The translations under genes were made by a program, and so were the position numbers. From an uncultured Gammaproteobacteria bacterium (GTDB lineage: Bacteria; Patescibacteriota; Microgenomatia; UBA8517), in the NCBI GenBank assembly GCA_964502815.1, contig CAZCXV010000005.1, positions 2,706 through 66,705 of the forward strand: a stretch of 64,000 nucleotides of DNA, in the 5' to 3' direction. How positions within the stretch are numbered: the stretch's first letter is position 1; every line of letters starts with the position of its first letter. The notes beneath the pieces were generated by a model that saw only the letters and a list, made by a program, of their open reading frames with translations, was not told the origin of the DNA and did no database searches. Shown here piece after piece: positions 1-64,000 of this stretch.

Positions 1-113
1 TGACCCAGTTCAAAGAAAAATTTCCTTAGGTATGGTCTTAACTACTAAGCCAGTTAACTATAGATGAACTTCTTTGATCTTGTAAAACCGTTTGCTTAAA
101 GGTATAACTACTT

Positions 114-1430
114 GTGACCAAAGTAACCTCAAAGTTTGTTTGCCAACAATGCGGCTATGAAACTTCTAAATGGATGGGAAAATGCCCTGACTGCAATTCT
201 TGGAACTCACTAGTTGAAACTCTAGTTGAGACAAGAAGTGGAAGTAAAGGCACACAAAGAAATTCAACGCCACTTCTTAAGCCTCAAAAGTTAATAGAAA
301 TAAAGTTAAATAAAAACCAAAGACAAACAACCAACATTTCAGAACTTGATAGAGTACTTGGTGGTGGAATCGTTTCTGGCCAGGTTATTTTAATTGCAGG
401 AGATCCTGGAATTGGTAAGTCGACTATTTTACTGCAAGTTGCTCAAGAGCTAGGAAAAGTATTGTATGTCTCGGGTGAAGAATCAGTTAGTCAGATAAAA
501 CTGCGGGCGGAAAGGTTAGACATAAAAAACAAAGACATAGAAGTATTGGAGGCAACTGATATCGATAGTATTATTGATAGTGCAAATGCCGAAAAGAAGG
601 ACTTAAGTTTACTTATCATAGACAGTATTCAAACAGTTTCAACTCAGGATCTTACTGGTCTGGCTGGCTCTGTTGGCCAAGTAAGGGAATCAGCTTTTAG
701 ACTTGTAAAATTTGCCAAGTCCAGCAGTATTGCTGTAATACTTGTGGGCCATGTTACTAAGGAAGGAACTGTAGCTGGGCCCTCGGTTTTGGCTCACATA
801 GTAGATAGTGTTATTTGGTTTGAAGGCGACAAAAGACTGCAATACCGACTTCTTCGGGCAATCAAAAATAGATTTGGTCCAACCGACGAGGTGGGTATTT
901 TTGAAATGAGTGACAGGGGTCTTATTTCGGTGACTGAAACTGCCAAATTATTTCTCTCGGAAGACAGGAGGTCAGTACCAGGATCAGTTACTACTTCTGT
1001 AATGGAAGGAACAAGACCAATTCTGATTGAAGTTCAATCACTTGTTGTTCCAACTAGAATGGCTTTTCCTAAAAGGGTAGCTCAAGGCATTGATGCCAAA
1101 AGAGTGGAACTAATCCTTGCAGTTTTACAGAGAAGGTGTGGACTTCCAGTTATGGACTTCGATGTTTTTGTCAATATAGTTGGAGGAGTAACAGTTAAAG
1201 ATCCAGCAGCTGACCTTGCGGTTGCTATTTCAATTGCTTCTGCCTATTTTGACAAGCCAGTTGCCAAAAACACTTTAGCAGTTGGAGAAGTAGATTTATT
1301 GGGAGATATTAGACCAGTTAGATTTATAGAAAAAATAACCAAGGATGCCAAAAGACAAGGCTTTAACCAGATTATCTCCAACAAGGAATATAAATACCTG
1401 ACGGATGCGATAAAAACACTTCTTAAGTAG
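114..1430 (+). CDS. radA: DNA repair protein RadA (Sms)
   Basis: N-terminal C4 zinc ribbon (CQQCGYETSKWMGKCPDCNSW), Walker A GDPGIGKST, RecA-like core, C-terminal Lon-like domain; 438 aa. Confidence 0.9.
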   Translation: MTKVTSKFVCQQCGYETSKWMGKCPDCNSWNSLVETLVETRSGSKGTQRNSTPLLKPQKLIEIKLNKNQRQTTNISELDRVLGGGIVSGQVILIAGDPGIGKSTILLQVAQELGKVLYVSGEESVSQIKLRAERLDIKNKDIEVLEATDIDSIIDSANAEKKDLSLLIIDSIQTVSTQDLTGLAGSVGQVRESAFRLVKFAKSSSIAVILVGHVTKEGTVAGPSVLAHIVDSVIWFEGDKRLQYRLLRAIKNRFGPTDEVGIFEMSDRGLISVTETAKLFLSEDRRSVPGSVTTSVMEGTRPILIEVQSLVVPTRMAFPKRVAQGIDAKRVELILAVLQRRCGLPVMDFDVFVNIVGGVTVKDPAADLAVAISIASAYFDKPVAKNTLAVGEVDLLGDIRPVRFIEKITKDAKRQGFNQIISNKEYKYLTDAIKTLLK

Positions 1431-1611
1431 GATTATAAGTTATTCACGAGTTATCCACAAAGACTAATGTCGTTACAATAAGAGCCTAAATAAGGCCATT
1501 TTTCAATACTATATATTATAGGTCTGGTATATATGTTAGGTATTCTATAATATAGGATTTGACAAAGAGAAGGGAGTGGTACTAAAATAGATTTGTACCT
1601 TTTAGCAAAGA

Positions 1612-1691
1612 AAAAAGAGCATCGCAGTCGATAGGTTTTGGGTCTACAGAAACTAGATTCCAAACTATCTACGAACAGAAATGCTCTTTTT
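1612..1691 (+). terminator. Long nested inverted-repeat hairpin downstream of radA; probable intrinsic terminator or structured RNA
   Basis: Outer arms AAAAAGAGCAT (1612-1622) and ATGCTCTTTTT (1681-1691) enclose imperfect inner stems GATAGGTTTTGG/CCAAACTATC and TCTA/TAGA; the T-run follows the 3' arm. Confidence 0.35.
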
Positions 1692-1912
1692 AGATGTAGC
1701 ATCACTTTAAAATGATGATACATGCATAGACTAGAGACATTAATTTATCTTGTCAATAGTGGTTTCGGCCTTGGAATGAACGGGTGGAGAGTAGGGCAGG
1801 CTTACTACCCGTTCATTCTGGGGCTGATTTTTTGTTTTCAGACAAAATTTTCATATTCTCCTTACCCCATAATTTGCTTTTTTTGACAAAAATACCTATA
1901 ATATTTAACATA

Positions 1913-3883
1913 ATGACCGAGAGAAATCAGAAAAAGGACCAAAAAGATATGTTCGGTAAGTATGATTCTGATGGGGAGTGGGATGAAAGTTTAGAAAAAC
2001 AGTTGCCCGATTGGACAAGACAATTGAGTTCCACAAATGACACGATTTCGAGTGTTTCAACAATGTCGAGCCCTAAATCTTCTCCAGTTTCCACTTCTGT
2101 TGTGTCATCAAGGCCAGAAGAGCTAGAAGAACCTGTTGCAGAAGTAAAAACCAAGAAACATGGCCGTAGAAATAGATTAGTTGCTGTTGGTACAGCTGGT
2201 GGTTTGGTTTTATGTCTAGGTGCTCTTTTGCTTGGAGATGAGATTGGTAATATTGCAACAAATATTTCTGATAAGTTACCCAGATTCAACCCTAAGGGCA
2301 CTGCAACAGAATCTGGACAAGTCATTGCAGCAGAAAGTACAGCCACTAGCACTGTAACAGCTTTGCCGTCAGACACCCCTTCTCCAACTGCCTCCTTACC
2401 TCCAGCAAGTGAAACAGTTGCACCATCTACGATGCCTGATACGCCAGCACCCACTGCAACATCAAGTGAAATTATTGATCAAAGAGAATGGAAGGGAGAA
2501 AATGGATACAATGAAAATGGAACAGGCTATCCTGCATGGTTGACTATTCAACAACTACTTAGCGACTATCCATATAAAGATCAACTAACTCGCAAAAATT
2601 CATTACTGACTTCATTAACAAGACCATTTGAAGACTCAGATGCAGATGTTGGTAAGACCCCAGACAACGAACCTGGGATGGGACATGATAAGGGCGATAT
2701 TGAAGCTTACAAGAACCTATATGAAGATGTTATGAAAAATGTTGGATCTATAACTGTAGATCAAATATTGAGGGTAAATGATGAAGGGTTGTTGACTGCT
2801 GGTGTTTATGGTTATACGCACGACCGAGACCCTGAATTTTTATATTTGGTAACTGGATGGGCTGTTCACCAAAATCCAGAGTTGTTTAAAAAACCAGATG
2901 GCAGTTTCATGACCTTAGCTGAAGCTTGGACAAGCAACAAAACTTTCTCAACTCTTAGAAATTTACAACTGAATGCAGTTAGAGAGACACAAAAACAGTT
3001 CACTGGATTGTCGCAAGAAGAAAAAGACAGAAGGGATGGTAATAAAATATATCAACTTGATGCTTCTAGAGAAATTCCTAGCAGACTCCGTTTTGATGAT
3101 GGCCACATTTCTTGTGTGATTTGGATGCAAAACGGTGTTCAGAAATCTCGCCCTGTTCTTTATCAAAGTGGACAAAATAATACCTTTGAAACAGCTAATA
3201 GTGATACGGCACGAAGCCTGGTGGTTATGACAATTAATCCAGAAACTGGAGTGTTTGATATAGATGAACGCGACATTCGAGGATACAGTGGCAGTGCTGG
3301 AGTTAGTGGAGATGAAAATTCAATAACGGGTGACAATAAACTTCCTTGTGGAAATGGCCAAGGTGCTTCCGAAGTCCCAAGTCCTATTCCATCAGCCACC
3401 TCTAGCGTTATTACCACAGCCTATCCAACCTACACTCCAACTGCTCCAGCACAAGGAAACACTCCTGAAGTTGTTGCTACATCAACTACAACCTCTGCAA
3501 CTAGAACACCCAGGCCAACAAATACGCCTGAAATAGTGAATACACCGACTCCAGGCTCTACCCAAATTGCAACTGCTACTGCAACTAACTTACCTCCAGC
3601 TACAGAAACACCAAGATCAACCGAAGATCAACCTCCAACTCCAGGCTTTACACAAGTTGCTACTCAAAGGCCAACAGAGGAGCCAACTTCAGAGTCAACA
3701 GTTGAAAGTGTGGGATACCCAAGAGCAAGTTATATTGATAGACACAACGATAAACCTGAGACTTATTATGATAATAAAAAACATAATGCACAGGTAGGAC
3801 GCAGAAATCAAAAAAGGGATACTTTTGGATTTAGAAATAAAATTGACCATAAAAGTCAACCATATAAGCATAGAAAATATTGA
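1913..3883 (+). CDS. Membrane-anchored Thr/Pro-rich surface protein of unknown function
   Basis: ATG at 1913 sits just downstream of TTGACA (1883-1888) and TATAAT (1897-1902). One TM helix (LVAVGTAGGLVLCLGALLLG), long Pro/Thr/Ser-rich low-complexity tracts, basic C-terminal tail. The six-frame ORF call from 1784 probably over-extends 5'. Confidence 0.5.
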   Translation: MTERNQKKDQKDMFGKYDSDGEWDESLEKQLPDWTRQLSSTNDTISSVSTMSSPKSSPVSTSVVSSRPEELEEPVAEVKTKKHGRRNRLVAVGTAGGLVLCLGALLLGDEIGNIATNISDKLPRFNPKGTATESGQVIAAESTATSTVTALPSDTPSPTASLPPASETVAPSTMPDTPAPTATSSEIIDQREWKGENGYNENGTGYPAWLTIQQLLSDYPYKDQLTRKNSLLTSLTRPFEDSDADVGKTPDNEPGMGHDKGDIEAYKNLYEDVMKNVGSITVDQILRVNDEGLLTAGVYGYTHDRDPEFLYLVTGWAVHQNPELFKKPDGSFMTLAEAWTSNKTFSTLRNLQLNAVRETQKQFTGLSQEEKDRRDGNKIYQLDASREIPSRLRFDDGHISCVIWMQNGVQKSRPVLYQSGQNNTFETANSDTARSLVVMTINPETGVFDIDERDIRGYSGSAGVSGDENSITGDNKLPCGNGQGASEVPSPIPSATSSVITTAYPTYTPTAPAQGNTPEVVATSTTTSATRTPRPTNTPEIVNTPTPGSTQIATATATNLPPATETPRSTEDQPPTPGFTQVATQRPTEEPTSESTVESVGYPRASYIDRHNDKPETYYDNKKHNAQVGRRNQKRDTFGFRNKIDHKSQPYKHRKY

Positions 3884-3916
3884 TTCCTAGAATAAGAAAG
3901 CCTATAATTTGCAAAA

Positions 3917-5422
3917 ATGAAAGTATTAAGAAAAATGTCACTTAAAAAGTCACTTGCTATCTATTTAGTTTTATTTAGTCTATCTGTTTTTGCCCTAAAC
4001 TTTATTAGAACAAAGATTCTTCTGGCGCAAACCTTAAGGGGAACTGATGCAACATTTGATATCTTTAATGGAACAAACTTTGGCGCAGGCAGTGGCTGGG
4101 TAGATCCAGTATCAGCAAATATCAATGAAGGAATTCAGGGTAAAATTACGGCTTGGAATACTGAAGAAGGAACAAATGCGGTTTACACTAAAGTCAGAAT
4201 TGAAATACCAGTAAGTGTTGGGACATCTCACCAGATAATTGCTCATCTTTGGGCCGATAATGCAGCTGAAGTTACAGATACATTAACTATAAATACTACG
4301 GTTCCAACTAGAATTGTGTATCAACCAGGCCATGCAGTGGTTTATTCTCCAGCATGTCCCAATTCATGTCCAATTACAGATAACGCTTTGATTGGGTCTG
4401 GTGTTACTATAGGAAACATCTTAAGTGGCGGAACTGAAAGTGCACAGGTTCATTTTAAAGTGACTATTCTTGAACCAGAACCAACACCAACACCAACTGC
4501 CACGCCTACAGCCACACCGACAAGTACGCCAACTGCTACTCCAACTAGTACTCCCACAAGTACGCCTACAGCCACACCAACCATGACTCCAACTAGTACT
4601 CCTACGGCTACCCCCACTCTTACACCTACAATAACACCAACTGCCACCCCAACAGCAACTCCTACTCCTGATACTCAATTAAAACTTTGTAAATATGAAG
4701 ATGATAATGGGGACGGGGATAGGGATAGTGGTGAAAATGTCCTAAGTTGGAGATTTAGAGTTACTTATAATGGGGTCGTCAGGGATATAGATAGCCACTG
4801 GTGGAATCTTTTTAGCCAAGGTTGTGTAATTATCGATGTTCCTGCAAATACATCTATCACAGTTGAAGAAGAGGGTAGGGCTGGCTGGAGACTAACGGAC
4901 TTGTGGCAAGATGGCCAAAGGGTGAATAACCAAGCAACTTATTCCTACATTTCAAATATTGACAATGTAAAAGTGCTCTGGTTTTTGAACACTTTTACTC
5001 CAGGAGTAACCAATGAAACCAGTAGTTGCGATGATTTGGATGCAGCCCCAACTTCGGGAACAGAAGACCTGACGGTGGCATTTACTGGAAGGGGAGCAAA
5101 CTCAAATGGCTCAATAGACCAATATGAATTTAATTTTGGCGACGGAAATATTACTTCCCAAAGCTCAAACACAGTTTCTCACATCTATTATAATTCTGGA
5201 AGCTATAACGCAAGTCTTAAAGTAAAAGACTCAAGGGGTAACTGGCTATCAAGTGATAATTGTAAATTGACTATAAACGTCAATGCCAAGCCGCAAGTCT
5301 TGGGAACAACTTCTCCAAAGGAGCTGCCAAAAACTGGAGCTACTGGACTGATGTTTATAACTTCTTCATTAATCTCAGTTACATCTGGCATCTACCTATT
5401 TAGAAAGTTTAGATTAGTTTGA
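3917..5422 (+). CDS. LPXTG cell-wall-anchored surface protein with Thr-Pro linker and PKD-like domain
   Basis: N-terminal signal/TM; (TPTA/TPTS)n linker; PKD-like segment (FNFGDGNITSQSSNTVSHIYYNSGSYNASLKVKDSRGNW); C-terminal LPKTG, then hydrophobic stretch, then RKFR tail, which is a sortase sorting signal. Confidence 0.7.
   Translation: MKVLRKMSLKKSLAIYLVLFSLSVFALNFIRTKILLAQTLRGTDATFDIFNGTNFGAGSGWVDPVSANINEGIQGKITAWNTEEGTNAVYTKVRIEIPVSVGTSHQIIAHLWADNAAEVTDTLTINTTVPTRIVYQPGHAVVYSPACPNSCPITDNALIGSGVTIGNILSGGTESAQVHFKVTILEPEPTPTPTATPTATPTSTPTATPTSTPTSTPTATPTMTPTSTPTATPTLTPTITPTATPTATPTPDTQLKLCKYEDDNGDGDRDSGENVLSWRFRVTYNGVVRDIDSHWWNLFSQGCVIIDVPANTSITVEEEGRAGWRLTDLWQDGQRVNNQATYSYISNIDNVKVLWFLNTFTPGVTNETSSCDDLDAAPTSGTEDLTVAFTGRGANSNGSIDQYEFNFGDGNITSQSSNTVSHIYYNSGSYNASLKVKDSRGNWLSSDNCKLTINVNAKPQVLGTTSPKELPKTGATGLMFITSSLISVTSGIYLFRKFRLV
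4483..4675 (+). repeat. In-frame tandem 9-nt (ACN CCN ACN) repeat tract encoding the Thr-Pro-Thr linker
   Basis: Directly visible degenerate ccaacaccaac... repeats. The antisense frame yields the artefactual (VGVA)n ORF 4450..4647. Confidence 0.8.
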
Positions 5423-5429
5423 ATAGGAT

Positions 5430-6152
5430 ATGTATCCCAGAGGTGTAATATATCAATTTGGAGTTTCTAAAAGACGGGGAGTAATAAGTATCAAAGCCCC
5501 TCTTGGAGTTAGGGCTGCCTATTTCTTGTTTAGAGGTCTGGGGGCAGGCTTCATTGGTTTTGCCGTTATGGCCTTCGTTTTCACTTTTGGGCCTCCAATT
5601 AAGGAAGAATTAAACTACCGACTGGTCAAAAAAGATGATCTTGATTATCTTGAACAACTCAAGTTTGCCCAGGCTCAAAAAACCTCAGATATTCAGGAAG
5701 AAGCTAAAGCCCTAGGTCTTGACTCCTATTTCTCTTTGTATATCCCAAAGCTAGAAGCTAAAGCCAAAATAATTTCCAATGTTGACCCAACTGCCAAAGA
5801 AGAATACCTCTCTTCCCTGCAAAAAGGCGTTGCCCACGCCAGAGGGACGCATTTTCCAGGCCAAGGGAGTTTAATATATCTTTTTGCCCACTCAACTGAC
5901 TCCCCAGTCAATTTTACCAGATATAACGCTGTTTTTTACCTTCTCTCAAAGCTGGAACAAGGGGATATCGTTACGGTTTACTTTGCAGACAAGAAGTATG
6001 TGTACCGAGTATCGGATAAAGTATTAGCCAAGGCTGAAGATACCTCTTGGCTGACAAAGGAATATGGTGAGGAAGTGTTAGTCCTGCAGACTTGTGATCC
6101 TCCAGGAACTACTTGGAATAGACTTTTGGTTATTGCCAAACCCATCCCATAG
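5430..6152 (+). CDS. Sortase family transpeptidase
   Basis: N-terminal TM anchor, conserved His (LFAHS), catalytic LQTC (TLxTC) motif and downstream Arg; lies immediately after an LPXTG substrate gene. Confidence 0.7.
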   Translation: MYPRGVIYQFGVSKRRGVISIKAPLGVRAAYFLFRGLGAGFIGFAVMAFVFTFGPPIKEELNYRLVKKDDLDYLEQLKFAQAQKTSDIQEEAKALGLDSYFSLYIPKLEAKAKIISNVDPTAKEEYLSSLQKGVAHARGTHFPGQGSLIYLFAHSTDSPVNFTRYNAVFYLLSKLEQGDIVTVYFADKKYVYRVSDKVLAKAEDTSWLTKEYGEEVLVLQTCDPPGTTWNRLLVIAKPIP

Positions 6153-6155
6153 TAC

Positions 6156-6184
6156 TTGACAAAGCTTTTTTTGTATCCTATAAT
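6156..6184 (+). promoter_or_regulatory. sigma70-type promoter (TTGACA-17 nt-TATAAT)
   Basis: TTGACA 6156-6161, exact 17-nt spacer, TATAAT 6179-6184, 7 nt before ATG 6192. Confidence 0.45.
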
Positions 6185-6191
6185 TCCCCAG

Positions 6192-7268
6192 ATGTACAAA
6201 AAGCTTGCCTTTACAGCTTTAATAGTTGCCCTAGTAGCCGGGTTTATTTTCTTTGGAAAACTTCTAGTAAAAGCTGCAACCTCGGTTTCTTTCGATCCAG
6301 CAGTAGTAGCTGTTAATCCTGGGGATTCTGTAACTGGTGATGGCAGTTTGATGTGTGGACTAATCATCGGAAATAGCGGAGAAAACACCGTTTCCTACAT
6401 TCAAGAAGGAACCCAACCTTCAGCTTATGGAGCAAACAATAGCGATGTCGATCTAAATAGCTTCCAAAATGGCTGTTTGCCAAAAGGTTTTGGAATTGCC
6501 GATTTGGGGGATGGAAGTAGCGCGATGAGTAAAACTCATTTGTATGACTTTAGTTTTTCGGCTGGAACTACAGTCAACGCTTTTTCAATCTCTATTTCTG
6601 ACTGGGGAGATTACTTGCCAAATGTCAAAGGAATGGCAGGTCGCCATGAAATGATTCTTACCGCCTATGATTCTGCTAATACAGTACTTGATACTGCAAG
6701 TTTAGTTTTTGATACAGATTATAACGCCAAAGCCGTAAATAGAAATTCTCCACAATTTGGGGCAATGACTAGGGCAGGAGACGCCTGTCAGGCAACCTCT
6801 GGCCAGCCGGGAAACTTTACTTTAACTGTTAATGGATCTGGAATCGCCAGAGTTGAGCTAAGATATGCCGATGCCCAAAGTTATGATCCAAATATTGGGA
6901 TTTCTGACATTACCTATGTTTTAGAGGATGGCGCTGTTGCAACTAGATGTGCTGGAACACCAGTTACTTCACCTGTACAAAATGATATGTGTGCAAATAT
7001 CGAAGGAGTTCAAACCAGTGTTCCAAACGACTATCATATCGACGCTTCGGGCAGAAACTGCGTCCAATATCAATTGGGTGGAGCACCACAAAACAGTGGA
7101 TCAAATAGTGGCCAGGTTTTAGGAACAACTACAACCAAAACAGGATCTGTCCTGGGAGTATCTACTTTGGGAAGTACTGGAAGCTTAGATGACCTAATGA
7201 ATATTGTTTTTACCTTAGGCGCAGGCTCAGTCGCCTTTGGGCTTAGAAAATCCTCTCTTGACAAATAA
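6192..7268 (+). CDS. Secreted protein with possible non-canonical C-terminal sorting signal
   Basis: Signal/TM (MYKKLAFTALIVALVAGFIFFG). C-terminus is LGSTGS, then a 20-aa hydrophobic stretch, then RKSSLDK. The ORF-tool TTG start at 6156 overlaps the promoter -35, so ATG 6192 is preferred. Confidence 0.5.
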   Translation: MYKKLAFTALIVALVAGFIFFGKLLVKAATSVSFDPAVVAVNPGDSVTGDGSLMCGLIIGNSGENTVSYIQEGTQPSAYGANNSDVDLNSFQNGCLPKGFGIADLGDGSSAMSKTHLYDFSFSAGTTVNAFSISISDWGDYLPNVKGMAGRHEMILTAYDSANTVLDTASLVFDTDYNAKAVNRNSPQFGAMTRAGDACQATSGQPGNFTLTVNGSGIARVELRYADAQSYDPNIGISDITYVLEDGAVATRCAGTPVTSPVQNDMCANIEGVQTSVPNDYHIDASGRNCVQYQLGGAPQNSGSNSGQVLGTTTTKTGSVLGVSTLGSTGSLDDLMNIVFTLGAGSVAFGLRKSSLDK

Positions 7269-7332
7269 GGGTAATTTGGTAGTATATAGCTACTTTAAGT
7301 CTTCCTTGAAGTAAAGAAGTTTTCTTCCGAAA

Positions 7333-8550
7333 ATGAACGAAGATACACAATCTAATAATTCGCTTGTTGTAGATGACAGGATTTTGCCCGATTCAAACCT
7401 GCCTACAGAATATGTTGAGGGTCTTTTGGATATTGCCAATGAAGGCTCAGGACTTTTAAGGAGAAGTTACAATGGTACCGAAAAAGATGTCTATATCTCG
7501 GGCTCACAAATAAGAAGATTCATTCTGAAAAACGGTGATCTTGTTGGCGGCCTTGCCAGACGACCCAAGGAAAATGAAAGGTATTGGGGACTTTTAAAAG
7601 TTGAAACTGTAAATGCAATTCCAATTGAACAGATGTCTCAAGACCGACCAAGTTTTGACGATCTGACTGCAGTTTATCCCGATGAGCAGATTAAAACTGC
7701 AACTGGCTCTGAACCTCTGACGACTAGAGTAATTGACCTAATTGCTCCTATTGGCTTTGGTCAAAGGGCCTTGATTGTTTCCCCTCCAAAAGCGGGTAAG
7801 ACTTGGTTAATTAAAGACATCATGTCTGGCATTGCCCAAAACTATCCTGAAGGAAAAGAAAATGGCGTTCATTTAATGGCGGTTTTAATTGGGGAGAGAC
7901 CCGAGGAAGTAACCGATATTGGGCTGCATATGAAGAAGATTACCGAAGGTCGTGGAGAAGTTGCTTCCAGTAATTTTGATGAATCTCCAGAAAAGCAAAC
8001 CAGAATTTCAGAACTGGCTTTGGATAGAGCCAAAAGGTTGGTTGAAGTGGGTCAAGATGTGGTTATTGTTCTCGATTCTATAACCAGGCTTGCCAGAGCT
8101 TACAACCTTGCTCTTCCGACTTCGGGAAGAACTCTAACTGGGGGGTTTGATCCAATTGCTCTATTCCCAGCCAAGAAATTTTTTGGAGCTGCCAGAAAAA
8201 TCGATGGTGGTGGATCTTTAACCATTATTGGAACCTCTTTAGTTGAGACCGGCAGTAGGATGGATGACTTAATTTATGAAGAGTTTAAAGGGACAGGGAA
8301 CATGGAGCTTCATTTAGTCAGAAGGTTGGCTGAAAGAAGAGTCTTCCCGGCAATTGATGTCTCTAGGAGTGGGACTAGGCAAGAGGAACTTTTATATGGC
8401 ACAGATCTAATGCCAACCATTCTTACTTTAAGAAGAATGTTAGATATCTTGCACGATGATGAGCGAACAGAAAGCTTTTTAGAGCGACTTAGAAAAACCC
8501 AAAACAACGAAGAATTCCTGGCCACTTTAAAAACTGCTGCAAAAGAATAA
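7333..8550 (+). CDS. rho: Transcription termination factor Rho
   Basis: Walker [19 protein letters not shown] motif, RecA-type ATPase core, with an N-terminal extension. Confidence 0.9.
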
Positions 8551-8553
8551 TTT

Positions 8554-9690
8554 CTATTTTTTGACAAAATCAAGATAATTTTCTCTTGATATCAATTTTA
8601 CTTCAACTTTATAGAGATCTCTAAAAGTTTTTGGGGTAGTAATTTTTTTGCTTTTCCATTTGAACTCAAACGCTCTAATCTTATTTTCCTTTATTTCCAC
8701 CCAATCAACTTCTGCTTTTTCATAGCTTCTCCAAAAGAAGTTCTGAACAGTTTCTTGATTATATTCCTGTACCTTAAGGCGTTCTACAGCTAAGAAATTT
8801 TCCCAAATTTGTCCAATGTCTGGACGGATATCTAGAGAGGCAAACTGGCCAATCAATGAGTTTCTTACCCCAATATCCCAAAAGTAGTACTTTTTGCTCT
8901 TTACAACTTCAGTTCTTAAATTTCTGGAGAATGCTCCTAATTCAAAGATAATAAATCCGCTTTTTAATAAGTAGATATACTTAGATATTGTTTTAACGTC
9001 AACTTTAAGTTTTGTTGCCAATTCATTTAGAGAAACCTCAGAACCTAATTGGAAAGCAAGAAGAGTTGCTAGGTTTTTTATAACCTCTGGATAGGCTATT
9101 TGTTGTAAAGTTGTTATTTCTCTAAATAGATATTCATTTGCCAATTTTTGCAAATAAGCAATTTTTTCGGAAGGAGATCCTAGTTGAGTTAAATATGGAT
9201 ATCCGCCGAACAATAATTGATTTTCTAAAAGATATGGAGTTTGGTATTCTTCAAGATTTTCAGACAATTCAGTTGTTGAAAAAGGAAAAAGATGAAATTC
9301 ATTAATTCGTCCCGTAAGAGTTTCTTTCATGCCTGTTGCAAGATCTAGAGACGAAGAGCCTGTAACAATAACTTTTTTGTCTGGAAAGTTGTCAATAATT
9401 ATTTTTATAGACAGTGCAATGTTTGGAATCCTTTGTGCTTCGTCTATTGAGATGACGGAATAGGGCTTTACTAAGTTTTCTAGGTGCACTATGGAGGTAT
9501 TTCCTAAGGCATCTCTTGCTTCTTGAGTGTCGCCATTGAGATTTAAGACTTTTTGTAAGTCTTTTTCTAGAGAACTGACAACCTGATTTAAGAGTATAGT
9601 TTTTCCTACTCGTCTAGGACCATAAATTACGGTTACAAAACCAGGCTTAAAAGAATTCAAGATGACTGGAAAAAGCTGTCTTTGTATCAT
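8554..9690 (-). CDS. AAA+ ATPase, AAA_14/DUF4143 family
   Basis: Walker A GPRRVGKT near the N-terminus, Walker B hhhhDE; C-terminal DUF4143-like region. Confidence 0.65.
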   Translation of the reverse strand: MIQRQLFPVILNSFKPGFVTVIYGPRRVGKTILLNQVVSSLEKDLQKVLNLNGDTQEARDALGNTSIVHLENLVKPYSVISIDEAQRIPNIALSIKIIIDNFPDKKVIVTGSSSLDLATGMKETLTGRINEFHLFPFSTTELSENLEEYQTPYLLENQLLFGGYPYLTQLGSPSEKIAYLQKLANEYLFREITTLQQIAYPEVIKNLATLLAFQLGSEVSLNELATKLKVDVKTISKYIYLLKSGFIIFELGAFSRNLRTEVVKSKKYYFWDIGVRNSLIGQFASLDIRPDIGQIWENFLAVERLKVQEYNQETVQNFFWRSYEKAEVDWVEIKENKIRAFEFKWKSKKITTPKTFRDLYKVEVKLISRENYLDFVKK

Positions 9691-9863
9691 TCCATAAAAT
9701 CATATCAAATCTATGGAATCTTGTCAACATATTCGGTACTAATTTATGGAATCGGTCTCCAAAAGGTAGATTGAGTAAATTTGGGGTTTGTGGAAAAAAT
9801 TTGCTTCCCAACTACTGGCTTGATAGACTACACTGCAAGCTGTCCTTTTGCCTTGCCAGATAA

Positions 9864-10970
9864 ATGGAAGAAGTTTACCAAGACCTGAATAAATTTATTG
9901 CAAACTTAAGGCTTTTTAGCTTTGAGCTGGCAAAATTCCTCCTGCATACTTTCCACCTGCAATTTCTGAAGTTTGAAAATCACAAGGGAAACTTTGTAAA
10001 TGCTCTTTATAAACAAAGAGGAAGATTATCAAGAAAATTAATACATTCTGGCATGGCCTCAATTACAGCCTTGGGAATTATGATTGCCCCGGTGATTGCC
10101 CAAGAGCTTCCCGGCCGCACTGTTGACCCTTGGAATATAGCTCCCAAAACTCAGGTTTTATCCGCCAGTATTGAGGATCAATCAACAGCCACTATAGTTT
10201 CTGATAAACCCAGATCCCAAGTTGAGGAATATCTTGTTCAAGAAGGGGATACTGTAGGAACTATCGCCGATAAGTTTGGTATTTCCCAGGACACTATCCG
10301 TTGGGAGAATAACCTGGTTAAAGATAAAATAAAGCCTGGGGAAAAACTAAAAATTCTGCCTGTAGCTGGGATTTCCCATAAGGTGAGAAAAGGGGATACT
10401 GTTTATTCAATTGCTAAAGAGTACGACACTTCAGAACAAGGAATAGTTGACTTTCCATATAATTCTTTCTCAAATGATGAAACTTTTGAATTGGCAGTGG
10501 GACAAATTATTGTTGTTCCAGATGGGGTAAAAAAGCCAGAAGTTACGATTCCTGGTTCTGGCGCGGTCAGACCAAGACAAACAACTCCAGACGCCGGAAC
10601 AGTTGTTGCTTCGGGCCAATTTGTCTGGCCAACCCAAGGAACTATTTCCCAAAGATTTGCTTGGTATCATCCTGGAGTCGATATTGCCAATAAAAGCTTA
10701 CCGCCAATACTTGCTGCTGACTCTGGAAAAGTAATTGCCTCTGGCTGGGATCCGTCTGGCTATGGAAATAAAGTAATGATTGATCATGGTAATGGCTATA
10801 TAACTCTCTATGGCCACATGTCTAAATTATATGTCACAATAGGACAAACTGTAACAAGAGGCAATCAAATAGGTCAAATGGGCTCAACTGGAAGATCAAC
10901 CGGGCCTCACCTACATTTTGAAATCTACAAAGGGGGAACAAGGCTAAGTCCATTCCTGTATTTGAAGTAA
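9864..10970 (+). CDS. LysM-domain M23 family metallopeptidase (cell-wall hydrolase)
   Basis: Two LysM motifs (GDTVGTIADKFGIS, GDTVYSIAKEYD); M23 motifs HPGVD...GHMSK...GPHLHFE. The true start is probably the internal ATG at 10053 (MASITALGIMIAPVIA, a TM helix). Confidence 0.8.
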   Translation: MEEVYQDLNKFIANLRLFSFELAKFLLHTFHLQFLKFENHKGNFVNALYKQRGRLSRKLIHSGMASITALGIMIAPVIAQELPGRTVDPWNIAPKTQVLSASIEDQSTATIVSDKPRSQVEEYLVQEGDTVGTIADKFGISQDTIRWENNLVKDKIKPGEKLKILPVAGISHKVRKGDTVYSIAKEYDTSEQGIVDFPYNSFSNDETFELAVGQIIVVPDGVKKPEVTIPGSGAVRPRQTTPDAGTVVASGQFVWPTQGTISQRFAWYHPGVDIANKSLPPILAADSGKVIASGWDPSGYGNKVMIDHGNGYITLYGHMSKLYVTIGQTVTRGNQIGQMGSTGRSTGPHLHFEIYKGGTRLSPFLYLK

Positions 10971-11003
10971 AGTTGCGTGTTTCTAGCCACAAACTAAGAA
11001 AAA

Positions 11004-11037
11004 TTTCCTTGACAGAAGGAAACTTTTAAGGTATTCT
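11004..11037 (+). promoter_or_regulatory. Hairpin terminator overlapping a TTGACA-17-TATTCT promoter
   Basis: Stem TTTCCTT/AAGGAAA (11004-11022) followed by CTTTT; TTGACA 11009-11014 and TATTCT 11032-11037, 6 nt before ATG 11044. Confidence 0.35.
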
Positions 11038-11043
11038 TTCCTT

Positions 11044-12339
11044 ATGACAAGGAAAGAAATCTTGAAAAGTATTATTTTAGAGAGCCAAAATAGGCAAATG
11101 CCTCAGATTTGGCCCAGAAATTTGGTTTTGCCAATTGACTCCGGTAAGATAGTTACCTTGATGGGGGTGAGAAGAAGTGGTAAGACCTACCTTTTGTTCG
11201 ATTTAATAGATAAACTCATCAAAAAAGGCATACCTTCAAAGAGAATCTTTTATTTGAATTTTGAGGATGAACGTTTGAAACTTAACTCTCGCGAGCTTGA
11301 CTTAATAATACAGTCTTATAGAGAAATATATCCAGATAACGATTTATCAGAATGCTACTTTTTTTTCGACGAAATTCAAGAAGTTAAAGGTTGGGAAAAA
11401 TTTATTATCAGACTATATAACACTATAAGTAAGCAGATCTTTTTAACTGGGTCAAATGCCTCCTTTTTATCAAAAGAAATAGCTACAGCGCTAAGAGGTA
11501 GGACTGTTACTTTTGAAGTTTATCCATTGTCATTTAAGGAATATTTAAACGTTCTTTCTCCTGGTCTTAACCCACTCCATTCTAGTGACAGAGCTAAGGT
11601 TGTCAGTTTTTTTGATAGATTTCTACATCTAGGGGGGTTTCCTGAGATGGTAGACAGAAAAGACAATTTGCATGAAAAAATACTTCAGGAATATTTCAAT
11701 GTTATGGTTTTTAGAGATCTTATAGAAAGATACAATATATCCCAGGCTTCAATACTTAAATATTTCTGTAAAAGAGTAGTGGCCAATAGTGCTTGTGAAT
11801 TCAGTTCTAATAAAATATACAATGAGATTAAGTCTCAAGGTTATAAAGTTGGTAAAGACGCTATCTACAACTACCAAAACAACGTTGAATCTATTTATCT
11901 TGCTAGATTTATTCCGAAATACTCGTATTCAATCGTTAAAAGTGAATTATCTCAAAAGAAGAGCTATGTAATTGATCAAGGTCTGGGAGTAGCTCTAGAC
12001 TTTAAGTTAAATCAAGACAAAGGAAGGTTATTGGAAACAGTTGTCTGCTTGGAACTATTAAAGCAGGGCAGTTCAATCAGCTATATCCAAAACGGAACAG
12101 AATGTGATTTTCTAGTTGTTGAAAAAGATAAAGTTACAAAGGCAATTCAAGTTGCCTTTGATGTTTCAGATGAAAAAACAAAAGGCAGAGAATTAAAAGG
12201 GTTAATTGAAACTTGTAAGAAGTTTGAGTTGAAAGAAGGATACATTCTTACTTTAGATGAAGAAGAAGAATTAATAACCAAAAATCTAAATATCCATATT
12301 GTTCCAGTCTGGAAATATTTTACTTTCGACACCCTATAA
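11044..12339 (+). CDS. AAA+ ATPase, AAA_14/DUF4143 family (paralogue of 8554..9690)
   Basis: Walker A GVRRSGKT; same architecture as the minus-strand paralogue. Confidence 0.65.
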   Translation: MTRKEILKSIILESQNRQMPQIWPRNLVLPIDSGKIVTLMGVRRSGKTYLLFDLIDKLIKKGIPSKRIFYLNFEDERLKLNSRELDLIIQSYREIYPDNDLSECYFFFDEIQEVKGWEKFIIRLYNTISKQIFLTGSNASFLSKEIATALRGRTVTFEVYPLSFKEYLNVLSPGLNPLHSSDRAKVVSFFDRFLHLGGFPEMVDRKDNLHEKILQEYFNVMVFRDLIERYNISQASILKYFCKRVVANSACEFSSNKIYNEIKSQGYKVGKDAIYNYQNNVESIYLARFIPKYSYSIVKSELSQKKSYVIDQGLGVALDFKLNQDKGRLLETVVCLELLKQGSSISYIQNGTECDFLVVEKDKVTKAIQVAFDVSDEKTKGRELKGLIETCKKFELKEGYILTLDEEEELITKNLNIHIVPVWKYFTFDTL

Positions 12340-12447
12340 AGTTTATATTCCTATTTCTCCTATAATATACGGTTGGACGTTTTAACGCTTTTTGAGTGAC
12401 AAAACTATGCATGATTTAAAGCTAAATCTATGCACTATTATTATAGG

Positions 12448-15400
12448 TTACCAGATGGCAATCCAATCAATAACTGTATCCTCCAGAGGAGCAGTTGCTA
12501 CATTTATAGTAAAGCCTGTTTCATCTCTATTTGTTAGCCAAACATTGGTGTTATAAGAAGGAGTAATGCTAACAGAAACGGGCTTTGTCTCCCAAGTTTT
12601 ATTTATGCGTACTGAAGTCTGGCCGGCAGGAAGTATTTCACTTCCTCTAAAGGTTGGATTACCAATAATTTGACCCTTTTGGATATTTAAGTTTCCTTTA
12701 GTATCTACTTTGAGTAAGTTACCCATTATTTCCACATCCCCCAGTGCCAATGGTTGGATTTTTAAGGTGCCAATAGCGTCTATAGAGGAGTCTAAGGAAG
12801 AGATTTGAATAGCGCCAACATTTAATTTACCTGTAACTACGACGTCATTTAAAGTGGTAAGACCTGTAAGGCTTGCGCTAGCAGACGCTGATTGAATTTC
12901 TCCAGATTGGGTTGCAGTTCCAAGAATTTGTTGTTGACTTTCTAAAAGCGCAATCTTTGTCTCCAACTCTGATATTTTTGTCGAAAGTTCTATGTCTTTG
13001 TCTTTGAGGTTGGTAATATCTTTCATTAAATCTGTGTTGTCTTGTGTATCTAAATTATTGATTTTGTTATTTAGTTCTAGAATGTAAAGGGAATTTGTCT
13101 CTGCCGTTTCCCAGAGTTGAGAAGCAAGGGAGCCAAGGGAGAATTTGCCATTTTTCCTCCATTCATCGCGCCCTGCAATTGTTGGCAAGTGTCTGTTTTG
13201 ATTAACATATACTCCCATTTCATCTAAGGTCATCATAGAGTAATCTCCGTGTAGATCTATATCTTCTTGTCTCACATTTCCATCAAAGTATTTGTCGAAA
13301 ACATAGTCGGTCAAGAGGACATTATCATCATATACAGCAACTGCATTTAAGGTTCCTATTCCTTTTGCTCCTCCTGTTGGGGCACCAACTACTACAGAAC
13401 CATCCCCATAAGTAGTCAGGGTTGCAGCATCATCATTATTTGCTATTTGAAACACCGTCTCTGCAGCTGCCAGATCGACAATACCGGTGCCACTTCCTTT
13501 GGCACCCACGAGTTTAATTGCAGGGACGGTGTCGTCGGGAGTATTGCCCAGGATGCCTCGAAGGGAGAGTGCTTGAGCGGTATTGACGTTATCTGCCAGG
13601 GCGGTGAGTTGAACTCCACCATCTGTGGATGAGATGGCACCAACGTGTAAGAAGGCATCGGTATTGGCAAGCGTTGTGACTCCATGAGCCACATCGCCAT
13701 CGGTCATGCTGAAGGTGGAGTCAGAGCCAGAAGCGCGGAAAAGTTCGAGCGTGGTGTCGGGGGTGCCGTCAGCACCACCGATGACGGTGTTGCCGTCTTC
13801 AGAGTTGATGATGGTGGTATTGGTGCCCACATCAGAAATATCTGTCGTATTGCTTTCTAATTGATTGAAAGAAATCACGTTATCAGCTTCTGTACTTGCC
13901 GCTATGTTTATACCTATGTCTCCCGCGCCGGAAAATCCGGAAATGCTGTTGCCATTTATAATGTTGCTGTCAGAATTGGTAACAACGTTTATACCCTTGC
14001 CACCGGTCCCATCATCCACAATTGTGTTGCCGGTGACGGAATTGTAAGAAGCGGTCCACAGAGCGATAGCTCCCTGCGCTGAACCGGGATTAGTAATCGT
14101 ATTACCCGTAATGCTATTGTAGTTTCCCTGGGAAAAGACGAATGAATTTATACCACCCTCGTAGGTATTGTTGGCAACGACTATTGAATTTGCGGTGGCA
14201 ATAATACCGTACTGCCCATAGGTGTTTTGCTCAAAATGGTTATTTTCAACACTGTTATAGTGTGAAGAACTCGCAAAAGCAATCCCGGCATAATCTTGAT
14301 TGAGGAATGTACTGCCGGTGATTGTGTTGTATTGGGATGATGTAGTAAGCTGAATACCGTATTCATCTCCGCCGGTAAAATAGAGATTCCGAAATACAGA
14401 CTGTATTGCCCCTGCTCCGATCATTATCTGATAACTATTTCCTCCCCCATTTTGCGCCGTAGCATCAACTTGAAAATCAGAAAACGTGAGGTAATCTTTT
14501 CCATTCAGGTTAATGATGTGTCCCGGCGTCCCCCATGATGCCCAGGCGGAAGCGACGATCTTGCTTCCCTTCCCCGCGCCTCGGATCGTCGTATTGTTTG
14601 CATCAATCGTGATGGATTCTGTACACGTATAGGTCCCCTCAGGCAGGTAAACTTCTCCTCCATTTGCCCCTAACGCATCGATGGCGGCATTGATACCTGT
14701 ACACGTCTGGGCATAGACAGTGCCGTCAACAGTAATCACTTTGTTTAATTCTGGTGCATACACCGTGCCATCACCCAAAATATACAAAGCATTTGAGTTG
14801 TCGTTATTTGCAACTGCAAACACTGTATCAGCTGCTTCCAGATCTATCACTCCGGTTCCTGAAGCCAAAGCACCAACAAGCTTGATGGCAGGAGTAGTGT
14901 CGGTGGGAGTAGTCTGGACTGCCTTGATTTCAAGTGCTTGCCCATCAGCATCGGCAAAAGCAGTGAGTCTAGCACCGCCAACAGTAGAGGAGATGGGAGC
15001 AAGATGGAAGAAAGCATCAGTATTGGCAAGTGTGGTCACCCCGTGGGCGACATCATCATCGGTCATGGCAAAGGTAGGGTCAGACGAGGCAGCGGTATTG
15101 AGTTCGAGGAGATAGTCTGGGGTAATGTCACCACCAATGCTTGTATTGCCAGAGAAGTAGTTGTAGGTACTAGCATCGGATGCGTAAAACGAATACGGAG
15201 TGTTGGTTTGGGTGCCAGCTGTAAGATCGCCGATATAGACTCCGTAGGTGTTAGTAAACGTTCCAGAATTGGCTTCTACATCTGTATAGAACCCATAGAC
15301 AGTAGCTGCTGTTGCGGAAGACCGCCAATCTATTCCTGATGCTACTCCACTGAGTGTCGAAAGCGATCCTGTTGTTGCGGCAGATAGAGCTCCGGATTCG

Positions 15401-18279
15401 ACATATACACCCTTTATAGCACTAATGGAGCCTGTATTGTTAACATTGGATGACTTTACATACAATCCTATATTGTTGCTCGAATAATTTGTGCCACCCC
15501 CTGAAAGCGTCATGTCTACTTCTGCGCCGGCAACAACACTACCAAGGTTTGCTGTAGGAGTGAAGGTTAAGGATGTATAAGAAGCAATACGGCCTGTGGC
15601 ATTGGAAGCACTATTCACTACGTGGAGGCCGTATGAAGGTGCTGTACCGCTTCCTAAGAAATATCCACTGTTGGTATAGATATCGCCATCAACAATTACA
15701 TCTGCGCCGGCTGGGTCTAAGGTTAAATCACCAGAGGCAGATAAAGTATTGCCTGAGAGATTTAAAGTGCCGGCAATGTCATGCGTACCTGCGCCGTTAA
15801 TGTCCAGGACTCCTGCTGCGGTCAGGTTGCCTGCATTGGAGAGGTTGAAGACGTCGGTGCCGTCGGATTGTTCGAAGACGGCCAGATCAGTGGTCTGGGT
15901 GGCATTGCCTTGGATAATGAACTGGATTTGGTCAGTGTCTCCATCAATACTGAGTTTGGCGCTTGAGAGAGGGGAGGATCCTCCTAAGATAACTTCATTG
16001 GTAGTGGTGGTGAGGTAGGTATTGGTGGTGGATGTAGTCCAGGGAGCACCGGCTCCTCCAGTAACATCAATCCAGGCCAAAGTACCTGTAGCATTACTGG
16101 ACAAGACTTGATTAGCTGAAGAAGCATCAGCAAGAGGAAGAACGTAAATGACATTTCCTGCCAATGAGTCAGGAGCTTTAAATCCAGTATAGTGGTCGCC
16201 ATTGGCTTCCAGTTCTTCAAAATCAATTTCACCTGTTGTGCCAGCGGTGGTGTTGTAGGGGTTTAGATGTAATCCAGAGGCTGAGATATCCATCCAAAGA
16301 GGTGAGTCGGAAGTGGTGCTACCAAGAGAAAAGTCATCGGTAGTGGAGGTGAGGTAAGTGATGTCACCTCCATCAGTCCATTGAGAACCAGCCCCTGCCG
16401 AGACATTAATCCAAGAGAGGACCCCGGCTCCACTACTGGCAAGGACTTGGTTACTGACGGTGGCATCAGCTGAAGGGAGTGTGTAGACAATGTTGGCAAT
16501 AAGAGAGTCAGGGGCTTTCAGGCCGGTGTAGTGGTCACCATTGGCTTCCAACTCCTCAAATCTTGCCTCACCAGTATTGCCAGCACTGGCGCCATGAGGA
16601 TTGAGGGAAAGGGCAGAAGCAGAGGTATCAAAGAAGAGAGGTGAGTCAGAAGTGGTGCCACCAACAGATAGATCATCCGCAGTTGCAGTTAAGTATGTAA
16701 TTGTTCCTCCATCAGTCCAAAGAGAACCTCCAGCAGCTGCAACATCAACCCAGGCAGATCCATTATACATCATCAACTTGTTGTCGTCAGAGTCCCAGGC
16801 GACGTAGCCTTCTCCTGTTGAAGGAGCTGTAAAAGAGGTGGCCTGTGGAAGTTTAATGCCTTCGGCCGATGTAGTGTTGTGAGTGATAGTAGAAAGGTCA
16901 AGGAGTAAGTCACTACCGGCAACAATATTGCCACTGCTGTTAAAGGTAACGAAAGCAGTTCCATTGTCTTGAATAACAAAGTCTCCACTACTAGATAAGT
17001 TGAAGGTAGTGTTACTGGAGCCTGAGTTAGTTAGAGTTAAAAGACCAGTATTCCCAACGGCAAAGATATCGGTGCCGTCGGATTGTTCAAGAACTAAAAG
17101 ACTTTCTGTTTGCGTACTGTTGCCTTGGATCTGAAGCTGGATGATGTCCGATGAGCCATCAATCATTAGTTGGGAAGTTCCAGCAGTTACAGAACCCAAG
17201 GTCATTTTGGATGAAGAAAGGATGTCACTTCCGCCAACGACTAAAGTTAAGTCTCCAGTAGTCGTGAAGGTAGTTGTGGCTCCATCAAAGGCAATGTCAG
17301 TATCGGCAATCAAAACTTCAGAATTGATATCCAGAGTTCCAGCAATAGTTAGAGTATTACCACTTTCATAAGTGTCTGTTGCATTAGAACGTAGGAAAGC
17401 TGTGGAATCTAGTCCGTCAATTTTATCGACGTCCAAACTTGAATCTAGATCAGTAAGGGCTTTCCATGAAGGAGCTAGAGCACCATTGCTGACAAAAATT
17501 TGATTGGCTGTGCCAACAGCAGACACTTGCATTCCAGTGGCTGTAGAGTAGGCAATTCCTCCTTCAGCCAGAGTTAACCCGTCTAAGTAATTAAGTTCAG
17601 AGGCAGTGCTGGTAAGAGAGGTACCGTTAATTACTAGGGAATTAATAGTTGCAGATCCAGTTGCAGTCAAATCCCCAGTAGTTAATTCATTAACAGTTAA
17701 GCCATTCAAAAAACTGACGGCTGCCCTAAATACACTTTCTACATTTACTCCAAATGTCGGGTTTTCCAGAGCTTCTGCAGCCAAGACTTGGGATTTTCTG
17801 CCTTTATTCGCCATAATCTCACTTATGTTACTACTATTAGTAAACATCTGAGACAAAATTGGAATATCGAAGGTATTTGATATAGTTTGTAGGTTTTTGA
17901 TAGCTATTGGAAAAAATGTTTTTGTCAACATTAATCCCGCCAGAAGCCAGATAAAAAACATGATTCCAGCTTTTACTATTGTCTTTCTTTCTTTTGATAG
18001 ATCGTCGTACAGGTTTGGATAATTAGTGATTTGAACTAGCTCTACTTCTCGAGCTTTAATCTCTGGTGTAATAACTGTCTTCTCACTTTGTTTTGGCCGG
18101 TGTTTTTGAACTAAACTTTCAAGGATATGAAGATCATACCTCCTATGACCACCTTTAGTTCTCTTAGAAGGAAGGATGCCCTTTTTTTCCCACCTCCTGA
18201 GAGTGTCTTTTGAAACACACAAGACTTTGCTTGCTTCCTCAATTGTCAGATATCTTTTGTCTTTTTTGGGCAGATCCAT
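12448..18279 (-). CDS. Giant (1943 aa) membrane protein: cytoplasmic excisionase/MerR-type HTH, one TM helix, extracellular parallel beta-helix / fibre region
   Basis: N-terminus YLTIEEASKVLCVSKDTLRRWEKKGILPSKRTKGGHRRYD matches the HTH_17 excisionase family. TM IMFFIWLLAGLMLTKTFFPIAI. PbH1-like repeats (NNHFEQNTYGQYGIIATANSIVVANNTYEGG...). C-terminal coiled coil and beta-rich domain. Confidence 0.75.
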   Translation of the reverse strand: MDLPKKDKRYLTIEEASKVLCVSKDTLRRWEKKGILPSKRTKGGHRRYDLHILESLVQKHRPKQSEKTVITPEIKAREVELVQITNYPNLYDDLSKERKTIVKAGIMFFIWLLAGLMLTKTFFPIAIKNLQTISNTFDIPILSQMFTNSSNISEIMANKGRKSQVLAAEALENPTFGVNVESVFRAAVSFLNGLTVNELTTGDLTATGSATINSLVINGTSLTSTASELNYLDGLTLAEGGIAYSTATGMQVSAVGTANQIFVSNGALAPSWKALTDLDSSLDVDKIDGLDSTAFLRSNATDTYESGNTLTIAGTLDINSEVLIADTDIAFDGATTTFTTTGDLTLVVGGSDILSSSKMTLGSVTAGTSQLMIDGSSDIIQLQIQGNSTQTESLLVLEQSDGTDIFAVGNTGLLTLTNSGSSNTTFNLSSSGDFVIQDNGTAFVTFNSSGNIVAGSDLLLDLSTITHNTTSAEGIKLPQATSFTAPSTGEGYVAWDSDDNKLMMYNGSAWVDVAAAGGSLWTDGGTITYLTATADDLSVGGTTSDSPLFFDTSASALSLNPHGASAGNTGEARFEELEANGDHYTGLKAPDSLIANIVYTLPSADATVSNQVLASSGAGVLSWINVSAGAGSQWTDGGDITYLTSTTDDFSLGSTTSDSPLWMDISASGLHLNPYNTTAGTTGEIDFEELEANGDHYTGFKAPDSLAGNVIYVLPLADASSANQVLSSNATGTLAWIDVTGGAGAPWTTSTTNTYLTTTTNEVILGGSSPLSSAKLSIDGDTDQIQFIIQGNATQTTDLAVFEQSDGTDVFNLSNAGNLTAAGVLDINGAGTHDIAGTLNLSGNTLSASGDLTLDPAGADVIVDGDIYTNSGYFLGSGTAPSYGLHVVNSASNATGRIASYTSLTFTPTANLGSVVAGAEVDMTLSGGGTNYSSNNIGLYVKSSNVNNTGSISAIKGVYVESGALSAATTGSLSTLSGVASGIDWRSSATAATVYGFYTDVEANSGTFTNTYGVYIGDLTAGTQTNTPYSFYASDASTYNYFSGNTSIGGDITPDYLLELNTAASSDPTFAMTDDDVAHGVTTLANTDAFFHLAPISSTVGGARLTAFADADGQALEIKAVQTTPTDTTPAIKLVGALASGTGVIDLEAADTVFAVANNDNSNALYILGDGTVYAPELNKVITVDGTVYAQTCTGINAAIDALGANGGEVYLPEGTYTCTESITIDANNTTIRGAGKGSKIVASAWASWGTPGHIINLNGKDYLTFSDFQVDATAQNGGGNSYQIMIGAGAIQSVFRNLYFTGGDEYGIQLTTSSQYNTITGSTFLNQDYAGIAFASSSHYNSVENNHFEQNTYGQYGIIATANSIVVANNTYEGGINSFVFSQGNYNSITGNTITNPGSAQGAIALWTASYNSVTGNTIVDDGTGGKGINVVTNSDSNIINGNSISGFSGAGDIGINIAASTEADNVISFNQLESNTTDISDVGTNTTIINSEDGNTVIGGADGTPDTTLELFRASGSDSTFSMTDGDVAHGVTTLANTDAFLHVGAISSTDGGVQLTALADNVNTAQALSLRGILGNTPDDTVPAIKLVGAKGSGTGIVDLAAAETVFQIANNDDAATLTTYGDGSVVVGAPTGGAKGIGTLNAVAVYDDNVLLTDYVFDKYFDGNVRQEDIDLHGDYSMMTLDEMGVYVNQNRHLPTIAGRDEWRKNGKFSLGSLASQLWETAETNSLYILELNNKINNLDTQDNTDLMKDITNLKDKDIELSTKISELETKIALLESQQQILGTATQSGEIQSASASASLTGLTTLNDVVVTGKLNVGAIQISSLDSSIDAIGTLKIQPLALGDVEIMGNLLKVDTKGNLNIQKGQIIGNPTFRGSEILPAGQTSVRINKTWETKPVSVSITPSYNTNVWLTNRDETGFTINVATAPLEDTVIDWIAIW
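16045..16725 (-). repeat. Two tandem ~113-aa (339-nt) repeats inside the giant gene
   Basis: Repeated units WTDGG(T/D)ITYLT...SDSPL...EELEANGDHYTG(L/F)KAPDSL...VLP.ADA...NQVL. A second duplicated ~110-aa module (TDxDVAHGVTTLANTDAF...AIKLVGA..GTG) flanks the beta-helix core at ~14745-15132 and ~13420-13765. Confidence 0.7.
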
Positions 18280-18383
18280 AATTTGTATTTAAATTTATGT
18301 TTTTTTGAAGCTAAATTTAGGTATTCAACTTTAGCCTCAAATCATTAAGACATATAAATACTATAGTGTCAAGAGTGGTTTAG

Positions 18384-18401
18384 CCGCAAATGCGGTTTTT
18401 A
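18384..18401 (+). terminator. Small GC hairpin plus T5, terminator-like, in the 850-bp AT-rich intergenic region
   Basis: GCCGC-AAAT-GCGG followed by TTTTT; plus-strand orientation only. Confidence 0.25.
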
Positions 18402-19133
18402 CTGCGGGGAAACGGAAAAAATGAAGCGTTACAATTAGTAAATAAGTACTCTCTATCCAATAAAGTCAAACTACTGACCGATTACTAGCTTACTATATCA
18501 GTGGACCGTACCAGAATTGGACTGGTGTCTGCGCAATGCGAATGCGCTGTACTGCCACTATACTAACGGCCCTGATATTCTATTCTACACCATAGTTGGT
18601 AAATAGTATTTTGATATAGTTCAAGGCTAATAATTATAAGATATATATGGGTATGTTTGGAATTACTTGATTAACGCTTTATTTCACGATTAAGCATAAT
18701 TTTTCTTCCGCAATATCTTCTCTTTACTCAAATAATATCAAATATATCACTTACATATCCTATAAGAGAAGTAGTTCAGCGTTTTTCGTAAGAATCTGCG
18801 GAGAATTATTGAGGCTAAGCGGTTAATTCTTTCACACATTATGACCAATCCTAAGGGATAGGTTAATTAACGCGATTTTTACCGACATATTTTAGAGTTA
18901 GCCTTGAGTTTTCGTTAATCTTTTTTTTGTTAGTGATCCATTTTCACCGATTATTTTCAATACTAGAGGATATTTTTTACCATTGTTGGTGTGGTGATAT
19001 ATGAGCTTGTTGTCACTGAGTGTGTTAGAGTGCTAGGAAAGGAAAGGACCATTTTTTACCATGGTTTTGGGATTTGGTTTGAAGAAAGTAGTAGAACTTT
19101 CGATTTACTTGAAAATCTAGTAAGATATGACAA

Positions 19134-21599
19134 ATGCAAGACTCAAGTAAATATAATCATACAGTCATTGAAAAGAAATGGCAAGCCAAGTGGCGTGAAA
19201 CAAAGCTCTATAATCCAGACATTCTTCACACACAAAGAAAGAGTAAATTTTACAATCTCTGGATGTTTCCATATCCTTCTGCAGAAGGATTACATGCAGG
19301 CCATGCTTTTGCTTCAACTGGATCAGATATTGCTGGAAGATTCCAAAGAATGCATGCTAAAACCGTTTTTCAGCCAATAGGTTACGACTCCTTTGGAATT
19401 CATACCGAGAATTTTGCAATTAAGATTGGTGAGACTCCCCAAAAACTATTGGCACGAGCAACTATACACTATGAACAACAATTTAGAAGTATGGGTCATG
19501 GTTATGATTGGACAAGGACTGTAGCCACACATGAGAAGGATTACTACAAATGGACGCAGTGGCTATTTGTTAAGCTATTTAAAGCAGGATTGGCTTACAA
19601 AAAGAAAGCTTTTGTTAACTGGTGTCCTTCCTGTAAAACAGTTCTGTCTGACGAGCAAGTTGTTACTCCCGCTCAGGCAGGTAAGTTTCCACTAGGCTAC
19701 AGCTCCACAGAAGAGGTTCCAGAGGGTATTCGCGTCTGTGAGCGATGTGGTAGTATTCCTGAAAGAAAAGAACTGTCGCAGTGGTTTTTTAGAATTACTA
19801 AATATGCAGACAGACTTTTAGACAATCTTCCCAAGATAGATTGGACAGAAAAAGTCAAAGTGGCTCAGAAAGAATGGATTGGCCGGTCTGAAGGCGCCAA
19901 TGTTAAATTTGACTTAAAAGGGAAAAATCTAAATCTGGAAGTATTTACTACTAGACTTGACACAATTGATGGGGTAACGTTTTTGGTTCTGGCTCCAGAG
20001 AAAGTTGATAGTTTATTGGAAATCATACCTGCAAGTAATTTGAAGAATGTATCTAAATACATTAAAGACTCACTAAATAAATCAGAACAGCAAAGAAAAA
20101 GGGGAGAAAAAGAAAAAACTGGCGTAAATACTGGTCTTCTGGCGATAAATCCCTCTAATTTACAAGAAATCCCTGTTTGGATAGCCGACTATGTTCTTAT
20201 GGATTATGGAACAGGGGTAGTTATGGGTGTGCCTTATTTTGATGATCGAGATAAAGCTTTTGCAGAAAAATTTAGTTTGCCAATTCAGAAAATTAAGCTG
20301 AATAAAGAGATTATAAATGCTAAAAAAATCTGGTTTAAGAAAAAGGTACACTACCATTTGCGGGATTGGTTAATATCAAGACAAAGATATTGGGGGCCGC
20401 CTATTCCAATGATCCATTGCAAAAAGTGTGCGTCTGCAGGTAAGTCTTTCTTTGACCTTCAGAGCGTTACCTTGAAGGTGGAGCAAACAGATTGGAAACA
20501 TGCTGGCTGGTATCCTGAAGAAAATTTGCCTGTAGTATTGCCTGAAATATCAGATTATCAACCGGAAGGAAATGGTAAGGGGCCACTGGCTAATCACCCT
20601 GATTTCTATAAAGTAAACTGCCCAAATTGTGGAGGGGAAGCGGAGCGGGAAACTGACGTTTCAGACACTTTTGTTGATTCTTCCTGGTATTTTCTGCGCT
20701 ATCCAAGTGTAGATGCAGAGAGCAGTAGTAAGATGTCTTTTGATAACAAAATCACTAAGTCTTGGCTGCCTGTAGACTTATACTTTGGGGGAGCAGAACA
20801 CTCGGTACTTCATTTAATGTATGCCAGATTTGTGACGATGGTTTTGTCTGACTTGAAACTTATTGATTTTGAAGAACCTTTCCCAAGGTTTTATGCTCAC
20901 GGCTTAATGATTAAAGACGGTGCCAAGATGAGTAAATCCCGGGGTAATGTAGTCAACCCAGACGAATACATCGAAAAGTTTGGCGCAGATACCCTAAGGC
21001 TTTATTTGATGTTTATGGGGCCTATGGATGGCTTTCCTGACTTTAGGGATACAGGTATGGAAGGTATGCAAAGGTTTGTTAATAAACTTGCAAATATCTT
21101 TTCCCAGACACATGTGGACAAAGAAGATGGTGAGCTAACTGCTAAACTGCATCAAACTATAAAAAAAGTTACTAAAGATGTCGCCAGCTTTAACTACAAC
21201 ACTGCAATTTCAAGCTTGATGGAGTATGTAAATCATCTAAACACCAAAAAGAACTATTCAAAAATGTATTTGCTGCCTTTAGCTCAAATGATTGCACCGT
21301 TTGCACCACACTTAGCAGAAGAAGCCTGGGAACAACTAGGCCAAAACTATTCCATTCACACTTCAGCTTGGCCAGATTACCAGGAAGAGCTGACAAAACC
21401 AGCTGAACTAACAGTGATAGTTCAGGTGGATGGCAAAGTAAGATCGCAGTTGCAAGTAGCAAGCGGGCAAGTGGAAAATAAAAATGAAGTTCTTGCACGA
21501 GCAAAAGATATTAAGAGCATTAAAAAATATCTTGAAGGGGCTAAGATAGCCAAAGAAATCTATGTTCCCGGAAAAGTTATCAATTTTGTTACAAAGTGA
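19134..21599 (+). CDS. leuS: Leucyl-tRNA synthetase
   Basis: HAGHAF (HIGH-type) motif, KMSKSRGN motif, editing-domain insertion, 821 aa. Confidence 0.92.
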   Translation: MQDSSKYNHTVIEKKWQAKWRETKLYNPDILHTQRKSKFYNLWMFPYPSAEGLHAGHAFASTGSDIAGRFQRMHAKTVFQPIGYDSFGIHTENFAIKIGETPQKLLARATIHYEQQFRSMGHGYDWTRTVATHEKDYYKWTQWLFVKLFKAGLAYKKKAFVNWCPSCKTVLSDEQVVTPAQAGKFPLGYSSTEEVPEGIRVCERCGSIPERKELSQWFFRITKYADRLLDNLPKIDWTEKVKVAQKEWIGRSEGANVKFDLKGKNLNLEVFTTRLDTIDGVTFLVLAPEKVDSLLEIIPASNLKNVSKYIKDSLNKSEQQRKRGEKEKTGVNTGLLAINPSNLQEIPVWIADYVLMDYGTGVVMGVPYFDDRDKAFAEKFSLPIQKIKLNKEIINAKKIWFKKKVHYHLRDWLISRQRYWGPPIPMIHCKKCASAGKSFFDLQSVTLKVEQTDWKHAGWYPEENLPVVLPEISDYQPEGNGKGPLANHPDFYKVNCPNCGGEAERETDVSDTFVDSSWYFLRYPSVDAESSSKMSFDNKITKSWLPVDLYFGGAEHSVLHLMYARFVTMVLSDLKLIDFEEPFPRFYAHGLMIKDGAKMSKSRGNVVNPDEYIEKFGADTLRLYLMFMGPMDGFPDFRDTGMEGMQRFVNKLANIFSQTHVDKEDGELTAKLHQTIKKVTKDVASFNYNTAISSLMEYVNHLNTKKNYSKMYLLPLAQMIAPFAPHLAEEAWEQLGQNYSIHTSAWPDYQEELTKPAELTVIVQVDGKVRSQLQVASGQVENKNEVLARAKDIKSIKKYLEGAKIAKEIYVPGKVINFVTK

Positions 21600-22206
21600 T
21601 GAGAAGTTGGCTGGCTTTGCCAAAAAAGGCTGGCTATTTCTTTTGCCCTTGGTTGGTTTACTCCTAATAGGTTTTGGAATTCTGGCTGCTAAAGTTTCTC
21701 TAACTCCTTTAGAAAAAGTGGAGATAATAAGCCCCTCAACACTTCCTGAAAATTTTTCAGAAATCATTGTAGAAGTTACAGGGGAGGTCAATAAACCTGG
21801 AGTATACCACTTACCAAAAGATTCCAGAATTGAAGATCTGCTTTTCAAAGGGGATGGGTTTACCAAAGACGCTGATAGTAAATGGATTACCAAGAATTTA
21901 AATCGGGCGGCAAAACTTGTTGACGGGCAAAAGTTGTATATCCCTAATCAGTCGGAAGTCTTGAGTGCCAGCGTTGTAACTACGGGGTCGACTACATCAA
22001 ACAGTATCATTGGCAATTCTGCAACAAACATCAATATTAACTCTGCAAGCAAAGAACAGTTGGAATCTTTGTCAGGAATAGGCCCTGTTTACGCCCAAAA
22101 GATAATTGACAACAGACCTTACTCAGATATCTCTGAACTGACTTCCAAAAGAATAATTCCTCAAAAAACCTTCGACAAGATAAAAGACCAGATTTCTGTT
22201 TACTGA
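21562..22206 (+). CDS. comEA: Competence protein ComEA (SLBB plus helix-hairpin-helix DNA receptor)
   Basis: N-terminal TM, SLBB-like VTGEVNKPGVYHLP, C-terminal tandem HhH (LESLSGIGPVYAQKIIDNRPY). Start uncertain; it overlaps the leuS 3' end. Confidence 0.7.
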   Translation: MFPEKLSILLQSDEKLAGFAKKGWLFLLPLVGLLLIGFGILAAKVSLTPLEKVEIISPSTLPENFSEIIVEVTGEVNKPGVYHLPKDSRIEDLLFKGDGFTKDADSKWITKNLNRAAKLVDGQKLYIPNQSEVLSASVVTTGSTTSNSIIGNSATNININSASKEQLESLSGIGPVYAQKIIDNRPYSDISELTSKRIIPQKTFDKIKDQISVY

Positions 22207-23270
22207 TGAAAATACGCTATCTTTTTTGGCTTGTCTTAATATCCATTTTTGCTGTCAGATATGTTTACACTAGACCAGTTTATAAAGATGGGGATAGAGT
22301 AAGAATTACAACTAGCGTTAGGTCTGAACCATTAAGATATCCTAATTCCCAATACTTAAAAATATCAGGGTTAAAAACATATTTACCTATATTCCCTGAA
22401 CTTTCGTATGGTGACAATATAATTGTTGAAGGAACAGTTGATAACCAAAAGGGAAGGCTTAAAAATCCAAGTCTTTTAAACGTCCATAAAAGTACTAATT
22501 TATTGTATCACTTTAGACAAAGGCTAATTAACTTTTATAAGTCTTCTCTTCCCCAACCACATTCTTCATTAATTGCCGGGGTTGTTATTGGCGCCAAACA
22601 AAATCTCCCTCCAGATTTTTGGCAAAGTTTGAAAAACAAAGGTCTGGCTCATGTTGTCGTGGCGTCGGGAATGAACATTACTTTAGTGGGAGGATTTCTC
22701 TTAAACTCAACTCTTCCAGCCTTTGGCAGAAAAAAAGCTTTGACGATAGCAGTAGCGGGAATCTGGACCTACGCGTTTGTCTCAGGTTTTGATGCCCCGA
22801 TAGTCAGAGCTGCCATTATGGGAACAATTGCCTTTACGGCTCAACAGTTTGGCAGGGTTAATCTACCTTTAAGGGCTCTGTTTTTGACAGCTTTCTTAAT
22901 GCTTATAGTAAATCCCAGTTGGATATTAGACTTTGGTTTCATTCTTTCGTTTACGGCGACGCTGTCATTGATACTGTTTCAGACTAAAGTTGGTAGATTG
23001 ATATATTTTGTACCAGAATTTTTGAGACAAGATTTGGCGACTACCTTGGCAGCCCAAATAGGAGTTGCTCCAATTTTGTATTTTGCTTTTGGCCAACTGA
23101 ACTTTTTGTCGCCAGTTTATAACCTCCTTGTTCTTTGGACAATTCCTTTAATAACAATATTTGGCTTTATGGGAGGACTAATAGGCTTGATTGTTCCAGA
23201 GGTTGGTAGATTGATACTATTTGTTGTATATCCTTTGACTTCTTGGTTTGTCTTAGTTACAACTAAGTAA
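22206..23270 (+). CDS. comEC: ComEC/Rec2 competence channel, membrane (DUF4131 plus Competence) domains only
   Basis: Polytopic membrane protein with ComEC-type motifs (LAHVVVASGMNITLVGGF). It ends in a stop codon before the metallo-beta-lactamase domain. Confidence 0.65.
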   Translation: MKIRYLFWLVLISIFAVRYVYTRPVYKDGDRVRITTSVRSEPLRYPNSQYLKISGLKTYLPIFPELSYGDNIIVEGTVDNQKGRLKNPSLLNVHKSTNLLYHFRQRLINFYKSSLPQPHSSLIAGVVIGAKQNLPPDFWQSLKNKGLAHVVVASGMNITLVGGFLLNSTLPAFGRKKALTIAVAGIWTYAFVSGFDAPIVRAAIMGTIAFTAQQFGRVNLPLRALFLTAFLMLIVNPSWILDFGFILSFTATLSLILFQTKVGRLIYFVPEFLRQDLATTLAAQIGVAPILYFAFGQLNFLSPVYNLLVLWTIPLITIFGFMGGLIGLIVPEVGRLILFVVYPLTSWFVLVTTK

Positions 23271-23297
23271 GTATTTTGTTGTTAGTAAATAAATAAA

Positions 23298-24149
23298 ATG
23301 AAAATATTTAAAAATTTCGCCGTTTTGTTATTACTTCTTAACGCAACTGTGTGGATTTCGGTATTTGCCTTTCCAAACGACAAACTCCAGCTAATTGCTT
23401 GCGATGTAGGACAAGGGGATGCAATTCTTATTAACTACAAAAGCTTTCAGATATTAACAGATGGAGGACCTGATAATTCTGTATCAAATTGTTTGTCAAA
23501 ATATATGCCTTTTTGGGATAGGACAATTGAAGTAGTTATTTTGACAAATCCAGACAAAGATCACTACCAAGGACTTATTGATGTCCTAAAAACTTACAAA
23601 GTGGAAAACTATATTGAAAGCTATTTACCAGATAGCACTCAAGGATACAAAGTGCTACAAGATACAGTAGGGAGTAGTGGTACTAAGGTGTTAAAACCCC
23701 AAAAAGGCACAAGTATCAGGTATGGTTTGATGTCTTTAGATATAATTTACCCAGAAGGTAGTGTAAAAACTGATTTTAAAAGTCCTCAAAACAACAATTC
23801 AACTGTTACAGTTCTTATATTTGGAGATTTTAAGGCCATATTTACCGGAGATATTGAAGAGGAAGCCTCAGATTATATGGCTCAATATATTAACATTGGA
23901 AAGGTAGACTATATCAAAGTAGCACATCACGGAAGTAAGAATGGAATTACTAAGAGCCTGTTAGAACAATTAAGGCCAAAAATTGCGGTTATCTCTGCGG
24001 GGAAAAAGAATAGTTATGGCCATCCCCACAAAGAAGTCCTAGATATGCTTCAAGAATACCAAGTAAAAATCTATGGCACCTATGACAATGGAGATATAAT
24101 ATTTACAACAGACGGAAAGACTTATCAGAAAGATAAATTTCCATATTGA
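23298..24149 (+). CDS. ComEC-type metallo-beta-lactamase domain protein (separate ORF with its own N-terminal TM)
   Basis: ACDVGQGDAILI...DHYQGL...VAHHGSKNG MBL motifs. 27-nt gap and a different frame from the upstream comEC membrane ORF. Confidence 0.65.
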   Translation: MKIFKNFAVLLLLLNATVWISVFAFPNDKLQLIACDVGQGDAILINYKSFQILTDGGPDNSVSNCLSKYMPFWDRTIEVVILTNPDKDHYQGLIDVLKTYKVENYIESYLPDSTQGYKVLQDTVGSSGTKVLKPQKGTSIRYGLMSLDIIYPEGSVKTDFKSPQNNNSTVTVLIFGDFKAIFTGDIEEEASDYMAQYINIGKVDYIKVAHHGSKNGITKSLLEQLRPKIAVISAGKKNSYGHPHKEVLDMLQEYQVKIYGTYDNGDIIFTTDGKTYQKDKFPY

Positions 24150-25864
24150 GCAAGAAAGATATAAAATTGGCTATGGTTAGGGGTCAACTACTAAAAGTAC
24201 TTAAAGATTTATCTGGGGAAAAGGAAATTCATCTAGAGTTTCCGGAGCGCCAGGAGCATGGGGATTATACAACCAACATAGCTATGATAATGGCAAAAAA
24301 GGAAGATAAAAACCCTAGAGAATATGCCCAAGAACTAGTCAAAAAGTTATCACAAGTTGCTAGTTTGATGGCATTTGTTTCAAAAATAGAAATGGCCGGC
24401 CCAGGCTTTATTAATTTCTTTTTGCAGGAAGAATATATAGTAAAAAAGATAGTAGAAATTGATGAGACTTATGGAACTTCAATTGAAAACGAAGGAAAAG
24501 AGGTTATTGTTGAGTACAGCTCTCCCAATATCGCCAAACCTTTTGGAGTGGGACACCTAAGATCAACCATTATTGGCGATTGCATAGCTAACCTTCTGGA
24601 AGCTACTGGCTGGAAAGTTTACCGCGACAATCATTTGGGAGATTGGGGTACTCAGTTTGGCAAGCAAATCTATGCGATTAAGGCTTGGGGCAATGAAGAG
24701 GATTTGGATAAATCAACAAAACCAATTAAGGATTTAGTAGCTTTGTACGTCAAATTCCACGAAGAAGCCCAAAAAGATCCTTCTTTGGAAGAAGGGGCCA
24801 GAAAATGGTTCAAGAAACTTGAAGAAGGCGATAGTGAAGCCAAAAGGTTGTGGAAAAAATGCATAGACTGGTCTTTTAAGGAATTCTCCAAGCTTTACCA
24901 GAAGCTTGGGGTTAGTTTTACTGAAAATAACGGCTTGGGGTATGGTGAATCTTACTTTGAAGATAAAATGCAACCTATTATTATTGAACTCCAAGAAAAA
25001 GGGTTCCTAAAAGAAAGTCAGGGGGCAAAGCTATTATTTTTCCCCAAAGACAAATATCCACCATTAATGATTCTCAAAAAAGACGGTGCAACACTTTATG
25101 CAACCAGAGATTTAGCAACAGACAAATTTAGACTTGAAAAATATGGCAAAGACATCTTGGTTATTAACGAAGTTGGTGGAGAACAAAGCCTTTATTGGAA
25201 ACAAGTATTTGAGACTGAATACCTACTAGGGTGGTATAAAAAAGGGCAAAGAATCCATATTGGCCATGGGATGATTAGACTGAAGACTGGCAAAATGTCG
25301 ACCAGAAAAGGGACAACAATCCTTTTGGAAGACATCTTAGACGAAGCTGTCAAGCGTGCAACAACTTTGGCTAAGGACGGACAGATTGAAAATTTAAACA
25401 AAGTTTCCCAGCAAGTAGGAATGGGAGCAATAAAATGGAATGATTTAAAAAGAGATTATAAACAAGATATTCTTTTTGATTGGGACGAGATTTTGAATAT
25501 GCAAGGTAACTCTGGTCCATATATTCAGTACACCTATGCCAGAACCCAAAGTATTTTGGCAAAATCTACCCTTCAGGGTGTCACCCTGCAGGAGACAGAG
25601 GGTCTTGAAGCCGAAGAACTATCGGTCGCAAAACATCTAGTTAAGTTCCCAGAAATTGTAAGCTTTGCAGCAATTAATTACTCACCAAATCTGCTTTGTA
25701 ATTATCTTTTTGAACTGGCTCAAAAATTCAATACTTTCTATAATAAACATAAAGTTATAGGTAGCCAGAAAGAGGAGTATAGACTACTTCTGACGAAAGC
25801 CACAGGTCAAGTTCTTAAAAACGGTCTTAACTTACTTGGCATTGAAACCCCAAAAAGAATGTAA
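24146..25864 (+). CDS. argS: Arginyl-tRNA synthetase
   Basis: Class I motifs SSPNIAKPFGVGHLRS and KMSTRKG; C-terminal DALR anticodon-binding domain. TTG start at 24146 overlaps the upstream stop; an alternative ATG lies at 24173. Confidence 0.9.
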   Translation: MSKKDIKLAMVRGQLLKVLKDLSGEKEIHLEFPERQEHGDYTTNIAMIMAKKEDKNPREYAQELVKKLSQVASLMAFVSKIEMAGPGFINFFLQEEYIVKKIVEIDETYGTSIENEGKEVIVEYSSPNIAKPFGVGHLRSTIIGDCIANLLEATGWKVYRDNHLGDWGTQFGKQIYAIKAWGNEEDLDKSTKPIKDLVALYVKFHEEAQKDPSLEEGARKWFKKLEEGDSEAKRLWKKCIDWSFKEFSKLYQKLGVSFTENNGLGYGESYFEDKMQPIIIELQEKGFLKESQGAKLLFFPKDKYPPLMILKKDGATLYATRDLATDKFRLEKYGKDILVINEVGGEQSLYWKQVFETEYLLGWYKKGQRIHIGHGMIRLKTGKMSTRKGTTILLEDILDEAVKRATTLAKDGQIENLNKVSQQVGMGAIKWNDLKRDYKQDILFDWDEILNMQGNSGPYIQYTYARTQSILAKSTLQGVTLQETEGLEAEELSVAKHLVKFPEIVSFAAINYSPNLLCNYLFELAQKFNTFYNKHKVIGSQKEEYRLLLTKATGQVLKNGLNLLGIETPKRM

Positions 25865-25888
25865 CCTTCAAGGTGTCACCTTGAAGGT
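25864..25888. terminator. 25-nt palindrome ACCTTCAAGGTGTCACCTTGAAGGT; bidirectional terminator / REP-like element between convergent argS and a DUF1003 gene
   Basis: Perfect 10-bp stem with a short loop; identical copy at 35976-36000; variants at 25574-25588 and 63872-63892. Confidence 0.55.
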
Positions 25889-26443
25889 GTTTTCGATTTC
25901 CTTAGCCACTTTTTTAACAGGTTGAGTGACAATAGTATTAAAGGTATGTGTTTTAGGCGGGGCAAGTTGCTTTTCCAGCTGTCTTTCAATGTAGGAGGCG
26001 TCAAGATCTTTAATCATATCTTCAAGTTCAGGATCATTCATTAAAATCTTGTGATGTCTATTCAAGTCATGCAACAGCCTTAAAATTTTGGTAATTTCTT
26101 TCTCTGAAATAAGGTTTATCTGTAGATGTAGTTCCTCCCGAAGGGTGGAAACATAACTTTGCCTGTTTTGAGCGATAAGGACGATGATCGTCAAAAATAT
26201 AGCCTCCAAGGAAACTATGGTCGTCAGCATAGTAAAAGGATAGTGATCAAAAATAGGAAGAGGGGTTAAACCTGTATTTATAACAATCCAACTGCTAAAA
26301 AAAAGGGCATTAATGATAAAAAACTCAATACTGCCAAAAAAGGAAGCTACTTGGTCGGCAAATTTTAGAAACCAATTTCTTGTTTTGAGTTCCTTAGCTT
26401 CAAAGCTTTTAATCAATCTGTAGGTTGAGTGAGTATTAGACAT
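25868..26443 (-). CDS. DUF1003-family membrane protein
   Basis: Two TM helices with the FDHYPF...IAQNRQ signature typical of PF06210-like proteins, then a charged C-terminal coiled coil. Confidence 0.55.
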   Translation of the reverse strand: MSNTHSTYRLIKSFEAKELKTRNWFLKFADQVASFFGSIEFFIINALFFSSWIVINTGLTPLPIFDHYPFTMLTTIVSLEAIFLTIIVLIAQNRQSYVSTLREELHLQINLISEKEITKILRLLHDLNRHHKILMNDPELEDMIKDLDASYIERQLEKQLAPPKTHTFNTIVTQPVKKVAKEIENTFKVTP

Positions 26444-26468
26444 GCCTCTAATATAATATTAACTCTTT

Positions 26469-26477
26469 TGGTATAAT
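26469..26477 (+). promoter_or_regulatory. Extended -10 promoter element TGgTATAAT
   Basis: TG at 26469-70, TATAAT 26472-26477, 8 nt before ATG 26486; no SD, so a near-leaderless transcript. Confidence 0.4.
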
Positions 26478-26485
26478 TTACAAAT

Positions 26486-27772
26486 ATGGAATGTAAATTA
26501 GCAGAGCTTGCAAATAGACTGAGGGTTATTACCGTTCCCATGCCATCACTTGAGTCAGCAACTGTTACTGTTTGGGTGGGGACTGGTTCCAGGTATGAAA
26601 CTCAAAAGATTTCGGGCATCAGCCATTTTTTGGAGCATATGGTTTTTAAAGGCAGCAAAAGAAGGCCTTCTGCCAGGGAAATTGCCGAAGCCGTGGATAG
26701 CATTGGCGGAGAGTTTAATGCCGGGACTTCTAAGGATTGGACTAACTTCTATATTAGAAGCAGATCTGCCAGTCTTGAGACAGCCTTTGATGTTCTTTCC
26801 GATATGGTTTTGGCTCCGCTTCTCAAAAAAGATGATATTGAAAGGGAGAAGGGAGTAATAGTTGAAGAAATTGCTATGTATGAGGATACGCCAATGCAGA
26901 ACATTGGCAATATCTTTGAGCAGCTAATTTTTTCTGGCAACCCTCTGGGAATGGATATTGCTGGGGACAAAAAAACAGTCAGAAGTTTAACTAGGCAGGA
27001 TTTCGTAGATTATCGAAATAGTCATTATCACCCGGACAATATTGTCTTGACTGTTTCTGGAGGGATAAGTCAAAAGCAAGTATTTAAGCTGGCAGAAAAA
27101 TACTTTGGCAGTCTGGAGGAGACAAAAAAGCAAAAGACGAATGATTTTAAAAAATTTAGTCACAAACAAGATAAGCCAGAAGTAAAACTCAAAACCAAGA
27201 CTAATTCAGAACAAGGTCATTTTATTTTGGGCTTTAGAGGGCTTCCTAGGGGTCACAAAGACAGATTTGCAGAAGGAGTGCTGTCTTCCATTTTGGGTGG
27301 AGGCATGTCAAGCCGGATGTTCACTGAGATCAGAGAGAAAAGGGGACTAGCATATGCTGTACACTCAGACGCTGAGCATTACGGCGACACTGGCTACTTT
27401 GGCATCTATGCGGGAGTATTGGTAACAAAGATTGAGGATGCTATAAAAGTAATCTTAGAGGAGACAGACAAGTTCGCATTGGGCAAGGCAGATTTGACGG
27501 ATCAGGAACTATCTAAAGCTAAAGAATATATTAGAGGACATATGGCATTGGTATTAGAAAACACCAAGGCAGTGAATTCTTTTTTTGGCATGAAGGAGCT
27601 TTTAGAAGAAAAACAAGAGACTCCTGAGGAAGTATTTGAGAGTATTGCCAAAGTCACCAAGGAAGATGTCTACAATATTGCCAAAAAGCTCTTCAAGAAA
27701 GATAGCTTGAACCTAGGTATAATTGGCCCCTACAAAGATCAAGACAAGTTTGCTAAAATGCTACTAAACTAA
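26486..27772 (+). CDS. M16 family zinc peptidase (insulinase-like)
   Basis: Inverted zinc motif HFLEHMVFKG (HxxEH) plus a distal Glu; 428 aa. Confidence 0.85.
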   Translation: MECKLAELANRLRVITVPMPSLESATVTVWVGTGSRYETQKISGISHFLEHMVFKGSKRRPSAREIAEAVDSIGGEFNAGTSKDWTNFYIRSRSASLETAFDVLSDMVLAPLLKKDDIEREKGVIVEEIAMYEDTPMQNIGNIFEQLIFSGNPLGMDIAGDKKTVRSLTRQDFVDYRNSHYHPDNIVLTVSGGISQKQVFKLAEKYFGSLEETKKQKTNDFKKFSHKQDKPEVKLKTKTNSEQGHFILGFRGLPRGHKDRFAEGVLSSILGGGMSSRMFTEIREKRGLAYAVHSDAEHYGDTGYFGIYAGVLVTKIEDAIKVILEETDKFALGKADLTDQELSKAKEYIRGHMALVLENTKAVNSFFGMKELLEEKQETPEEVFESIAKVTKEDVYNIAKKLFKKDSLNLGIIGPYKDQDKFAKMLLN

Positions 27773-27774
27773 AT

Positions 27775-28239
27775 ATGGAACAAACCTGCGTGCTTCTAAA
27801 ACCTGACTCACTCCAGAGAGGGCTTGTTGGTGAAATAATTCACCGCTTTGAAAGAAAAGGTCTAAAGCTTAAGGCCATAAAAATGATGACCATGTCAGAA
27901 GAGCTTATCAATAATTGGTATGCTCATCACCGAGAAAAAGATTTTTTTAAAGATATCCAAAGATTTATGACCTCAACACCTATTGTTGCAATGATTTGGG
28001 AAGGTGTTGGAGCAATTGCTGCAGTCAGAAAGATTGTGGGTGTAACTAAAGGCAGAGAAGCAGAAGGTGGATCTATTAGAGGAGATTTTGGCATGAGCGG
28101 ATCCCAGAATCTTATACACGCTTCAGACTCACAAGAATCAGCCAGAAAGGAAATTGGTTTAATTTTTGCAAAAGAGGAAATATTTAATTACCAAAGCGCA
28201 GTTGATTGTCTTATTTATAGCCCGAAAGAAATAGTTTAA
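27775..28239 (+). CDS. ndk: Nucleoside diphosphate kinase
   Basis: LLKPD, catalytic His in NLIHASDS, 154 aa. Confidence 0.9.
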   Translation: MEQTCVLLKPDSLQRGLVGEIIHRFERKGLKLKAIKMMTMSEELINNWYAHHREKDFFKDIQRFMTSTPIVAMIWEGVGAIAAVRKIVGVTKGREAEGGSIRGDFGMSGSQNLIHASDSQESARKEIGLIFAKEEIFNYQSAVDCLIYSPKEIV

Positions 28240-28853
28240 TCTTCCACTTCTCGTTCTCGAAGCATCTCTTTTTGAAACTCCTCGGTAATTAAGGTTGTAG
28301 TTTGGCTAAAGATATCTGTATATAAGTCACTGTTTTTTTGGAAACCACTAACAATATTTTTAACCAGTAGTCCACTAATAATGATTAAAGAAACCAGTGT
28401 CAAAGCTCCTACAATAGCTTGTGCAGGCCTTTTGACTATTACAACAGTACTTGCTGCCATATCATGCCAAGTCTGTTGATTTGGGTCTCTCAACATCCAC
28501 CAAAAACCCAGGCCAAAAAGAGGAGATGAAATAAATTTGGCAATAAACTCTCTAAAGAAGGCCTTCTTGAAAGTTAACCTATGGCCATCTAAATCACTAA
28601 TTTCAATTCCAGTCAAAAGTTTACCTATAGATCCGCCAAATTGGGAAACAAGGTAGGCTTGTAAAAGAGCAATAAGTGTTCCTGATAGGAAAAGAAATAC
28701 TAAAATATTTAATACCGAATTAAATATTTGAGGGAGGTCGGTGGCAGATGCAATACCGACAAGTAAAAGCAAATAAAGAGTACTTCTAACCAAAAACTCA
28801 ATTAGGTGAGCTATGACTCTTAAAGCTGGTGAAGCATATTTTTTGCTGTCCAT
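28236..28853 (-). CDS. RDD family membrane protein
   Basis: Three or four TM segments, conserved W...D...TWHDMAASTVVI C-terminal signature. Confidence 0.6.
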   Translation of the reverse strand: MDSKKYASPALRVIAHLIEFLVRSTLYLLLLVGIASATDLPQIFNSVLNILVFLFLSGTLIALLQAYLVSQFGGSIGKLLTGIEISDLDGHRLTFKKAFFREFIAKFISSPLFGLGFWWMLRDPNQQTWHDMAASTVVIVKRPAQAIVGALTLVSLIIISGLLVKNIVSGFQKNSDLYTDIFSQTTTLITEEFQKEMLREREVED

Positions 28854-29924
28854 TTATTTTATTTCCCTTTTTTCTAACTCTTCAAACCATAAATTCCAAT
28901 TTGAGGCAGAAAAGACTACTATCAAAGCCCGTAAAAAGATGTTTGCCAAACCAAAGATAATTAGTAGCATTGCCAAGAAGGCTACGCTTCCCCAATAGTC
29001 TGTTAACGAAAAGTTGGAAATATCTTTTGAGATGGCATTTACTAAAGGCAAGCCAAAGATAAAACCAGGGATACCAAGAACGATTAAGAGAACGATGTTG
29101 GTTACACAGCCAAAAGCAACTCCAGAAATGCCTGAAATTATCCCCATCAAAATAGTTGGGAAAAAGTTTCTCAGTGTTAACCTCCAACCCTTTTTCCAAG
29201 CCTTCCAAGCAGGTAGGGAATCATAGATTAAGGCTCTTTGAGATAAAACTGCAGTTAAACCAAGCTGTAAGAATAGCCAAATAAAGAAGATAGCTAGTGG
29301 AATAATGGCCAATCCTCCTAGATTACTGTTTGATATCGAGACTACAAACCCTGCCCCAAAGGCAACTATGAAAATTGCTAAGAAGATTGCTATTAGGACG
29401 ACAGTTTGGATGAGCGTTAATACAATCATACCCTTGATGTTTTTAATTCCCAAAGGAGAAGAGTTTTTTAAAGTTACTTCTTTTTCTTGGTTTGCCAGTC
29501 TAAGACCGGCGATTAAAGAGCCGTTTAGCCAAGCAGACAGAACCCAAGAAATAACGATTCCCAAAACTGCCGACCCAAGGACGCCTATAAATAGTAGAAA
29601 CCAGGTTTGGGGAGAAACACTAGTCAACCAATCGAGAAAAGAATTAGTAAAAGTTTCCAATACTTCTTTCGATTGGTTGAGATTATTTGAGTTTTCCAAC
29701 TTTTGGAAAGGCAAAGGTGAAGATATGGGGAGAGGTGGGGTTTGACTGCTGTTTTGATTACCAAAATTCTGCCCAATTCTGCCAAAGTTGCCACCGCCAG
29801 AGCCCCCAGCCGTTGCTGCAAGCGCTAGTCCATACACCCAGAGCCATTTGTATTTTTTGCTAATTTCAATTGACCTATTGATAATTTTTCCGTAATCAGC
29901 CATATACAGATAACATTTTAGCAA
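28854..29924 (-). CDS. Polytopic membrane protein of unknown function (Gly-rich N-terminal loop)
   Basis: At least six predicted TM helices, GGSGGGNFGRIGQNFGNQN loop; no recognisable catalytic motif. Confidence 0.5.
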   Translation of the reverse strand: MLKCYLYMADYGKIINRSIEISKKYKWLWVYGLALAATAGGSGGGNFGRIGQNFGNQNSSQTPPLPISSPLPFQKLENSNNLNQSKEVLETFTNSFLDWLTSVSPQTWFLLFIGVLGSAVLGIVISWVLSAWLNGSLIAGLRLANQEKEVTLKNSSPLGIKNIKGMIVLTLIQTVVLIAIFLAIFIVAFGAGFVVSISNSNLGGLAIIPLAIFFIWLFLQLGLTAVLSQRALIYDSLPAWKAWKKGWRLTLRNFFPTILMGIISGISGVAFGCVTNIVLLIVLGIPGFIFGLPLVNAISKDISNFSLTDYWGSVAFLAMLLIIFGLANIFLRALIVVFSASNWNLWFEELEKREIK

Positions 29925-29938
29925 AAAGAAGATAAACT

Positions 29939-30379
29939 TTAAAGTTTGATAACCACAGTACCGGCAATTTTGTCGTGCCAGCCTTGTCTTTTGTCATCCC
30001 AAATTATCCACAGGTAGCCAAGAAGAAGAACTAGACTCGAGATAAATCTGCCGACTATTTCTCTTAGGAAAGCAGTTACATAATCAGGATTTTGGCTAGT
30101 TCCAACCTTGACTACTTTTAAACCCAAAGCCTTCTTGCCAAGAGTTTGGCCAGTAGAGCCTGTAAAATAAATAAGATAACCCCAAGCAACAACTACGCCG
30201 ACTAATGTGCCAAAAGCCTGCAGCTTCATTGCTGCAAAAGCCATCGAGATAATTGAACTGGCAATCATTATCACAACAACATCAATTAAATAAGCCAGAA
30301 GCCTAAGTCCAAAGTTTGCGTATTTTTGATTTTCTGTTGCCATTTGTTTAGTGTAGGAAATTTCTAAGGTACTTGTCAA
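29939..30379 (-). CDS. RDD family membrane protein
   Basis: Arg-Asp-Asp positions within conserved blocks LLAYLIDVVV...GQTLGKKALGLKVV...QGWHDKIAGTVVI. Confidence 0.7.
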   Translation of the reverse strand: MTSTLEISYTKQMATENQKYANFGLRLLAYLIDVVVIMIASSIISMAFAAMKLQAFGTLVGVVVAWGYLIYFTGSTGQTLGKKALGLKVVKVGTSQNPDYVTAFLREIVGRFISSLVLLLGYLWIIWDDKRQGWHDKIAGTVVIKL

Positions 30380-32388
30380 TTGGGAATTTGGCTAGGCGTA
30401 GGGGAAGTTAGGGGTGTTGGAATTGGTGACGCAACAACTGGTGGTTGGGAGTCTGCAGACAACTCAAGTTGGGGATCAATAATTGGCTCACTTTCCTTGG
30501 GGGTAGTAAGTTCTCCGGCATTTAGAGCTTCATTGGCTGGCTTTCTGGCTTCTAAGTTTTCAAGTTCTTTTTTTGCCAATTTGTAATCTTCAGAATCTTT
30601 GTTAACCAAGCCCATAACAATCTTCATTTCGGAAATAGCTTTGTCTATTTGCTTATTTTCCCGATAACTAATCGCCAAATTGTAGTGGGCATTGGGGTAA
30701 TCTGGCTTGACAACTGTAGCCAATTTAAAGACGTCGACAGCGTTTTCAAAGTTTCCCGTTGAATAATAAATTCCCCCCAAAGAAAGCCTAAGAAAAGGGT
30801 TGACTGGATCAAGGATTATTGCCTGAGAGTAAGATTGAATCGCAAATTGATCAACGTCTTTGGCATAAGGCATAATTGATCTATAGATGTTACCCAGGAA
30901 TTCCCAATTTTCAGCTTTTTGGGGATTGATGGCCACAGCTTGTTTGGCAAGAGAAATGGCTTCTTGGATGTAGGAACTAATGGCACTTTTTTCTTGGTCG
31001 GTTAGTGTTCTTGGATCTTTTTTAGCAATAATATTGGCAATGGCAATATCAATACGAGCGGCATATAAATAGTAATTGTCCATTTTATTATTCTTTTCAA
31101 TCGCTTTAGAAAGATGAGTTTTAGTTGTCGTTCCACCGTCCTTTTGAGTTTCGGCTTTAACAGCCGAAGCAATATGGCTTTCGGCCGTAATTAACTTGAT
31201 CTCTACAGCCAGAGCATAGGCAATAAGAATCAAAAGGGGAATTGTAACTATGTAGACGGGAATTTTGTAGCTTTGGCTTCTAGTTTTGTCTATATATGGC
31301 AAATCGGGAATAATTGGTAAGTGAATTTTGGTAGTACTTGAAGACAATGAAAAAAGAACAAACAGTAGAAAGATGTTTACTAGGTTAAAAGGCATTATTA
31401 AAGCGGTTAAAAGTAGGCAAACTAAAGCAATATTGGCGCTTTTTGTGGCCATTTCTTGTTTGTTTACTGGTAAGCTTTTTATGGCAAAAAGGATAACAAG
31501 AGCAATCGCCAGCAGGCCAATTATGCCCGTTTCTGTCCAGAGAGTTAGGTAGAAGTTGTTGGCTGTATTAAATCTAGTACTCCAGAGCTTTGACTGGTTA
31601 TAGGAAATTGGTCTAAATTTATCAAAAGCAAATTTGTAATTGTCTACTCCAACTCCAAACAGAGGACTTTCTTTAAAAGTATCGATAGCGACAGTCCATG
31701 TAGTTGTCAAAGAAGGAAGAGGAAACACTTGGTCTTTTTGTGGAATCAGAGTATAAATTGAGACTAGAAGGCCAAAAGCTGTCAAAAAGGAAAGAAAACC
31801 AAAAGCGACTTTTTCCTTGACTTTTTTTTCATAAATTACACTTAACACCCCTAAAACTAAAAGCGGGAGTAAAAAAACAATTTGGGGAATAACTCCTCCG
31901 GTCAAAGAAAAGCTGGGACTTTTAAAGAATCCAGGAATACCAGGCAGACTGGATAAAACCTTGGTATAAACTAAAAGACTGATTAGAGAAACAATGGCTC
32001 CGGAAATAATTAAGCCAAGTTTGACAAGAGATTTGTTCTTTCCCTGATTGAGGGTGAAGTAGAAAAGCGAACAGGCAAGAACCACAGTTGCAGTTCCTGG
32101 AATAAAAAAAGCCTCCATCCTATTGGGGGACTTTATTAGGGCGCTGGCAAGGTAAGCGGCTGTTAATAGAAAGACGGCCGCGTCAAATTTAGATGTTGAA
32201 AAATCAATTGACTCTTTGCCGATTATTTTAACCAGCTTTAGGGCAACTAAAAGCAAAACCCCAGTAACCAGGAAGGCTGTCTTGGCAGGAAAGAAAACAT
32301 TTACAAATTCGGTGATAAAGAAAATAGGGAAAAGTACACATACTAATACAATAATAATTTTTTCAATATTTTCAATTATTTTTAACAT
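30376..32388 (-). CDS. O-antigen ligase-like (Wzy_C) polytopic membrane protein with C-terminal TPR domain
   Basis: About 12 TM helices with a large loop; C-terminal TPR repeats (AENWEFLGNIY...AIILDP...NAHYNLAISY); Pro/Thr/Ser-rich tail. Confidence 0.55.
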   Translation of the reverse strand: MLKIIENIEKIIIVLVCVLFPIFFITEFVNVFFPAKTAFLVTGVLLLVALKLVKIIGKESIDFSTSKFDAAVFLLTAAYLASALIKSPNRMEAFFIPGTATVVLACSLFYFTLNQGKNKSLVKLGLIISGAIVSLISLLVYTKVLSSLPGIPGFFKSPSFSLTGGVIPQIVFLLPLLVLGVLSVIYEKKVKEKVAFGFLSFLTAFGLLVSIYTLIPQKDQVFPLPSLTTTWTVAIDTFKESPLFGVGVDNYKFAFDKFRPISYNQSKLWSTRFNTANNFYLTLWTETGIIGLLAIALVILFAIKSLPVNKQEMATKSANIALVCLLLTALIMPFNLVNIFLLFVLFSLSSSTTKIHLPIIPDLPYIDKTRSQSYKIPVYIVTIPLLILIAYALAVEIKLITAESHIASAVKAETQKDGGTTTKTHLSKAIEKNNKMDNYYLYAARIDIAIANIIAKKDPRTLTDQEKSAISSYIQEAISLAKQAVAINPQKAENWEFLGNIYRSIMPYAKDVDQFAIQSYSQAIILDPVNPFLRLSLGGIYYSTGNFENAVDVFKLATVVKPDYPNAHYNLAISYRENKQIDKAISEMKIVMGLVNKDSEDYKLAKKELENLEARKPANEALNAGELTTPKESEPIIDPQLELSADSQPPVVASPIPTPLTSPTPSQIPN

Positions 32389-32445
32389 AGTTTTAATGCA
32401 AGACTTAAGTAACTTTATCCTACTAAATGAGATATAATCAAGTAG

Positions 32446-33258
<813 letters not shown>

Positions 33259-33279
33259 ACAAATAACTTAAGTGAAAAT

Positions 33280-35001
33280 ATGTTTAATCCTCTAGCCATT
33301 TTCAAAAAAAAAGTTAATCTCAAAGACTCGGGGCTTAGTCCTGTTGTCCTATTGGTTTTGGATGGTTGGGGACTGGCTCCAGCAAGTCCAGGCAATCCGA
33401 TCCCCATGGCAAAAACTCCCAATATGAATTTGTTGATGGCTAAATTTCCCCACACCCAGCTTATTGCCTCAGGCGAATCAGTAGGTCTTCCGGCAAATGA
33501 AGTAGGCAATACCGAAGTGGGACATATAAATCTTGGAGCCGGGCGTACTATTTACCAAGATTTAAAAAGAATCAACCTGGCAATAGAAAGCGGCAAATTT
33601 TTTGACAATGAAGCTTTGATAAAAACAGTCAAACATGTCAAGGAATATGGCTCAAATCTGCATATCATGGGACTTGTTTCCTCGGGCAATGTTCATTCGT
33701 CTTTAAACCACTTCTGGGCAGTAATGAAGTTTATGCAAAAGTATGGCGTCAAAAATATCTACCTCCATTTATTTACTGACGGTCGAGATGCTCCGCCGAA
33801 GGAAGGAATAGATATCATTGCCAAAATTGAAGGTCAAATCAAAACTTTAGGTTTTGGCAAAATTGCCTCAATTTCAGGAAGGTACTATGCCATGGATAGA
33901 GATAGAAGGTGGGACAGAACTCAAAAAGCCTACGCGGCAATTATCCAAGGCGTGGGAAAGACGGCAAACGGCGCTGTTGAGGCAATGCAAATGGCCTATG
34001 GTAACGGCCAGACAGATGAATTTGTCGAGCCGACCGTTATTCTTGATAACGGCAAGCCACAAACTGTCAATGATAATGACGCGGTTTTGTTTTTTAACTT
34101 CAGAATCGACAGGCCAAGGCAATTAACGATGGCTTTTGTGGCTCAGGACTTCAAAGAGCTTGCCTCTTCCTGGGAATTTGACCCCTATGCGGTTAAATAT
34201 GAGGCCAAAGAAAGCAGGGCAGAACAAAAAATAATTCTAAAAGATCCTTTTCCAAGAGAGAAAATAGTTAAAAATCTTTTTTTTGTTACTTTTACCCAGT
34301 ATCAAAAGAATCTGCCGGTTTCGGCGGTAGCTTTTCCTCCCGAGGTCGTTGTCGATTCTTTGCCTGAAGTAATTTCTAAAAAAGGACTATTTCAGATGCA
34401 TATGGCAGAAAGCGAGAAGGAAAGATTTGTAACTTACTACTTTAACGGTCTTCGAGAAGAAGCCTTCTCTGGAGAAGATAAAGAAATAGTAGCTTCACCG
34501 CGTGTTGCTACCTATGACAAAAAGCCTGAGATGAGTGTTGGATCACTGTCTGACAAATTCAGCGAAGTGTTGGCCCTAAATAAGTACAAATTTATCATTG
34601 TAAATTTTGCCAATCCCGACATGGTAGCCCATACTGGCAATCTCCCCGCGACTATTAAAGCCTTGGAAGCAACAGATCTGGCGATTGGCAAAACAGTCAA
34701 TGCAGCTTTAGCCGTTGGAGGAACAATATTAATTACTGCGGACCACGGCAATGCCGAGGAGCTTTTAACCTATGAAGGCACGTCTTATTTTTTTACCTCG
34801 CAAAAAGGAACGGTAAATACCGACCATTCCAATAATCCTGTTCCTCTAATAATTGCCTCGCGGCTCCTGGAAGGAAAAAATGTAATTTTGCCCAAAGGCT
34901 CGCTTGCGGACGTAGCTCCTACTATATTAAACTTAATGGGAATAGCAGTCTCTGAAAAAATGACCGGAATTGATCTTTTGAAGGGGATAAGTAAGATTTA
35001 A
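33280..35001 (+). CDS. gpmI: 2,3-bisphosphoglycerate-independent phosphoglycerate mutase
   Basis: VLLVLDGWG, HLFTDGRDAPP and ADHGN metal-binding motifs; 573 aa. Confidence 0.9.
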   Translation: MFNPLAIFKKKVNLKDSGLSPVVLLVLDGWGLAPASPGNPIPMAKTPNMNLLMAKFPHTQLIASGESVGLPANEVGNTEVGHINLGAGRTIYQDLKRINLAIESGKFFDNEALIKTVKHVKEYGSNLHIMGLVSSGNVHSSLNHFWAVMKFMQKYGVKNIYLHLFTDGRDAPPKEGIDIIAKIEGQIKTLGFGKIASISGRYYAMDRDRRWDRTQKAYAAIIQGVGKTANGAVEAMQMAYGNGQTDEFVEPTVILDNGKPQTVNDNDAVLFFNFRIDRPRQLTMAFVAQDFKELASSWEFDPYAVKYEAKESRAEQKIILKDPFPREKIVKNLFFVTFTQYQKNLPVSAVAFPPEVVVDSLPEVISKKGLFQMHMAESEKERFVTYYFNGLREEAFSGEDKEIVASPRVATYDKKPEMSVGSLSDKFSEVLALNKYKFIIVNFANPDMVAHTGNLPATIKALEATDLAIGKTVNAALAVGGTILITADHGNAEELLTYEGTSYFFTSQKGTVNTDHSNNPVPLIIASRLLEGKNVILPKGSLADVAPTILNLMGIAVSEKMTGIDLLKGISKI

Positions 35002-35007
35002 AAAAAC

Positions 35008-35604
35008 ATGTTCAATCTGCCTACGATTTTAATCGCACTTGAGAGTCTAATTATTGTCTGGCTTTTTTTCTCGCTTCAAAAAATTACTTCTGACTTTTCG
35101 AGATTAAAAACGAAAGAAAATTTATTGAAAGATGCCGATTATCAAAGGCGAAAGGCAGAAAAAATTCTAGAAAATGCCAAGGAAAAATATGCACAAGTAA
35201 TTTCTCAGTCTTACAAAAAAGCCCAGCAAGTGATAGCTGACGCCAAAGTCTTTAATGAAGAAACTAAGGAAAAAGTCCTGGGAGAGTTGGGCAAATCGAT
35301 TCAAAACATAACTAGCGAGATCAAAAACGAAACCTTGGAAGAAGTTAGGGATTTTGGTCAAGAATTAAAAGAGGAGGTAAAAGTTCAGGAAGAAGCAAGC
35401 CAAAAAGTCATTGCTGACAAATATGACCAGGTTAATGCCGAAATTGAACAGTATAGAAAAAACAAAGTAACTGAAATAGATAAAAGTGCAGTCAAAGCCG
35501 TGGAAGAAGTAACTAAAAATATTTTGACAAAAAGTTTAGACCTTTCAGGCCATGAAGAATTCATATTAGAGGCGCTAGAAAATGCTAAAAAAAATCTACA
35601 CTAG
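35008..35604 (+). CDS. atpF: F0F1 ATP synthase subunit b
   Basis: Single N-terminal TM followed by a long charged coiled coil; first gene of the atp cluster. Confidence 0.7.
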   Translation: MFNLPTILIALESLIIVWLFFSLQKITSDFSRLKTKENLLKDADYQRRKAEKILENAKEKYAQVISQSYKKAQQVIADAKVFNEETKEKVLGELGKSIQNITSEIKNETLEEVRDFGQELKEEVKVQEEASQKVIADKYDQVNAEIEQYRKNKVTEIDKSAVKAVEEVTKNILTKSLDLSGHEEFILEALENAKKNLH

Positions 35605-36007
35605 GCTGGAAGTTGATGAAGTTCTTTCAGAGTTAAATCTTTTGAAAGTAAGCCTATCAAAAACTGACAATTCTTTTGACGAAGCTTTGAAAAATAAAGT
35701 GCGGCTGGATTTGGCTGATACGCCAAAAGATGTAGATCAGATTAGCCAGTTAATAAAACAAATTGAGTCTCTAAAGGTAGTAGAACTAGCGTTGGCAATC
35801 AAACCTACACAAAATTTTATTGAGAAAATACTTACTTTTGTCGAAACAAATTTCGGTCCAGACATTGTTTTAGATTTGAAATTTAACCCCGATTTAATCG
35901 CGGGAGCACAGGTAATATATGGTGGCAAGTATTTTGATTTTAGCCTCAAAAAATCGTTGGAGGATTATTTCAAAAACCTTCAAGGTGTCACCTTGAAGGT
36001 AGAGTAG
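35582..36007 (+). CDS. atpH: F0F1 ATP synthase subunit delta (OSCP), short
   Basis: Position between b and alpha, all-helical 141 aa, C-terminal GAQVIYGGKYFDFSLK as in the OSCP C-domain. The 3' end is overlapped by the 25-nt palindrome. Confidence 0.55.
   Translation: MLKKIYTRLEVDEVLSELNLLKVSLSKTDNSFDEALKNKVRLDLADTPKDVDQISQLIKQIESLKVVELALAIKPTQNFIEKILTFVETNFGPDIVLDLKFNPDLIAGAQVIYGGKYFDFSLKKSLEDYFKNLQGVTLKVE
35976..36000. repeat. Second exact copy of the palindrome ACCTTCAAGGTGTCACCTTGAAGGT (encodes LQGVTLKVE at the atpH C-terminus)
   Basis: Identical 25-mer to 25864-25888. Confidence 0.6.
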
Positions 36008-37481
36008 GAGAAAAATATGGGAAAATACATAGACTATTTAAATAAAACTGGCGAGATTGGAACCGTCATTTCAGTCATTCACGCAATTGTTTACGTCGAA
36101 GGTCTGCCTGGCACTCAAACTCACGAACTGATTGTTTTTGAAGAGGGGCAAATGGGTTATGCCCTAAGCCTGACTGAAGAAGCCGTCGAAGTCCTCCTTT
36201 TGTCAGATGGTGGAGTAAGGGTAGGGACAAAAGCGACCAGAACCAACGAGTTTTTGGAAATAGAAATAGGCCTTGAGTTACTCGGCAAGCACATAAATCC
36301 TTTGGGGGAGATAGTGGATGGAAACCAAATTAAGTATTTAAGTGGTCAGAGTGAAAAAAGAAAGATTGATATTTCCCCCCCGCCAATTTTGGCGCGCGAA
36401 GTAATCAAAGATGGTTTTGAAACTGGAATTACTTTAGTTGATCTGACAGTCCCTTTAGGTAAGGGCCAAAGGGAATTGGTGATTGGGGATAGAAAAACCG
36501 GCAAGACGGGTTTTTTGCAGGCAACCATGATCCATCAAGCCCAGATGGGAACTATTTGTATCTATGCCACTATGGGCAGACGTGCTCAGGATGTCAAAAG
36601 GTTTGAAGAAAACTTAAATAAAAAAGGCACTACCCAAAATGTAATCATCGTTTCGGCAACTTCGCCAGAGGCAGCAGGCTTGATTTTTATCACTCCTTAT
36701 GTCGCTATGACCATAGCGGAGTATTTCAGAGACCTTGGAAAAGATGTCTTAGTAATTCTTGACGACTTGACAAATCATGCTAAATACTGGCGGGAAATTT
36801 CACTTCTAGCCAAAAGATTTCCCGGCAGAAGCTCTTACCCTGGAGATATTTTCTATATCCACGCCAGACTTCTCGAACGCGCGGGAAAATTCAAAAAAGG
36901 CTCGATAACCGCGCTCCCAGTTGCCGAATCCGTCCTTGGCGATTTGTCAGGTTATATCCAGACAAATCTGATGGCTATGACCGACGGCCATATCTTTTTT
37001 GATTCCGATTTCTACAATCAAGGCAGGCGCCCAGCAATTAACCCTTTTCTTTCGGTCACTCGTGTTGGCCGCCAAGCCCAATCAGCGCTAGTTAAAGACC
37101 TAAGCCGGGAAGTGAGTACTTTCATGGTTCGCTATAAAAAGATGCAGGAATTCGTCCATTTTGGCGCCGAACTCAATGAAGAAGTCAGGCGAGCCTTGGC
37201 AATGGGGGACAGACTAGTTGCTTTTTTTGATCAGCCAACTGGCGGGGGAATGGATTTAAATGTTTCAGTTATTTTAACTGCTTTTTTGTGGGCAGGCTTT
37301 TGGGAAGAAGAAGAAATAGCTCAAATGAAAGCGCAAATCAGAATGTGTTTTGACTATTATCATACAAATCCAGATTACAAAGTTAAAGTAAATGAAATTA
37401 TCTCAAAAGCAAATACTTTTGCCGATTTAGTTACTAAAGTTCGCGAAAATAAAAATGATTTCATCTCATATCTTTTTGCCG

Positions 37482-39768
<2,287 letters not shown>

Positions 39769-39769
<1 letters not shown>

Positions 39770-40035
39770 TGCCTCAAAACCAAACTAGTGACTTAGAACT
39801 TACGGTAAGAGATCGAACGCGGGTTATTTTTAATGGTCCAATAAAATCTCTCTCTTCTGTAAATGAAACTGGGCCTTTTGATATTTTGCAAAGCCACGCC
39901 AATTTTATTTCGATTATCAAAGATAAGATCACAATAAGGGTTGAAGGCAAAAAAGAGGAAGAAATAAAGATTGACCAGGGAGTTTTGAAAGTAAAAGGGA
40001 ACAAAGTGACAGTCTATTTAGGGATAAAGGCCTAA
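39769..40035 (+). CDS. atpC: F0F1 ATP synthase subunit epsilon
   Basis: 88-aa beta-sandwich (GPFDILQSHANFISII), start overlaps the atpD stop. Confidence 0.6.
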
Positions 40036-40082
40036 CTAAAGGCGTTTGACTTTTACAGAATGTTATATTATCCTGTACAGTA

Positions 40083-40583
40083 ATGACCCAGATAAGCAAA
40101 CTAAATCTACTTTTGAAATCAGGTAGGAAGTTGTTCCACACTCAGGATTTAGCGGTTTTGTGGGCAATGGAAAACAGAAACTCACTTTATACTGTCATTA
40201 AGAGAATGGTAAAGAGGGGTATTTTACTTCCTGTCATAAAAGGTCTTTACTCAACCGTCCCACTTAATGAAATCAATAAATACCAATTGGGAACTGCCCT
40301 AATTCACAAATATTGTTATGTGAGTTTGGAAACTGTTCTTTTCAATGAGGGAATAATTCATCAAAAGATTTATCCGATAACTTTCGTGTCTTCTGTTTCT
40401 CAAAAAGTTGAACATGATGGTGTACTGTATATCTACAGAAAGATGAAGCCCGAGTTATTTTTTTCTCCAGATGGAATTGAAGAAAAAGATGGTTATTTTA
40501 TTGCAAGCCGTGATCGGGCTATTTCTGATATTTTGTATTTTAACCCTAAATACTATTTTGACAGTCTTGAAGAAGACAAATAA
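40083..40583 (+). CDS. AbiEi-family antitoxin / transcriptional regulator (type IV TA)
   Basis: N-terminal winged HTH with AbiEi_4 hallmarks (LAVLWAMENRNSLYTVIKRMVKRG...YVSLETVLFNEGII), upstream of an NTase partner. Confidence 0.7.
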   Translation: MTQISKLNLLLKSGRKLFHTQDLAVLWAMENRNSLYTVIKRMVKRGILLPVIKGLYSTVPLNEINKYQLGTALIHKYCYVSLETVLFNEGIIHQKIYPITFVSSVSQKVEHDGVLYIYRKMKPELFFSPDGIEEKDGYFIASRDRAISDILYFNPKYYFDSLEEDK

Positions 40584-40586
40584 AAA

Positions 40587-41324
40587 ATGATAACAGCGAA
40601 AAAAGAAGACCGTCTACATGAATTCCAGCTCATAAAACTTTTGACCGGAGTTTGTGACAATGAGATTCTTGCCCAAAACCTTTTTTTTAAGGGTGGTACT
40701 TGTGCTGCCTTGGCTGGATATTTGGATAGATTTTCAGTTGATTTGGATTTTGATTTGAGTCCAAAGGCAAACAAAGCAAAAGTAAGAGGAGAGTTGGAAA
40801 AAGTTTTTAAAGGGTTAGATTTTACAATTGAAAACAATAATCAGAAAACACTCTATTTCACCCTGAAATATAAATCCCCCGGTATTCAAAGAAATACACT
40901 TAAGCTGAGTGTCTTTGAAGAGATAGTTGAATCAAATGACTACAAACCAATATATTTGGCGCAAATTGAGAGACTAGTTAACTGTCAGGTTATTGAAACA
41001 ATGTTTGCTAATAAGTTGGTCACTCCTGTAGATCGATACCAAAAACATAAAAAGGTGGCCGGAAGAGATATATATGACATCTATTATTTTTTCTTCCAGG
41101 GGTATGATTTCAAAAAGGAAATTATTGAAGAGAGGACTGGATTAAATACTTCTGATTATCTTGATAAACTAATAAGTTTTATAGAAGAACGAGTAACTGA
41201 AGACATTTTAACCAGAGATCTAAATCTCCTTTTGCCATATGAAAAATTCAAAATAATAAGGAAGACACTAAAGAATGATGTTTTAATGCTTTTAAAAGGT
41301 TTTGGTCGGAGTGGGCAGAATTGA
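40587..41324 (+). CDS. AbiEii/AbiGii-family nucleotidyltransferase toxin (DUF1814)
   Basis: NTase motif FKGGTCAALAGYLDRFSVDLDFDL (hG[GS]...DhD). 4-nt gap after the AbiEi gene; the 3' end overlaps tRNA-Pro. Confidence 0.7.
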   Translation: MITAKKEDRLHEFQLIKLLTGVCDNEILAQNLFFKGGTCAALAGYLDRFSVDLDFDLSPKANKAKVRGELEKVFKGLDFTIENNNQKTLYFTLKYKSPGIQRNTLKLSVFEEIVESNDYKPIYLAQIERLVNCQVIETMFANKLVTPVDRYQKHKKVAGRDIYDIYYFFFQGYDFKKEIIEERTGLNTSDYLDKLISFIEERVTEDILTRDLNLLLPYEKFKIIRKTLKNDVLMLLKGFGRSGQN

Positions 41325-41377
41325 ACTGCCTGCTTCTGCTTCCCGAAAGCAGCGGTCTACCGATGACCTACACTCCG
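41303..41377 (-). tRNA. tRNA-Pro (anticodon CGG), CCA encoded
   Basis: Manual fold: acceptor CGGAGTG/CACTCCG, D arm GGTC-ATCGGTA-GACC, anticodon stem CTGCT/AGCAG with loop TTCGGGA, T arm GGCAG-TTCAATT-CTGCC, discriminator A then CCA. Confidence 0.85.
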
Positions 41378-41399
41378 TTTAATGATATTATAATCTCAA

Positions 41400-42089
41400 A
41401 TGACAGGAAATTTATATATAGTGGCCACCCCAATTGGAAATCTTCAGGATATGACTCTTAGAGCGATAGAAACTTTGAAGTCAGTTGAGCTCGTTATTGC
41501 TGAGGATACCAGAAAAACCAGTATTCTTTTGAGGCATTACGAAATAGATGTATCTAGTTTGAGCTATCACCAGCAAAGCAGTGACGATAAAAGATTTGAA
41601 ATTTTAAAAAGACTTTTGGACGGTAAAAATGTTGCCTTGGTAACTGACGCTGGAACTCCAGGCGTCTCTGATCCAGGCAATGAATTGATTGCTTTTTTGC
41701 TGGAAAAAGAGCCAGACATCAAAATAATTCCCATTCCCGGTTCATCAAGTCTAACAGCAGCCTTGTCAGTGAGTGGCATGAATGTAAATAAATTTGCGTT
41801 TCTTGGTTTTTTGCCCAAGAAGGGGAGACAAAAGCTGTTTTTAAGCCTGATTGAACAAAAAAATCCGATTGTCTTTTTTGAATCACCCTACAGAATTATC
41901 AAGACTATAGACTGGCTGATTGAACTAATGGGAGAAGACAAGGAAGTATTTGTAGGCCAAGAGTTAACCAAATTGCACGAGAGAATACTGAGAGGAAATT
42001 TGAAAAATGTAAAAGAGAAACTAGAAGAAGAACAAAAAACTCCTGCAGGCAGAGTTAGGGGAGAGATTGTGGTTATTTTGTCTTCTTAG
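41400..42089 (+). CDS. rsmI: 16S rRNA (cytidine1402-2'-O)-methyltransferase RsmI
   Basis: Tetrapyrrole-methylase-fold motifs LYIVATPIGNLQDMTLRA, LIAEDTR, GTPGVSDPG. Confidence 0.88.
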   Translation: MTGNLYIVATPIGNLQDMTLRAIETLKSVELVIAEDTRKTSILLRHYEIDVSSLSYHQQSSDDKRFEILKRLLDGKNVALVTDAGTPGVSDPGNELIAFLLEKEPDIKIIPIPGSSSLTAALSVSGMNVNKFAFLGFLPKKGRQKLFLSLIEQKNPIVFFESPYRIIKTIDWLIELMGEDKEVFVGQELTKLHERILRGNLKNVKEKLEEEQKTPAGRVRGEIVVILSS

Positions 42090-42357
42090 TATAAACTTCT
42101 TTGTGTGTACCAATCTGAAGGAATCTGACCTGGTTGTTTCCTCTTTTTTCGTAAATGATTCTAATATCATTTGTAATACTGAATGCCCATTTTCCTCTAA
42201 GGCGTCTTTTTAGGGAATGATTTCTTAATCTTGTGTCTTCTGGTTTGTTCACAAAGAGTTTAATCTTGGAGTCTATCGTTTCTCTCAATTCCGGTTGTGA
42301 CAAGATGAGTTTGATGTATTGCTTATTAAAACTACCTGTTGTTTTTCCTTTTGGCAT
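42073..42357 (-). CDS. RelE/ParE-family type II toxin
   Basis: 94 aa; RLRGKWAFSITNDIRIIYEKRGNNQVRFLQIGTHKEVY matches the RelE/ParE core; lies downstream of and overlapping an RHH antitoxin gene. Confidence 0.7.
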   Translation of the reverse strand: MPKGKTTGSFNKQYIKLILSQPELRETIDSKIKLFVNKPEDTRLRNHSLKRRLRGKWAFSITNDIRIIYEKRGNNQVRFLQIGTHKEVYTKKTK

Positions 42358-42619
42358 AGGCAGTAGGATTTTTGAAGTAACTCAATATATCCTCTTTTGT
42401 TTCCAAAATAATATCGTTTTCCTCAGGTTCTTTAGCTGCTCTTAAGATTTCATCTTCAAATTCCTTAGTAAAGCCATTAACAGTCAACTCGGGATACAAT
42501 CTTTTTCTTAAAGACTCCCTAATTAGTTCACTGACTGAGGAATAACTGTATTTTTTGACGGCTGTCTTAGCTTCTTCGTATAAATCCTTTGGTAGAGATA
42601 TGTTTATAGTCATATTCAT
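42332..42619 (-). CDS. Ribbon-helix-helix (CopG/ParD-like) antitoxin
   Basis: MTINISLPKDLYEEAKTAVKKYSYSSVSELIRESLRKRL is a classic RHH beta-strand plus two helices. The ORF call begins at TTG 42640; an internal ATG is preferred. Confidence 0.65.
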   Translation of the reverse strand: MNMTINISLPKDLYEEAKTAVKKYSYSSVSELIRESLRKRLYPELTVNGFTKEFEDEILRAAKEPEENDIILETKEDILSYFKNPTAYAKRKNNR

Positions 42620-42636
42620 ACAATCATTGTATGATA

Positions 42637-43752
42637 TCAATACAAAGAAGTCAAATGTTGTACTCGGAGCTTTTCCATCAAAATGGAATAGAATCTTAAG
42701 TTGTGAATGGTTGCAAGTCGGCTAGCTGTAAAGTCTTCTATTCTAAAAAGATGAGCCAAGTAGCTTCTGGTGTAGTGGGTGCACAGGAGGCAATCACAAG
42801 CCGTAGAAACAGGACTTAGGTCATGATAATATCTTTCTTTGTCTGGAACAAAGTAAGAGTAGAAATTGGGACTTCTGACATCTATTTCTGCAACTGACTT
42901 TGCGCTATAAACATACAGCCTTTTATGTCTGGCGTCCCTGGTTGGAAGAACACAGTCAAAAATGTGGTAGCCCATGTCAACCAGCTTAACTATTTCATCC
43001 GGCTTGCCAATTCCCAGGCCATACAAGAGATAATCTTTGGGGGCGTTGTCCTTAATGGTTTTAGCAGATTGATAGTCAAAAGTTTTATTATCCAATATTG
43101 GCCAGCCTCCGTAGCCCAAGCCGTCAAAGCCTATCTTTACAAGTTCTTGTGTACAGTAAGATCTTAAGTCTTGATATATTCCTCCTTGGACAACTCCAAG
43201 TAAATATGGTTTTTCGTTCTCCTTCCATCTCTTTTCTTTGACAATCTTTTCAAATTCTGTCTTACACCTTTTTGCCCAGAGCAAAGTTCTTTCTACTGTT
43301 TCGCGGGCTAAGTCATAAGTTGCATTAGGAGGAGTAAAATCATCCAAAACTACCACCATATCAGTACCAAGGGTCATTTGAAAATCAATTGAATCTTCTG
43401 GAGTAAGCTTTACCTTTGGATGCCCCGGAACTTGGAAAGAAGCTCCTTCATCACTAATTTTGCCTTTGTTGCCAGGAGATTTGGCCAGGCTCATGACCTG
43501 AAAACCTCCAGAGTCAGAAATTACTCCACCAGAGAAGTTCATGAACTTTCTAATGCCACCATGCTCCTTAATTACTTTTTTGCCAAGGTCTTTAAAGAGG
43601 TGATAAGTGTTGACCAAAATCCCTTGAGTTTTAGTGTTTGTAATATCAACCGAGTCGAGTGTTTTAAGTACTGCCCTGGTTGCATCGGGAAAAAATATGG
43701 GCAGAGAAATATTCCCTGCAGTCTCGGTCTTAAAGTATTTGGGACTATTCAC
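42637..43752 (-). CDS. tgt: Queuine tRNA-ribosyltransferase (tRNA-guanine transglycosylase)
   Basis: TIM-barrel motifs (DSGGFQV), zinc site CDCLLCTHYTRSYLAHLF (CxCxxC...H). Confidence 0.9.
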   Translation of the reverse strand: MNSPKYFKTETAGNISLPIFFPDATRAVLKTLDSVDITNTKTQGILVNTYHLFKDLGKKVIKEHGGIRKFMNFSGGVISDSGGFQVMSLAKSPGNKGKISDEGASFQVPGHPKVKLTPEDSIDFQMTLGTDMVVVLDDFTPPNATYDLARETVERTLLWAKRCKTEFEKIVKEKRWKENEKPYLLGVVQGGIYQDLRSYCTQELVKIGFDGLGYGGWPILDNKTFDYQSAKTIKDNAPKDYLLYGLGIGKPDEIVKLVDMGYHIFDCVLPTRDARHKRLYVYSAKSVAEIDVRSPNFYSYFVPDKERYYHDLSPVSTACDCLLCTHYTRSYLAHLFRIEDFTASRLATIHNLRFYSILMEKLRVQHLTSLY

Positions 43753-43798
43753 ATTGTAAATTATAGCAAAGGAGTGTTATATTTGCCCAAAGAAGATA

Positions 43799-44149
43799 AT
43801 GCGTGAGATATTTTTTGATATTGATGAAAATGGCTATGTCGGCTGGGAGAATCTGCCAGAAAAAAATTTTCTAGGTGATCAAATAATGCCTTCATTTAAA
43901 GCTGGATCTTTAACACCCCAAAAACTATCCAGACTTCTTAGTGAAAACGTTGAAATAAGTCCAATAAACTTAGTTTTGGCTAGTTTGAGACCTGGTTATT
44001 TTGCGGTTGCCAAGTGTTTGATTGACTTCCTATTAGATGTTGTTGGTTATGATGGTCAGCCAGATCTGAGAATTTCAGATGGCACATTGGAAATTCGCGC
44101 AAGGCATCTAGAGCAGATGGGAAACTGGATAGCCAGAAAGATACATTAG
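43799..44149 (+). CDS. Hypothetical protein
   Basis: 116-aa ORF with coding-like composition; no recognisable motif. Confidence 0.4.
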   Translation: MREIFFDIDENGYVGWENLPEKNFLGDQIMPSFKAGSLTPQKLSRLLSENVEISPINLVLASLRPGYFAVAKCLIDFLLDVVGYDGQPDLRISDGTLEIRARHLEQMGNWIARKIH

Positions 44150-44340
44150 TGAAGTATCGCTCGTATGACGGGAACGGTTTCAATTGTGTATCCAGGTTTT
44201 AACTCTATCCAAAAAACTGGGGGTTTTTGTGTAGCCACTTCAATTTCTACAATCATGGCTTCTCTTTCTGCTCTAAGAGGAGGAACCGAGCCTACCAGTT
44301 TGCAATTATCCAAAATAAAATGTGAGGCTGCATGTTTTGC

Positions 44341-44994
44341 TTAATGATAGGTAACTGCCTGAATCCTGTTATTCCATTCCTGAACTATTTCACCCTGTCT
44401 TGTTACCCACTGAGAAGGGGGAAACTGAGGTAAAACATATTGATATAAAAGTCTGGTGTAGGGCATTGGCATATGAACTGTGCAGTTTCCTTCTTGCCAG
44501 GTTGCGTCTCCTGAGTCGTCATCTGAAAAAGTATAGAGGTGGAGTTGGGAAGGATTTTCCAATCCAACTGCATCTTTTAAGGCTCTTATACCAAAAGGGG
44601 AATAATAAATTTTCAATCCTTCGGGTTCACCATTTAGAGAAACTCTGATGTTTTTTGCATCATTAACTATCACTGTTTCATTTGTGCCAGGAAAAGAAAT
44701 TGCATCTTCAGGTTTTTGAATTTGTCTACCAATTTTTTCCCGCCTGAGATTATCTATTTCATTGTCCGTTAAGACTCTTGGATTTCTTCTTTTGTCTTGT
44801 TCTGTCATGTTTGTCGCCAGCTCTGATATTCCATATGTGGCTGCAACCAGTCCTAGAAAGATTCCCCCTTTAATAAACACTCTTCGGTTTGCAGTTTGTT
44901 CCCGTCTCTTTTTGGAAAATGGTTGTCTTTCTGGCATGGAAGTGCATTGTATCATATTGCGCTTTATACGCCCCCCTACTAAAATACACCTCAT
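44341..44994 (-). CDS. Hypothetical exported protein with twin-arginine-like motif
   Basis: NRRVFIKGGIFLGLVAATYG resembles an RRxFLK Tat signal plus h-region; real start probably downstream of 44994. Confidence 0.4.
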   Translation of the reverse strand: MRCILVGGRIKRNMIQCTSMPERQPFSKKRREQTANRRVFIKGGIFLGLVAATYGISELATNMTEQDKRRNPRVLTDNEIDNLRREKIGRQIQKPEDAISFPGTNETVIVNDAKNIRVSLNGEPEGLKIYYSPFGIRALKDAVGLENPSQLHLYTFSDDDSGDATWQEGNCTVHMPMPYTRLLYQYVLPQFPPSQWVTRQGEIVQEWNNRIQAVTYH

Positions 44995-45871
44995 GGGTGG
45001 AGAAAGACGATTGGTCGACCAAGTAGAAACTCGTCAGGAGATTTTGAAAAACACGAGCAATTGGTATGTCCAACAAAGAGTAATAATGGCTCATGAGTTA
45101 GCCACACATTTTGCCTCAGACCAAGAAAGTGGTCTTGTATCAGACATTACTAGACAGTTACATCAAGAAGGTAGGACATATAAAGATGTGATTATTGACT
45201 ATTTTTCTCGAGAAAGTAAATCAATTGGTGAACTTATAAACAGCCCATTCATCAGTGCGTTTAGAAAAACTAAACTTTGTTCTGAAGCAGAAGAGGAATT
45301 TCTATCTTCAGATCCAAGTGAAGAAGATTTTTTGGATTGGCTTAAAATGCAAATTCATGTTTTGGCAGATGGATTGGCAACGTGTGTGAATATAGAAGGT
45401 GTTATTGAGAAAGTGCCCCAAGCCATTCAAAATAAGAAGAGATTGGATAAAGGAGCTCTTTGGAGAGAGCAAAATCCTGAAGAGGCGATAAGGATTCAGA
45501 AGTTGGCTACCCAAAAAGCAATTGAGGCTGCAAAACCATATGTTTTTACTGACGAGTTAAGAGGACTTGTGCAATTTCTTTTAGAAGACATGAAACCTGA
45601 AAAAGTTGTCACAGTTCTTAAAATGCTTGGTTATAGAACTGACTATGCTTCTTTAATGAGAGCAATCAGAAAATATCCAGATATGAAAAATTCATTTCAA
45701 GAGAAAAGGGATTTGGAACAACAAAAGAGAGAAGAGACAATATTAAGAGTTTACAAAGAGACGGGATCGATTGTTAAAACCTATCGACTGTTAAGTAGTC
45801 TTTACACTCACAAACAAGTTGGATATGTAATTTTAAAATCAAGGGAATCTGACCTAGAAGAAGATTTATAG
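44993..45871 (+). CDS. Hypothetical cytoplasmic protein
   Basis: ATG at 44993 preferred over the upstream 44762 start, which would overlap the divergent gene by 230 nt; acidic, helical, no known motif. Confidence 0.45.
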   Translation: MGGERRLVDQVETRQEILKNTSNWYVQQRVIMAHELATHFASDQESGLVSDITRQLHQEGRTYKDVIIDYFSRESKSIGELINSPFISAFRKTKLCSEAEEEFLSSDPSEEDFLDWLKMQIHVLADGLATCVNIEGVIEKVPQAIQNKKRLDKGALWREQNPEEAIRIQKLATQKAIEAAKPYVFTDELRGLVQFLLEDMKPEKVVTVLKMLGYRTDYASLMRAIRKYPDMKNSFQEKRDLEQQKREETILRVYKETGSIVKTYRLLSSLYTHKQVGYVILKSRESDLEEDL

Positions 45872-45875
45872 TTTG

Positions 45876-45947
45876 TGTTCCCGCCGAGAATCGAACTCAG
45901 ATTTAAGGTTTAGGAAACCTTTGTTCTATCCGTTGAACTACGGGAAC
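45876..45947 (-). tRNA. tRNA-Arg (anticodon CCT), no encoded CCA
   Basis: Manual fold: acceptor GTTCCCG/CGGGAAC, D arm GTTC-AACGGATA-GAAC, anticodon stem AAGGT/ACCTT with loop TTCCTAA, T arm CTGAG-TTCGATT-CTCGG, discriminator A. Confidence 0.85.
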
Positions 45948-46572
45948 AAAATTGCTCTGTTACTTGATCTTTTAAAGCTAAAATGTATTTTAACATGTAG
46001 CTCGTGGCTTTTTTAACTCTAACTCTACACATCCCATATTTTAGTTTTCCGACCTTTTTTCCATAAATAATCTCGGTATGTTGAAAATTGCTTAAGGGTA
46101 TTTTTGTAACTCCTGACCAATATTGTTTGCAAGTATTTTCATCCATGTCTTGAAAAATTCTTATATTGGCTCTAAGTTGGTCATTTTTGACATCAAAGAG
46201 ATCTCTCAGGCCTTGGACAAAAACATTAATCATTTTTGGATCACTATTATTCATAATAAAGTCACTTTTATTGCCTTCACCCCAATACAAAGCTGTCAAA
46301 AATATTAACTTTTCTTTGTTTGTAACTGAAGGGATGTCTCTTTTTGCATTTAATTTTGCTTTCTCAATTGCTAATTTCTCTCTTAATGTGCTGGTGGATT
46401 GTTTGTTTTTCCAAACATGCATATTTTCGGGGGAAATTTTCACAGTGGAGGCATACCGATAAACAGTTCCATGGCCAACATTGACAAGTTTCTTAATCTC
46501 AGTATAACTATTTCCTTTATTTCTTAATAATTTTATTTTTAGTATTTGATTCTCAGTTAAATGTTTGCTCAT
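45910..46572 (-). CDS. HTH-domain protein with LAGLIDADG-like motif (putative homing endonuclease / mobile-element protein)
   Basis: N-terminal HTH (GNSYTEIKKLVNVGHGTVYRY). NKEKLIFLTALYWGEGNKS aligns with the I-CreI block NKEFLLYLAGFVDGDGSI. The last 12 codons plus stop are read from the 5' half of tRNA-Arg, with the stop TAA in the anticodon loop. Confidence 0.5.
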   Translation of the reverse strand: MSKHLTENQILKIKLLRNKGNSYTEIKKLVNVGHGTVYRYASTVKISPENMHVWKNKQSTSTLREKLAIEKAKLNAKRDIPSVTNKEKLIFLTALYWGEGNKSDFIMNNSDPKMINVFVQGLRDLFDVKNDQLRANIRIFQDMDENTCKQYWSGVTKIPLSNFQHTEIIYGKKVGKLKYGMCRVRVKKATSYMLKYILALKDQVTEQFCSRSSTDRTKVS

Positions 46573-46609
46573 ACAATTGTAATTATACTATTGACAAATT
46601 CTTTGTAAA

Positions 46610-46647
46610 CTAGGACGGGTCTGCTCTGTCCGTTGAGCTATGGGAGC
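46610..46647 (-). pseudogene. Truncated tRNA 5' half (acceptor and D arm, ending in an anticodon loop carrying CCT)
   Basis: GCTCCCA-TA-GCTC-AACGGACA-GAGC-A-GACCC-GTCCTAG has no 3' half; it runs directly into the promoter region of 45910..46572. Confidence 0.4.
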
Positions 46648-46698
46648 TCGTGATAGGAAACCTCATGTTCTACCGGCTTAAGCCGGCCAAGCTTTGCT

Positions 46699-46719
46699 TA
46701 TCCGTTGAACTACGGGAAC
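46699..46719 (-). pseudogene. Fragment identical to the first 21 nt of tRNA-Arg(CCT), followed by a 27-nt palindromic insert and a degenerate D/anticodon segment
   Basis: GTTCCCGTAGTTCAACGGATA, then AGCAAAGCTTGGCCGGCTTAAGCCGGT, then AGAACATGAGGTTTCCTA (compare GAACAAAGGTTTCCTA in the intact gene). Confidence 0.45.
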
Positions 46720-46748
46720 TTTAGGTTATTTTAACATAAAACATGAAG

Positions 46749-48143
46749 CTATCTTGTGGGATTTTCAAACCAAATGACTCCTAATCCTTGTTTGTCATTG
46801 GTTTTTTCCTCAGTCGTGACTACGTCTAGGTCTCCATCTTTATCAACATCAATTAAAGGTATCAAGTCATACTTAATTCCAAGTTTTCCTGATATGCTTT
46901 CTGCCATCCAACTCCCCTGAAAAGTGGAGAGATTGTTTTTTAAGTAGAAGACATTTTCAGAACCTTCATATTTGTTATTTGTTGAGACAATAATTTCATT
47001 TTTACCATCCAAATCTATGTCAGCAACTGAAACAGCTTTAGATAATCCAAAATTGTTAGGAAAATCAATTTGATAAGTTGTCCAATCCAAACCTGTTCTA
47101 GAAAGCCTTTTAGAAATTAAAATCTGTCTTTGTTTAGCTGCTGTGACAATATCGTCTAGGCCATCCTTGTCAAGGTCTGCTATTGTGATGAACCCTGGAT
47201 GTACATTTTCTAGAATATAGTGCTGGATCCACTTGTTATCTAATTGTTCTAGTCCAGGGTTTTCTAACCAACGGACACTTCCTTGAATCGCTAAGTCATC
47301 TTCACTATCTTTATCATCTGAAAACGATTTTCCTCGGTCTGAGATCAGGATATCTTGATCTCCGTCCGAGTCCATATCTGTAGCAAATATTGACATTATA
47401 TAATTAACATCACTTAAAACATGCCAAACCCACTTATCTATCTCTCTTGGATTCTGTGGTGATTCAAACCAACCAAGTTTGGCATTTATACCTTTGCTTC
47501 CTGCCACAATGTCAATTCTTCCGTCTTTGTTTAGGTCAATCGGAAAAGTATACATCCATTTTGTTTTTCCTTTTGACTCAGTCAAAATTTCAGTTTTCCA
47601 GGCAATTGGGTCAAGAATTTTCTGTTTGTCTTTGGGTCCCCAAGAAAGATATATTTTTCTATCATCCATTTCTGTTGAACTAATTACATCATACGAGTTG
47701 TCATTGTCTAAATCCGCAAAGACTGCATCTTCAACATATGGAGTTTTTGCGACAGTTACACTTTGCCATTTGTTTTTTGAAGCATTTATATTTCCGGGGT
47801 GGAGAAAAACATCTGTTCGACCGCCTTTTTCACCACCACTGACTAAATCGGGAAAATTATCGCCATTTATATCCATACTTCTGACACCGTCTGATCCTTT
47901 GGCGTTTCCAATAACGTGCATTTGCCATGGTTTAGAAGCTGGATTATATGTTGCAGTACCTAAGCTTTGGGTAGGACTTGAGGCAAAAGGAAGTTTAAGA
48001 ACTTGTTTCTGGACTAGGTAAGCTCCTACAAAAGTAGCAACAATTAAAACAGTAATAAGTAAAAGGGTAATGATTTGTTTACTGTTATAGTTTCTGGCAG
48101 ACATATTACTTAAATGATAGTTCTTTCGAACGGCCATCGTCAA
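46749..48143 (-). CDS. Secreted FG-GAP/VCBS repeat protein (beta-propeller)
   Basis: N-terminal TM/signal; at least seven Dx[DN]xDGxxD Ca-binding repeats (DINGDNFPDLV, DLNKDGRIDIV, DMDSDGDQDIL, DLDKDGLDDIV, DIDLDGKNEII, DVDKDGDLDVV). Confidence 0.65.
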   Translation of the reverse strand: MTMAVRKNYHLSNMSARNYNSKQIITLLLITVLIVATFVGAYLVQKQVLKLPFASSPTQSLGTATYNPASKPWQMHVIGNAKGSDGVRSMDINGDNFPDLVSGGEKGGRTDVFLHPGNINASKNKWQSVTVAKTPYVEDAVFADLDNDNSYDVISSTEMDDRKIYLSWGPKDKQKILDPIAWKTEILTESKGKTKWMYTFPIDLNKDGRIDIVAGSKGINAKLGWFESPQNPREIDKWVWHVLSDVNYIMSIFATDMDSDGDQDILISDRGKSFSDDKDSEDDLAIQGSVRWLENPGLEQLDNKWIQHYILENVHPGFITIADLDKDGLDDIVTAAKQRQILISKRLSRTGLDWTTYQIDFPNNFGLSKAVSVADIDLDGKNEIIVSTNNKYEGSENVFYLKNNLSTFQGSWMAESISGKLGIKYDLIPLIDVDKDGDLDVVTTEEKTNDKQGLGVIWFENPTR

Positions 48144-48147
48144 GTAA

Positions 48148-49326
48148 TCACTTTAGATTCAAGTGGTAAAGATTGGCGGCTCCATCAATTGACCCCAAAT
48201 TTGTCAGGATTAAAAGCTTTCCCGAGATCGAGTTTGGGTAGGCATGGGGAAAAATGTATGAACCGGAGTAAATGGTTTGCCTATTGGTATTGTCATAGTC
48301 TGAAATTACAACTTTGTCTTTCTGGGGAATAACCAGATGCCTTGAAGTTCCAAGCCAATAAATAAAATCATCTTTTCCAGCTATTTCAAAGTTTCTGTCT
48401 TCTTTGATGTCAAAAATATATTTAACATTCTTTTTGAGCTCTCTGGTTTGGTTTTGAGTAGACGCTCCTGGAAGCGCTGGAATTAGCCCTTCTGGAATTT
48501 TAGCGCTGTCGGTTGCGGTGTATAAAATCTTGGTTTCATCTGGGGAGAAAATTATATTGGTGGTTTTTTCTTTAAATAAAATTGCCAATTCATCGGGTAG
48601 ATTTGCCAGTTGAGAATCAAGCTTTTTTAGCTCTTTTCCCTGCCAAGTCTCTTTTATTTTGTCTGCCTGGGTTGAAATGTTTACTCTCTGGCTTTGGTTA
48701 ACAAATTCAGTTGGGTCTAGTAGAAAAATACCCCCCTTGGTTGTCAAAAGTATTTCTTTGCCGTCGGGAGACCAAACCCATTGTGCATCCGTCAAATCCC
48801 CATCAGTTATTCTTTTTGGATCTCTGGAAAAGCCAATTGGAAGAGAGTTTACTTCAGTTACCCACAAGCCAGCTTTGTCTAAATTATCTTTAGTTGGTGG
48901 AACTACGTAAGCAATGCGGGTTGCGTCATGGGAAGAGACTGGGTTTATGACACCAGAAAAGGTTAGAGCCGAGAGCGAAGGGGCTGCCGGAAAAAGAGAG
49001 GCATCAATTTCAGTGACTTCTTCTTTTTGAATGGTCATTTTTTTACTCCAGGTCAAAAAACCATCTTTTTTGATTTCAATCTTGTAGGTTCCAGGAGCCA
49101 GGGAAATAGTAGCGTCAGTTGCAGTTTTCAAAACGCTGTCAACATAGATTCCAGCACCATTGGGGTCAGAATTAACTACCATGATACCATTTGGGGTAAA
49201 CCTAAAGTTTTTGCGATCAAATTTGTAACCCCTGGCATAATATGAAGCAATTAAGCCAAAAAAAGAAACAATCAAAATAGTGGACAAAAAAACTAGAATT
49301 CTTACTTTTGGCATCTTAAAAGACAA
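48148..49326 (-). CDS. Secreted PEGA-like domain plus TolB-like beta-propeller protein
   Basis: N-terminal TM; PEGA-like GAGIYVDSVLKTATDATISLAPGTYKIEIKKDGF; propeller blades (WVWSPDGKEILLT...). Confidence 0.5.
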   Translation of the reverse strand: MSFKMPKVRILVFLSTILIVSFFGLIASYYARGYKFDRKNFRFTPNGIMVVNSDPNGAGIYVDSVLKTATDATISLAPGTYKIEIKKDGFLTWSKKMTIQKEEVTEIDASLFPAAPSLSALTFSGVINPVSSHDATRIAYVVPPTKDNLDKAGLWVTEVNSLPIGFSRDPKRITDGDLTDAQWVWSPDGKEILLTTKGGIFLLDPTEFVNQSQRVNISTQADKIKETWQGKELKKLDSQLANLPDELAILFKEKTTNIIFSPDETKILYTATDSAKIPEGLIPALPGASTQNQTRELKKNVKYIFDIKEDRNFEIAGKDDFIYWLGTSRHLVIPQKDKVVISDYDNTNRQTIYSGSYIFPHAYPNSISGKLLILTNLGSIDGAANLYHLNLK

Positions 49327-49430
49327 TTATACCACTTGTTGGCACCTGAAAAGACAAATATAATGCTTTTGCTAGTGGTGCTTTGACTAGATCAAAATAC
49401 CAACAAACTGAAACATCTACATATAAAAAA

Positions 49431-50435
49431 ATGAGAAAACGAATTGCAATTGATCTTGGGACAGCCAACACTTTGGTATGGGTGGATGGCATGGGAATTG
49501 TGACTAATGAGCCGACCGTGGTGGCGGTTTCCTCGGACGATAATAAGGTGGTAGCCGTCGGTGAAGACGCCAAAAGAATGCTGGGAAGAACTCCAGAATC
49601 CCTAATCGCCATGCGCCCCATGCGTGAGGGGGTAATTGCAGACTATCAGGTAACTAAAGCTCTTTTAAGATATTTTATTAGTAAAGTAACGGGTAGGGTG
49701 TCGTTTTTCAAGCCCGACGTCATGGTGTGTGTTCCCGCAGGCTGCACCCAGGTCGAAAGACGCGCAGCACTGGATGCTACTCTGGAAGCTGGAGCCGCCC
49801 ATGCCTACCTAATAGATGAACCATTGGCTGCAGCAATCGGGGCGGGTATTCCGGTTTCAGCGCCTTCTGGCCACATGATTTTGGATATTGGCGGAGGCGC
49901 TGCGGAGGCTGCAGTACTCTCTCTTGGGGGAGTGGTGGTCCATAAATCGGTCAGAGTTGCCGGAAATAAGATCGATGAAGCAATTCAAAGCTATCTAAAG
50001 AAAAAACATAATCTGATTGTTGGAGACCAAACGGCCGAGGATATTAAAATAAAAATAGGTTCTGCAATAGACTTGCCAAAGGAGGAAAAGTTAGAAATCT
50101 CTGGCCGGGATTTGGTTTTTGGATTACCCAGAAGTGTAGTAATCACTTCGCACGAAGTAACTGAGGCCATCCATCCAACTTTAAACATGATAATAGGAGC
50201 TGTAAAAGGAGTTCTGGAGGATACACCTCCAGAACTGGCAGCCGATATTATTGATAAAGGCATAGTCATGAGTGGGGGAACCTCAACTTTAAGAAATTTC
50301 GACAAGTTGGTAACCCAGGAAACTGGCGTTCCCGCCCACGTCGCCGAAGATGCCCTGTACTGTGTTGTTAAAGGAACGGCTGTAGTGATGGAGAATATTG
50401 AACTTTGGAAAAGGTCGGTGACCACAAAAAGATAA
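49431..50435 (+). CDS. mreB: Rod-shape determining protein MreB
   Basis: Actin fold motifs IAIDLGTANTLV, DIGGGAAEAAV, GIVMSGGTSTL. The ORF call extends to 49383; ATG 49431 is preferred. Confidence 0.88.
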   Translation: MRKRIAIDLGTANTLVWVDGMGIVTNEPTVVAVSSDDNKVVAVGEDAKRMLGRTPESLIAMRPMREGVIADYQVTKALLRYFISKVTGRVSFFKPDVMVCVPAGCTQVERRAALDATLEAGAAHAYLIDEPLAAAIGAGIPVSAPSGHMILDIGGGAAEAAVLSLGGVVVHKSVRVAGNKIDEAIQSYLKKKHNLIVGDQTAEDIKIKIGSAIDLPKEEKLEISGRDLVFGLPRSVVITSHEVTEAIHPTLNMIIGAVKGVLEDTPPELAADIIDKGIVMSGGTSTLRNFDKLVTQETGVPAHVAEDALYCVVKGTAVVMENIELWKRSVTTKR

Positions 50436-50698
50436 TTCCTATAATATCGACAATTATCTTTTCACAGGACCAGTGTATAGTTTGTGGGTAAAGGCTAATA
50501 TTTAAGGCTAAGAATTGAATCAATAATTTGTGCATTAGTGTACAAAATCCATTGTCGGTAAGCTGAATATCTTACCTATAACAATAATCAAGTAAAATTT
50601 TAGTATTTTGTCTGTAGAAAAAAATTACAAAATTAAAATTAACCCTTTTTCATTGCGGAAGTTGCAAAAGCCTTGTCTTTAATACTAAAATTTAACTT

Positions 50699-51475
50699 AT
50701 GACGATTGCAAAACTGACCCAAAAACAGGTCAAAATATTAAACATCCGAATAGATGGCATTACCAAGGGTAGACTGCTAACGACTATCGGTAATTTGTTA
50801 GCCAATGGGAAGAAATTTAACGTCGTTACCCCCAACCCCGAAATGATACTTCAGGCACAAACTGACCGAAATCTAGCTTTGGCCATTGACAGAGCAACTT
50901 TTAGTCTAGCTGATGGCATTGGATTAAAGATGTTTGCCGATAACACTTTGGAAATAATTCATGGAAGAAAATTGGTTTTGGACTTACTTAAACTTGCAAA
51001 CAAAAAAGGTTTGAAAGCTTTTTTTGTTACTTCCGATCAGAAAAATACTAACCAGAAGCTTCTTGCCAAGATTGAAAGAGAATATCCACAGATTGCAGTT
51101 CAATCTGAAGTAGGGCCGAGATTAACGTCAGGGGCACTGCCTACAAATTCCCAGGAAACCGAAAAACAAGCACAGCTAATTATAAAAATAAATACTTTTA
51201 AACCAGATTTGTTATTTGTTTCTATGAGCACTCCAAAACAGGAAATTTGGGTTGATATACACCGGGAAGAATTAAATGCCATAGGAGTTTTTTGTGTGGG
51301 CGCAGGACTTGACTTCTATGCCGGGACTGCAAAGGCTCCACACAGATGGATGGAAAAATTAGAGATTGAATGGTTGTGGAGGCTTTTAACCGAACCAAAA
51401 AGATTTAAAAGAATACTAAATGCAGTGGTCGTATTTCCACTTACCTTATTATTAAATAGATTCAAAAAGAACTAA
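50699..51475 (+). CDS. WecB/TagA/CpsF-family glycosyltransferase
   Basis: NVVTPNPEM signature and overall 258-aa architecture of the TagA/WecG family. Confidence 0.75.
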   Translation: MTIAKLTQKQVKILNIRIDGITKGRLLTTIGNLLANGKKFNVVTPNPEMILQAQTDRNLALAIDRATFSLADGIGLKMFADNTLEIIHGRKLVLDLLKLANKKGLKAFFVTSDQKNTNQKLLAKIEREYPQIAVQSEVGPRLTSGALPTNSQETEKQAQLIIKINTFKPDLLFVSMSTPKQEIWVDIHREELNAIGVFCVGAGLDFYAGTAKAPHRWMEKLEIEWLWRLLTEPKRFKRILNAVVVFPLTLLLNRFKKN

Positions 51476-51625
51476 TCTCCTGATACTAAAATTGCTATTT
51501 TGATATATTGCTAAGTATTTTGATATATATAATTGAGCGTTTAGTTTGAATCTTGACTTTTGGGCAAAATATGTCAAAATGAGATCTGGAACTGACGAAA
51601 TTCGATAGGTTCAGACGTTAAATCA

Positions 51626-52195
51626 ATGAATCCAATAGCCAAACTATATCAGTCTTCGAAAACGGTCTTTACGAATAAAGATTTAGCTGTAATTTGGGAG
51701 GAAAATGACCCTTCAAGATTGTGGTCAAAAACATATCGTTATTTAAAAAAGGGGTTGTTGACTAGGTTAGCAAGAGGGGTATATGTAAAGAATAAAGATT
51801 ATGACCCCTTGGAATTGGCAACGAGTCTTTATTTACCCTCATACATTAGTTTTGAAACAATTTTCAGACAAGTTGGATTTGTATTCCAGTATTATGAAAC
51901 CATATTTGTGGCAAGCAATATTTCAAAAACTGTGATTGTTGATGACAAAAAAATTATCTTTAGAAGGTTAAAAGATGAAATTTTGTACAGTCCTGAAGGG
52001 ATAGTAAAAGAAGGGAACTATAATATTGCTTCTCCTGAAAGGGCATTTCTGGACATGTTGTACTTGGCGCCTAATTATTATTTTGATAATTTAAATCTGC
52101 TTAATTGGGAAAACTGCTTTGAACTTGTAAACGTATATAATAATAAACAATTAGTCAAAAGACTAAAAACCTATCAAAAAGATTATGCTAAATAA
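51626..52195 (+). CDS. AbiEi-family antitoxin (second module)
   Basis: Homologous to 40083..40583 (LAVIWEEND...SYISFETIFRQVGFV). Confidence 0.7.
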   Translation: MNPIAKLYQSSKTVFTNKDLAVIWEENDPSRLWSKTYRYLKKGLLTRLARGVYVKNKDYDPLELATSLYLPSYISFETIFRQVGFVFQYYETIFVASNISKTVIVDDKKIIFRRLKDEILYSPEGIVKEGNYNIASPERAFLDMLYLAPNYYFDNLNLLNWENCFELVNVYNNKQLVKRLKTYQKDYAK

Positions 52196-52895
52196 AGCAC
52201 AACACAGACGGATAATGGGTCAGATATTGAAGGATATCTTTTCTGACATTTTTCTTGCACCAATTATGGGGTTCAAAGGTGGGACTTGTGCCGCCTTTTT
52301 CTATGATCTGTCCAGACCATCGGTCGATTTAGATTTTGATTTGTTTAAAGTTGATGAAGGGACTCAAAAAATAGTCTTTGAAAAAATCTTAAAAATTGCA
52401 CAGAATTATGGCAAAATTAAAAATAGCTATATAAAATACCATACCATTTTTATTTTACTTTCTTATGGAGAAAAAGATCACAACATAAAAATTGAAACTA
52501 ATACCAGGCTCGATCCTGCAAACTCTAAAGATTACTTTGTGCCTAAGGAATATCTTGGAATTACCATACTTGTTCCGGTCAAAAATTATATGTTTGCCAA
52601 TAAGCTTGTAGCTTTGACAACTCGCTTGAGGGTAGTAAATCGCGACATCTATGATATCTGGTATTTTGCCAAAAGTAATTGGGATATTGACGTTGAAATA
52701 ATCAAACATAAGACTGGCAAGGATCTTTCAAGCTATCTCAATGATTGCATCCAGGTGATTGAAAAAGTAAAAGACAATGAAATATTGCAAGGACTAGGTG
52801 AGCTTTTAGATGAGAAAGAAAAAATCTGGGTCAAAAGTCATCTGCGTAAAGAAGCGATTTTCCAATTAAAAAACTACCTTGCAGCATTGAAATAA
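52185..52895 (+). CDS. AbiEii/AbiGii nucleotidyltransferase toxin (second module)
   Basis: FKGGTCAAFFYDLSRPSVDLDFDL NTase motif; 11-nt overlap with the upstream AbiEi gene (translational coupling). Confidence 0.7.
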   Translation: MLNKAQHRRIMGQILKDIFSDIFLAPIMGFKGGTCAAFFYDLSRPSVDLDFDLFKVDEGTQKIVFEKILKIAQNYGKIKNSYIKYHTIFILLSYGEKDHNIKIETNTRLDPANSKDYFVPKEYLGITILVPVKNYMFANKLVALTTRLRVVNRDIYDIWYFAKSNWDIDVEIIKHKTGKDLSSYLNDCIQVIEKVKDNEILQGLGELLDEKEKIWVKSHLRKEAIFQLKNYLAALK

Positions 52896-52952
52896 TACCT
52901 CTTAATCGTCAATTTGAACTCTCTTGCAATCCTCTGATATACTATTTCCTGC

Positions 52953-54233
52953 ATGGTGCAAGACAACATAATTCTTCCTAAAAACACTAAAGTTCCCTCT
53001 CATATTGCCCTTGTTCTAGATGGTAACAGAAGATGGGCCAGATCCAGGGGGTTGGCACCTACAGAAGGTCATAAGGCAGGCTACAGAGCTGTCCTGGAAG
53101 TTTCCAAAGCCGCAAGAGACCTCGGAGTGCATACATTCACAGCTTGGGCCTTGTCAACTGAAAACTGGCGGGAAAGACCAGAGAGAGAAGCTAAGGTCAT
53201 TTTTCATTTGGCTAAAAAGGCCTTGAAACTAATAGCCAAGGATGCCAAAAGAGAAGGAGTGAGGTTTATTCATCTTGGCAGAAAAGATAGGTTGCCAAAA
53301 GAAATAATCGCTGAAATCATTAAGCTCGAAAAGGCAACAGACCACTATACTAAGCATGTTTTTAACCTGGCTTTAGATTATGGTGGAAGAGATGAAATAG
53401 TCAGAGCGGTGCAAAAAATTGTTGATGATCAGATTCCATCAGAAAAAATCGACGACAAACTTTTTGAGAAATATTTAGATACCGGAGATCAGCCGTATCC
53501 ATATGTTGATTTATTCATTAGAACCTCAGGCGAACAGAGAACATCTGGCCTCATGCCCTGGCAAAACGATTATGCCGAGTATTACTGGGAGGAAGGCCAC
53601 TTGCCGGATTTTACTCCTGAAAAATTAAAAGCTGCTATTCTTGATTATTCCAGACGCAGGAGAAGATTTGGAGGAAATGATGCCGTGGAGCATTTTACTT
53701 TCAAACCCGAGCTTGCAGCTAAACTTGAAATAAACTGGTGGAGGCTTCGAAATATTCCTCAGGGAGTCAGCTTTACGCAGTATGCAGTTAAACACTTAAA
53801 AGAACAATATGGCCTCTCTAAAGAACTGGCGGGAAAAGCTGCTAAATATATGCTTCTGGCAGTCAAGGATGGGGATGCCAATAAGTGGGGTAAGGCAGGA
53901 ATAAACCTAAAAAGGTTTTATAAACTGATAAAAGAAGAATTAAAAATAGCCTTTGAGCCAAAACTGGTTGCTTCTTTAGAAATAAAGCTTTGGCAGGATC
54001 TTAAAAACAAAGATTCTGTTAAAAGCGCAGCTGTTGCAGAGGAGTCCGCAAGGCAGCTGTATGCCGAAAGTTATAGAATTTCTCTTTTTCAGGCTGCAAA
54101 ATTAGCTCACTTGAGGGTTCTTGCAAATATAGAGCGAAATATGGCTGAAAAAGGCATGGGAGAAGATCATTGGGATAGGGCAGAAGATTACCTCCACAAG
54201 TTTTACAGTGAACTCAAGAACAGAGTAGCTTGA
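52953..54233 (+). CDS. uppS: Undecaprenyl pyrophosphate synthase with ~180-aa C-terminal extension
   Basis: HIALVLDGNRRWA, TAWALSTENWRERP, RTSGEQR cis-prenyltransferase motifs; 426 aa against ~250 aa typical. Confidence 0.8.
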   Translation: MVQDNIILPKNTKVPSHIALVLDGNRRWARSRGLAPTEGHKAGYRAVLEVSKAARDLGVHTFTAWALSTENWRERPEREAKVIFHLAKKALKLIAKDAKREGVRFIHLGRKDRLPKEIIAEIIKLEKATDHYTKHVFNLALDYGGRDEIVRAVQKIVDDQIPSEKIDDKLFEKYLDTGDQPYPYVDLFIRTSGEQRTSGLMPWQNDYAEYYWEEGHLPDFTPEKLKAAILDYSRRRRRFGGNDAVEHFTFKPELAAKLEINWWRLRNIPQGVSFTQYAVKHLKEQYGLSKELAGKAAKYMLLAVKDGDANKWGKAGINLKRFYKLIKEELKIAFEPKLVASLEIKLWQDLKNKDSVKSAAVAEESARQLYAESYRISLFQAAKLAHLRVLANIERNMAEKGMGEDHWDRAEDYLHKFYSELKNRVA

Positions 54234-54253
54234 ACTCAAGAACAGAGTAGCTT
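54210..54253 (+). repeat. Perfect 22-bp tandem duplication (GAACTCAAGAACAGAGTAGCTT x2) spanning the uppS stop codon
   Basis: Copy 1 at 54210-54231, copy 2 at 54232-54253; the junction creates the TGA stop. Confidence 0.85.
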
Positions 54254-54319
54254 ATTATACTTGACAAGGTTTAAGGACTGCGATTTACTTAAAGAAAGCT
54301 TAGTAAACCTAAATAATTC

Positions 54320-55324
54320 ATGCCCAAACAAATAATAATATTACCAATTATTGTAGTTGTGGTGTTTTTTGTATTTGGAAATAAATTTCTTCAGAAACAA
54401 TCAAATTCTATTAATTCTGTTGAAAAAGTCAGAGTGGGCATCTCAAAAGTTGCACCCGAACTCTCAAGTCTTATTGTGATTGCAAACAATAAAGGTTATT
54501 ATAAAGAAGAGGGATTAGAAGTTATATTAACCAATGAAGAAAACGGTATAATAGGTCAACAAAACCTTCTTGCAAACAAAGAAGACATCATAACCACTTC
54601 GGAGTTTGGTTTTGTTAGGAATAGTTTTTCTGATTCTTCCTCAAAAATAATTGCCACAATTGATCGTGTAATTTTCATTGACGTTATTGCCAGACGTGAT
54701 AAGGGGATTAGTGTCCCAGCTGATCTAAAGAATAAAAAAATAGGTTATGTTTCCAAAACATCTCTTGAATATTTCTTGTCGAAATTTTTAACTTTTAACA
54801 ATATGTCGCTTAGTGATGTCAAATCTATGGATCTTACTTTTATTGAATCGCAAGAAGCCCTAGCCACGGGCAAAATCGACGCAGTGGTGGTGAATGATCT
54901 ATTTGCCTATCAAATAAATAAGACGCTTGGCACCAATGGTGTTAGTTGGGATGCCCAGAGTGGTCAAGATGTTTTTTCATCAGTTGTCAGCACGGATGAA
55001 TTTATAGAGTCTCATCCGCAGGAAGTTGAGCGTTTTCTAAGAGCCCTCGTACGTGCAGAACAGTTTGTAAAAACGGATCCCGATCAAGTGAAACAAATTG
55101 TAAAGGATTATTTTCATTTGGAGCAAGAATATTTTGACCAATCGTGGGGTAAAAACAACTTCACCATATCACTTGACCAATCTTTATTGTTGATAATGGA
55201 GGATGAGGCAAGATGGGTAATAGCAAACAAACTTACTGATAAGACAAAAATCCCCGATTATATTGACTTAATCTACCCAGATGCCTTGCGTAAAGTGAAA
55301 TTAGAAGGTGTCACGCTTTATTAA
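54320..55324 (+). CDS. Membrane-anchored NMT1/THI5-SsuA-like periplasmic binding protein
   Basis: N-terminal TM, two-lobed solute-binding fold resembling the sulfonate/nitrate/bicarbonate SBP family (ISKVAPELSSLIVIANNKGYYKEEGLEV...). Confidence 0.65.
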   Translation: MPKQIIILPIIVVVVFFVFGNKFLQKQSNSINSVEKVRVGISKVAPELSSLIVIANNKGYYKEEGLEVILTNEENGIIGQQNLLANKEDIITTSEFGFVRNSFSDSSSKIIATIDRVIFIDVIARRDKGISVPADLKNKKIGYVSKTSLEYFLSKFLTFNNMSLSDVKSMDLTFIESQEALATGKIDAVVVNDLFAYQINKTLGTNGVSWDAQSGQDVFSSVVSTDEFIESHPQEVERFLRALVRAEQFVKTDPDQVKQIVKDYFHLEQEYFDQSWGKNNFTISLDQSLLLIMEDEARWVIANKLTDKTKIPDYIDLIYPDALRKVKLEGVTLY

Positions 55325-55350
55325 TTTATGCTATTGTTATATACAAAAAT

Positions 55351-56346
55351 ATGACTAAGTATCTACTCGTTTTTGTAGCCATTATTATTTTGACTGGTGT
55401 TTACTTTGTGGCGCAAAAACAGCGACCACAAACACCTCGAACCGCTGAAAAACTAACTATTGCTATGTTTGATAATCCCACCTTTGCGTTAGTATTGATC
55501 GCCCAAAACAAAGGGTATTTCAAAGATGAAAATTTGGAAGTTACTTACAGGCGCATTGGCAGTGGCATAAGTAATTTGACTGATGCACTCGAAGGGAATT
55601 CTGATATCGGTTGGGCATACGAAACACCGATTGTCAGAAAGATATATGAAGGAGAAAAGTTGGGTATCATCACCACCCTTCACACATCTAGTAAAAACGT
55701 TGCTTTGATTGCTCGAAAAGATAGAGGCATTTCAACGGTAAATGATTTCAAGGGTAAAAAAATCGGGGTTTCAACAGGTTCAGCTTATGAATTTTTCCTG
55801 TATTCCTATCTTCTAAGTCAAGGAATTAACTTAAGCGATATAACATTCGTACATACAGATTTTGGAAATACGGCAACCATACTCAAAAATGGAAAAGTGG
55901 ACGCGGTGGCAATAGGAAACCCATGGTTTTATGATATAGAGAAGGCATACCCACCAGAATCACTTTCAATTTTTCAGTCCGAGGTATATACAGAGAACAG
56001 TATTTTAGCTGGTAGAGAGGATATTGTTGTAAATAAAAAGGAAGCAATAATAAGATTATTGAGAGCATTGGTGAAAGCAGAAAACTTTTATAGAACCAAT
56101 AATAAAGAAGCGCTAAATGCGGTTGTTGCCGAGCTCCCGGCTGTGTCTGAAGAAAGTATTCGAGGTACTTGGGATCATTTTACGCCCGCATTAAAACTGG
56201 ACAATGTATTACTGACACTTTTGAACCGAGAAGGACAATGGTTTAAAGATAACGGAATTTATACAACCGAGCTCCCGGATTTTAAAAAAGCTATATTTAC
56301 TGACTATTTAAAAACTGTAAAGCCGGAAGTGGTTACACTCTACTAG
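55351..56346 (+). CDS. Membrane-anchored NMT1/SsuA-like periplasmic binding protein (paralogue)
   Basis: Same architecture; the shared C-terminal ...VTLY suggests tandem duplication. Confidence 0.65.
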   Translation: MTKYLLVFVAIIILTGVYFVAQKQRPQTPRTAEKLTIAMFDNPTFALVLIAQNKGYFKDENLEVTYRRIGSGISNLTDALEGNSDIGWAYETPIVRKIYEGEKLGIITTLHTSSKNVALIARKDRGISTVNDFKGKKIGVSTGSAYEFFLYSYLLSQGINLSDITFVHTDFGNTATILKNGKVDAVAIGNPWFYDIEKAYPPESLSIFQSEVYTENSILAGREDIVVNKKEAIIRLLRALVKAENFYRTNNKEALNAVVAELPAVSEESIRGTWDHFTPALKLDNVLLTLLNREGQWFKDNGIYTTELPDFKKAIFTDYLKTVKPEVVTLY

Positions 56347-56362
56347 TGAGTAGCAATGAAAA

Positions 56363-58330
56363 ATGAAACTTGGATTAAAAATAATTCTGCCAATACTTTT
56401 ACTTCTTATTGTTTTGTTGGGATCATTTAGATATCTTCTTTCTAGCTTAGAACAACAAGAAACAGTAATTTCCAAACAACTAACAAGGATTCAAAAACTC
56501 AACAGTCTTAATGAGCGGCTAAAAAGACAACAAGAACAAACAGATTACAATACTCTCTCTTATGTGTTTGATCAAAACAGAGCATTTCTCCAGGAAATAT
56601 CGCAGGCAGAAATCGATAAGTCAAAAACACTCGATGAGATGTATCCATACATAACATCTTCTCGAGGACGAGAATTAGTAAATAATTATATTTTTGCAAA
56701 AAAGGGTGTCGAGTTACTTTGGAATGGATTGATAATAGCAATTGATACGGGCGATACTGTGCAAATTAAGTTTTCCTATAATCGGTGGAATATCCAAACC
56801 CAAAATATTAAGGCTGCATTAACCGATATTCAAGTTTACAACATTAATTCATTGGAAAAGACCCTCACTGCAGTTGACATAATTAGAGCTAAGATTTCCC
56901 AAATAATGACAATGCTGGCTTTGATAATTATTGCTACAGTCATATTTATTTATTTTTATCTCAGAGTTTTTATAATCATGCCGCTCATAAAACTCGCTCA
57001 CTTCGCTGATGAAATTGCCAATAAAAACTTTACTACTACTACTACTACTACTGGTATTAATTCAAATGATGAGATTGGTATGTTGTCCCGTAGCTTTAAC
57101 ACAATGAGCATGAAATTAAAGGCATATTATATGGAGCTGGAACAGAAAGTAGAGAATAGGACTAAATATCTGTCAATTAAGATTTCGGAGTTGGAAGAGA
57201 CAAAAAAAGCCACCTTGAATATTTTAGAAGATTTGCAATTGTCCCAGAAACGGGCCGAGATATTAGCAAATGATTTGGAAAAATTCAAATTGGCAGTTGA
57301 TAATACCTCTGACATGGTACTTATTACCGATCCTGAAGGAATTGTTCTTTATGGAAATAAAGCGGTAGAAAAGGTGACTGGTTATACGTCTAAAGAAGCA
57401 CTTGGCGAAAAATCTGGAACTCTTTGGAAAAAACCCATGTCACCAGAGTACTATCAAATATTATGGGATACTATTAAGAACAAGAAAAAGACTTATACAG
57501 GTGAAATACAAAATAAGAGGAAATCAGGCGAGATTTATACGGCAATACTGAATATATCTCCGATTCTGGATAACAATGGTGAGATAATTTATTTTGTTGC
57601 TATTGAGCGTGATATCAGTAAAGACAAGGAGATAGAAATGGCAAAAGACGAGTTTTTGGCTATAACTTCACACGAACTTAGAACTCCTCTTGCAGTTATA
57701 AAAGGAAATGCTTCAATGTTAATTGAGGGAGTTATTAAAGGAGTTTCTGGTGAAGCCAAAAATGTTCTTGGAGATATTTACGAATCGAGCGAAAGATTGG
57801 TAGGACTTGTCAATAGTTTCCTCGATGTTTCTAGAATGAGTCTTGGAAAGATATCGTTTAATATCAAAGACATCGATATTACAAAAATATGTATCAAAGT
57901 AATTAATCAATTCAATGGCCAGCTTGAGGAAAAAGGACTCAAAGTCAAATATACCCCGCTTGATAATTTGCCATTTGTAGTTGCTGATCCAGAGAAATTT
58001 GAACAGGTAATGGTTAATCTTCTTGGAAATAGCATTAGATATAGCCAGAAAGGAGAAATTGTCGTTAATCACGAATTAAAGAATGGCTTTATAGAAACTT
58101 TAGTAACTGATTTTGGAATTGGGATTTCAAAAGAGATGCAAAAATTACTTTTTACAAAGTTTCAACAGGGAGCTGATGGAATTTTGAATAGACAATCTGG
58201 AAGTACGGGCTTAGGGCTTTTTATTTCAAAAATGCTACTTGAAAAGATGGATGGAAAGATCTATCTTGTAAGGAGTGAACTGGGAAAAGGTAGTACATTT
58301 GGTTTTACTCTTCCAGTTGCAAATAAATAA
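56363..58330 (+). CDS. Sensor histidine kinase (TM, HAMP-like, PAS, HisKA, HATPase_c)
   Basis: PAS (LITDPEGIVLYGNKAVEKVTGY...), H-box LAITSHELRTPLAVI, G-boxes GTGLGLFISK. Confidence 0.85.
   Translation: MKLGLKIILPILLLLIVLLGSFRYLLSSLEQQETVISKQLTRIQKLNSLNERLKRQQEQTDYNTLSYVFDQNRAFLQEISQAEIDKSKTLDEMYPYITSSRGRELVNNYIFAKKGVELLWNGLIIAIDTGDTVQIKFSYNRWNIQTQNIKAALTDIQVYNINSLEKTLTAVDIIRAKISQIMTMLALIIIATVIFIYFYLRVFIIMPLIKLAHFADEIANKNFTTTTTTTGINSNDEIGMLSRSFNTMSMKLKAYYMELEQKVENRTKYLSIKISELEETKKATLNILEDLQLSQKRAEILANDLEKFKLAVDNTSDMVLITDPEGIVLYGNKAVEKVTGYTSKEALGEKSGTLWKKPMSPEYYQILWDTIKNKKKTYTGEIQNKRKSGEIYTAILNISPILDNNGEIIYFVAIERDISKDKEIEMAKDEFLAITSHELRTPLAVIKGNASMLIEGVIKGVSGEAKNVLGDIYESSERLVGLVNSFLDVSRMSLGKISFNIKDIDITKICIKVINQFNGQLEEKGLKVKYTPLDNLPFVVADPEKFEQVMVNLLGNSIRYSQKGEIVVNHELKNGFIETLVTDFGIGISKEMQKLLFTKFQQGADGILNRQSGSTGLGLFISKMLLEKMDGKIYLVRSELGKGSTFGFTLPVANK
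57032..57052 (+). repeat. (ACT)7 trinucleotide microsatellite encoding Thr7 inside the histidine kinase linker
   Basis: ACT repeated seven times, visible in the sequence. Confidence 0.9.
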
Positions 58331-58692
58331 TGGCAAAAATACTTATAGTTGAGGATTCAGAACCGGTTGCAAATATGTACCAGAGACAGCTTGAAGCAGA
58401 TGGGCACAAGGTTGTCCGTGCGGCTAATGGAAAGATTGGTTTAGCAAAAGTTAAAAGTGAAAATCCTGACTTGGTACTTTTGGATATAATCCTGCCTGAA
58501 ATATCCGGGCTTGATTTTTTAGCTAAAATACAAAGCAGTCCAGATACAAAAAAAATTCCAGTTGTGGCTGTTTCAGCATTTGGAAGTGAAGAAAATCAAA
58601 AAAAGGCTTTGGAACTTGGCTCAAAAGAATTTATTGAAAAAGAGAATGTAAACCCTTCAGATGTAGTAAAAATAGTGAACAAATACCTCTAA
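58330..58692 (+). CDS. Single-domain response regulator (REC only, CheY-like)
   Basis: ILIVEDSEPV, phospho-acceptor Asp in LVLLDIILP, no output domain; start overlaps the HK stop. Confidence 0.8.
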   Translation: MAKILIVEDSEPVANMYQRQLEADGHKVVRAANGKIGLAKVKSENPDLVLLDIILPEISGLDFLAKIQSSPDTKKIPVVAVSAFGSEENQKKALELGSKEFIEKENVNPSDVVKIVNKYL

Positions 58693-58785
58693 ACCATACT
58701 TGACAACTTTTCACGGATATGATCTGATTAGATATAGTCTCTTTCTATGTATTTGCATAGGTAAATGAAGCTAATATAAAATAAA

Positions 58786-61700
58786 TTGGTTAAGAATCTG
58801 CCCGGATCGCTTGAAGAAGAGAACAAAAAATTGGTACAGATCAGTAAAGCTGCTCTGATTTTAGGTGTCTCTATTGATACTTTGAGACGTTGGGATAAAA
58901 AAGGTATCTTAAAAGCAGTCAAATCTAAAGGTAAACGTTTCTATTTACTTGAAGAACTTGAAAAGTTTGGTAAAGAGAAAACAAAATCTTCTACCTATGC
59001 AAATACATATGCAAATGAGCCTGAAAAAACAGAAAAACTAGATTGGCAAGTTTTTCAATGGTTGAGTAGTGCAGTTGAATCAGTTAAAAAGGCTCAAGTC
59101 AGGCTTTTGTCTTTCAATAAAATTATAAGGTTTTCAGTTTTAATACCCTTGGTACTATTTCTGGTTGTCATTTTTCTTGTCTCTTTTCTATTTTTACTCA
59201 AGCCCCGGGCAACTACAGAGTTTTTTAATTATAAATTAAAATCTCAAATAGTTAATGAGAAAGGGGAAACTGCAGCAGTTTTGGCGGCACAAACCTCAAG
59301 TGAAGCAATTTCAAGCCAAAATATCATTGCAAATTATCTTCAAGGACCAGCTAATATATCGGTGAAGATACTGCGAACTATTGGAAATGAGCAAGCTACA
59401 GAAATTGTTCTACCATCTGAAGAACTTGATCAGATTAGGCAGCGGCTGGGAATTGTTGGAGAAGGGGATATAAGTCCAAACGGTAGTTTAGTTCTTAGAG
59501 ACATTTCTCAGATTAAGATTGGAAACGAAGACTTGTTGACTAGATTAAATACTGAGTTTTCCAAAACACCAGACCAAAATACAACTATCGAGACTAGAAT
59601 TGGGGAAATAAAATCTGATTCAAATCGGCTTAGCGTTAACTCCTTGGACGGAGTGTCCGTTTTTAGTCTTGATTTAGCAGGTATACTTGCCGATATTTCA
59701 GCAGATTCTGTTAAAAGTGAGAATATCAAAGATGGAGAAGTTAAAAATTCCGATCTTTCCCAAATTACCGATACAAATAAAGTAGCTGGATCTGCAGTTC
59801 AACTTTCTTCAACTGGAGGACTAATAAACAGTTCTGGTCTTTCATTATCTATTTCTTGCTCTTCAAATCAAATTCTTGTCTGGGATGGTGATTCTTGGGA
59901 ATGTGGTACTCAAACTGGTGGAGGCGGTGGGTCTTATTTAGCTGGTAATGATTTAGACATAACGGGGACGACTTTTGATATAGAAGCAACTTTAGATAGT
60001 GTATCTACTGTCAACTTTTTAGGAACTGGGACAATAAATGGACTTGATTTAATTGATGACACATCAGAATCAACAATTGAAAGTTCTATTGATACGCTGG
60101 CAAATCTTACTTCTGCCTCCTCTTTAGTTACAGTTGGAACATTGACAGGTGGGGCTACTGGGTCTGGTTTTACACTGAATTTTGGTTCTTCTACCTTATC
60201 AGGCAATATTACAGGTACAAATATATCGGGAATTGATATTTCAGATGATACAAATTTATCAGCAACAAGTGGAATAAGTTTAACGGGAGATCAATTAACG
60301 GCCACTTTAGGAACAACAATTGCCAATTCTGAGATTGATATCGATACAATTAATTTTGATAGGCTCGATTCAAGCCTGACTTTAGATGAAGCAACAACAA
60401 TCTCATCAGGATCCGCTCTTGGATTTAGTATTGGCAACAATGTAACTTTTGCAGTAACCGGAACAGGTCAAATAATTGCAACAGACTTATCATGTAGTGA
60501 TTGTATTGGTTCAACAGAAATATCGGGATTGACTTGGTCAGAGATTTCTTCCACCCCAACCACTCTCTCTGGTTATGGAATTACTGATGGATTATCAACT
60601 TCAATAATTCAAACAGCAGATGGATATTTTGGCGATATCTATCTCAAAGATGATACCTCTCCATCTCACTATCTGCAAATCACCAATGCCCAGAATCTAA
60701 CTGCAGCCCACGTTCTTTCTATTTCAACATCAGATGCGGACCGTACACTGACCATTTCTGCCAATTCAACTATCTCTGGAACAAATACAGGAGATCAGAC
60801 GATAACCCTTACAGGAGATGTAACAGGAAGTGGAACAGGAAGTTTTGCAGCAACTATTGAAAATGACAAGATTTTAGAAGTGCATTTAAAGGCAGTTGAT
60901 GGGGCAACAGATGAAGAATGCCTAACTTATGAATCAACCGTCGGAGATTTTGAATGGCAAAGCTGTGGAGCTGGAGGATCAACAACTTGGGATGCAATTG
61001 GTGATCCTACTCTTGGGGGAGCTATTGCCATGGCTGAGACTACTCAAACAATGGACTGGAACAGTAATGACGTTACAGCCCTTGCAGTTGATGGTTTAAC
61101 GCTTACCTATACTAATGATGCGGCAACTGACATTTTAAACCAAAATCTTTTGACCTTGGCAAATGTCAACACTTCTGGGTCTAGTACTACTGAAGCTTTG
61201 TTGGTGATTGACAACAGAGATACTAATGAAGCAGTTACCGCTGGTATTCGGATCATTTCTGCAGCAGGTGGGATAACAAAGGGAGTTGATTTTGACGATA
61301 CCGATATTGTAACCGACATTGAATTTCAAAATGACGAAACAATGGATAATAATACTAACGGCCAGCTTACCTTCACCGGTGTAGGTCAGACAAATAATGG
61401 CACATTGACACTTGATTTAGAAACAAATAGCATACCAACCTTAACATCTTCAACAGATACTGCAATAGGAATAGACGAAGATCTGCAGTTTATTGGAGCG
61501 CAAACTATAAGTACTTCAACTGGAAACCTAACAATTGATTCTGGAGCAAACACTATTTTAGCAGATGCAACAATCCAGCTTTCAAATGCAGGTTTTGCGT
61601 CTTGTTCTACTTTAGCGACAGATTCTTCCGGAAACCTTACTTGTAGTGGTATTGGAGATACTGCTTCTTTTAGCGATACAACGCCTGCAGCTATTGCAGA

Positions 61701-63051
61701 TAATGATACAACCGAACTTTTTAACGATGCGACCAGACCAAATATCACGCCAAACTCTACGGGTTCAACCATACTTATCACTGTTCACGACCGGTTTACT
61801 GGGGGTGGAAATACCGATACTGACGCTGCAGTGCAGATCTACCGTAAAGTTGGTGGTAATCCAACTTGTGGCACAGACACTTTGGTTGGAGACAATTTCA
61901 GCGCTTTTCTGACCAACGGAACTGACATCAATGATGCGACAGGTACATTTCTAGATTCACCAGCGACTACAAGCAATGTCTTTTATACTGTTTGTTCAAG
62001 TTCCAATTCTACTCTCGGAAGCGCCCCAACTAATAATAGGATTGATGTGACTCTTATTGAATTGGGAGCAGATTTGGCAGAGAATTACTTTACTTCTGAT
62101 GAATCAATAGTTCCAGGTGACATCGTTTCCTTGGATCCAAGGTCGCCTTCCTGGGTGAAAAAATCAAATAAGGCCTATGATTCCAACGCCGTTGGAATCG
62201 TATCGACAGTGCCAGCTTTGACTCTTTCAAATGCAGTTGGAATATCGGGCAAAAATGTAGTTCCTGTAGCCTTGGCAGGGAGAGTTCCAGTTAAGGTTTC
62301 TACTGAAAATGGTCGAGTGAAAGCTGGAGACTTTCTAACGACGTCTTCTATACCTGGTGTTGCCATGAAAGCGACCAAGTCGGGTCAAATTATCGGCCAA
62401 GCTCTTCAGGATTTTGGCTATCAAGACCAAGAAATTGGTTTACTTGTCGTTTTTGTCAAAACTGGATATACAAATGGATCGAGATCTTTGAGTACGCTTC
62501 CAAGCGGGGAAAACAGCACGCAGGTCAATTATGAATTGTCAGAAATTGTCACAGACAGACTATTTGCGGATGAACAAATTTCTACAAACAGTTTGAAGAT
62601 CGGTGAAGGTTTAAACATTTCTTCTGGAGGGCTAGTAACTGGCGAAGTTTCTTTTGAAAATTTAGTTAGATTACTGGGAGAGGTAGAGTTTTTAGCAACT
62701 CCGTACTTTAATTCTGATACTGCGGGATTTGCGACTATTAGACAGGGTGCAAAAGCGGTTGAAGTAAAATTCGAAAAAGAGTATACAAATCTGCCCGTTG
62801 TTGTTGCGTCTGCCGACCGCCAGATTCTTTACTCTATAGTAAATGCAACTACCAGAGGGTTTGAAATTCAAATAGCTGACAGCGCCCAAGAAGATATAAA
62901 ATTCAACTGGATTGTCTTGGCTGTCAAAAATCCAAAGATATTTGTAAGTTTGAATGAAGCGGAAAACATTCCAGCGGCTTCACCAATTCCTTCGGTTGAT
63001 AGCGAAAAAAATGATGAGGCAACTAGCTCCGCGCAAGTACTAGTAAATTAA
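58786..63051 (+). CDS. Giant (1421 aa) membrane protein: N-terminal excisionase/MerR-type HTH, TM, extracellular beta-rich fibre/adhesin region
   Basis: LVQISKAALILGVSIDTLRRWDKKGILKAVKSKGKRFY HTH_17. TM VLIPLVLFLVVIFLVSFLFLL. C-terminal ~55-aa module homologous to the C-terminus of 12448..18279. TTG start. Confidence 0.7.
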   Translation: MVKNLPGSLEEENKKLVQISKAALILGVSIDTLRRWDKKGILKAVKSKGKRFYLLEELEKFGKEKTKSSTYANTYANEPEKTEKLDWQVFQWLSSAVESVKKAQVRLLSFNKIIRFSVLIPLVLFLVVIFLVSFLFLLKPRATTEFFNYKLKSQIVNEKGETAAVLAAQTSSEAISSQNIIANYLQGPANISVKILRTIGNEQATEIVLPSEELDQIRQRLGIVGEGDISPNGSLVLRDISQIKIGNEDLLTRLNTEFSKTPDQNTTIETRIGEIKSDSNRLSVNSLDGVSVFSLDLAGILADISADSVKSENIKDGEVKNSDLSQITDTNKVAGSAVQLSSTGGLINSSGLSLSISCSSNQILVWDGDSWECGTQTGGGGGSYLAGNDLDITGTTFDIEATLDSVSTVNFLGTGTINGLDLIDDTSESTIESSIDTLANLTSASSLVTVGTLTGGATGSGFTLNFGSSTLSGNITGTNISGIDISDDTNLSATSGISLTGDQLTATLGTTIANSEIDIDTINFDRLDSSLTLDEATTISSGSALGFSIGNNVTFAVTGTGQIIATDLSCSDCIGSTEISGLTWSEISSTPTTLSGYGITDGLSTSIIQTADGYFGDIYLKDDTSPSHYLQITNAQNLTAAHVLSISTSDADRTLTISANSTISGTNTGDQTITLTGDVTGSGTGSFAATIENDKILEVHLKAVDGATDEECLTYESTVGDFEWQSCGAGGSTTWDAIGDPTLGGAIAMAETTQTMDWNSNDVTALAVDGLTLTYTNDAATDILNQNLLTLANVNTSGSSTTEALLVIDNRDTNEAVTAGIRIISAAGGITKGVDFDDTDIVTDIEFQNDETMDNNTNGQLTFTGVGQTNNGTLTLDLETNSIPTLTSSTDTAIGIDEDLQFIGAQTISTSTGNLTIDSGANTILADATIQLSNAGFASCSTLATDSSGNLTCSGIGDTASFSDTTPAAIADNDTTELFNDATRPNITPNSTGSTILITVHDRFTGGGNTDTDAAVQIYRKVGGNPTCGTDTLVGDNFSAFLTNGTDINDATGTFLDSPATTSNVFYTVCSSSNSTLGSAPTNNRIDVTLIELGADLAENYFTSDESIVPGDIVSLDPRSPSWVKKSNKAYDSNAVGIVSTVPALTLSNAVGISGKNVVPVALAGRVPVKVSTENGRVKAGDFLTTSSIPGVAMKATKSGQIIGQALQDFGYQDQEIGLLVVFVKTGYTNGSRSLSTLPSGENSTQVNYELSEIVTDRLFADEQISTNSLKIGEGLNISSGGLVTGEVSFENLVRLLGEVEFLATPYFNSDTAGFATIRQGAKAVEVKFEKEYTNLPVVVASADRQILYSIVNATTRGFEIQIADSAQEDIKFNWIVLAVKNPKIFVSLNEAENIPAASPIPSVDSEKNDEATSSAQVLVN

Positions 63052-63075
63052 CTGGCTCTGTGCTATATATAGTTT

Positions 63076-63537
63076 ATGAGTGATGATGAAAAAGTTTCGG
63101 AAAATAAATCTCAGTCAGTCTTATTGATTGTTTTAATTGTTTTTCTAATATCGGTGAGTATAACGATAGGGGTAACTACCTATGTCATAAAGAAAAAGCC
63201 TGAAATACTAGGTCTCTCTAAGGGAACTCAAGCTATTCAAGCTGAAACCGAAAAACTTCTGGCCGAAGTGGGAAAATTGATTTCTCTTCCAAATGATGAA
63301 AAACCAACAATAGCTACAGTGTCGGATGTTGAAAAAGTGAAAAATCAGCCTTTCTTTAAGAATGCAAAAAATGGAGACAAAGTGATAATTTATACAAATG
63401 CAAAAAAAGCAATTCTTTATCGACCAAGTGAGAAAAAGATAGTGGAAGTCGGAGCGGTAAATATTAATCAACAAACAAAGGAAGATGAAACTCAAGTTGA
63501 ATCTTCGCCACCTTCTCCAGAAGAAAAACAAAATTAA
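63076..63537 (+). CDS. Small membrane-anchored protein, unknown function
   Basis: Single TM (LLIVLIVFLISVSITIGVTTYVI) followed by a lysine-rich soluble domain. Confidence 0.45.
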   Translation: MSDDEKVSENKSQSVLLIVLIVFLISVSITIGVTTYVIKKKPEILGLSKGTQAIQAETEKLLAEVGKLISLPNDEKPTIATVSDVEKVKNQPFFKNAKNGDKVIIYTNAKKAILYRPSEKKIVEVGAVNINQQTKEDETQVESSPPSPEEKQN

Positions 63538-63560
63538 TTTCTTTTGTTTTAAAAACTTAT

Positions 63561-63600
63561 CAAACACCTCATTGACAGTGATGATTGTGTTTGATATCTT
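63561..63600 (+). promoter_or_regulatory. Promoter (TTGACA-17-TATCTT) flanked by 7-bp inverted repeat CAAACAC/GTGTTTG; candidate operator
   Basis: TTGACA 63572-63577, -10 63595-63600; inverted-repeat arms at 63561-63567 and 63587-63593 bracket the -35. Confidence 0.35.
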
Positions 63601-63621
63601 GTGATTAACTTTAGTTAATAC

Positions 63622-63870
63622 TTGAGCTTAAGACTACATCAGAATATGGATAAAGATATCAAACCCAAGAAAAGACTGAGGATTGACGATCTTCCAGACT
63701 TACTAACTGTCAGAGAAGTAGCGGAGTTTTTGCGTGTTTCTCCCTTAACCATCAAAAGATGGGGAAAAAGAGGAAAGCTTACTCCTATTAGAATTAATTC
63801 CAGGGGAGACAGAAGGTATAAAAAAGAAGCAGTTCTTTGGCTACTTGGCATGACTCCAAAAGAGGACTAA
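63622..63870 (+). CDS. Stand-alone excisionase/MerR-family HTH protein (82 aa), paralogue of the giant-protein N-termini
   Basis: LLTVREVAEFLRVSPLTIKRWGKRGKLTPIRINSRGDRRY. Confidence 0.6.
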   Translation: MSLRLHQNMDKDIKPKKRLRIDDLPDLLTVREVAEFLRVSPLTIKRWGKRGKLTPIRINSRGDRRYKKEAVLWLLGMTPKED

Positions 63871-63871
63871 C

Positions 63872-63892
63872 TTGCAGGGTCTCACCCTGCAG
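63872..63892. terminator. Palindrome TGCAGGGT-CTC-ACCCTGCA, variant of the recurrent GGTGTCACC family
   Basis: 8-9 bp stem immediately after the stop of the HTH gene. Confidence 0.45.
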
Positions 63893-63931
63893 GTACTACT
63901 ATACAATTCCAAACTTTGATATATTGTAAAG

Positions 63932-64000
63932 GTGAGAAAAATAATATCTGTCTTTTTACTATTTATTTTTCTTTTTGGTATTCTTTCTCCCATTCTTCCT
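63932..64000 (+). CDS. Partial ORF (GTG start) opening with a TM helix, truncated by the window end
   Basis: VRKIISVFLLFIFLFGILSPILP; follows the stand-alone HTH gene. Confidence 0.2.
   Translation, partial: MRKIISVFLLFIFLFGILSPILP

Follow-up and report, generated by a model that had tools for sequence, protein, structure and literature searches.

Do AbiEi/AbiEii gene pairs lodged among the housekeeping genes of a reduced bacterial genome represent recent insertions, and do they serve in phage defence? We addressed this question for two such pairs on a stretch of 64,000 nucleotides (hereafter, the window) from the genome of a Microgenomates-type member of the Patescibacteria (CPR) in groundwater, in which both cassettes are chromosomal and intact. 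Taken as a whole, both loci are very probably self-contained AbiE toxin-antitoxin cassettes that would work by the mechanism proposed below, with function assigned by homology.

Identity and integrity of the two cassettes

ORF calls placed all four genes where an initial annotation had drawn them, on the forward strand (Table 1), and the housekeeping neighbours that it had named were likewise recovered (ATP-synt_DE_N for atpC, a WecG/TagA-family glycosyltransferase, and Prenyltransf for uppS). In a profile scan of all six frames of the window, each gene turned up twice and no more. The two pairs are only 35 % (AbiEi, over 162 aa) and 32 % (AbiEii) identical to one another, and are therefore old paralogues rather than the products of a recent duplication. 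In both, the antitoxin gene lies directly upstream of the toxin gene and in the same orientation. The two genes of pair 1 are separated by 3 nt, and those of pair 2 overlap by 11 nt; the latter arrangement also occurs in cassettes homologous to pair 2, while pair-1-type genes overlap by 4 nt in the relatives L007 and L047.

Table 1. Positions of the AbiE cassettes and associated elements in the window
Feature	Position	Strand	Basis
Pair 1 promoter/operator-like block	40046..40079	+	consensus scan and conservation; TTGACT 40046-40051, 17 nt, TATCCT 40069-40074
AbiEi-1 antitoxin, 166 aa	40083..40583	+	PADLOC PDLC02255 E=9e-30, 102 bits
AbiEii-1 DUF1814 nucleotidyltransferase, predicted toxin, 245 aa	40587..41324	+	PF08843 60.7 bits; PADLOC AbiEii 1.5e-24, 85 bits
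tRNA-Pro(CGG)	41303..41377	-	ARAGORN; genome-encoded CCA included; convergent with AbiEii-1
Pair 2 operator-like repeats	51496..51580	+	repeat search and consensus scan
AbiEi-2 antitoxin, 189 aa	51626..52195	+	PADLOC PDLC02255 E=4e-55, 184 bits
AbiEii-2 DUF1814 nucleotidyltransferase, predicted toxin, 236 aa	52185..52895	+	PF08843 63.5 bits; PDLC02324 E=8e-67, 223 bits

The assignment to AbiEi, the family of COG5340 and of PF13338, PF17194, and PF11459, and to AbiEii, that of COG2253 and PF08843, was borne out by PF08843, whose cutoff of 22.5 bits both toxins exceed, by strong PADLOC AbiEi matches, and by a match to the AbiEi fold. PADLOC AbiEi/AbiEii models match all four proteins, with PDLC02255 (AbiEi) and PDLC02324 (AbiEii) as the best models for both pairs, so that the cassettes are already within reach of standard defence-finder pipelines. 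PDLC02255 covers nearly the full length of both antitoxins; in pair 2 both models match almost end to end, and both scores are much lower in pair 1. The Pfam check proposed in the initial annotation succeeded for the toxins and not for the antitoxins: AbiEi_4 (PF13338) scores 15.4 bits in AbiEi-1 and 19.4 bits in AbiEi-2, both under the cutoff of 25, and NCBIfam TAA_AbiEi (NF047376) scores 54 and 34 bits, both under the cutoff of 150. Similarly, the YxSxE[ST]xL signature ascribed to both antitoxins is present in AbiEi-1 (YVSLETVL), but AbiEi-2 (YISFETIF) ends on F rather than L.

AbiEi-1 consists of an N-terminal winged HTH and a C-terminal domain and represents a short subfamily that ends just past a YYFD motif; most of its 231 homologues are unannotated or "hypothetical". 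Its AlphaFold model (pLDDT 92.2) was matched by Foldseek to two chains of 6y8q, the AbiEi of Streptococcus agalactiae (probability 1.0, TM 0.59/0.52, 165 columns), which was the only PDB entry at E<=0.001, and the model has the two-domain architecture of that structure, a winged HTH followed by a C-terminal antitoxicity domain. Sequence-only searches of PDB chains, with AbiEi-2 or with an AbiEi profile, did not find an AbiEi structure; fold comparison alone linked them. Following the helix at residues 83-88, AbiEi-1 has a conserved loop, E89-G90-I-I92-H-Q94, in which G90 and Q94 are invariant; the antitoxicity loop of S. agalactiae AbiEi comprises D85/E86/I87, between alpha5 and beta4.

The toxins carry the DLDFD motif as claimed, in the form RFSVDLDFD (residues 48-56 of AbiEii-1) and RPSVDLDFD (44-52 of AbiEii-2), each with an upstream KGG, and the catalytic Asp residues, whose loss would have spoken against the assignment, are present in both and invariant. 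In AbiEii-1 the invariant residues are K35-G-G37, R48-x-S50-x-D52-x-D54-x-D56, F140-A-N-K143...R150, and R160-D161-x-x-D164 (R160-D161-I-Y-D164); the corresponding motifs of AbiEii-2 are K31-G-G33, R44-x-S46-x-D48-x-D50-x-D52, FANKL...R, and R153-D154-x-x-D157. These four nucleotidyltransferase motifs, which are invariant across 38 sequences spanning both subfamilies, have been described as a metal-binding core (GG...[ST]xDxD), motif III (K...R), and motif IV (RDxxD) (PMC11375011). An AbiEii profile recovered JHP933 (E=2e-15) and 6y56 (E=0.002) among PDB sequences with RFSxDLDF aligned, and the AbiEii-1 model (pLDDT 91.4) was matched by Foldseek to 4o8s (JHP933; E=8e-8, TM 0.56), 6j7s (MenT3/TglT; E=3e-6), and 8an4 (MenT1; E=1e-3). 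This fold match rests on the model of AbiEii-1, to which AbiEii-2 is related at the identity given above.

Could one or both cassettes instead be decaying remnants, with non-functional toxins or orphaned regulators? The low GC content of the AbiE genes (31-34 %, against a window mean of 38.7 %), the antitoxin scores under the curated Pfam and NCBIfam cutoffs, and an AbiEii-1 C-terminus replaced by codons antisense to a tRNA would be in keeping with decay, but none of the four ORFs is truncated in comparison with its homologues, every invariant catalytic residue has been retained, and the AbiEi-1 and AbiEii-1 models fold confidently. Moreover, an identical AbiEii-1 sequence occurs on six contigs and an identical AbiEii-2 sequence on five, from five to six samples each, and the pair 1 genes evolve under purifying selection (below). 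We consider decay exceedingly unlikely.

Relation to known systems and proposed mechanism

The closest parallels are the AbiE systems of S. agalactiae and Lactococcus lactis, which share the two-gene operon, in which a winged-HTH antitoxin precedes a DUF1814 (PF08843) toxin and is coupled to it in translation, as well as the toxin motifs R-x-[ST]-x-D-x-D, K...R, and RDxxD; repeat elements at the promoter have a candidate counterpart upstream of pair 2. AbiEi-1 matches 6y8q over its full length, but at ~15 % identity, and the window antitoxins (166 and 189 aa) are shorter than its 195-residue chain. The window toxins (236-245 aa) also differ in having Ser rather than Thr as the predicted phosphoacceptor, and the window cassettes, which are known from sequence alone, are chromosomal in a CPR genome, with pair 1 fixed in its clade. 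The AbiEii-1 fold further matches the toxins of MenAT3 and MenAT1 of Mycobacterium tuberculosis (MenT3 = TglT, Rv1045; MenT1, Rv0078A), in which the antitoxin induces auto-phosphorylation at the Ser/Thr two residues before DxD (PMC11375011); MenA3 is a COG5340 AbiEi-like antitoxin, whereas MenA1 is unrelated to AbiEi, and MenT3 (288 aa) is larger than the window toxins. By both sequence profile and fold, the closest solved structure is JHP933 of Helicobacter pylori (4o8s/4ok0), which is similar in size (232 aa) but described just as a putative nucleotidyltransferase, with a cognate antitoxin that is uncharacterised in the literature covered.

By homology, free AbiEii, a DUF1814 nucleotidyltransferase, would add nucleotides to tRNA 3' ends, which would block aminoacylation and translation. 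AbiEi would repress the promoter of its own cassette through its winged-HTH DNA-binding surface, while its C-terminal domain would bind the toxin and drive auto-phosphorylation of the Ser two residues before DxD, predicted to be S50 in AbiEii-1 and S46 in AbiEii-2. Such phosphorylation would switch the toxin off, in the manner of a type VII rather than a type IV system, and a loss of neutralisation (e.g. during phage infection or stress) would then lead to growth arrest and so to abortive infection or dormancy. We infer toxicity, tRNA modification, phosphorylation, DNA binding, and phage defence from distant homologues at ~15-20 % identity.

Throughout the family, the Arg and Ser before DxD (R48-x-S50 and R44-x-S46) do not vary. 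The spacing of R48-x-S50-x-D52-x-D54 equals that of T39-x-D41-x-D43 in MenT1 and matches R76/S78 of MenT3 (PMC11375011), and R48/S50 corresponds to R63/T65 of AbiEii in a 2026 preprint that reclassified AbiE as type VII (bioRxiv 10.64898/2026.01.19.700257). The label "type IV" given to the pairs initially is thus being superseded, and the predicted phosphoacceptor Ser is conserved here. A conserved Ser is insufficient to prove type VII control, since MenT4 is likewise paired with a COG5340 protein and yet remains unphosphorylated (bioRxiv 10.64898/2026.01.19.700257).

Candidate promoters and operators

Each cassette type carries a promoter or operator-like element of its own, as judged from sequence patterns. 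Upstream of pair 1, a conserved block, GTTATATTATCCTGTACA, spans 40062-40079, contains the TATCCT hexamer, and ends 3 nt before the AbiEi-1 ATG, so that the mRNA probably has little or no leader. The arrangement TTGAC(A/T)-17-TATCCT-GTACA recurs upstream of pair-1-type AbiEi genes in differing genomic contexts (L007, L041, L045, and L047), while L043 retains TTGACA alone. This block probably acts as a promoter/operator with a leaderless start; a repeat search found no clear inverted repeat in the pair 1 promoter region.

Upstream of pair 2, a 13-nt repeat, TATTTTGATATAT, occurs in two direct copies (51496-51508 and 51516-51528) and one inverted copy (51568-51580), the last of which overlaps the -10 hexamer of a promoter-like site (TTGACT 51553-51558, 16 nt, CAAAAT 51575-51580). 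AbiEi is reported to autoregulate through inverted repeats in its promoter (bioRxiv 10.64898/2026.01.19.700257), and we infer that AbiEi-2 binds the 13-nt repeats. A candidate hairpin in the 5' UTR of pair 2, between promoter and start codon, did not exceed shuffled sequence in stability (z = -0.30) and was rejected.

Pair 1 as a resident of the atpC/tRNA-Pro junction

The initial annotation had regarded both pairs as insertions. This view does not hold for pair 1: the order atpC–AbiEi–AbiEii–tRNA-Pro–rsmI also exists in two further divergent lineages (H41 and L047/L048), and the pair is under purifying selection comparable to that on housekeeping genes. In comparison with L007, synonymous sites are saturated (pS 0.67-0.82), which makes classical dN/dS unusable; pN was therefore set against neighbouring housekeeping genes, and the values for AbiEi-1 (0.19) and AbiEii-1 (0.23) stand beside those for atpG (0.20), atpC (0.27), and rsmI (0.165). 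With AtpD as an anchor, GTDB representative genomes yielded one close relative only. Pair 1 is a long-standing resident of this junction and not a recent insertion, and belongs to a Microgenomates-type subfamily, as a divergent branch kept between atpC and tRNA-Pro through long divergence. The clade of AbiEii-1 has 23 members. Integrase-mediated, tRNA-targeted insertion is likewise unsupported: a search of the window that allowed up to 3 mismatches did not find the tRNA-Pro 3' end a second time, flanking direct repeats were limited to short matches at chance level, and the interval from atpC to rsmI contains no recombinase ORF.

The overlap of AbiEii-1 with tRNA-Pro(CGG) was confirmed at 22 nt, stop codon included, by ARAGORN, and measures 19 nt by Rfam RF00005, which places the tRNA at 41306..41377 (60.5 bits) and leaves out the genome-encoded CCA. 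The final seven AbiEii-1 codons are the antisense of the tRNA 3' end. As a feature of the cassette, though, the overlap does not stand: it is confined to the window's population (the window and L003), where an indel of ~9 nt removed the stop codon used in L007, and the relatives stop 4 nt (L007) or 1 nt (L047/L048) short of the tRNA. The adjacency and overlap might nonetheless be functional, through convergent transcription that would place tRNA-Pro or the toxin mRNA under antisense control, or with tRNA-Pro as the toxin target. AbiEii/MenT toxins do work on tRNA 3' ends, the junction is kept in three lineages with the ORF end just -22, +1, and +4 nt from the tRNA, and a tRNA gene lies within ~1.2 kb in five of eight independent cassette contexts. 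Against this stand the local origin of the overlap, the lack of conservation of the seven extra C-terminal residues among homologues, and members of the same AbiEii clade (L041 and L049) with no tRNA nearby; moreover, accessory genes commonly cluster at tRNA genes of any kind, and gene proximity is uninformative on the RNA substrate of an enzyme. A functional junction is thus highly unlikely.

Pair 2 as an apparent lineage-specific acquisition

For pair 2, by comparison, the insertion reading has survived, as the pair looks lineage-specific. Among seven relatives, all distant genomes (UppS 56-71 % identical), none has AbiE next to uppS. In relatives the slot is occupied by a polyprenyl synthase or by unrelated genes; L033 and the Woesebacteria genome CP011214 have the order tagA-polyprenyl synthase-uppS without pair 2, and this polyprenyl synthase is not encoded anywhere in the 64-kb window. 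The nearest homologue of AbiEii-2 is just 65 % identical; the best 120 of its 3328 homologues (without the self-match) share 58-65 % identity at 230-270 aa, mostly 236-237 aa, and the named matches are mostly of Parcubacteria type. The subfamily of pair 2, which differs from that of pair 1, is frequent among Parcubacteria-type CPR. As far as comparison with such distant genomes can indicate, the pair seems to have been acquired between tagA and uppS in this lineage specifically.

Abundance and biological role

Two copies had been read as a notable investment for a reduced genome. This copy number is not unusual: AbiE ranks among the five leading defence families of aquifer genomes (PMC12259885), a Woesebacteria relative has four AbiEii genes within 6 kb, and each AbiE subfamily of the window has more than 3000 homologues. 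The cassettes are real but ordinary, as the family is very common in Patescibacteria. Phage carriage of these subfamilies is unsupported, with just two distant matches (32 % identity) in 2.9 million viral contigs.

Phage resistance is conferred by AbiE of L. lactis and by SanaTA and RlegTA, which are related systems. A role in defence is not assured, because AbiE of S. agalactiae failed to protect against 32 coliphages. The modules may be genuine AbiE systems with another role, either as chromosomally fixed regulators of growth or translation (stress or dormancy switches) or as addictive selfish modules that the cell is unable to shed. Such a role would fit the fixation of pair 1 at a single housekeeping junction across three divergent lineages, together with its evolution at the rate of its neighbours, which is unusual for defence genes with fast turnover, as well as the lack of a mobile genetic element, integrase, or att repeat nearby, the near absence of both subfamilies from viral contigs, and the finding that AbiE families are not enriched in aquifer defence islands or mobile genetic elements (PMC12259885). 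Besides the resistance conferred by the three systems above, the intense phage pressure and high defence density reported for groundwater CPR (PMC12259885) weigh against it, and post-segregational addiction alone fails to explain long-term purifying selection on a chromosomal toxin. We regard a role outside phage defence as possible, if less than likely.

A more specific proposal, which we put forward as an improbable one, is that pair 1 has been domesticated in a Microgenomates-type CPR clade as a tRNA-modifying brake on translation (e.g. for dormancy of an episymbiont detached from its host), rather than as turnover-prone phage defence. It draws on fixation between atpC and tRNA-Pro(CGG), on the cassette's own conserved and probably leaderless promoter, and on evolution at a housekeeping rate.

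These results correct three over-readings of the locus, namely recent insertion, a meaningful tRNA overlap, and an unusual copy number. The practical value of finding standard, PADLOC-detectable AbiE modules present and maintained in a reduced CPR genome is small, though the Microgenomates-type AbiEi subfamily, which now falls below the Pfam and NCBIfam cutoffs, could serve to widen curated AbiEi models. More generally, pair 1 offers a clean example of a toxin-antitoxin module that a streamlined genome has retained over the long term, probably by vertical descent, over a divergence at which synonymous sites have become saturated.

Identity of the two cassettes

The initial annotation proposed two AbiE modules, each consisting of a winged-helix antitoxin (AbiEi) followed by a DUF1814 nucleotidyltransferase toxin (AbiEii), and all four ORFs were located at the proposed coordinates on the forward strand; a six-frame profile scan of the 64 kb recovered two copies of each gene and no more. 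The neighbors were also as described, with pair 1 beside atpC (ATP-synt_DE_N) and an rsmI-like gene (TP_methylase) and pair 2 between a WecG/TagA-family glycosyltransferase and UppS (Prenyltransf). The expected toxin motif occurs in both copies (KGG...RFSVDLDFD in AbiEii-1, KGG...RPSVDLDFD in AbiEii-2), while the antitoxin signature YxSxE[ST]xL is complete in AbiEi-1 (YVSLETVL) but ends in F rather than L in AbiEi-2 (YISFETIF).

Positions of the AbiE cassettes and other features in the window
Feature	Position	Strand	Description
AbiEi-1	40083..40583	+	ORF, 166 aa
AbiEii-1	40587..41324	+	ORF, 245 aa
tRNA-Pro(cgg)	41303..41377	-	ARAGORN
tRNA-Pro, Rfam tRNA model	41306..41377		Rfam
Third TA module	42073-42640	-	YafQ/ParE-family toxin, 94 aa; antitoxin candidate, 102 aa
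tRNA-Arg(cct)	45875-45947		
AbiEi-2	51626..52195	+	ORF, 189 aa
AbiEii-2	52185..52895	+	ORF, 236 aa
UppS	52953-54233		426 aa
Very long ORF	12448-18279	-	1943 aa
Very long ORF	58786-63051	+	1421 aa

Both toxins score well above the Pfam gathering score of 22.5 for AbiEii (PF08843; 60.7 bits for AbiEii-1, 63.5 for AbiEii-2). The antitoxins fall below the cutoffs of Pfam AbiEi_4 (15-19 bits; cutoff 25) and NCBIfam TAA_AbiEi (34-54 bits; cutoff 150), but are recovered nearly end to end by the PADLOC AbiEi model PDLC02255 (E = 9e-30 for AbiEi-1, 4e-55 for AbiEi-2), the partner model PDLC02324 matching the toxins (E = 1.5e-24 for AbiEii-1, 8e-67 for AbiEii-2). Across an alignment of 38 toxins from both subfamilies (AbiEii-1 numbering), the invariant residues are K35, G36 and G37; R48, S50, D52, L53, D54, F55 and D56; F140, K143 and R150; and R160, D161 and D164. 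The catalytic aspartates are among them. These positions correspond to conserved nucleotidyltransferase motifs of the AbiEii/MenT family (PMC11375011), and the 38-toxin profile finds Helicobacter pylori JHP933 (4o8s/4ok0) at E = 2e-15 and 6y56 at E = 0.002, the RFSxDLDF segment being aligned. The AlphaFold model of AbiEi-1 (pLDDT 92.2, pTM 0.82) has a sole PDB match at E <= 0.001, the Streptococcus agalactiae AbiEi antitoxin 6y8q (165 columns, prob 1.0, TM 0.59), and that of AbiEii-1 (pLDDT 91.4, pTM 0.86) matches the folds of JHP933, MenT3/TglT and MenT1. Since profiles recover both families and the catalytic aspartates are present, the family assignment stands. Both AbiE cassettes are genuine and intact, and already detectable by standard defence-finder pipelines.

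The pairs belong to different subfamilies (35 % identity between the AbiEi proteins, 32 % between the AbiEii proteins), and are not the product of a recent duplication. The AbiEii-1 subfamily numbers 4018 homologues at E <= 1e-5; those with names come from Woesebacteria, Collierbacteria, Beckwithbacteria and Microgenomates. The AbiEii-2 subfamily has 3328, of which the best 120 (self-match excluded) share 58-65 % identity and are nearly all 236-237 aa; named members come from Kuenen-, Magasanik-, Uhr-, Parcu- and Paceibacteria, with a few from Nitrospirota and Elusimicrobia. Identical proteins are carried by groundwater metagenome contigs of several studies, and the closest genome among GTDB representatives is the Patescibacteria MAG H41-bin046_1 (AtpD 83 % identical).

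Position and age of pair 1

Both pairs had been read as insertions into housekeeping neighborhoods, a description that may suit pair 2, which looks lineage-specific, but not pair 1, an old resident occupying the same junction in two further lineages. The lineage of H41-bin046_1 (H41 lineage; L007, L039, L040) has the order atpD-atpC-AbiEi-AbiEii-tRNA-Pro(cgg), then an extra wHTH/PRTase gene, rsmI, a YafQ-like TA and tgt. The order in the third lineage, L047/L048, which is more divergent, is atpC-AbiEi-AbiEii-tRNA-Pro(cgg)-rsmI, with identities to the window of 62 % for RsmI, about 52-55 % for AtpC, 68 % for AbiEi and 66 % for AbiEii. When the window is compared with L007, synonymous divergence has reached saturation (pS 0.67-0.82), and pN for AbiEi-1 (0.19) and AbiEii-1 (0.23) resembles that of atpG (0.20), atpC (0.27), rsmI (0.165) and tgt (0.17); purifying selection has therefore preserved pair 1 in intact form throughout the divergence of these lineages. 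Over longer timescales its AbiE family as a whole is mobile, because some of the 23 members of the AbiEii clade holding the window protein are located elsewhere. One example from this clade is a Woesebacteria array that spans about 6 kb (L041 54-5726, L049 1054-6726, and L050) and comprises four AbiEii genes, each with a small upstream partner ORF; three are tandem genes of the same strand and the fourth is divergent. Two array types differ downstream (DegT aminotransferase vs GIY-YIG protein).

The extra gene of the H41 lineage (L007 13123-14133; L039 5873-6862) encodes 336 aa with weak matches to MarR-like wHTH and PRTase-CE/phosphoribosyltransferase domains, lies between tRNA-Pro and rsmI, and is missing from the window and L047. 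The third TA module, about 0.7 kb from pair 1, pairs a toxin matching PF15738 (38.8 bits) with an overlapping, weak RHH-type antitoxin candidate; the H41 lineage has conserved it (L007 14819-15395), but it is missing after rsmI in L003 (of the window's own population) and in L047.

The tRNA genes

The reported 22-nt overlap of AbiEii-1 with tRNA-Pro is correct and convergent, since the 3 bases by which the ARAGORN tRNA exceeds the Rfam model are a genome-encoded CCA. The AbiEii ORF ends 4 nt before the tRNA in L007 and 1 nt before it in L047/L048; in the window and L003 an indel of ~9 nt removes the stop codon, so that the ORF extends by seven codons into the tRNA antisense, its GFGRSGQN-type tail not being conserved in the family alignment. 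The overlap is incidental. Neither a copy of the tRNA 3' end nor an integrase was found flanking pair 1. The CCA (41303-41305), absent from the L007 and L047 orthologues, falls at the site where the indel fused the ORF to the tRNA.

In five of eight independent contexts the AbiE pair has a tRNA gene no more than about 1.2 kb away (L034, L038, L043, L045 and window pair 1; the distances, from smallest to largest, are 0 (overlapping), 87, 455, 918 and 1123 nt), against a rough chance expectation of about 12 %. With so small a sample and a post hoc threshold, this can only hint that AbiE pairs preferentially land or are retained beside tRNA genes. The tRNA-Pro(cgg) and tRNA-Arg(cct) genes are directly adjacent, beside PEGA-mreB-tagA, in L033 (1446-1598) and the complete Woesebacteria genome CP011214 (L043, 6641-6797), and in CP011214 that tRNA-Pro has an AbiE-1-type cassette about 0.9 kb away; in the window about 4.5 kb (rsmI, YafQ TA, tgt and others) separates them.

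Pair 2 and its surroundings

None of seven UppS relatives (56-71 % identity) has AbiE beside uppS. L033 and CP011214 share the order PEGA(-)-mreB-tagA-polyprenyl synthase(-)-uppS, and the window reads PEGA-mreB-tagA-AbiEi-2-AbiEii-2-uppS, with no polyprenyl synthase anywhere in its 64 kb. Close pair-2 homologues, always two-gene units with an 11-nt overlap, occupy unrelated housekeeping contexts (tig/APH, glmS/cofD, rpsP-khpA/trmD). Against the seven UppS relatives compared, pair 2 looks lineage-specific. Beyond its Prenyltransf domain (residues 21-240), the window UppS continues for about 185 aa as a C-terminal extension that has no Pfam match and is conserved in every UppS relative retrieved (L027-L033, aligned to residue 426).

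Regulatory DNA

The block TTGAC(A/T)-17 nt-TATCCT-GTACA, whose end is a few nucleotides ahead of the ATG, is common to cassettes of the pair-1 type from different contexts (window, L003, L007, L041, L045, L047); L043 keeps only the TTGACA hexamer. We therefore infer that these cassettes carry their own promoter and that the antitoxin mRNA may be leaderless or nearly so. Pair 2 is preceded by two direct copies of the 13-nt motif TATTTTGATATAT and by one inverted copy, which overlaps the -10 of a promoter-like site. AbiEi is known to autoregulate abiE operons by binding inverted repeats in their promoters (preprint 10.64898/2026.01.19.700257), and the pair-2 repeats are consistent with such autoregulation. 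A candidate 5'-UTR hairpin upstream of pair 2 was not supported.

Mechanism and significance

MenT toxins add nucleotides to the tRNA 3'-CCA, preventing aminoacylation (PMC11375011; preprint 10.64898/2026.01.19.700257), and S. agalactiae AbiEii likewise modifies tRNAs, being pyrimidine-specific (UTP over CTP) with an apparent preference for class II tRNAs. On binding AbiEii, AbiEi causes the toxin to auto-phosphorylate at T65, which abolishes nucleotidyltransferase activity; the 2026 preprint that shows this (10.64898/2026.01.19.700257) moves AbiE from type IV to type VII. By homology, the window toxins would add nucleotides to tRNA 3' ends and block aminoacylation, and AbiEi would switch them off via auto-phosphorylation of S50 or S46. 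The phosphoacceptor-type motif is kept (R48-x-S50-x-D52-x-D54 in AbiEii-1, R44-x-S46-x-D48-x-D50 in AbiEii-2), with the spacing of MenT1 T39-x-D41-x-D43, and it matches MenT3 R76/S78 and AbiEii R63/T65. Type VII control is likely but not certain, because MenT4 is not phosphorylated (preprint 10.64898/2026.01.19.700257). The L. lactis AbiE and SanaTA systems protect against phage; a defence role for the window cassettes is not assured, since S. agalactiae AbiE gave E. coli no protection against 32 phages.

Among prokaryotic defence systems, AbiE is cited as ranking fourth in abundance (PMC11375011). In aquifers it belongs to the five "first-line" families that occur in more than 10 % of bacterial MAGs; neither MGEs nor defence islands are enriched in it, and the defence density per Mb is high in CPR (PMC12259885). 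AbiEi-AbiEii has also been reported in a patescibacterial epibiont. Because AbiE is this common and relatives carry four AbiEii genes in 6 kb, the two copies in the window are not remarkable, contrary to the initial annotation. What is mildly notable is the deep positional conservation of pair 1, together with its housekeeping-like evolutionary rate.

Follow-up and report, generated by a model that had tools for sequence, protein, structure and literature searches.

Among integration sites, tRNA genes are a classic choice, and one of the known crossover sublocations within them is the anticodon loop. In fungal and protist mitochondria, free-standing endonuclease ORFs bring a replacement copy of the gene end that they interrupt. 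The transcription factor WhiA lacks the catalytic acidic residues of LAGLIDADG proteins. In Cyanobacteriota, LAGLIDADG endonuclease genes reside in group I introns at position 36/37 of tRNA-Arg(CCU) (PMC13011429). Intron-less homing with co-conversion is the route by which free-standing endonuclease genes spread, and SegB of the T4 tRNA cluster is such a free-standing homing endonuclease of T-even phages (PMC2988022).

The window analyzed here, a stretch of 64,000 nt from a Patescibacteria genome, contains a cassette of ~700 nt inserted at position 37/38 (after A37) in the anticodon loop of the tRNA-Arg(CCU) gene. The cassette is an insertion at this position, because in related loci without its ORF an intact tRNA occupies the exact position of the displaced 5′ half, hereafter the orphan.

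The cassette and the cyanobacterial tRNA-Arg(CCU) introns have the target gene in common, nearly the same insertion point, and probably the same fold class of the encoded protein. Unlike these introns, the cassette has no intron ribozyme, and tRNA function is kept by duplicated or replacement tRNA sequence rather than by splicing; its protein has an extra N-terminal helix-turn-helix (HTH) and no detectable sequence similarity to PF03161. As with SegB, an endonuclease(-like) ORF with its own promoter adjoins tRNA genes outside any intron or intein, and spread would be expected through double-strand-break repair with co-conversion of the flanks. SegB, however, is a GIY-YIG enzyme of phages that lies between genes and cuts an intergenic site, whereas the cassette interrupts a tRNA gene on a CPR bacterial chromosome and brings the tRNA sequence that rebuilds it. 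Insertion into a tRNA gene, carriage of a partial tRNA copy, regeneration of an intact gene, and a footprint left behind are shared with tRNA-targeting integrative elements and genomic islands. Tyrosine-integrase islands carry the 3′ part of the tRNA and an integrase, span kilobases, and end in a far-end repeat, whereas the ~700-nt cassette involves the 5′ half and encodes no recombinase. The mitochondrial endonuclease ORFs likewise hit an essential gene, duplicate the displaced segment, and leave a pseudogene fragment, but their targets are protein-coding and the 3′ end is replaced, whereas the cassette replaces the 5′ half of an RNA gene, which its ORF overlaps.

Organization of the locus

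On the minus strand, the locus consists of a native tRNA promoter, fragment A, fragment B, a strong promoter, a 220-aa ORF, and an intact tRNA-Arg(CCT), in this order (Table 1). The sequence-only reading of the window had described four of these elements, namely two tRNA 5′ halves, the ORF, and the intact tRNA, and reading the sequence again placed all of them on this strand at the same coordinates. The strong promoter fills the ~38 nt from the orphan to the ATG, and the gap between ORF and tRNA is 0 nt. The 3′ end of the ORF, including its stop codon at T36-A37-A38, is formed by the first 38 nt of the resident tRNA; this read-through into the tRNA accounts for the length of 220 aa as against a family norm of 207 aa. 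The earlier claim that the C-terminus of the protein is read from the tRNA was therefore borne out, but the arrangement is not peculiar to the window. When the window is counted in, the ORF stop of 79 loci ranges from −35 to +51 relative to the tRNA 5′ end, and it falls inside the tRNA in 54 of them, which makes the overlap the family norm.

Table 1. Features of the cassette locus, in positions of the window.
Feature	Coordinates	Strand	Evidence or remark
Native tRNA promoter remnant	46727..46740	(-)	TTTATGTTAAAATA, extended -10 (TGnTAAAAT)
Fragment A part 1, tRNA-Arg positions 1-21	46699..46719	(-)	identical to resident tRNA; nhmmer E 2.8e-4
27-nt G+C-rich palindromic insert, D-loop of fragment A	46672..46698	(-)	AGCAAAGCTTGGCCGGCTTAAGCCGGT
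Fragment A part 2, D-stem 3′ strand and anticodon stem/loop	46654..46671	(-)	alignment to resident tRNA
6-nt spacer TCACGA between orphan halves	46648..46653	(-)	sequence read
Fragment B, complete tRNA-Arg 5′ half, positions 1-37	46611..46647	(-)	nhmmer E 1.2e-7
Cassette promoter, TTTACA-16 nt-TATAAT	46582..46609	(-)	11/12 match to consensus
ORF, 220 aa	45910..46572	(-)	ORF listing
N-terminal HTH, aa 5-42, resolvase/Hin/transposase type	46447..46560	(-)	
C-terminal LAGLIDADG-like domain, aa 85-208	45949..46320	(-)	
Motif LTALYWGEG, invariant Glu99	46273-46299	(-)	
Resident intact tRNA-Arg(CCT)	45875..45947	(-)	ARAGORN; Rfam tRNA model, 65.8 bits

An FG-GAP gene neighbors the locus, and the 292-aa downstream neighbor has a single homologue. 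An exact look-up of the FG-GAP neighbor for empty sites gave no record. Six contigs of the source species, which is present in groundwater samples, are identical over the locus, with no filled/empty polymorphism among them.

Orphan tRNA 5′ halves

Part 1 of fragment A (46719-46699) equals the first 21 nt of the intact tRNA (45947-45927), and this sequence turns up twice in the window, where chance would predict 0 occurrences. The identity had been noted in the sequence-only reading and was reproduced on re-check. Fragment A stands directly behind the native promoter, whose extended -10 ends 8 nt upstream of its position 1. The D-loop insert contains a perfect palindrome, CCGGCTTAAGCCGG, with no further copy elsewhere in the window. 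Part 2, AGAACATGAGGTTTCCTA (46671-46654), terminates exactly at CCT-A (position 37); aligned with AGAACA-AAGGTTTCCTA of the resident tRNA, it shows one extra T and one A-to-G change. Fragment A is best explained as an in-situ relic of the original host tRNA.

Fragment B, GCTCCCATAGCTCAACGGACAGAGCAGACCCGTCCTA, matches the tRNA-Arg 5′-half profile over model positions 1-37. Its anticodon arm (GACCC-GTCCTA) is unlike that of the resident tRNA, and fragment B is identical at 34 of 38 positions to the orphan of a distant locus (L052). The CCCGTCCT arm recurs in the orphans of L005, L007, L025, L026, L052, and L066. The best explanation for fragment B is an older orphan that belongs to the cassette and arrived with it. 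Since fragment B is unlike the host-type tRNA and is located inside fragment A, at least one acquisition was non-vertical. The TCACGA spacer may have come from the donor as a remnant of its upstream flank, judging from the native flank ...AATCAC/G before the orphan of L027.

The sequence-only reading had suggested successive homing or integration events. Insertion of a cassette with an endonuclease-like ORF stands, and the data support its view of the fragments as tRNA debris from insertion at the anticodon loop; two complete successive homing events explain the two fragments less well than one in-situ relic plus one orphan that traveled with the cassette. The displaced 5′ halves are best explained as dead orphans.

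The same reading had also raised an intron-containing or split tRNA, in which the orphan would serve as a 5′ exon and either a group I intron or trans-splicing would link it with the 3′ half downstream. The orphan halves do end precisely within the anticodon loop, and the break at 36-38 coincides with a known intron site of tRNA-Arg(CCU) (PMC13011429). However, a permissive Rfam scan of 45000-47500 (E up to 10) and a gathering-threshold scan of 11 related loci returned only tRNAs and one 16S gene, with no Intron_gpI match in either. There is also no non-coding space for a ribozyme, with ~38 nt of promoter upstream of the ORF and 0 nt between ORF and tRNA. The locus already has a complete canonical tRNA, most orphans show visible decay, and pairing of fragment B with the 3′ half of the resident tRNA is precluded by mismatches at 2/7 acceptor and 3/5 anticodon-stem positions. 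We therefore consider this explanation extremely improbable. An archaeal-type split tRNA, which would have separate half genes whose complementary leaders form a bulge-helix-bulge motif and would lack an intact copy, was likewise rejected, given the intact tRNA-Arg(CCT), the order of orphan followed by promoter and ORF, and the decay of orphans in most loci.

Comparison with loci lacking the ORF

The sequence-only reading had proposed a comparison with relatives that lack the ORF, and this comparison revealed an intact tRNA at the position of the orphan. Among 78 metagenome loci with an intact tRNA-Arg(CCT) and the same CPR tRNA synteny, none had the ORF directly upstream. In collinear pairs (L105 versus L014, L024, and L034; L134 versus L001 and L003), the orphan of the filled locus sits exactly where the intact tRNA of the empty locus lies, and both follow the same native promoter. 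The promoter motif TGnTAAAATAcaa precedes the orphan in the filled loci L014, L018, L034, and L027, and the intact tRNA in the empty locus L105. Presence and absence of the ORF at one defined target site were thus found between related lineages with collinear flanks of 65-78% identity, rather than within a species.

The anticodon arms of the orphans (CCCGTCCT) resemble those of ORF-free alleles, although arm frequencies are biased because the ORF-free sample was picked by arm sequence. This arm occurs in only 1 of 81 resident tRNAs, which would be predicted if a resident tRNA has to be unlike the target. Fragment A has a resident-type arm, so a non-CCC arm was broken too, which weakens a simple picture of sensitive and immune alleles. 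The CCC-type tRNA-Arg(CCU) gene carries ...CCCGTCCTAAGGG....

Promoter and distribution of the cassette

The cassette promoter begins 1 nt past the break of the orphan. Since its -10 ends 9 nt before the ATG, the predicted ORF mRNA is leaderless or near-leaderless. An equivalent promoter (at least 9/12) was found in 53 of 76 loci, compared with ~5 in shuffles.

The ORF is encoded in at least 555 species-level genomes, nearly all of them Patescibacteria, and its 261 homologues at 90% clustering are all from CPR. This cassette module, spread across hundreds of CPR species, is previously undescribed. In 78 of the 80 fetched loci, a tRNA-Arg(CCT) starts where the ORF ends or shortly beyond, and most loci retain a decaying orphan 5′ half that ends at the anticodon loop and abuts the ORF promoter. 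Profile matches over positions 1-37 upstream of the ORF were obtained in the window and in L026, L032, L041, L052, and L066, with decayed copies in many other loci. Two short remnants, GTCCT[AT]G and GGAYARARC, were detected in 18 and 14 of 76 loci (0.2 and 0.1 expected from shuffles, respectively). A profile search of 81 loci detected 5′ halves only and no orphan 3′ halves. A second clade of the family is linked to tRNA-Ala and retains GEG; no clear orphan half was seen there, and the model of insertion in the anticodon loop is therefore not extended to this clade.

The cassette protein

The N-terminal HTH proposed in the sequence-only reading was recovered with Pfam HTH_7 (E 7e-5, just under the gathering cut-off). 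Its resolvase/Hin type raises a rival in which an integrase-like system recombines at the anticodon loop as attachment site and the HTH protein serves either as recombinase or as a recombination directionality factor; the standing of tRNA genes as classic integration sites, with the anticodon loop as a crossover sublocation, would suit it. Yet Pfam detected no serine- or tyrosine-recombinase catalytic domain in the ORF, the cassette comprises just ~700 nt with one ORF, and it lacks a far-end repeat. Moreover, it is the 5′ half that occurs in duplicate, while the part restored by integrases is normally the 3′ one. On these grounds, we judge site-specific recombination to be very unlikely. An integrase element as such was rejected for want of a tyrosine or serine recombinase and of a duplicated tRNA 3′ segment bounding the element in 81 loci.

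The C-terminal domain was modeled with a pLDDT of 91.9. Its motif, L-x-A-L-Y-W-G-E-G, sits at the end of helix 1, and 111 family sequences show no variation at Y, W, E, and G; a LAGLIDADG-type motif with a conserved acidic residue is thus present. The order of elements in the model is alpha-beta-alpha-beta-alpha-beta-beta-alpha, with a helix separating the first two strands, as against the canonical alpha-beta-beta-alpha-beta-beta-alpha. A Foldseek search against the PDB gave no significant match. In the ORF and 24 family members, Pfam LAGLIDADG_1, _2, _3, and WhiA had no match at E up to 1, PDB phmmer gave nothing above threshold, and a PDB profile search matched only HTH proteins. Among 10 distant or long members, faint sub-threshold LAGLIDADG_3 matches (E 0.027 and 0.082) appeared only in two long distant relatives. 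The sequence-only reading had aligned a block of the ORF with the LAGLIDADG motif of I-CreI-type endonucleases; in addition to these Pfam and PDB profile results, hhalign against I-CreI gave a probability of 1.6%, and such similarity is undetectable at the sequence level. The putative LAGLIDADG block LTALYWGEG may have support at the level of the fold, and has none from any sequence model.

WhiA is a LAGLIDADG-derived transcription factor with no linkage to tRNA genes, in which two degenerate LAGLIDADG domains are followed by a C-terminal HTH. The tRNA-linked cassette protein, with a single domain, an N-terminal HTH, and an invariant motif Glu, was accordingly not assigned to the WhiA-type transcription factors.

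The ORF family is under strong purifying selection (dN/dS 0.03-0.19, median 0.12), the ORF is intact in all 80 fetched loci, and its similarity roughly follows taxonomy. These features would also suit an ancient insertion whose protein no longer cuts and has become a WhiA-like DNA-binding factor, with an HTH on a LAGLIDADG scaffold, inherited vertically and controlling its own promoter and hence the supply of tRNA-Arg(CCU). The anticodon part of the orphan beside the -35 is preferentially conserved, as an operator might be, and I-TevI is a precedent for dual use as nuclease and regulator (PMC2988022). Several observations point the other way: ORF presence and absence differ among related lineages, well-preserved orphans occur in scattered lineages, the window holds a second, foreign orphan, and a regulator would have no need of fusion to the tRNA 5′ end. 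In addition, neither clade shows any variation in GEG or in the acidic residue of the motif, whereas WhiA has no such catalytic residues. Domestication as a regulator is therefore an explanation that we find rather unlikely, with a better claim than recombination or splicing.

Proposed mechanism and significance

The explanation we favor, and hold to be moderately probable, is an intron-less selfish cassette of the homing-endonuclease type in tRNA-Arg(CCU) that repairs its target with a carried replacement tRNA sequence. The cassette would consist of its own sigma-70-type promoter, a leaderless ORF encoding an HTH and a single LAGLIDADG-like domain, and a tRNA sequence fused to the ORF end, which would rebuild a complete tRNA-Arg(CCU). 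A homing-type endonuclease that acts as a homodimer is the most likely identity of the protein, which is predicted to cut ORF-free tRNA-Arg(CCU) genes within the naturally palindromic anticodon arm. LAGLIDADG homing endonucleases cleave both strands of the element-free allele at a specific site and leave 3′ overhangs of 4 nt; the end of the orphan halves at A37 would be compatible with a cut centered on the anticodon. Double-strand-break repair would then copy the cassette into the cut gene by intron-less homing, and the carried tRNA sequence, in place of an intron or intein, would keep the host gene functional. The original 5′ half would stay behind the native promoter as a dead orphan. Since the functional tRNA now lies downstream of the ORF, RNase P would have to release it from the transcript of the cassette. 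The intactness of all ORFs and the taxonomy-tracking similarity fit long vertical inheritance or domestication equally well as homing.

A broader version of this model, which we put forward tentatively and with less confidence than the homing cassette itself, posits a large undescribed Patescibacteria superfamily of intron-less homing cassettes on tRNA genes, with one tRNA per clade (Arg-CCU; Ala-GGC), a split anticodon loop, and replacement tRNA sequence fused to the ORF. Because the tRNA would be under the cassette's own promoter, the host would come to rely on the element for its supply of that tRNA. The half-site that remains beside the promoter may act as an operator for autoregulation. 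Resident tRNAs would be pushed to vary their anticodon stems and so avoid cleavage, which is how they may escape cutting.

If the protein is an active endonuclease, the cassette would add to introns and inteins a third means by which a homing endonuclease gene can inhabit an essential gene harmlessly, namely by bringing along a replacement piece of the gene that it cuts, here an RNA gene. The model, if true, would account for widespread CPR "hypothetical proteins" beside tRNA genes, for tRNA pseudo-fragments, and for the unusual diversity of tRNA-Arg(CCU) anticodon stems. It would also supply compact nucleases that have a single domain plus an accessory HTH and are directed by nature at tRNA genes. 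For genome annotation, the cassette marks orphan tRNA halves and tRNA-overlapping ORFs as real biology and not errors.

Layout of the tRNA-Arg(CCT) locus

The sequence-only reading had described two orphan tRNA 5′ halves (fragments A and B), an insert within fragment A, an ORF and an overlapping tRNA, and every detail of this description was borne out. The intact tRNA-Arg(CCT) at the ORF end, hereafter the resident tRNA, was the sole tRNA called at the locus by ARAGORN and Rfam. The 21-nt duplicate between fragment A and the resident tRNA was exact, with 0 chance matches expected in the window, thereby reproducing the fragment-to-tRNA identity claimed earlier. The palindrome of the fragment A insert is present as a single copy in the window. 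A profile of tRNA-Arg 5′ halves matched both fragment B (E 1.2e-7) and part 1 of fragment A (E 2.8e-4).

Features of the locus in minus-strand order (window numbering) and of second-clade ORFs (numbering of each fetched locus)
Feature	Coordinates	Strand	Basis or remark
FG-GAP-repeat gene, stop codon (first element)		minus	sequence reading
Promoter-like motif TTTATGTTAAAATA	46740-46727	minus	sequence reading
Fragment A, part 1, identical to tRNA positions 1-21	46719-46699	minus	sequence reading
Fragment A, 27-nt insert with CCGGCTTAAGCCGG	46698-46672	minus	sequence reading
Fragment A, part 2, AGAACATGAGGTTTCCTA	46671-46654	minus	sequence reading
Spacer TCACGA (6 nt) between fragments A and B		minus	sequence reading
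Fragment B, full 37-nt tRNA 5′ half, CCTA at end	46647-46611	minus	sequence reading
Cassette promoter TTTACA-16 nt-TATAAT, one G after fragment B	46609-46582	minus	11/12 consensus positions
ORF, 220 aa, ATG at 46572	46572-45910	minus	sequence reading
Intact tRNA-Arg(CCT)	45947-45875	minus	ARAGORN and Rfam
Second-clade ORF, L110	431-1102	plus	record orientation
Second-clade ORF, L207, L209, L210, L212, L214	1501 to ~2180		

The ORF-tRNA module in other genomes

Relatives of the ORF comprised 261 proteins clustered at 90% identity, with a typical length of 207 aa. Functional annotation was absent from all 261, and the few with organism names were Patescibacteria (CPR). A scan of one genome per species identified at least 555 ORF loci. 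Among 80 fetched loci, an intact tRNA-Arg(CCT) began at or just after the ORF end in 78, the exceptions being a contig truncated at its end and locus L040, where decay has affected the downstream tRNA and a second, intact copy is found upstream. Taking tRNA position 1 as reference, ORF stops fell between −35 and +51, with a preference for the conserved tRNA triplets U8-A9-G10 (TAG) and T36-A37-A38 (TAA). Since the stop fell inside the tRNA in 54 of 79 loci, reading into the tRNA is the rule, the window included, which explains C-terminal tails such as SPRSSTDRTEVS in homologues.

In L040 (2783-3690), the intact tRNA-Arg(CCT) is followed by a decayed orphan, the ORF and, fused to the ORF end, a tRNA that is also decayed; an additional short 5′ fragment lies upstream. 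Such an arrangement suggests that tRNA copies turn over around the cassette, the ~700-nt unit of promoter, ORF and tRNA sequence. The tRNA at the ORF end in L056 was called with anticodon CTA. One module (L059, PEXD01000038.1) was on a contig labelled Woesearchaeota archaeon and several others were on contigs labelled ‘uncultured Gammaproteobacteria’ or similar, labels that are probably binning or labelling artefacts. Insertions in 16S rRNA genes are common in CPR; in L041 (308-2050, minus strand), the 16S rRNA match covers 1743 nt against a 1533-position model, indicating an insertion of ~200 nt in the rRNA gene.

Empty sites and orphan 5′ halves

Metagenome contigs were scanned for an intact tRNA-Arg with the orphan-type anticodon arm (pattern GGAYAGARCRNNCCCGTCCTAAGGG), which gave at least 120 matches. 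An intact tRNA-Arg(CCT) with this arm was present in 78 of 80 fetched loci, none of which had the ORF directly upstream of it, and these 78 shared the tRNA neighbours tRNA-Pro(CGG), Ala(GGC), Ser(CGA), Phe and Gly(CCC) with ORF-bearing loci. In collinear pairs of empty (ORF-free) and filled loci (L105 vs L014, L024 and L034; L134 vs L001 and L003; flank identity 65-78%), the decayed orphan of the filled locus occupied the exact position of the intact tRNA in the empty locus, and the native promoter TGnTAAAATAcaac preceded both, ~8 nt before tRNA position +1. Because orphan and intact tRNA align in these pairs, a filled locus corresponds to an empty one plus ~700 nt after tRNA position 37, with an intact tRNA re-formed at the right end of the insertion. 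The cassette inserted in the anticodon loop and left the orphan behind the native promoter. This comparison with ORF-free relatives, envisaged in the sequence-only reading, supports the insertion at the core of its homing proposal.

Well-preserved halves (positions 1-37) were found just 5′ of the ORF in L026, L032, L041, L052, L066 and the window, and partial or decayed halves in L027, L033, L035, L038, L039, L076 and many more. Between −80 and −30 relative to the start codon, the remnants GTCCT[AT]G and GGAYARARC occurred in 18 and 14 of 76 loci, against 0.2 and 0.1 expected from shuffles. Orphan decay was graded, the acceptor and D part being lost first and the anticodon part beside the promoter lasting longest. 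The break was always within the anticodon loop (...CCT(A/T)G) and was immediately followed by a −35-like hexamer. Promoters scoring at least 9/12 were found in 53 of 76 loci (~5 in shuffles), and the −10 element ends only 5-9 nt upstream of the start codon, implying a leaderless mRNA. The orphan 5′ halves are thus part of the module.

Among the loci searched, no orphan 3′ halves were found. Integration of the integrase type is unlikely, since the wrong tRNA half is duplicated and no recombinase is present. The intron-containing or split tRNA considered in the sequence-only reading was not supported either: no ribozyme was detected and none would fit in the space available, the locus contains an intact tRNA, and the orphans are decaying. 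A survey of group I introns in Patescibacteria tRNAs comes closest in the literature: it reports introns at position 36/37 of cyanobacterial tRNA-Arg(CCU) that carry LAGLIDADG endonuclease genes, and does not report the arrangement of the present module (PMC13011429). Full-text literature searches, with subscription journals outside their coverage, returned no description of the ORF-tRNA module, and an earlier account is possible.

The encoded protein

N-terminal residues 5-42 form the HTH noted in the sequence-only reading, which is of resolvase/Hin/transposase type, and no Pfam family was found for C-terminal residues 85-208. When the C-terminal domain was modelled alone with 111 homologues (pLDDT 91.9), ~13 of the top 17 structural matches were LAGLIDADG-fold proteins; matches included the Tli VMA intein endonuclease domain (score 7.3), I-Tsp061I and I-DmoI (7.0 each), PI-PfuI and I-CvuI (6.7 each), I-CeuI (6.6), I-Vdi141I (6.4), I-MsoI (6.2) and I-CreI (5.6). 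The motif LxALYWGEG, with invariant Y, W, E and G, lies at the end of the first helix. Against this, in the model an additional helix separates the first two strands, Foldseek returned nothing significant, and sequence and profile searches of the family detected no LAGLIDADG apart from faint LAGLIDADG_3 matches in two long relatives. The earlier LAGLIDADG assignment finds support in structural matches and the motif and not in sequence or profile searches, and on this balance the modelled domain is best termed divergent LAGLIDADG-like, a label short of established enzyme-family membership. The main alternative, that the protein is a domesticated WhiA-like regulator, appears rather improbable.

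The cassette has its own promoter, its ORF is fused to the tRNA, and the gene is under purifying selection (dN/dS 0.03-0.19, median 0.12, in 10 close pairs). At 50% identity clustering, the superfamily comprised 4690 cluster representatives at E<=1e-3 and 2503 at E<=1e-10. Members of 400-580 aa (P0347, P0354, P0363, P0366, P0377, P0383 and P0387) contain two or three family stretches and may be tandem-fused, single-chain versions; in two of them the faint LAGLIDADG_3 matches fall in a second domain.

A sister clade and nested tRNAs

Through a distant homologue in L110 we reached a second clade, comprising at least 939 proteins (90% identity clusters; typical length ~227 aa). In all 6 loci examined, the ORF of this clade directly adjoined a downstream tRNA-Ala(GGC), and a conserved element lies upstream of it (TTTCAC/TTTGCAC-ATTGATA...TGGTACAAT). 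Of the 80 Arg-clade loci, 4 (L022, L042, L056 and L078) also contain a second, weaker match to the family, followed by tRNA-Ala(GGC) in all except L042, and in L078 (1826-3684) the tRNA-Arg and tRNA-Ala modules lie in tandem on one strand. Since both clades adjoin tRNA genes, this linkage is a property of the superfamily. The Ala clade showed no clear orphan half.

A third, more distant member (E 1.7e-8) lies in L137 (10757-11275, plus strand) downstream of tRNA-Ala(CGC) and is cut by the contig end. In L127 (~1800-2110, tRNA on the plus strand) and L110 (~150-330, record orientation), a decayed outer tRNA-Arg is interrupted by an insert holding a complete inner tRNA-Arg(CCT) between G+C-rich inverted repeats (CCCCCACACTAT/ATAGTGTGGGGG in L127; CCTGCCCGCCATGGCC.../...GGGCGATGGCAGGCGGG in L110), the break in the L110 outer tRNA following D-loop position 21. 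The tRNA-Ala(CGC) of L137 (~10530-10640) has comparable flanks.

Origin of the two fragments

The native-promoter motif, which has the 15-mer TTTTATGTTAAAATA in common with L018, lies ahead of fragment A and, in L105, ahead of the intact tRNA. Fragment A is accordingly what remains in situ of the host tRNA after a break behind CCTA. The acceptor of fragment B differs (GCTCCCA) and its arm is CCC-type (GACCC-GTCCTA); it is unable to work with the resident 3′ half because of mismatches at 2/7 acceptor and 3/5 anticodon-stem positions. Fragment B and the orphan of L052, a distant locus, agree at 34 of 38 positions, whereas the two ORFs are only ~40% identical.

Of the successive homing or integration events proposed earlier, insertion stands, and we infer as the simplest reading a single cassette whose incoming DNA already held orphan B and a few bases of donor flank and became linked to fragment A, the broken 5′ half of the host tRNA. 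The resident 5′ half is host-type, which implies a closely related donor or else its later conversion from fragment A. Alternatively, two complete invasions may have occurred in succession, with later loss of the first ORF by deletion. The G+C-rich insert of fragment A follows D-loop position 21, the same position as the break in the L110 outer tRNA, and could be the footprint of a small inverted-repeat cassette as in L127 and L110.

Proposed mechanism

Orphan arms were mostly CCCGTCCT, a type present in only 1 of 81 resident tRNAs, and ORF-free alleles with that arm were common in a sample chosen by arm sequence. With that choice of sample, the pattern fits target-site divergence of the resident tRNAs; breakage was not confined to CCC-type arms, as fragment A shows. 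Acting as a homodimer, the protein would cut tRNA-Arg(CCU) genes that lack the ORF, within the anticodon arm, a natural inverted repeat that would suit a symmetric enzyme. Repair from a cassette-bearing copy would then install the cassette, with co-conversion strongest near the break. The cassette promoter would drive transcription of the working tRNA and RNase P would release it, a processing step that in many loci would also remove the ORF stop codon. The half-site retained beside the −35 element could serve as an operator, as in the autorepression of I-TevI, a precedent for an endonuclease acting on its own operator (PMC2988022). The locus is a free-standing homing-endonuclease-like gene that offsets its own insertion by carrying tRNA sequence.
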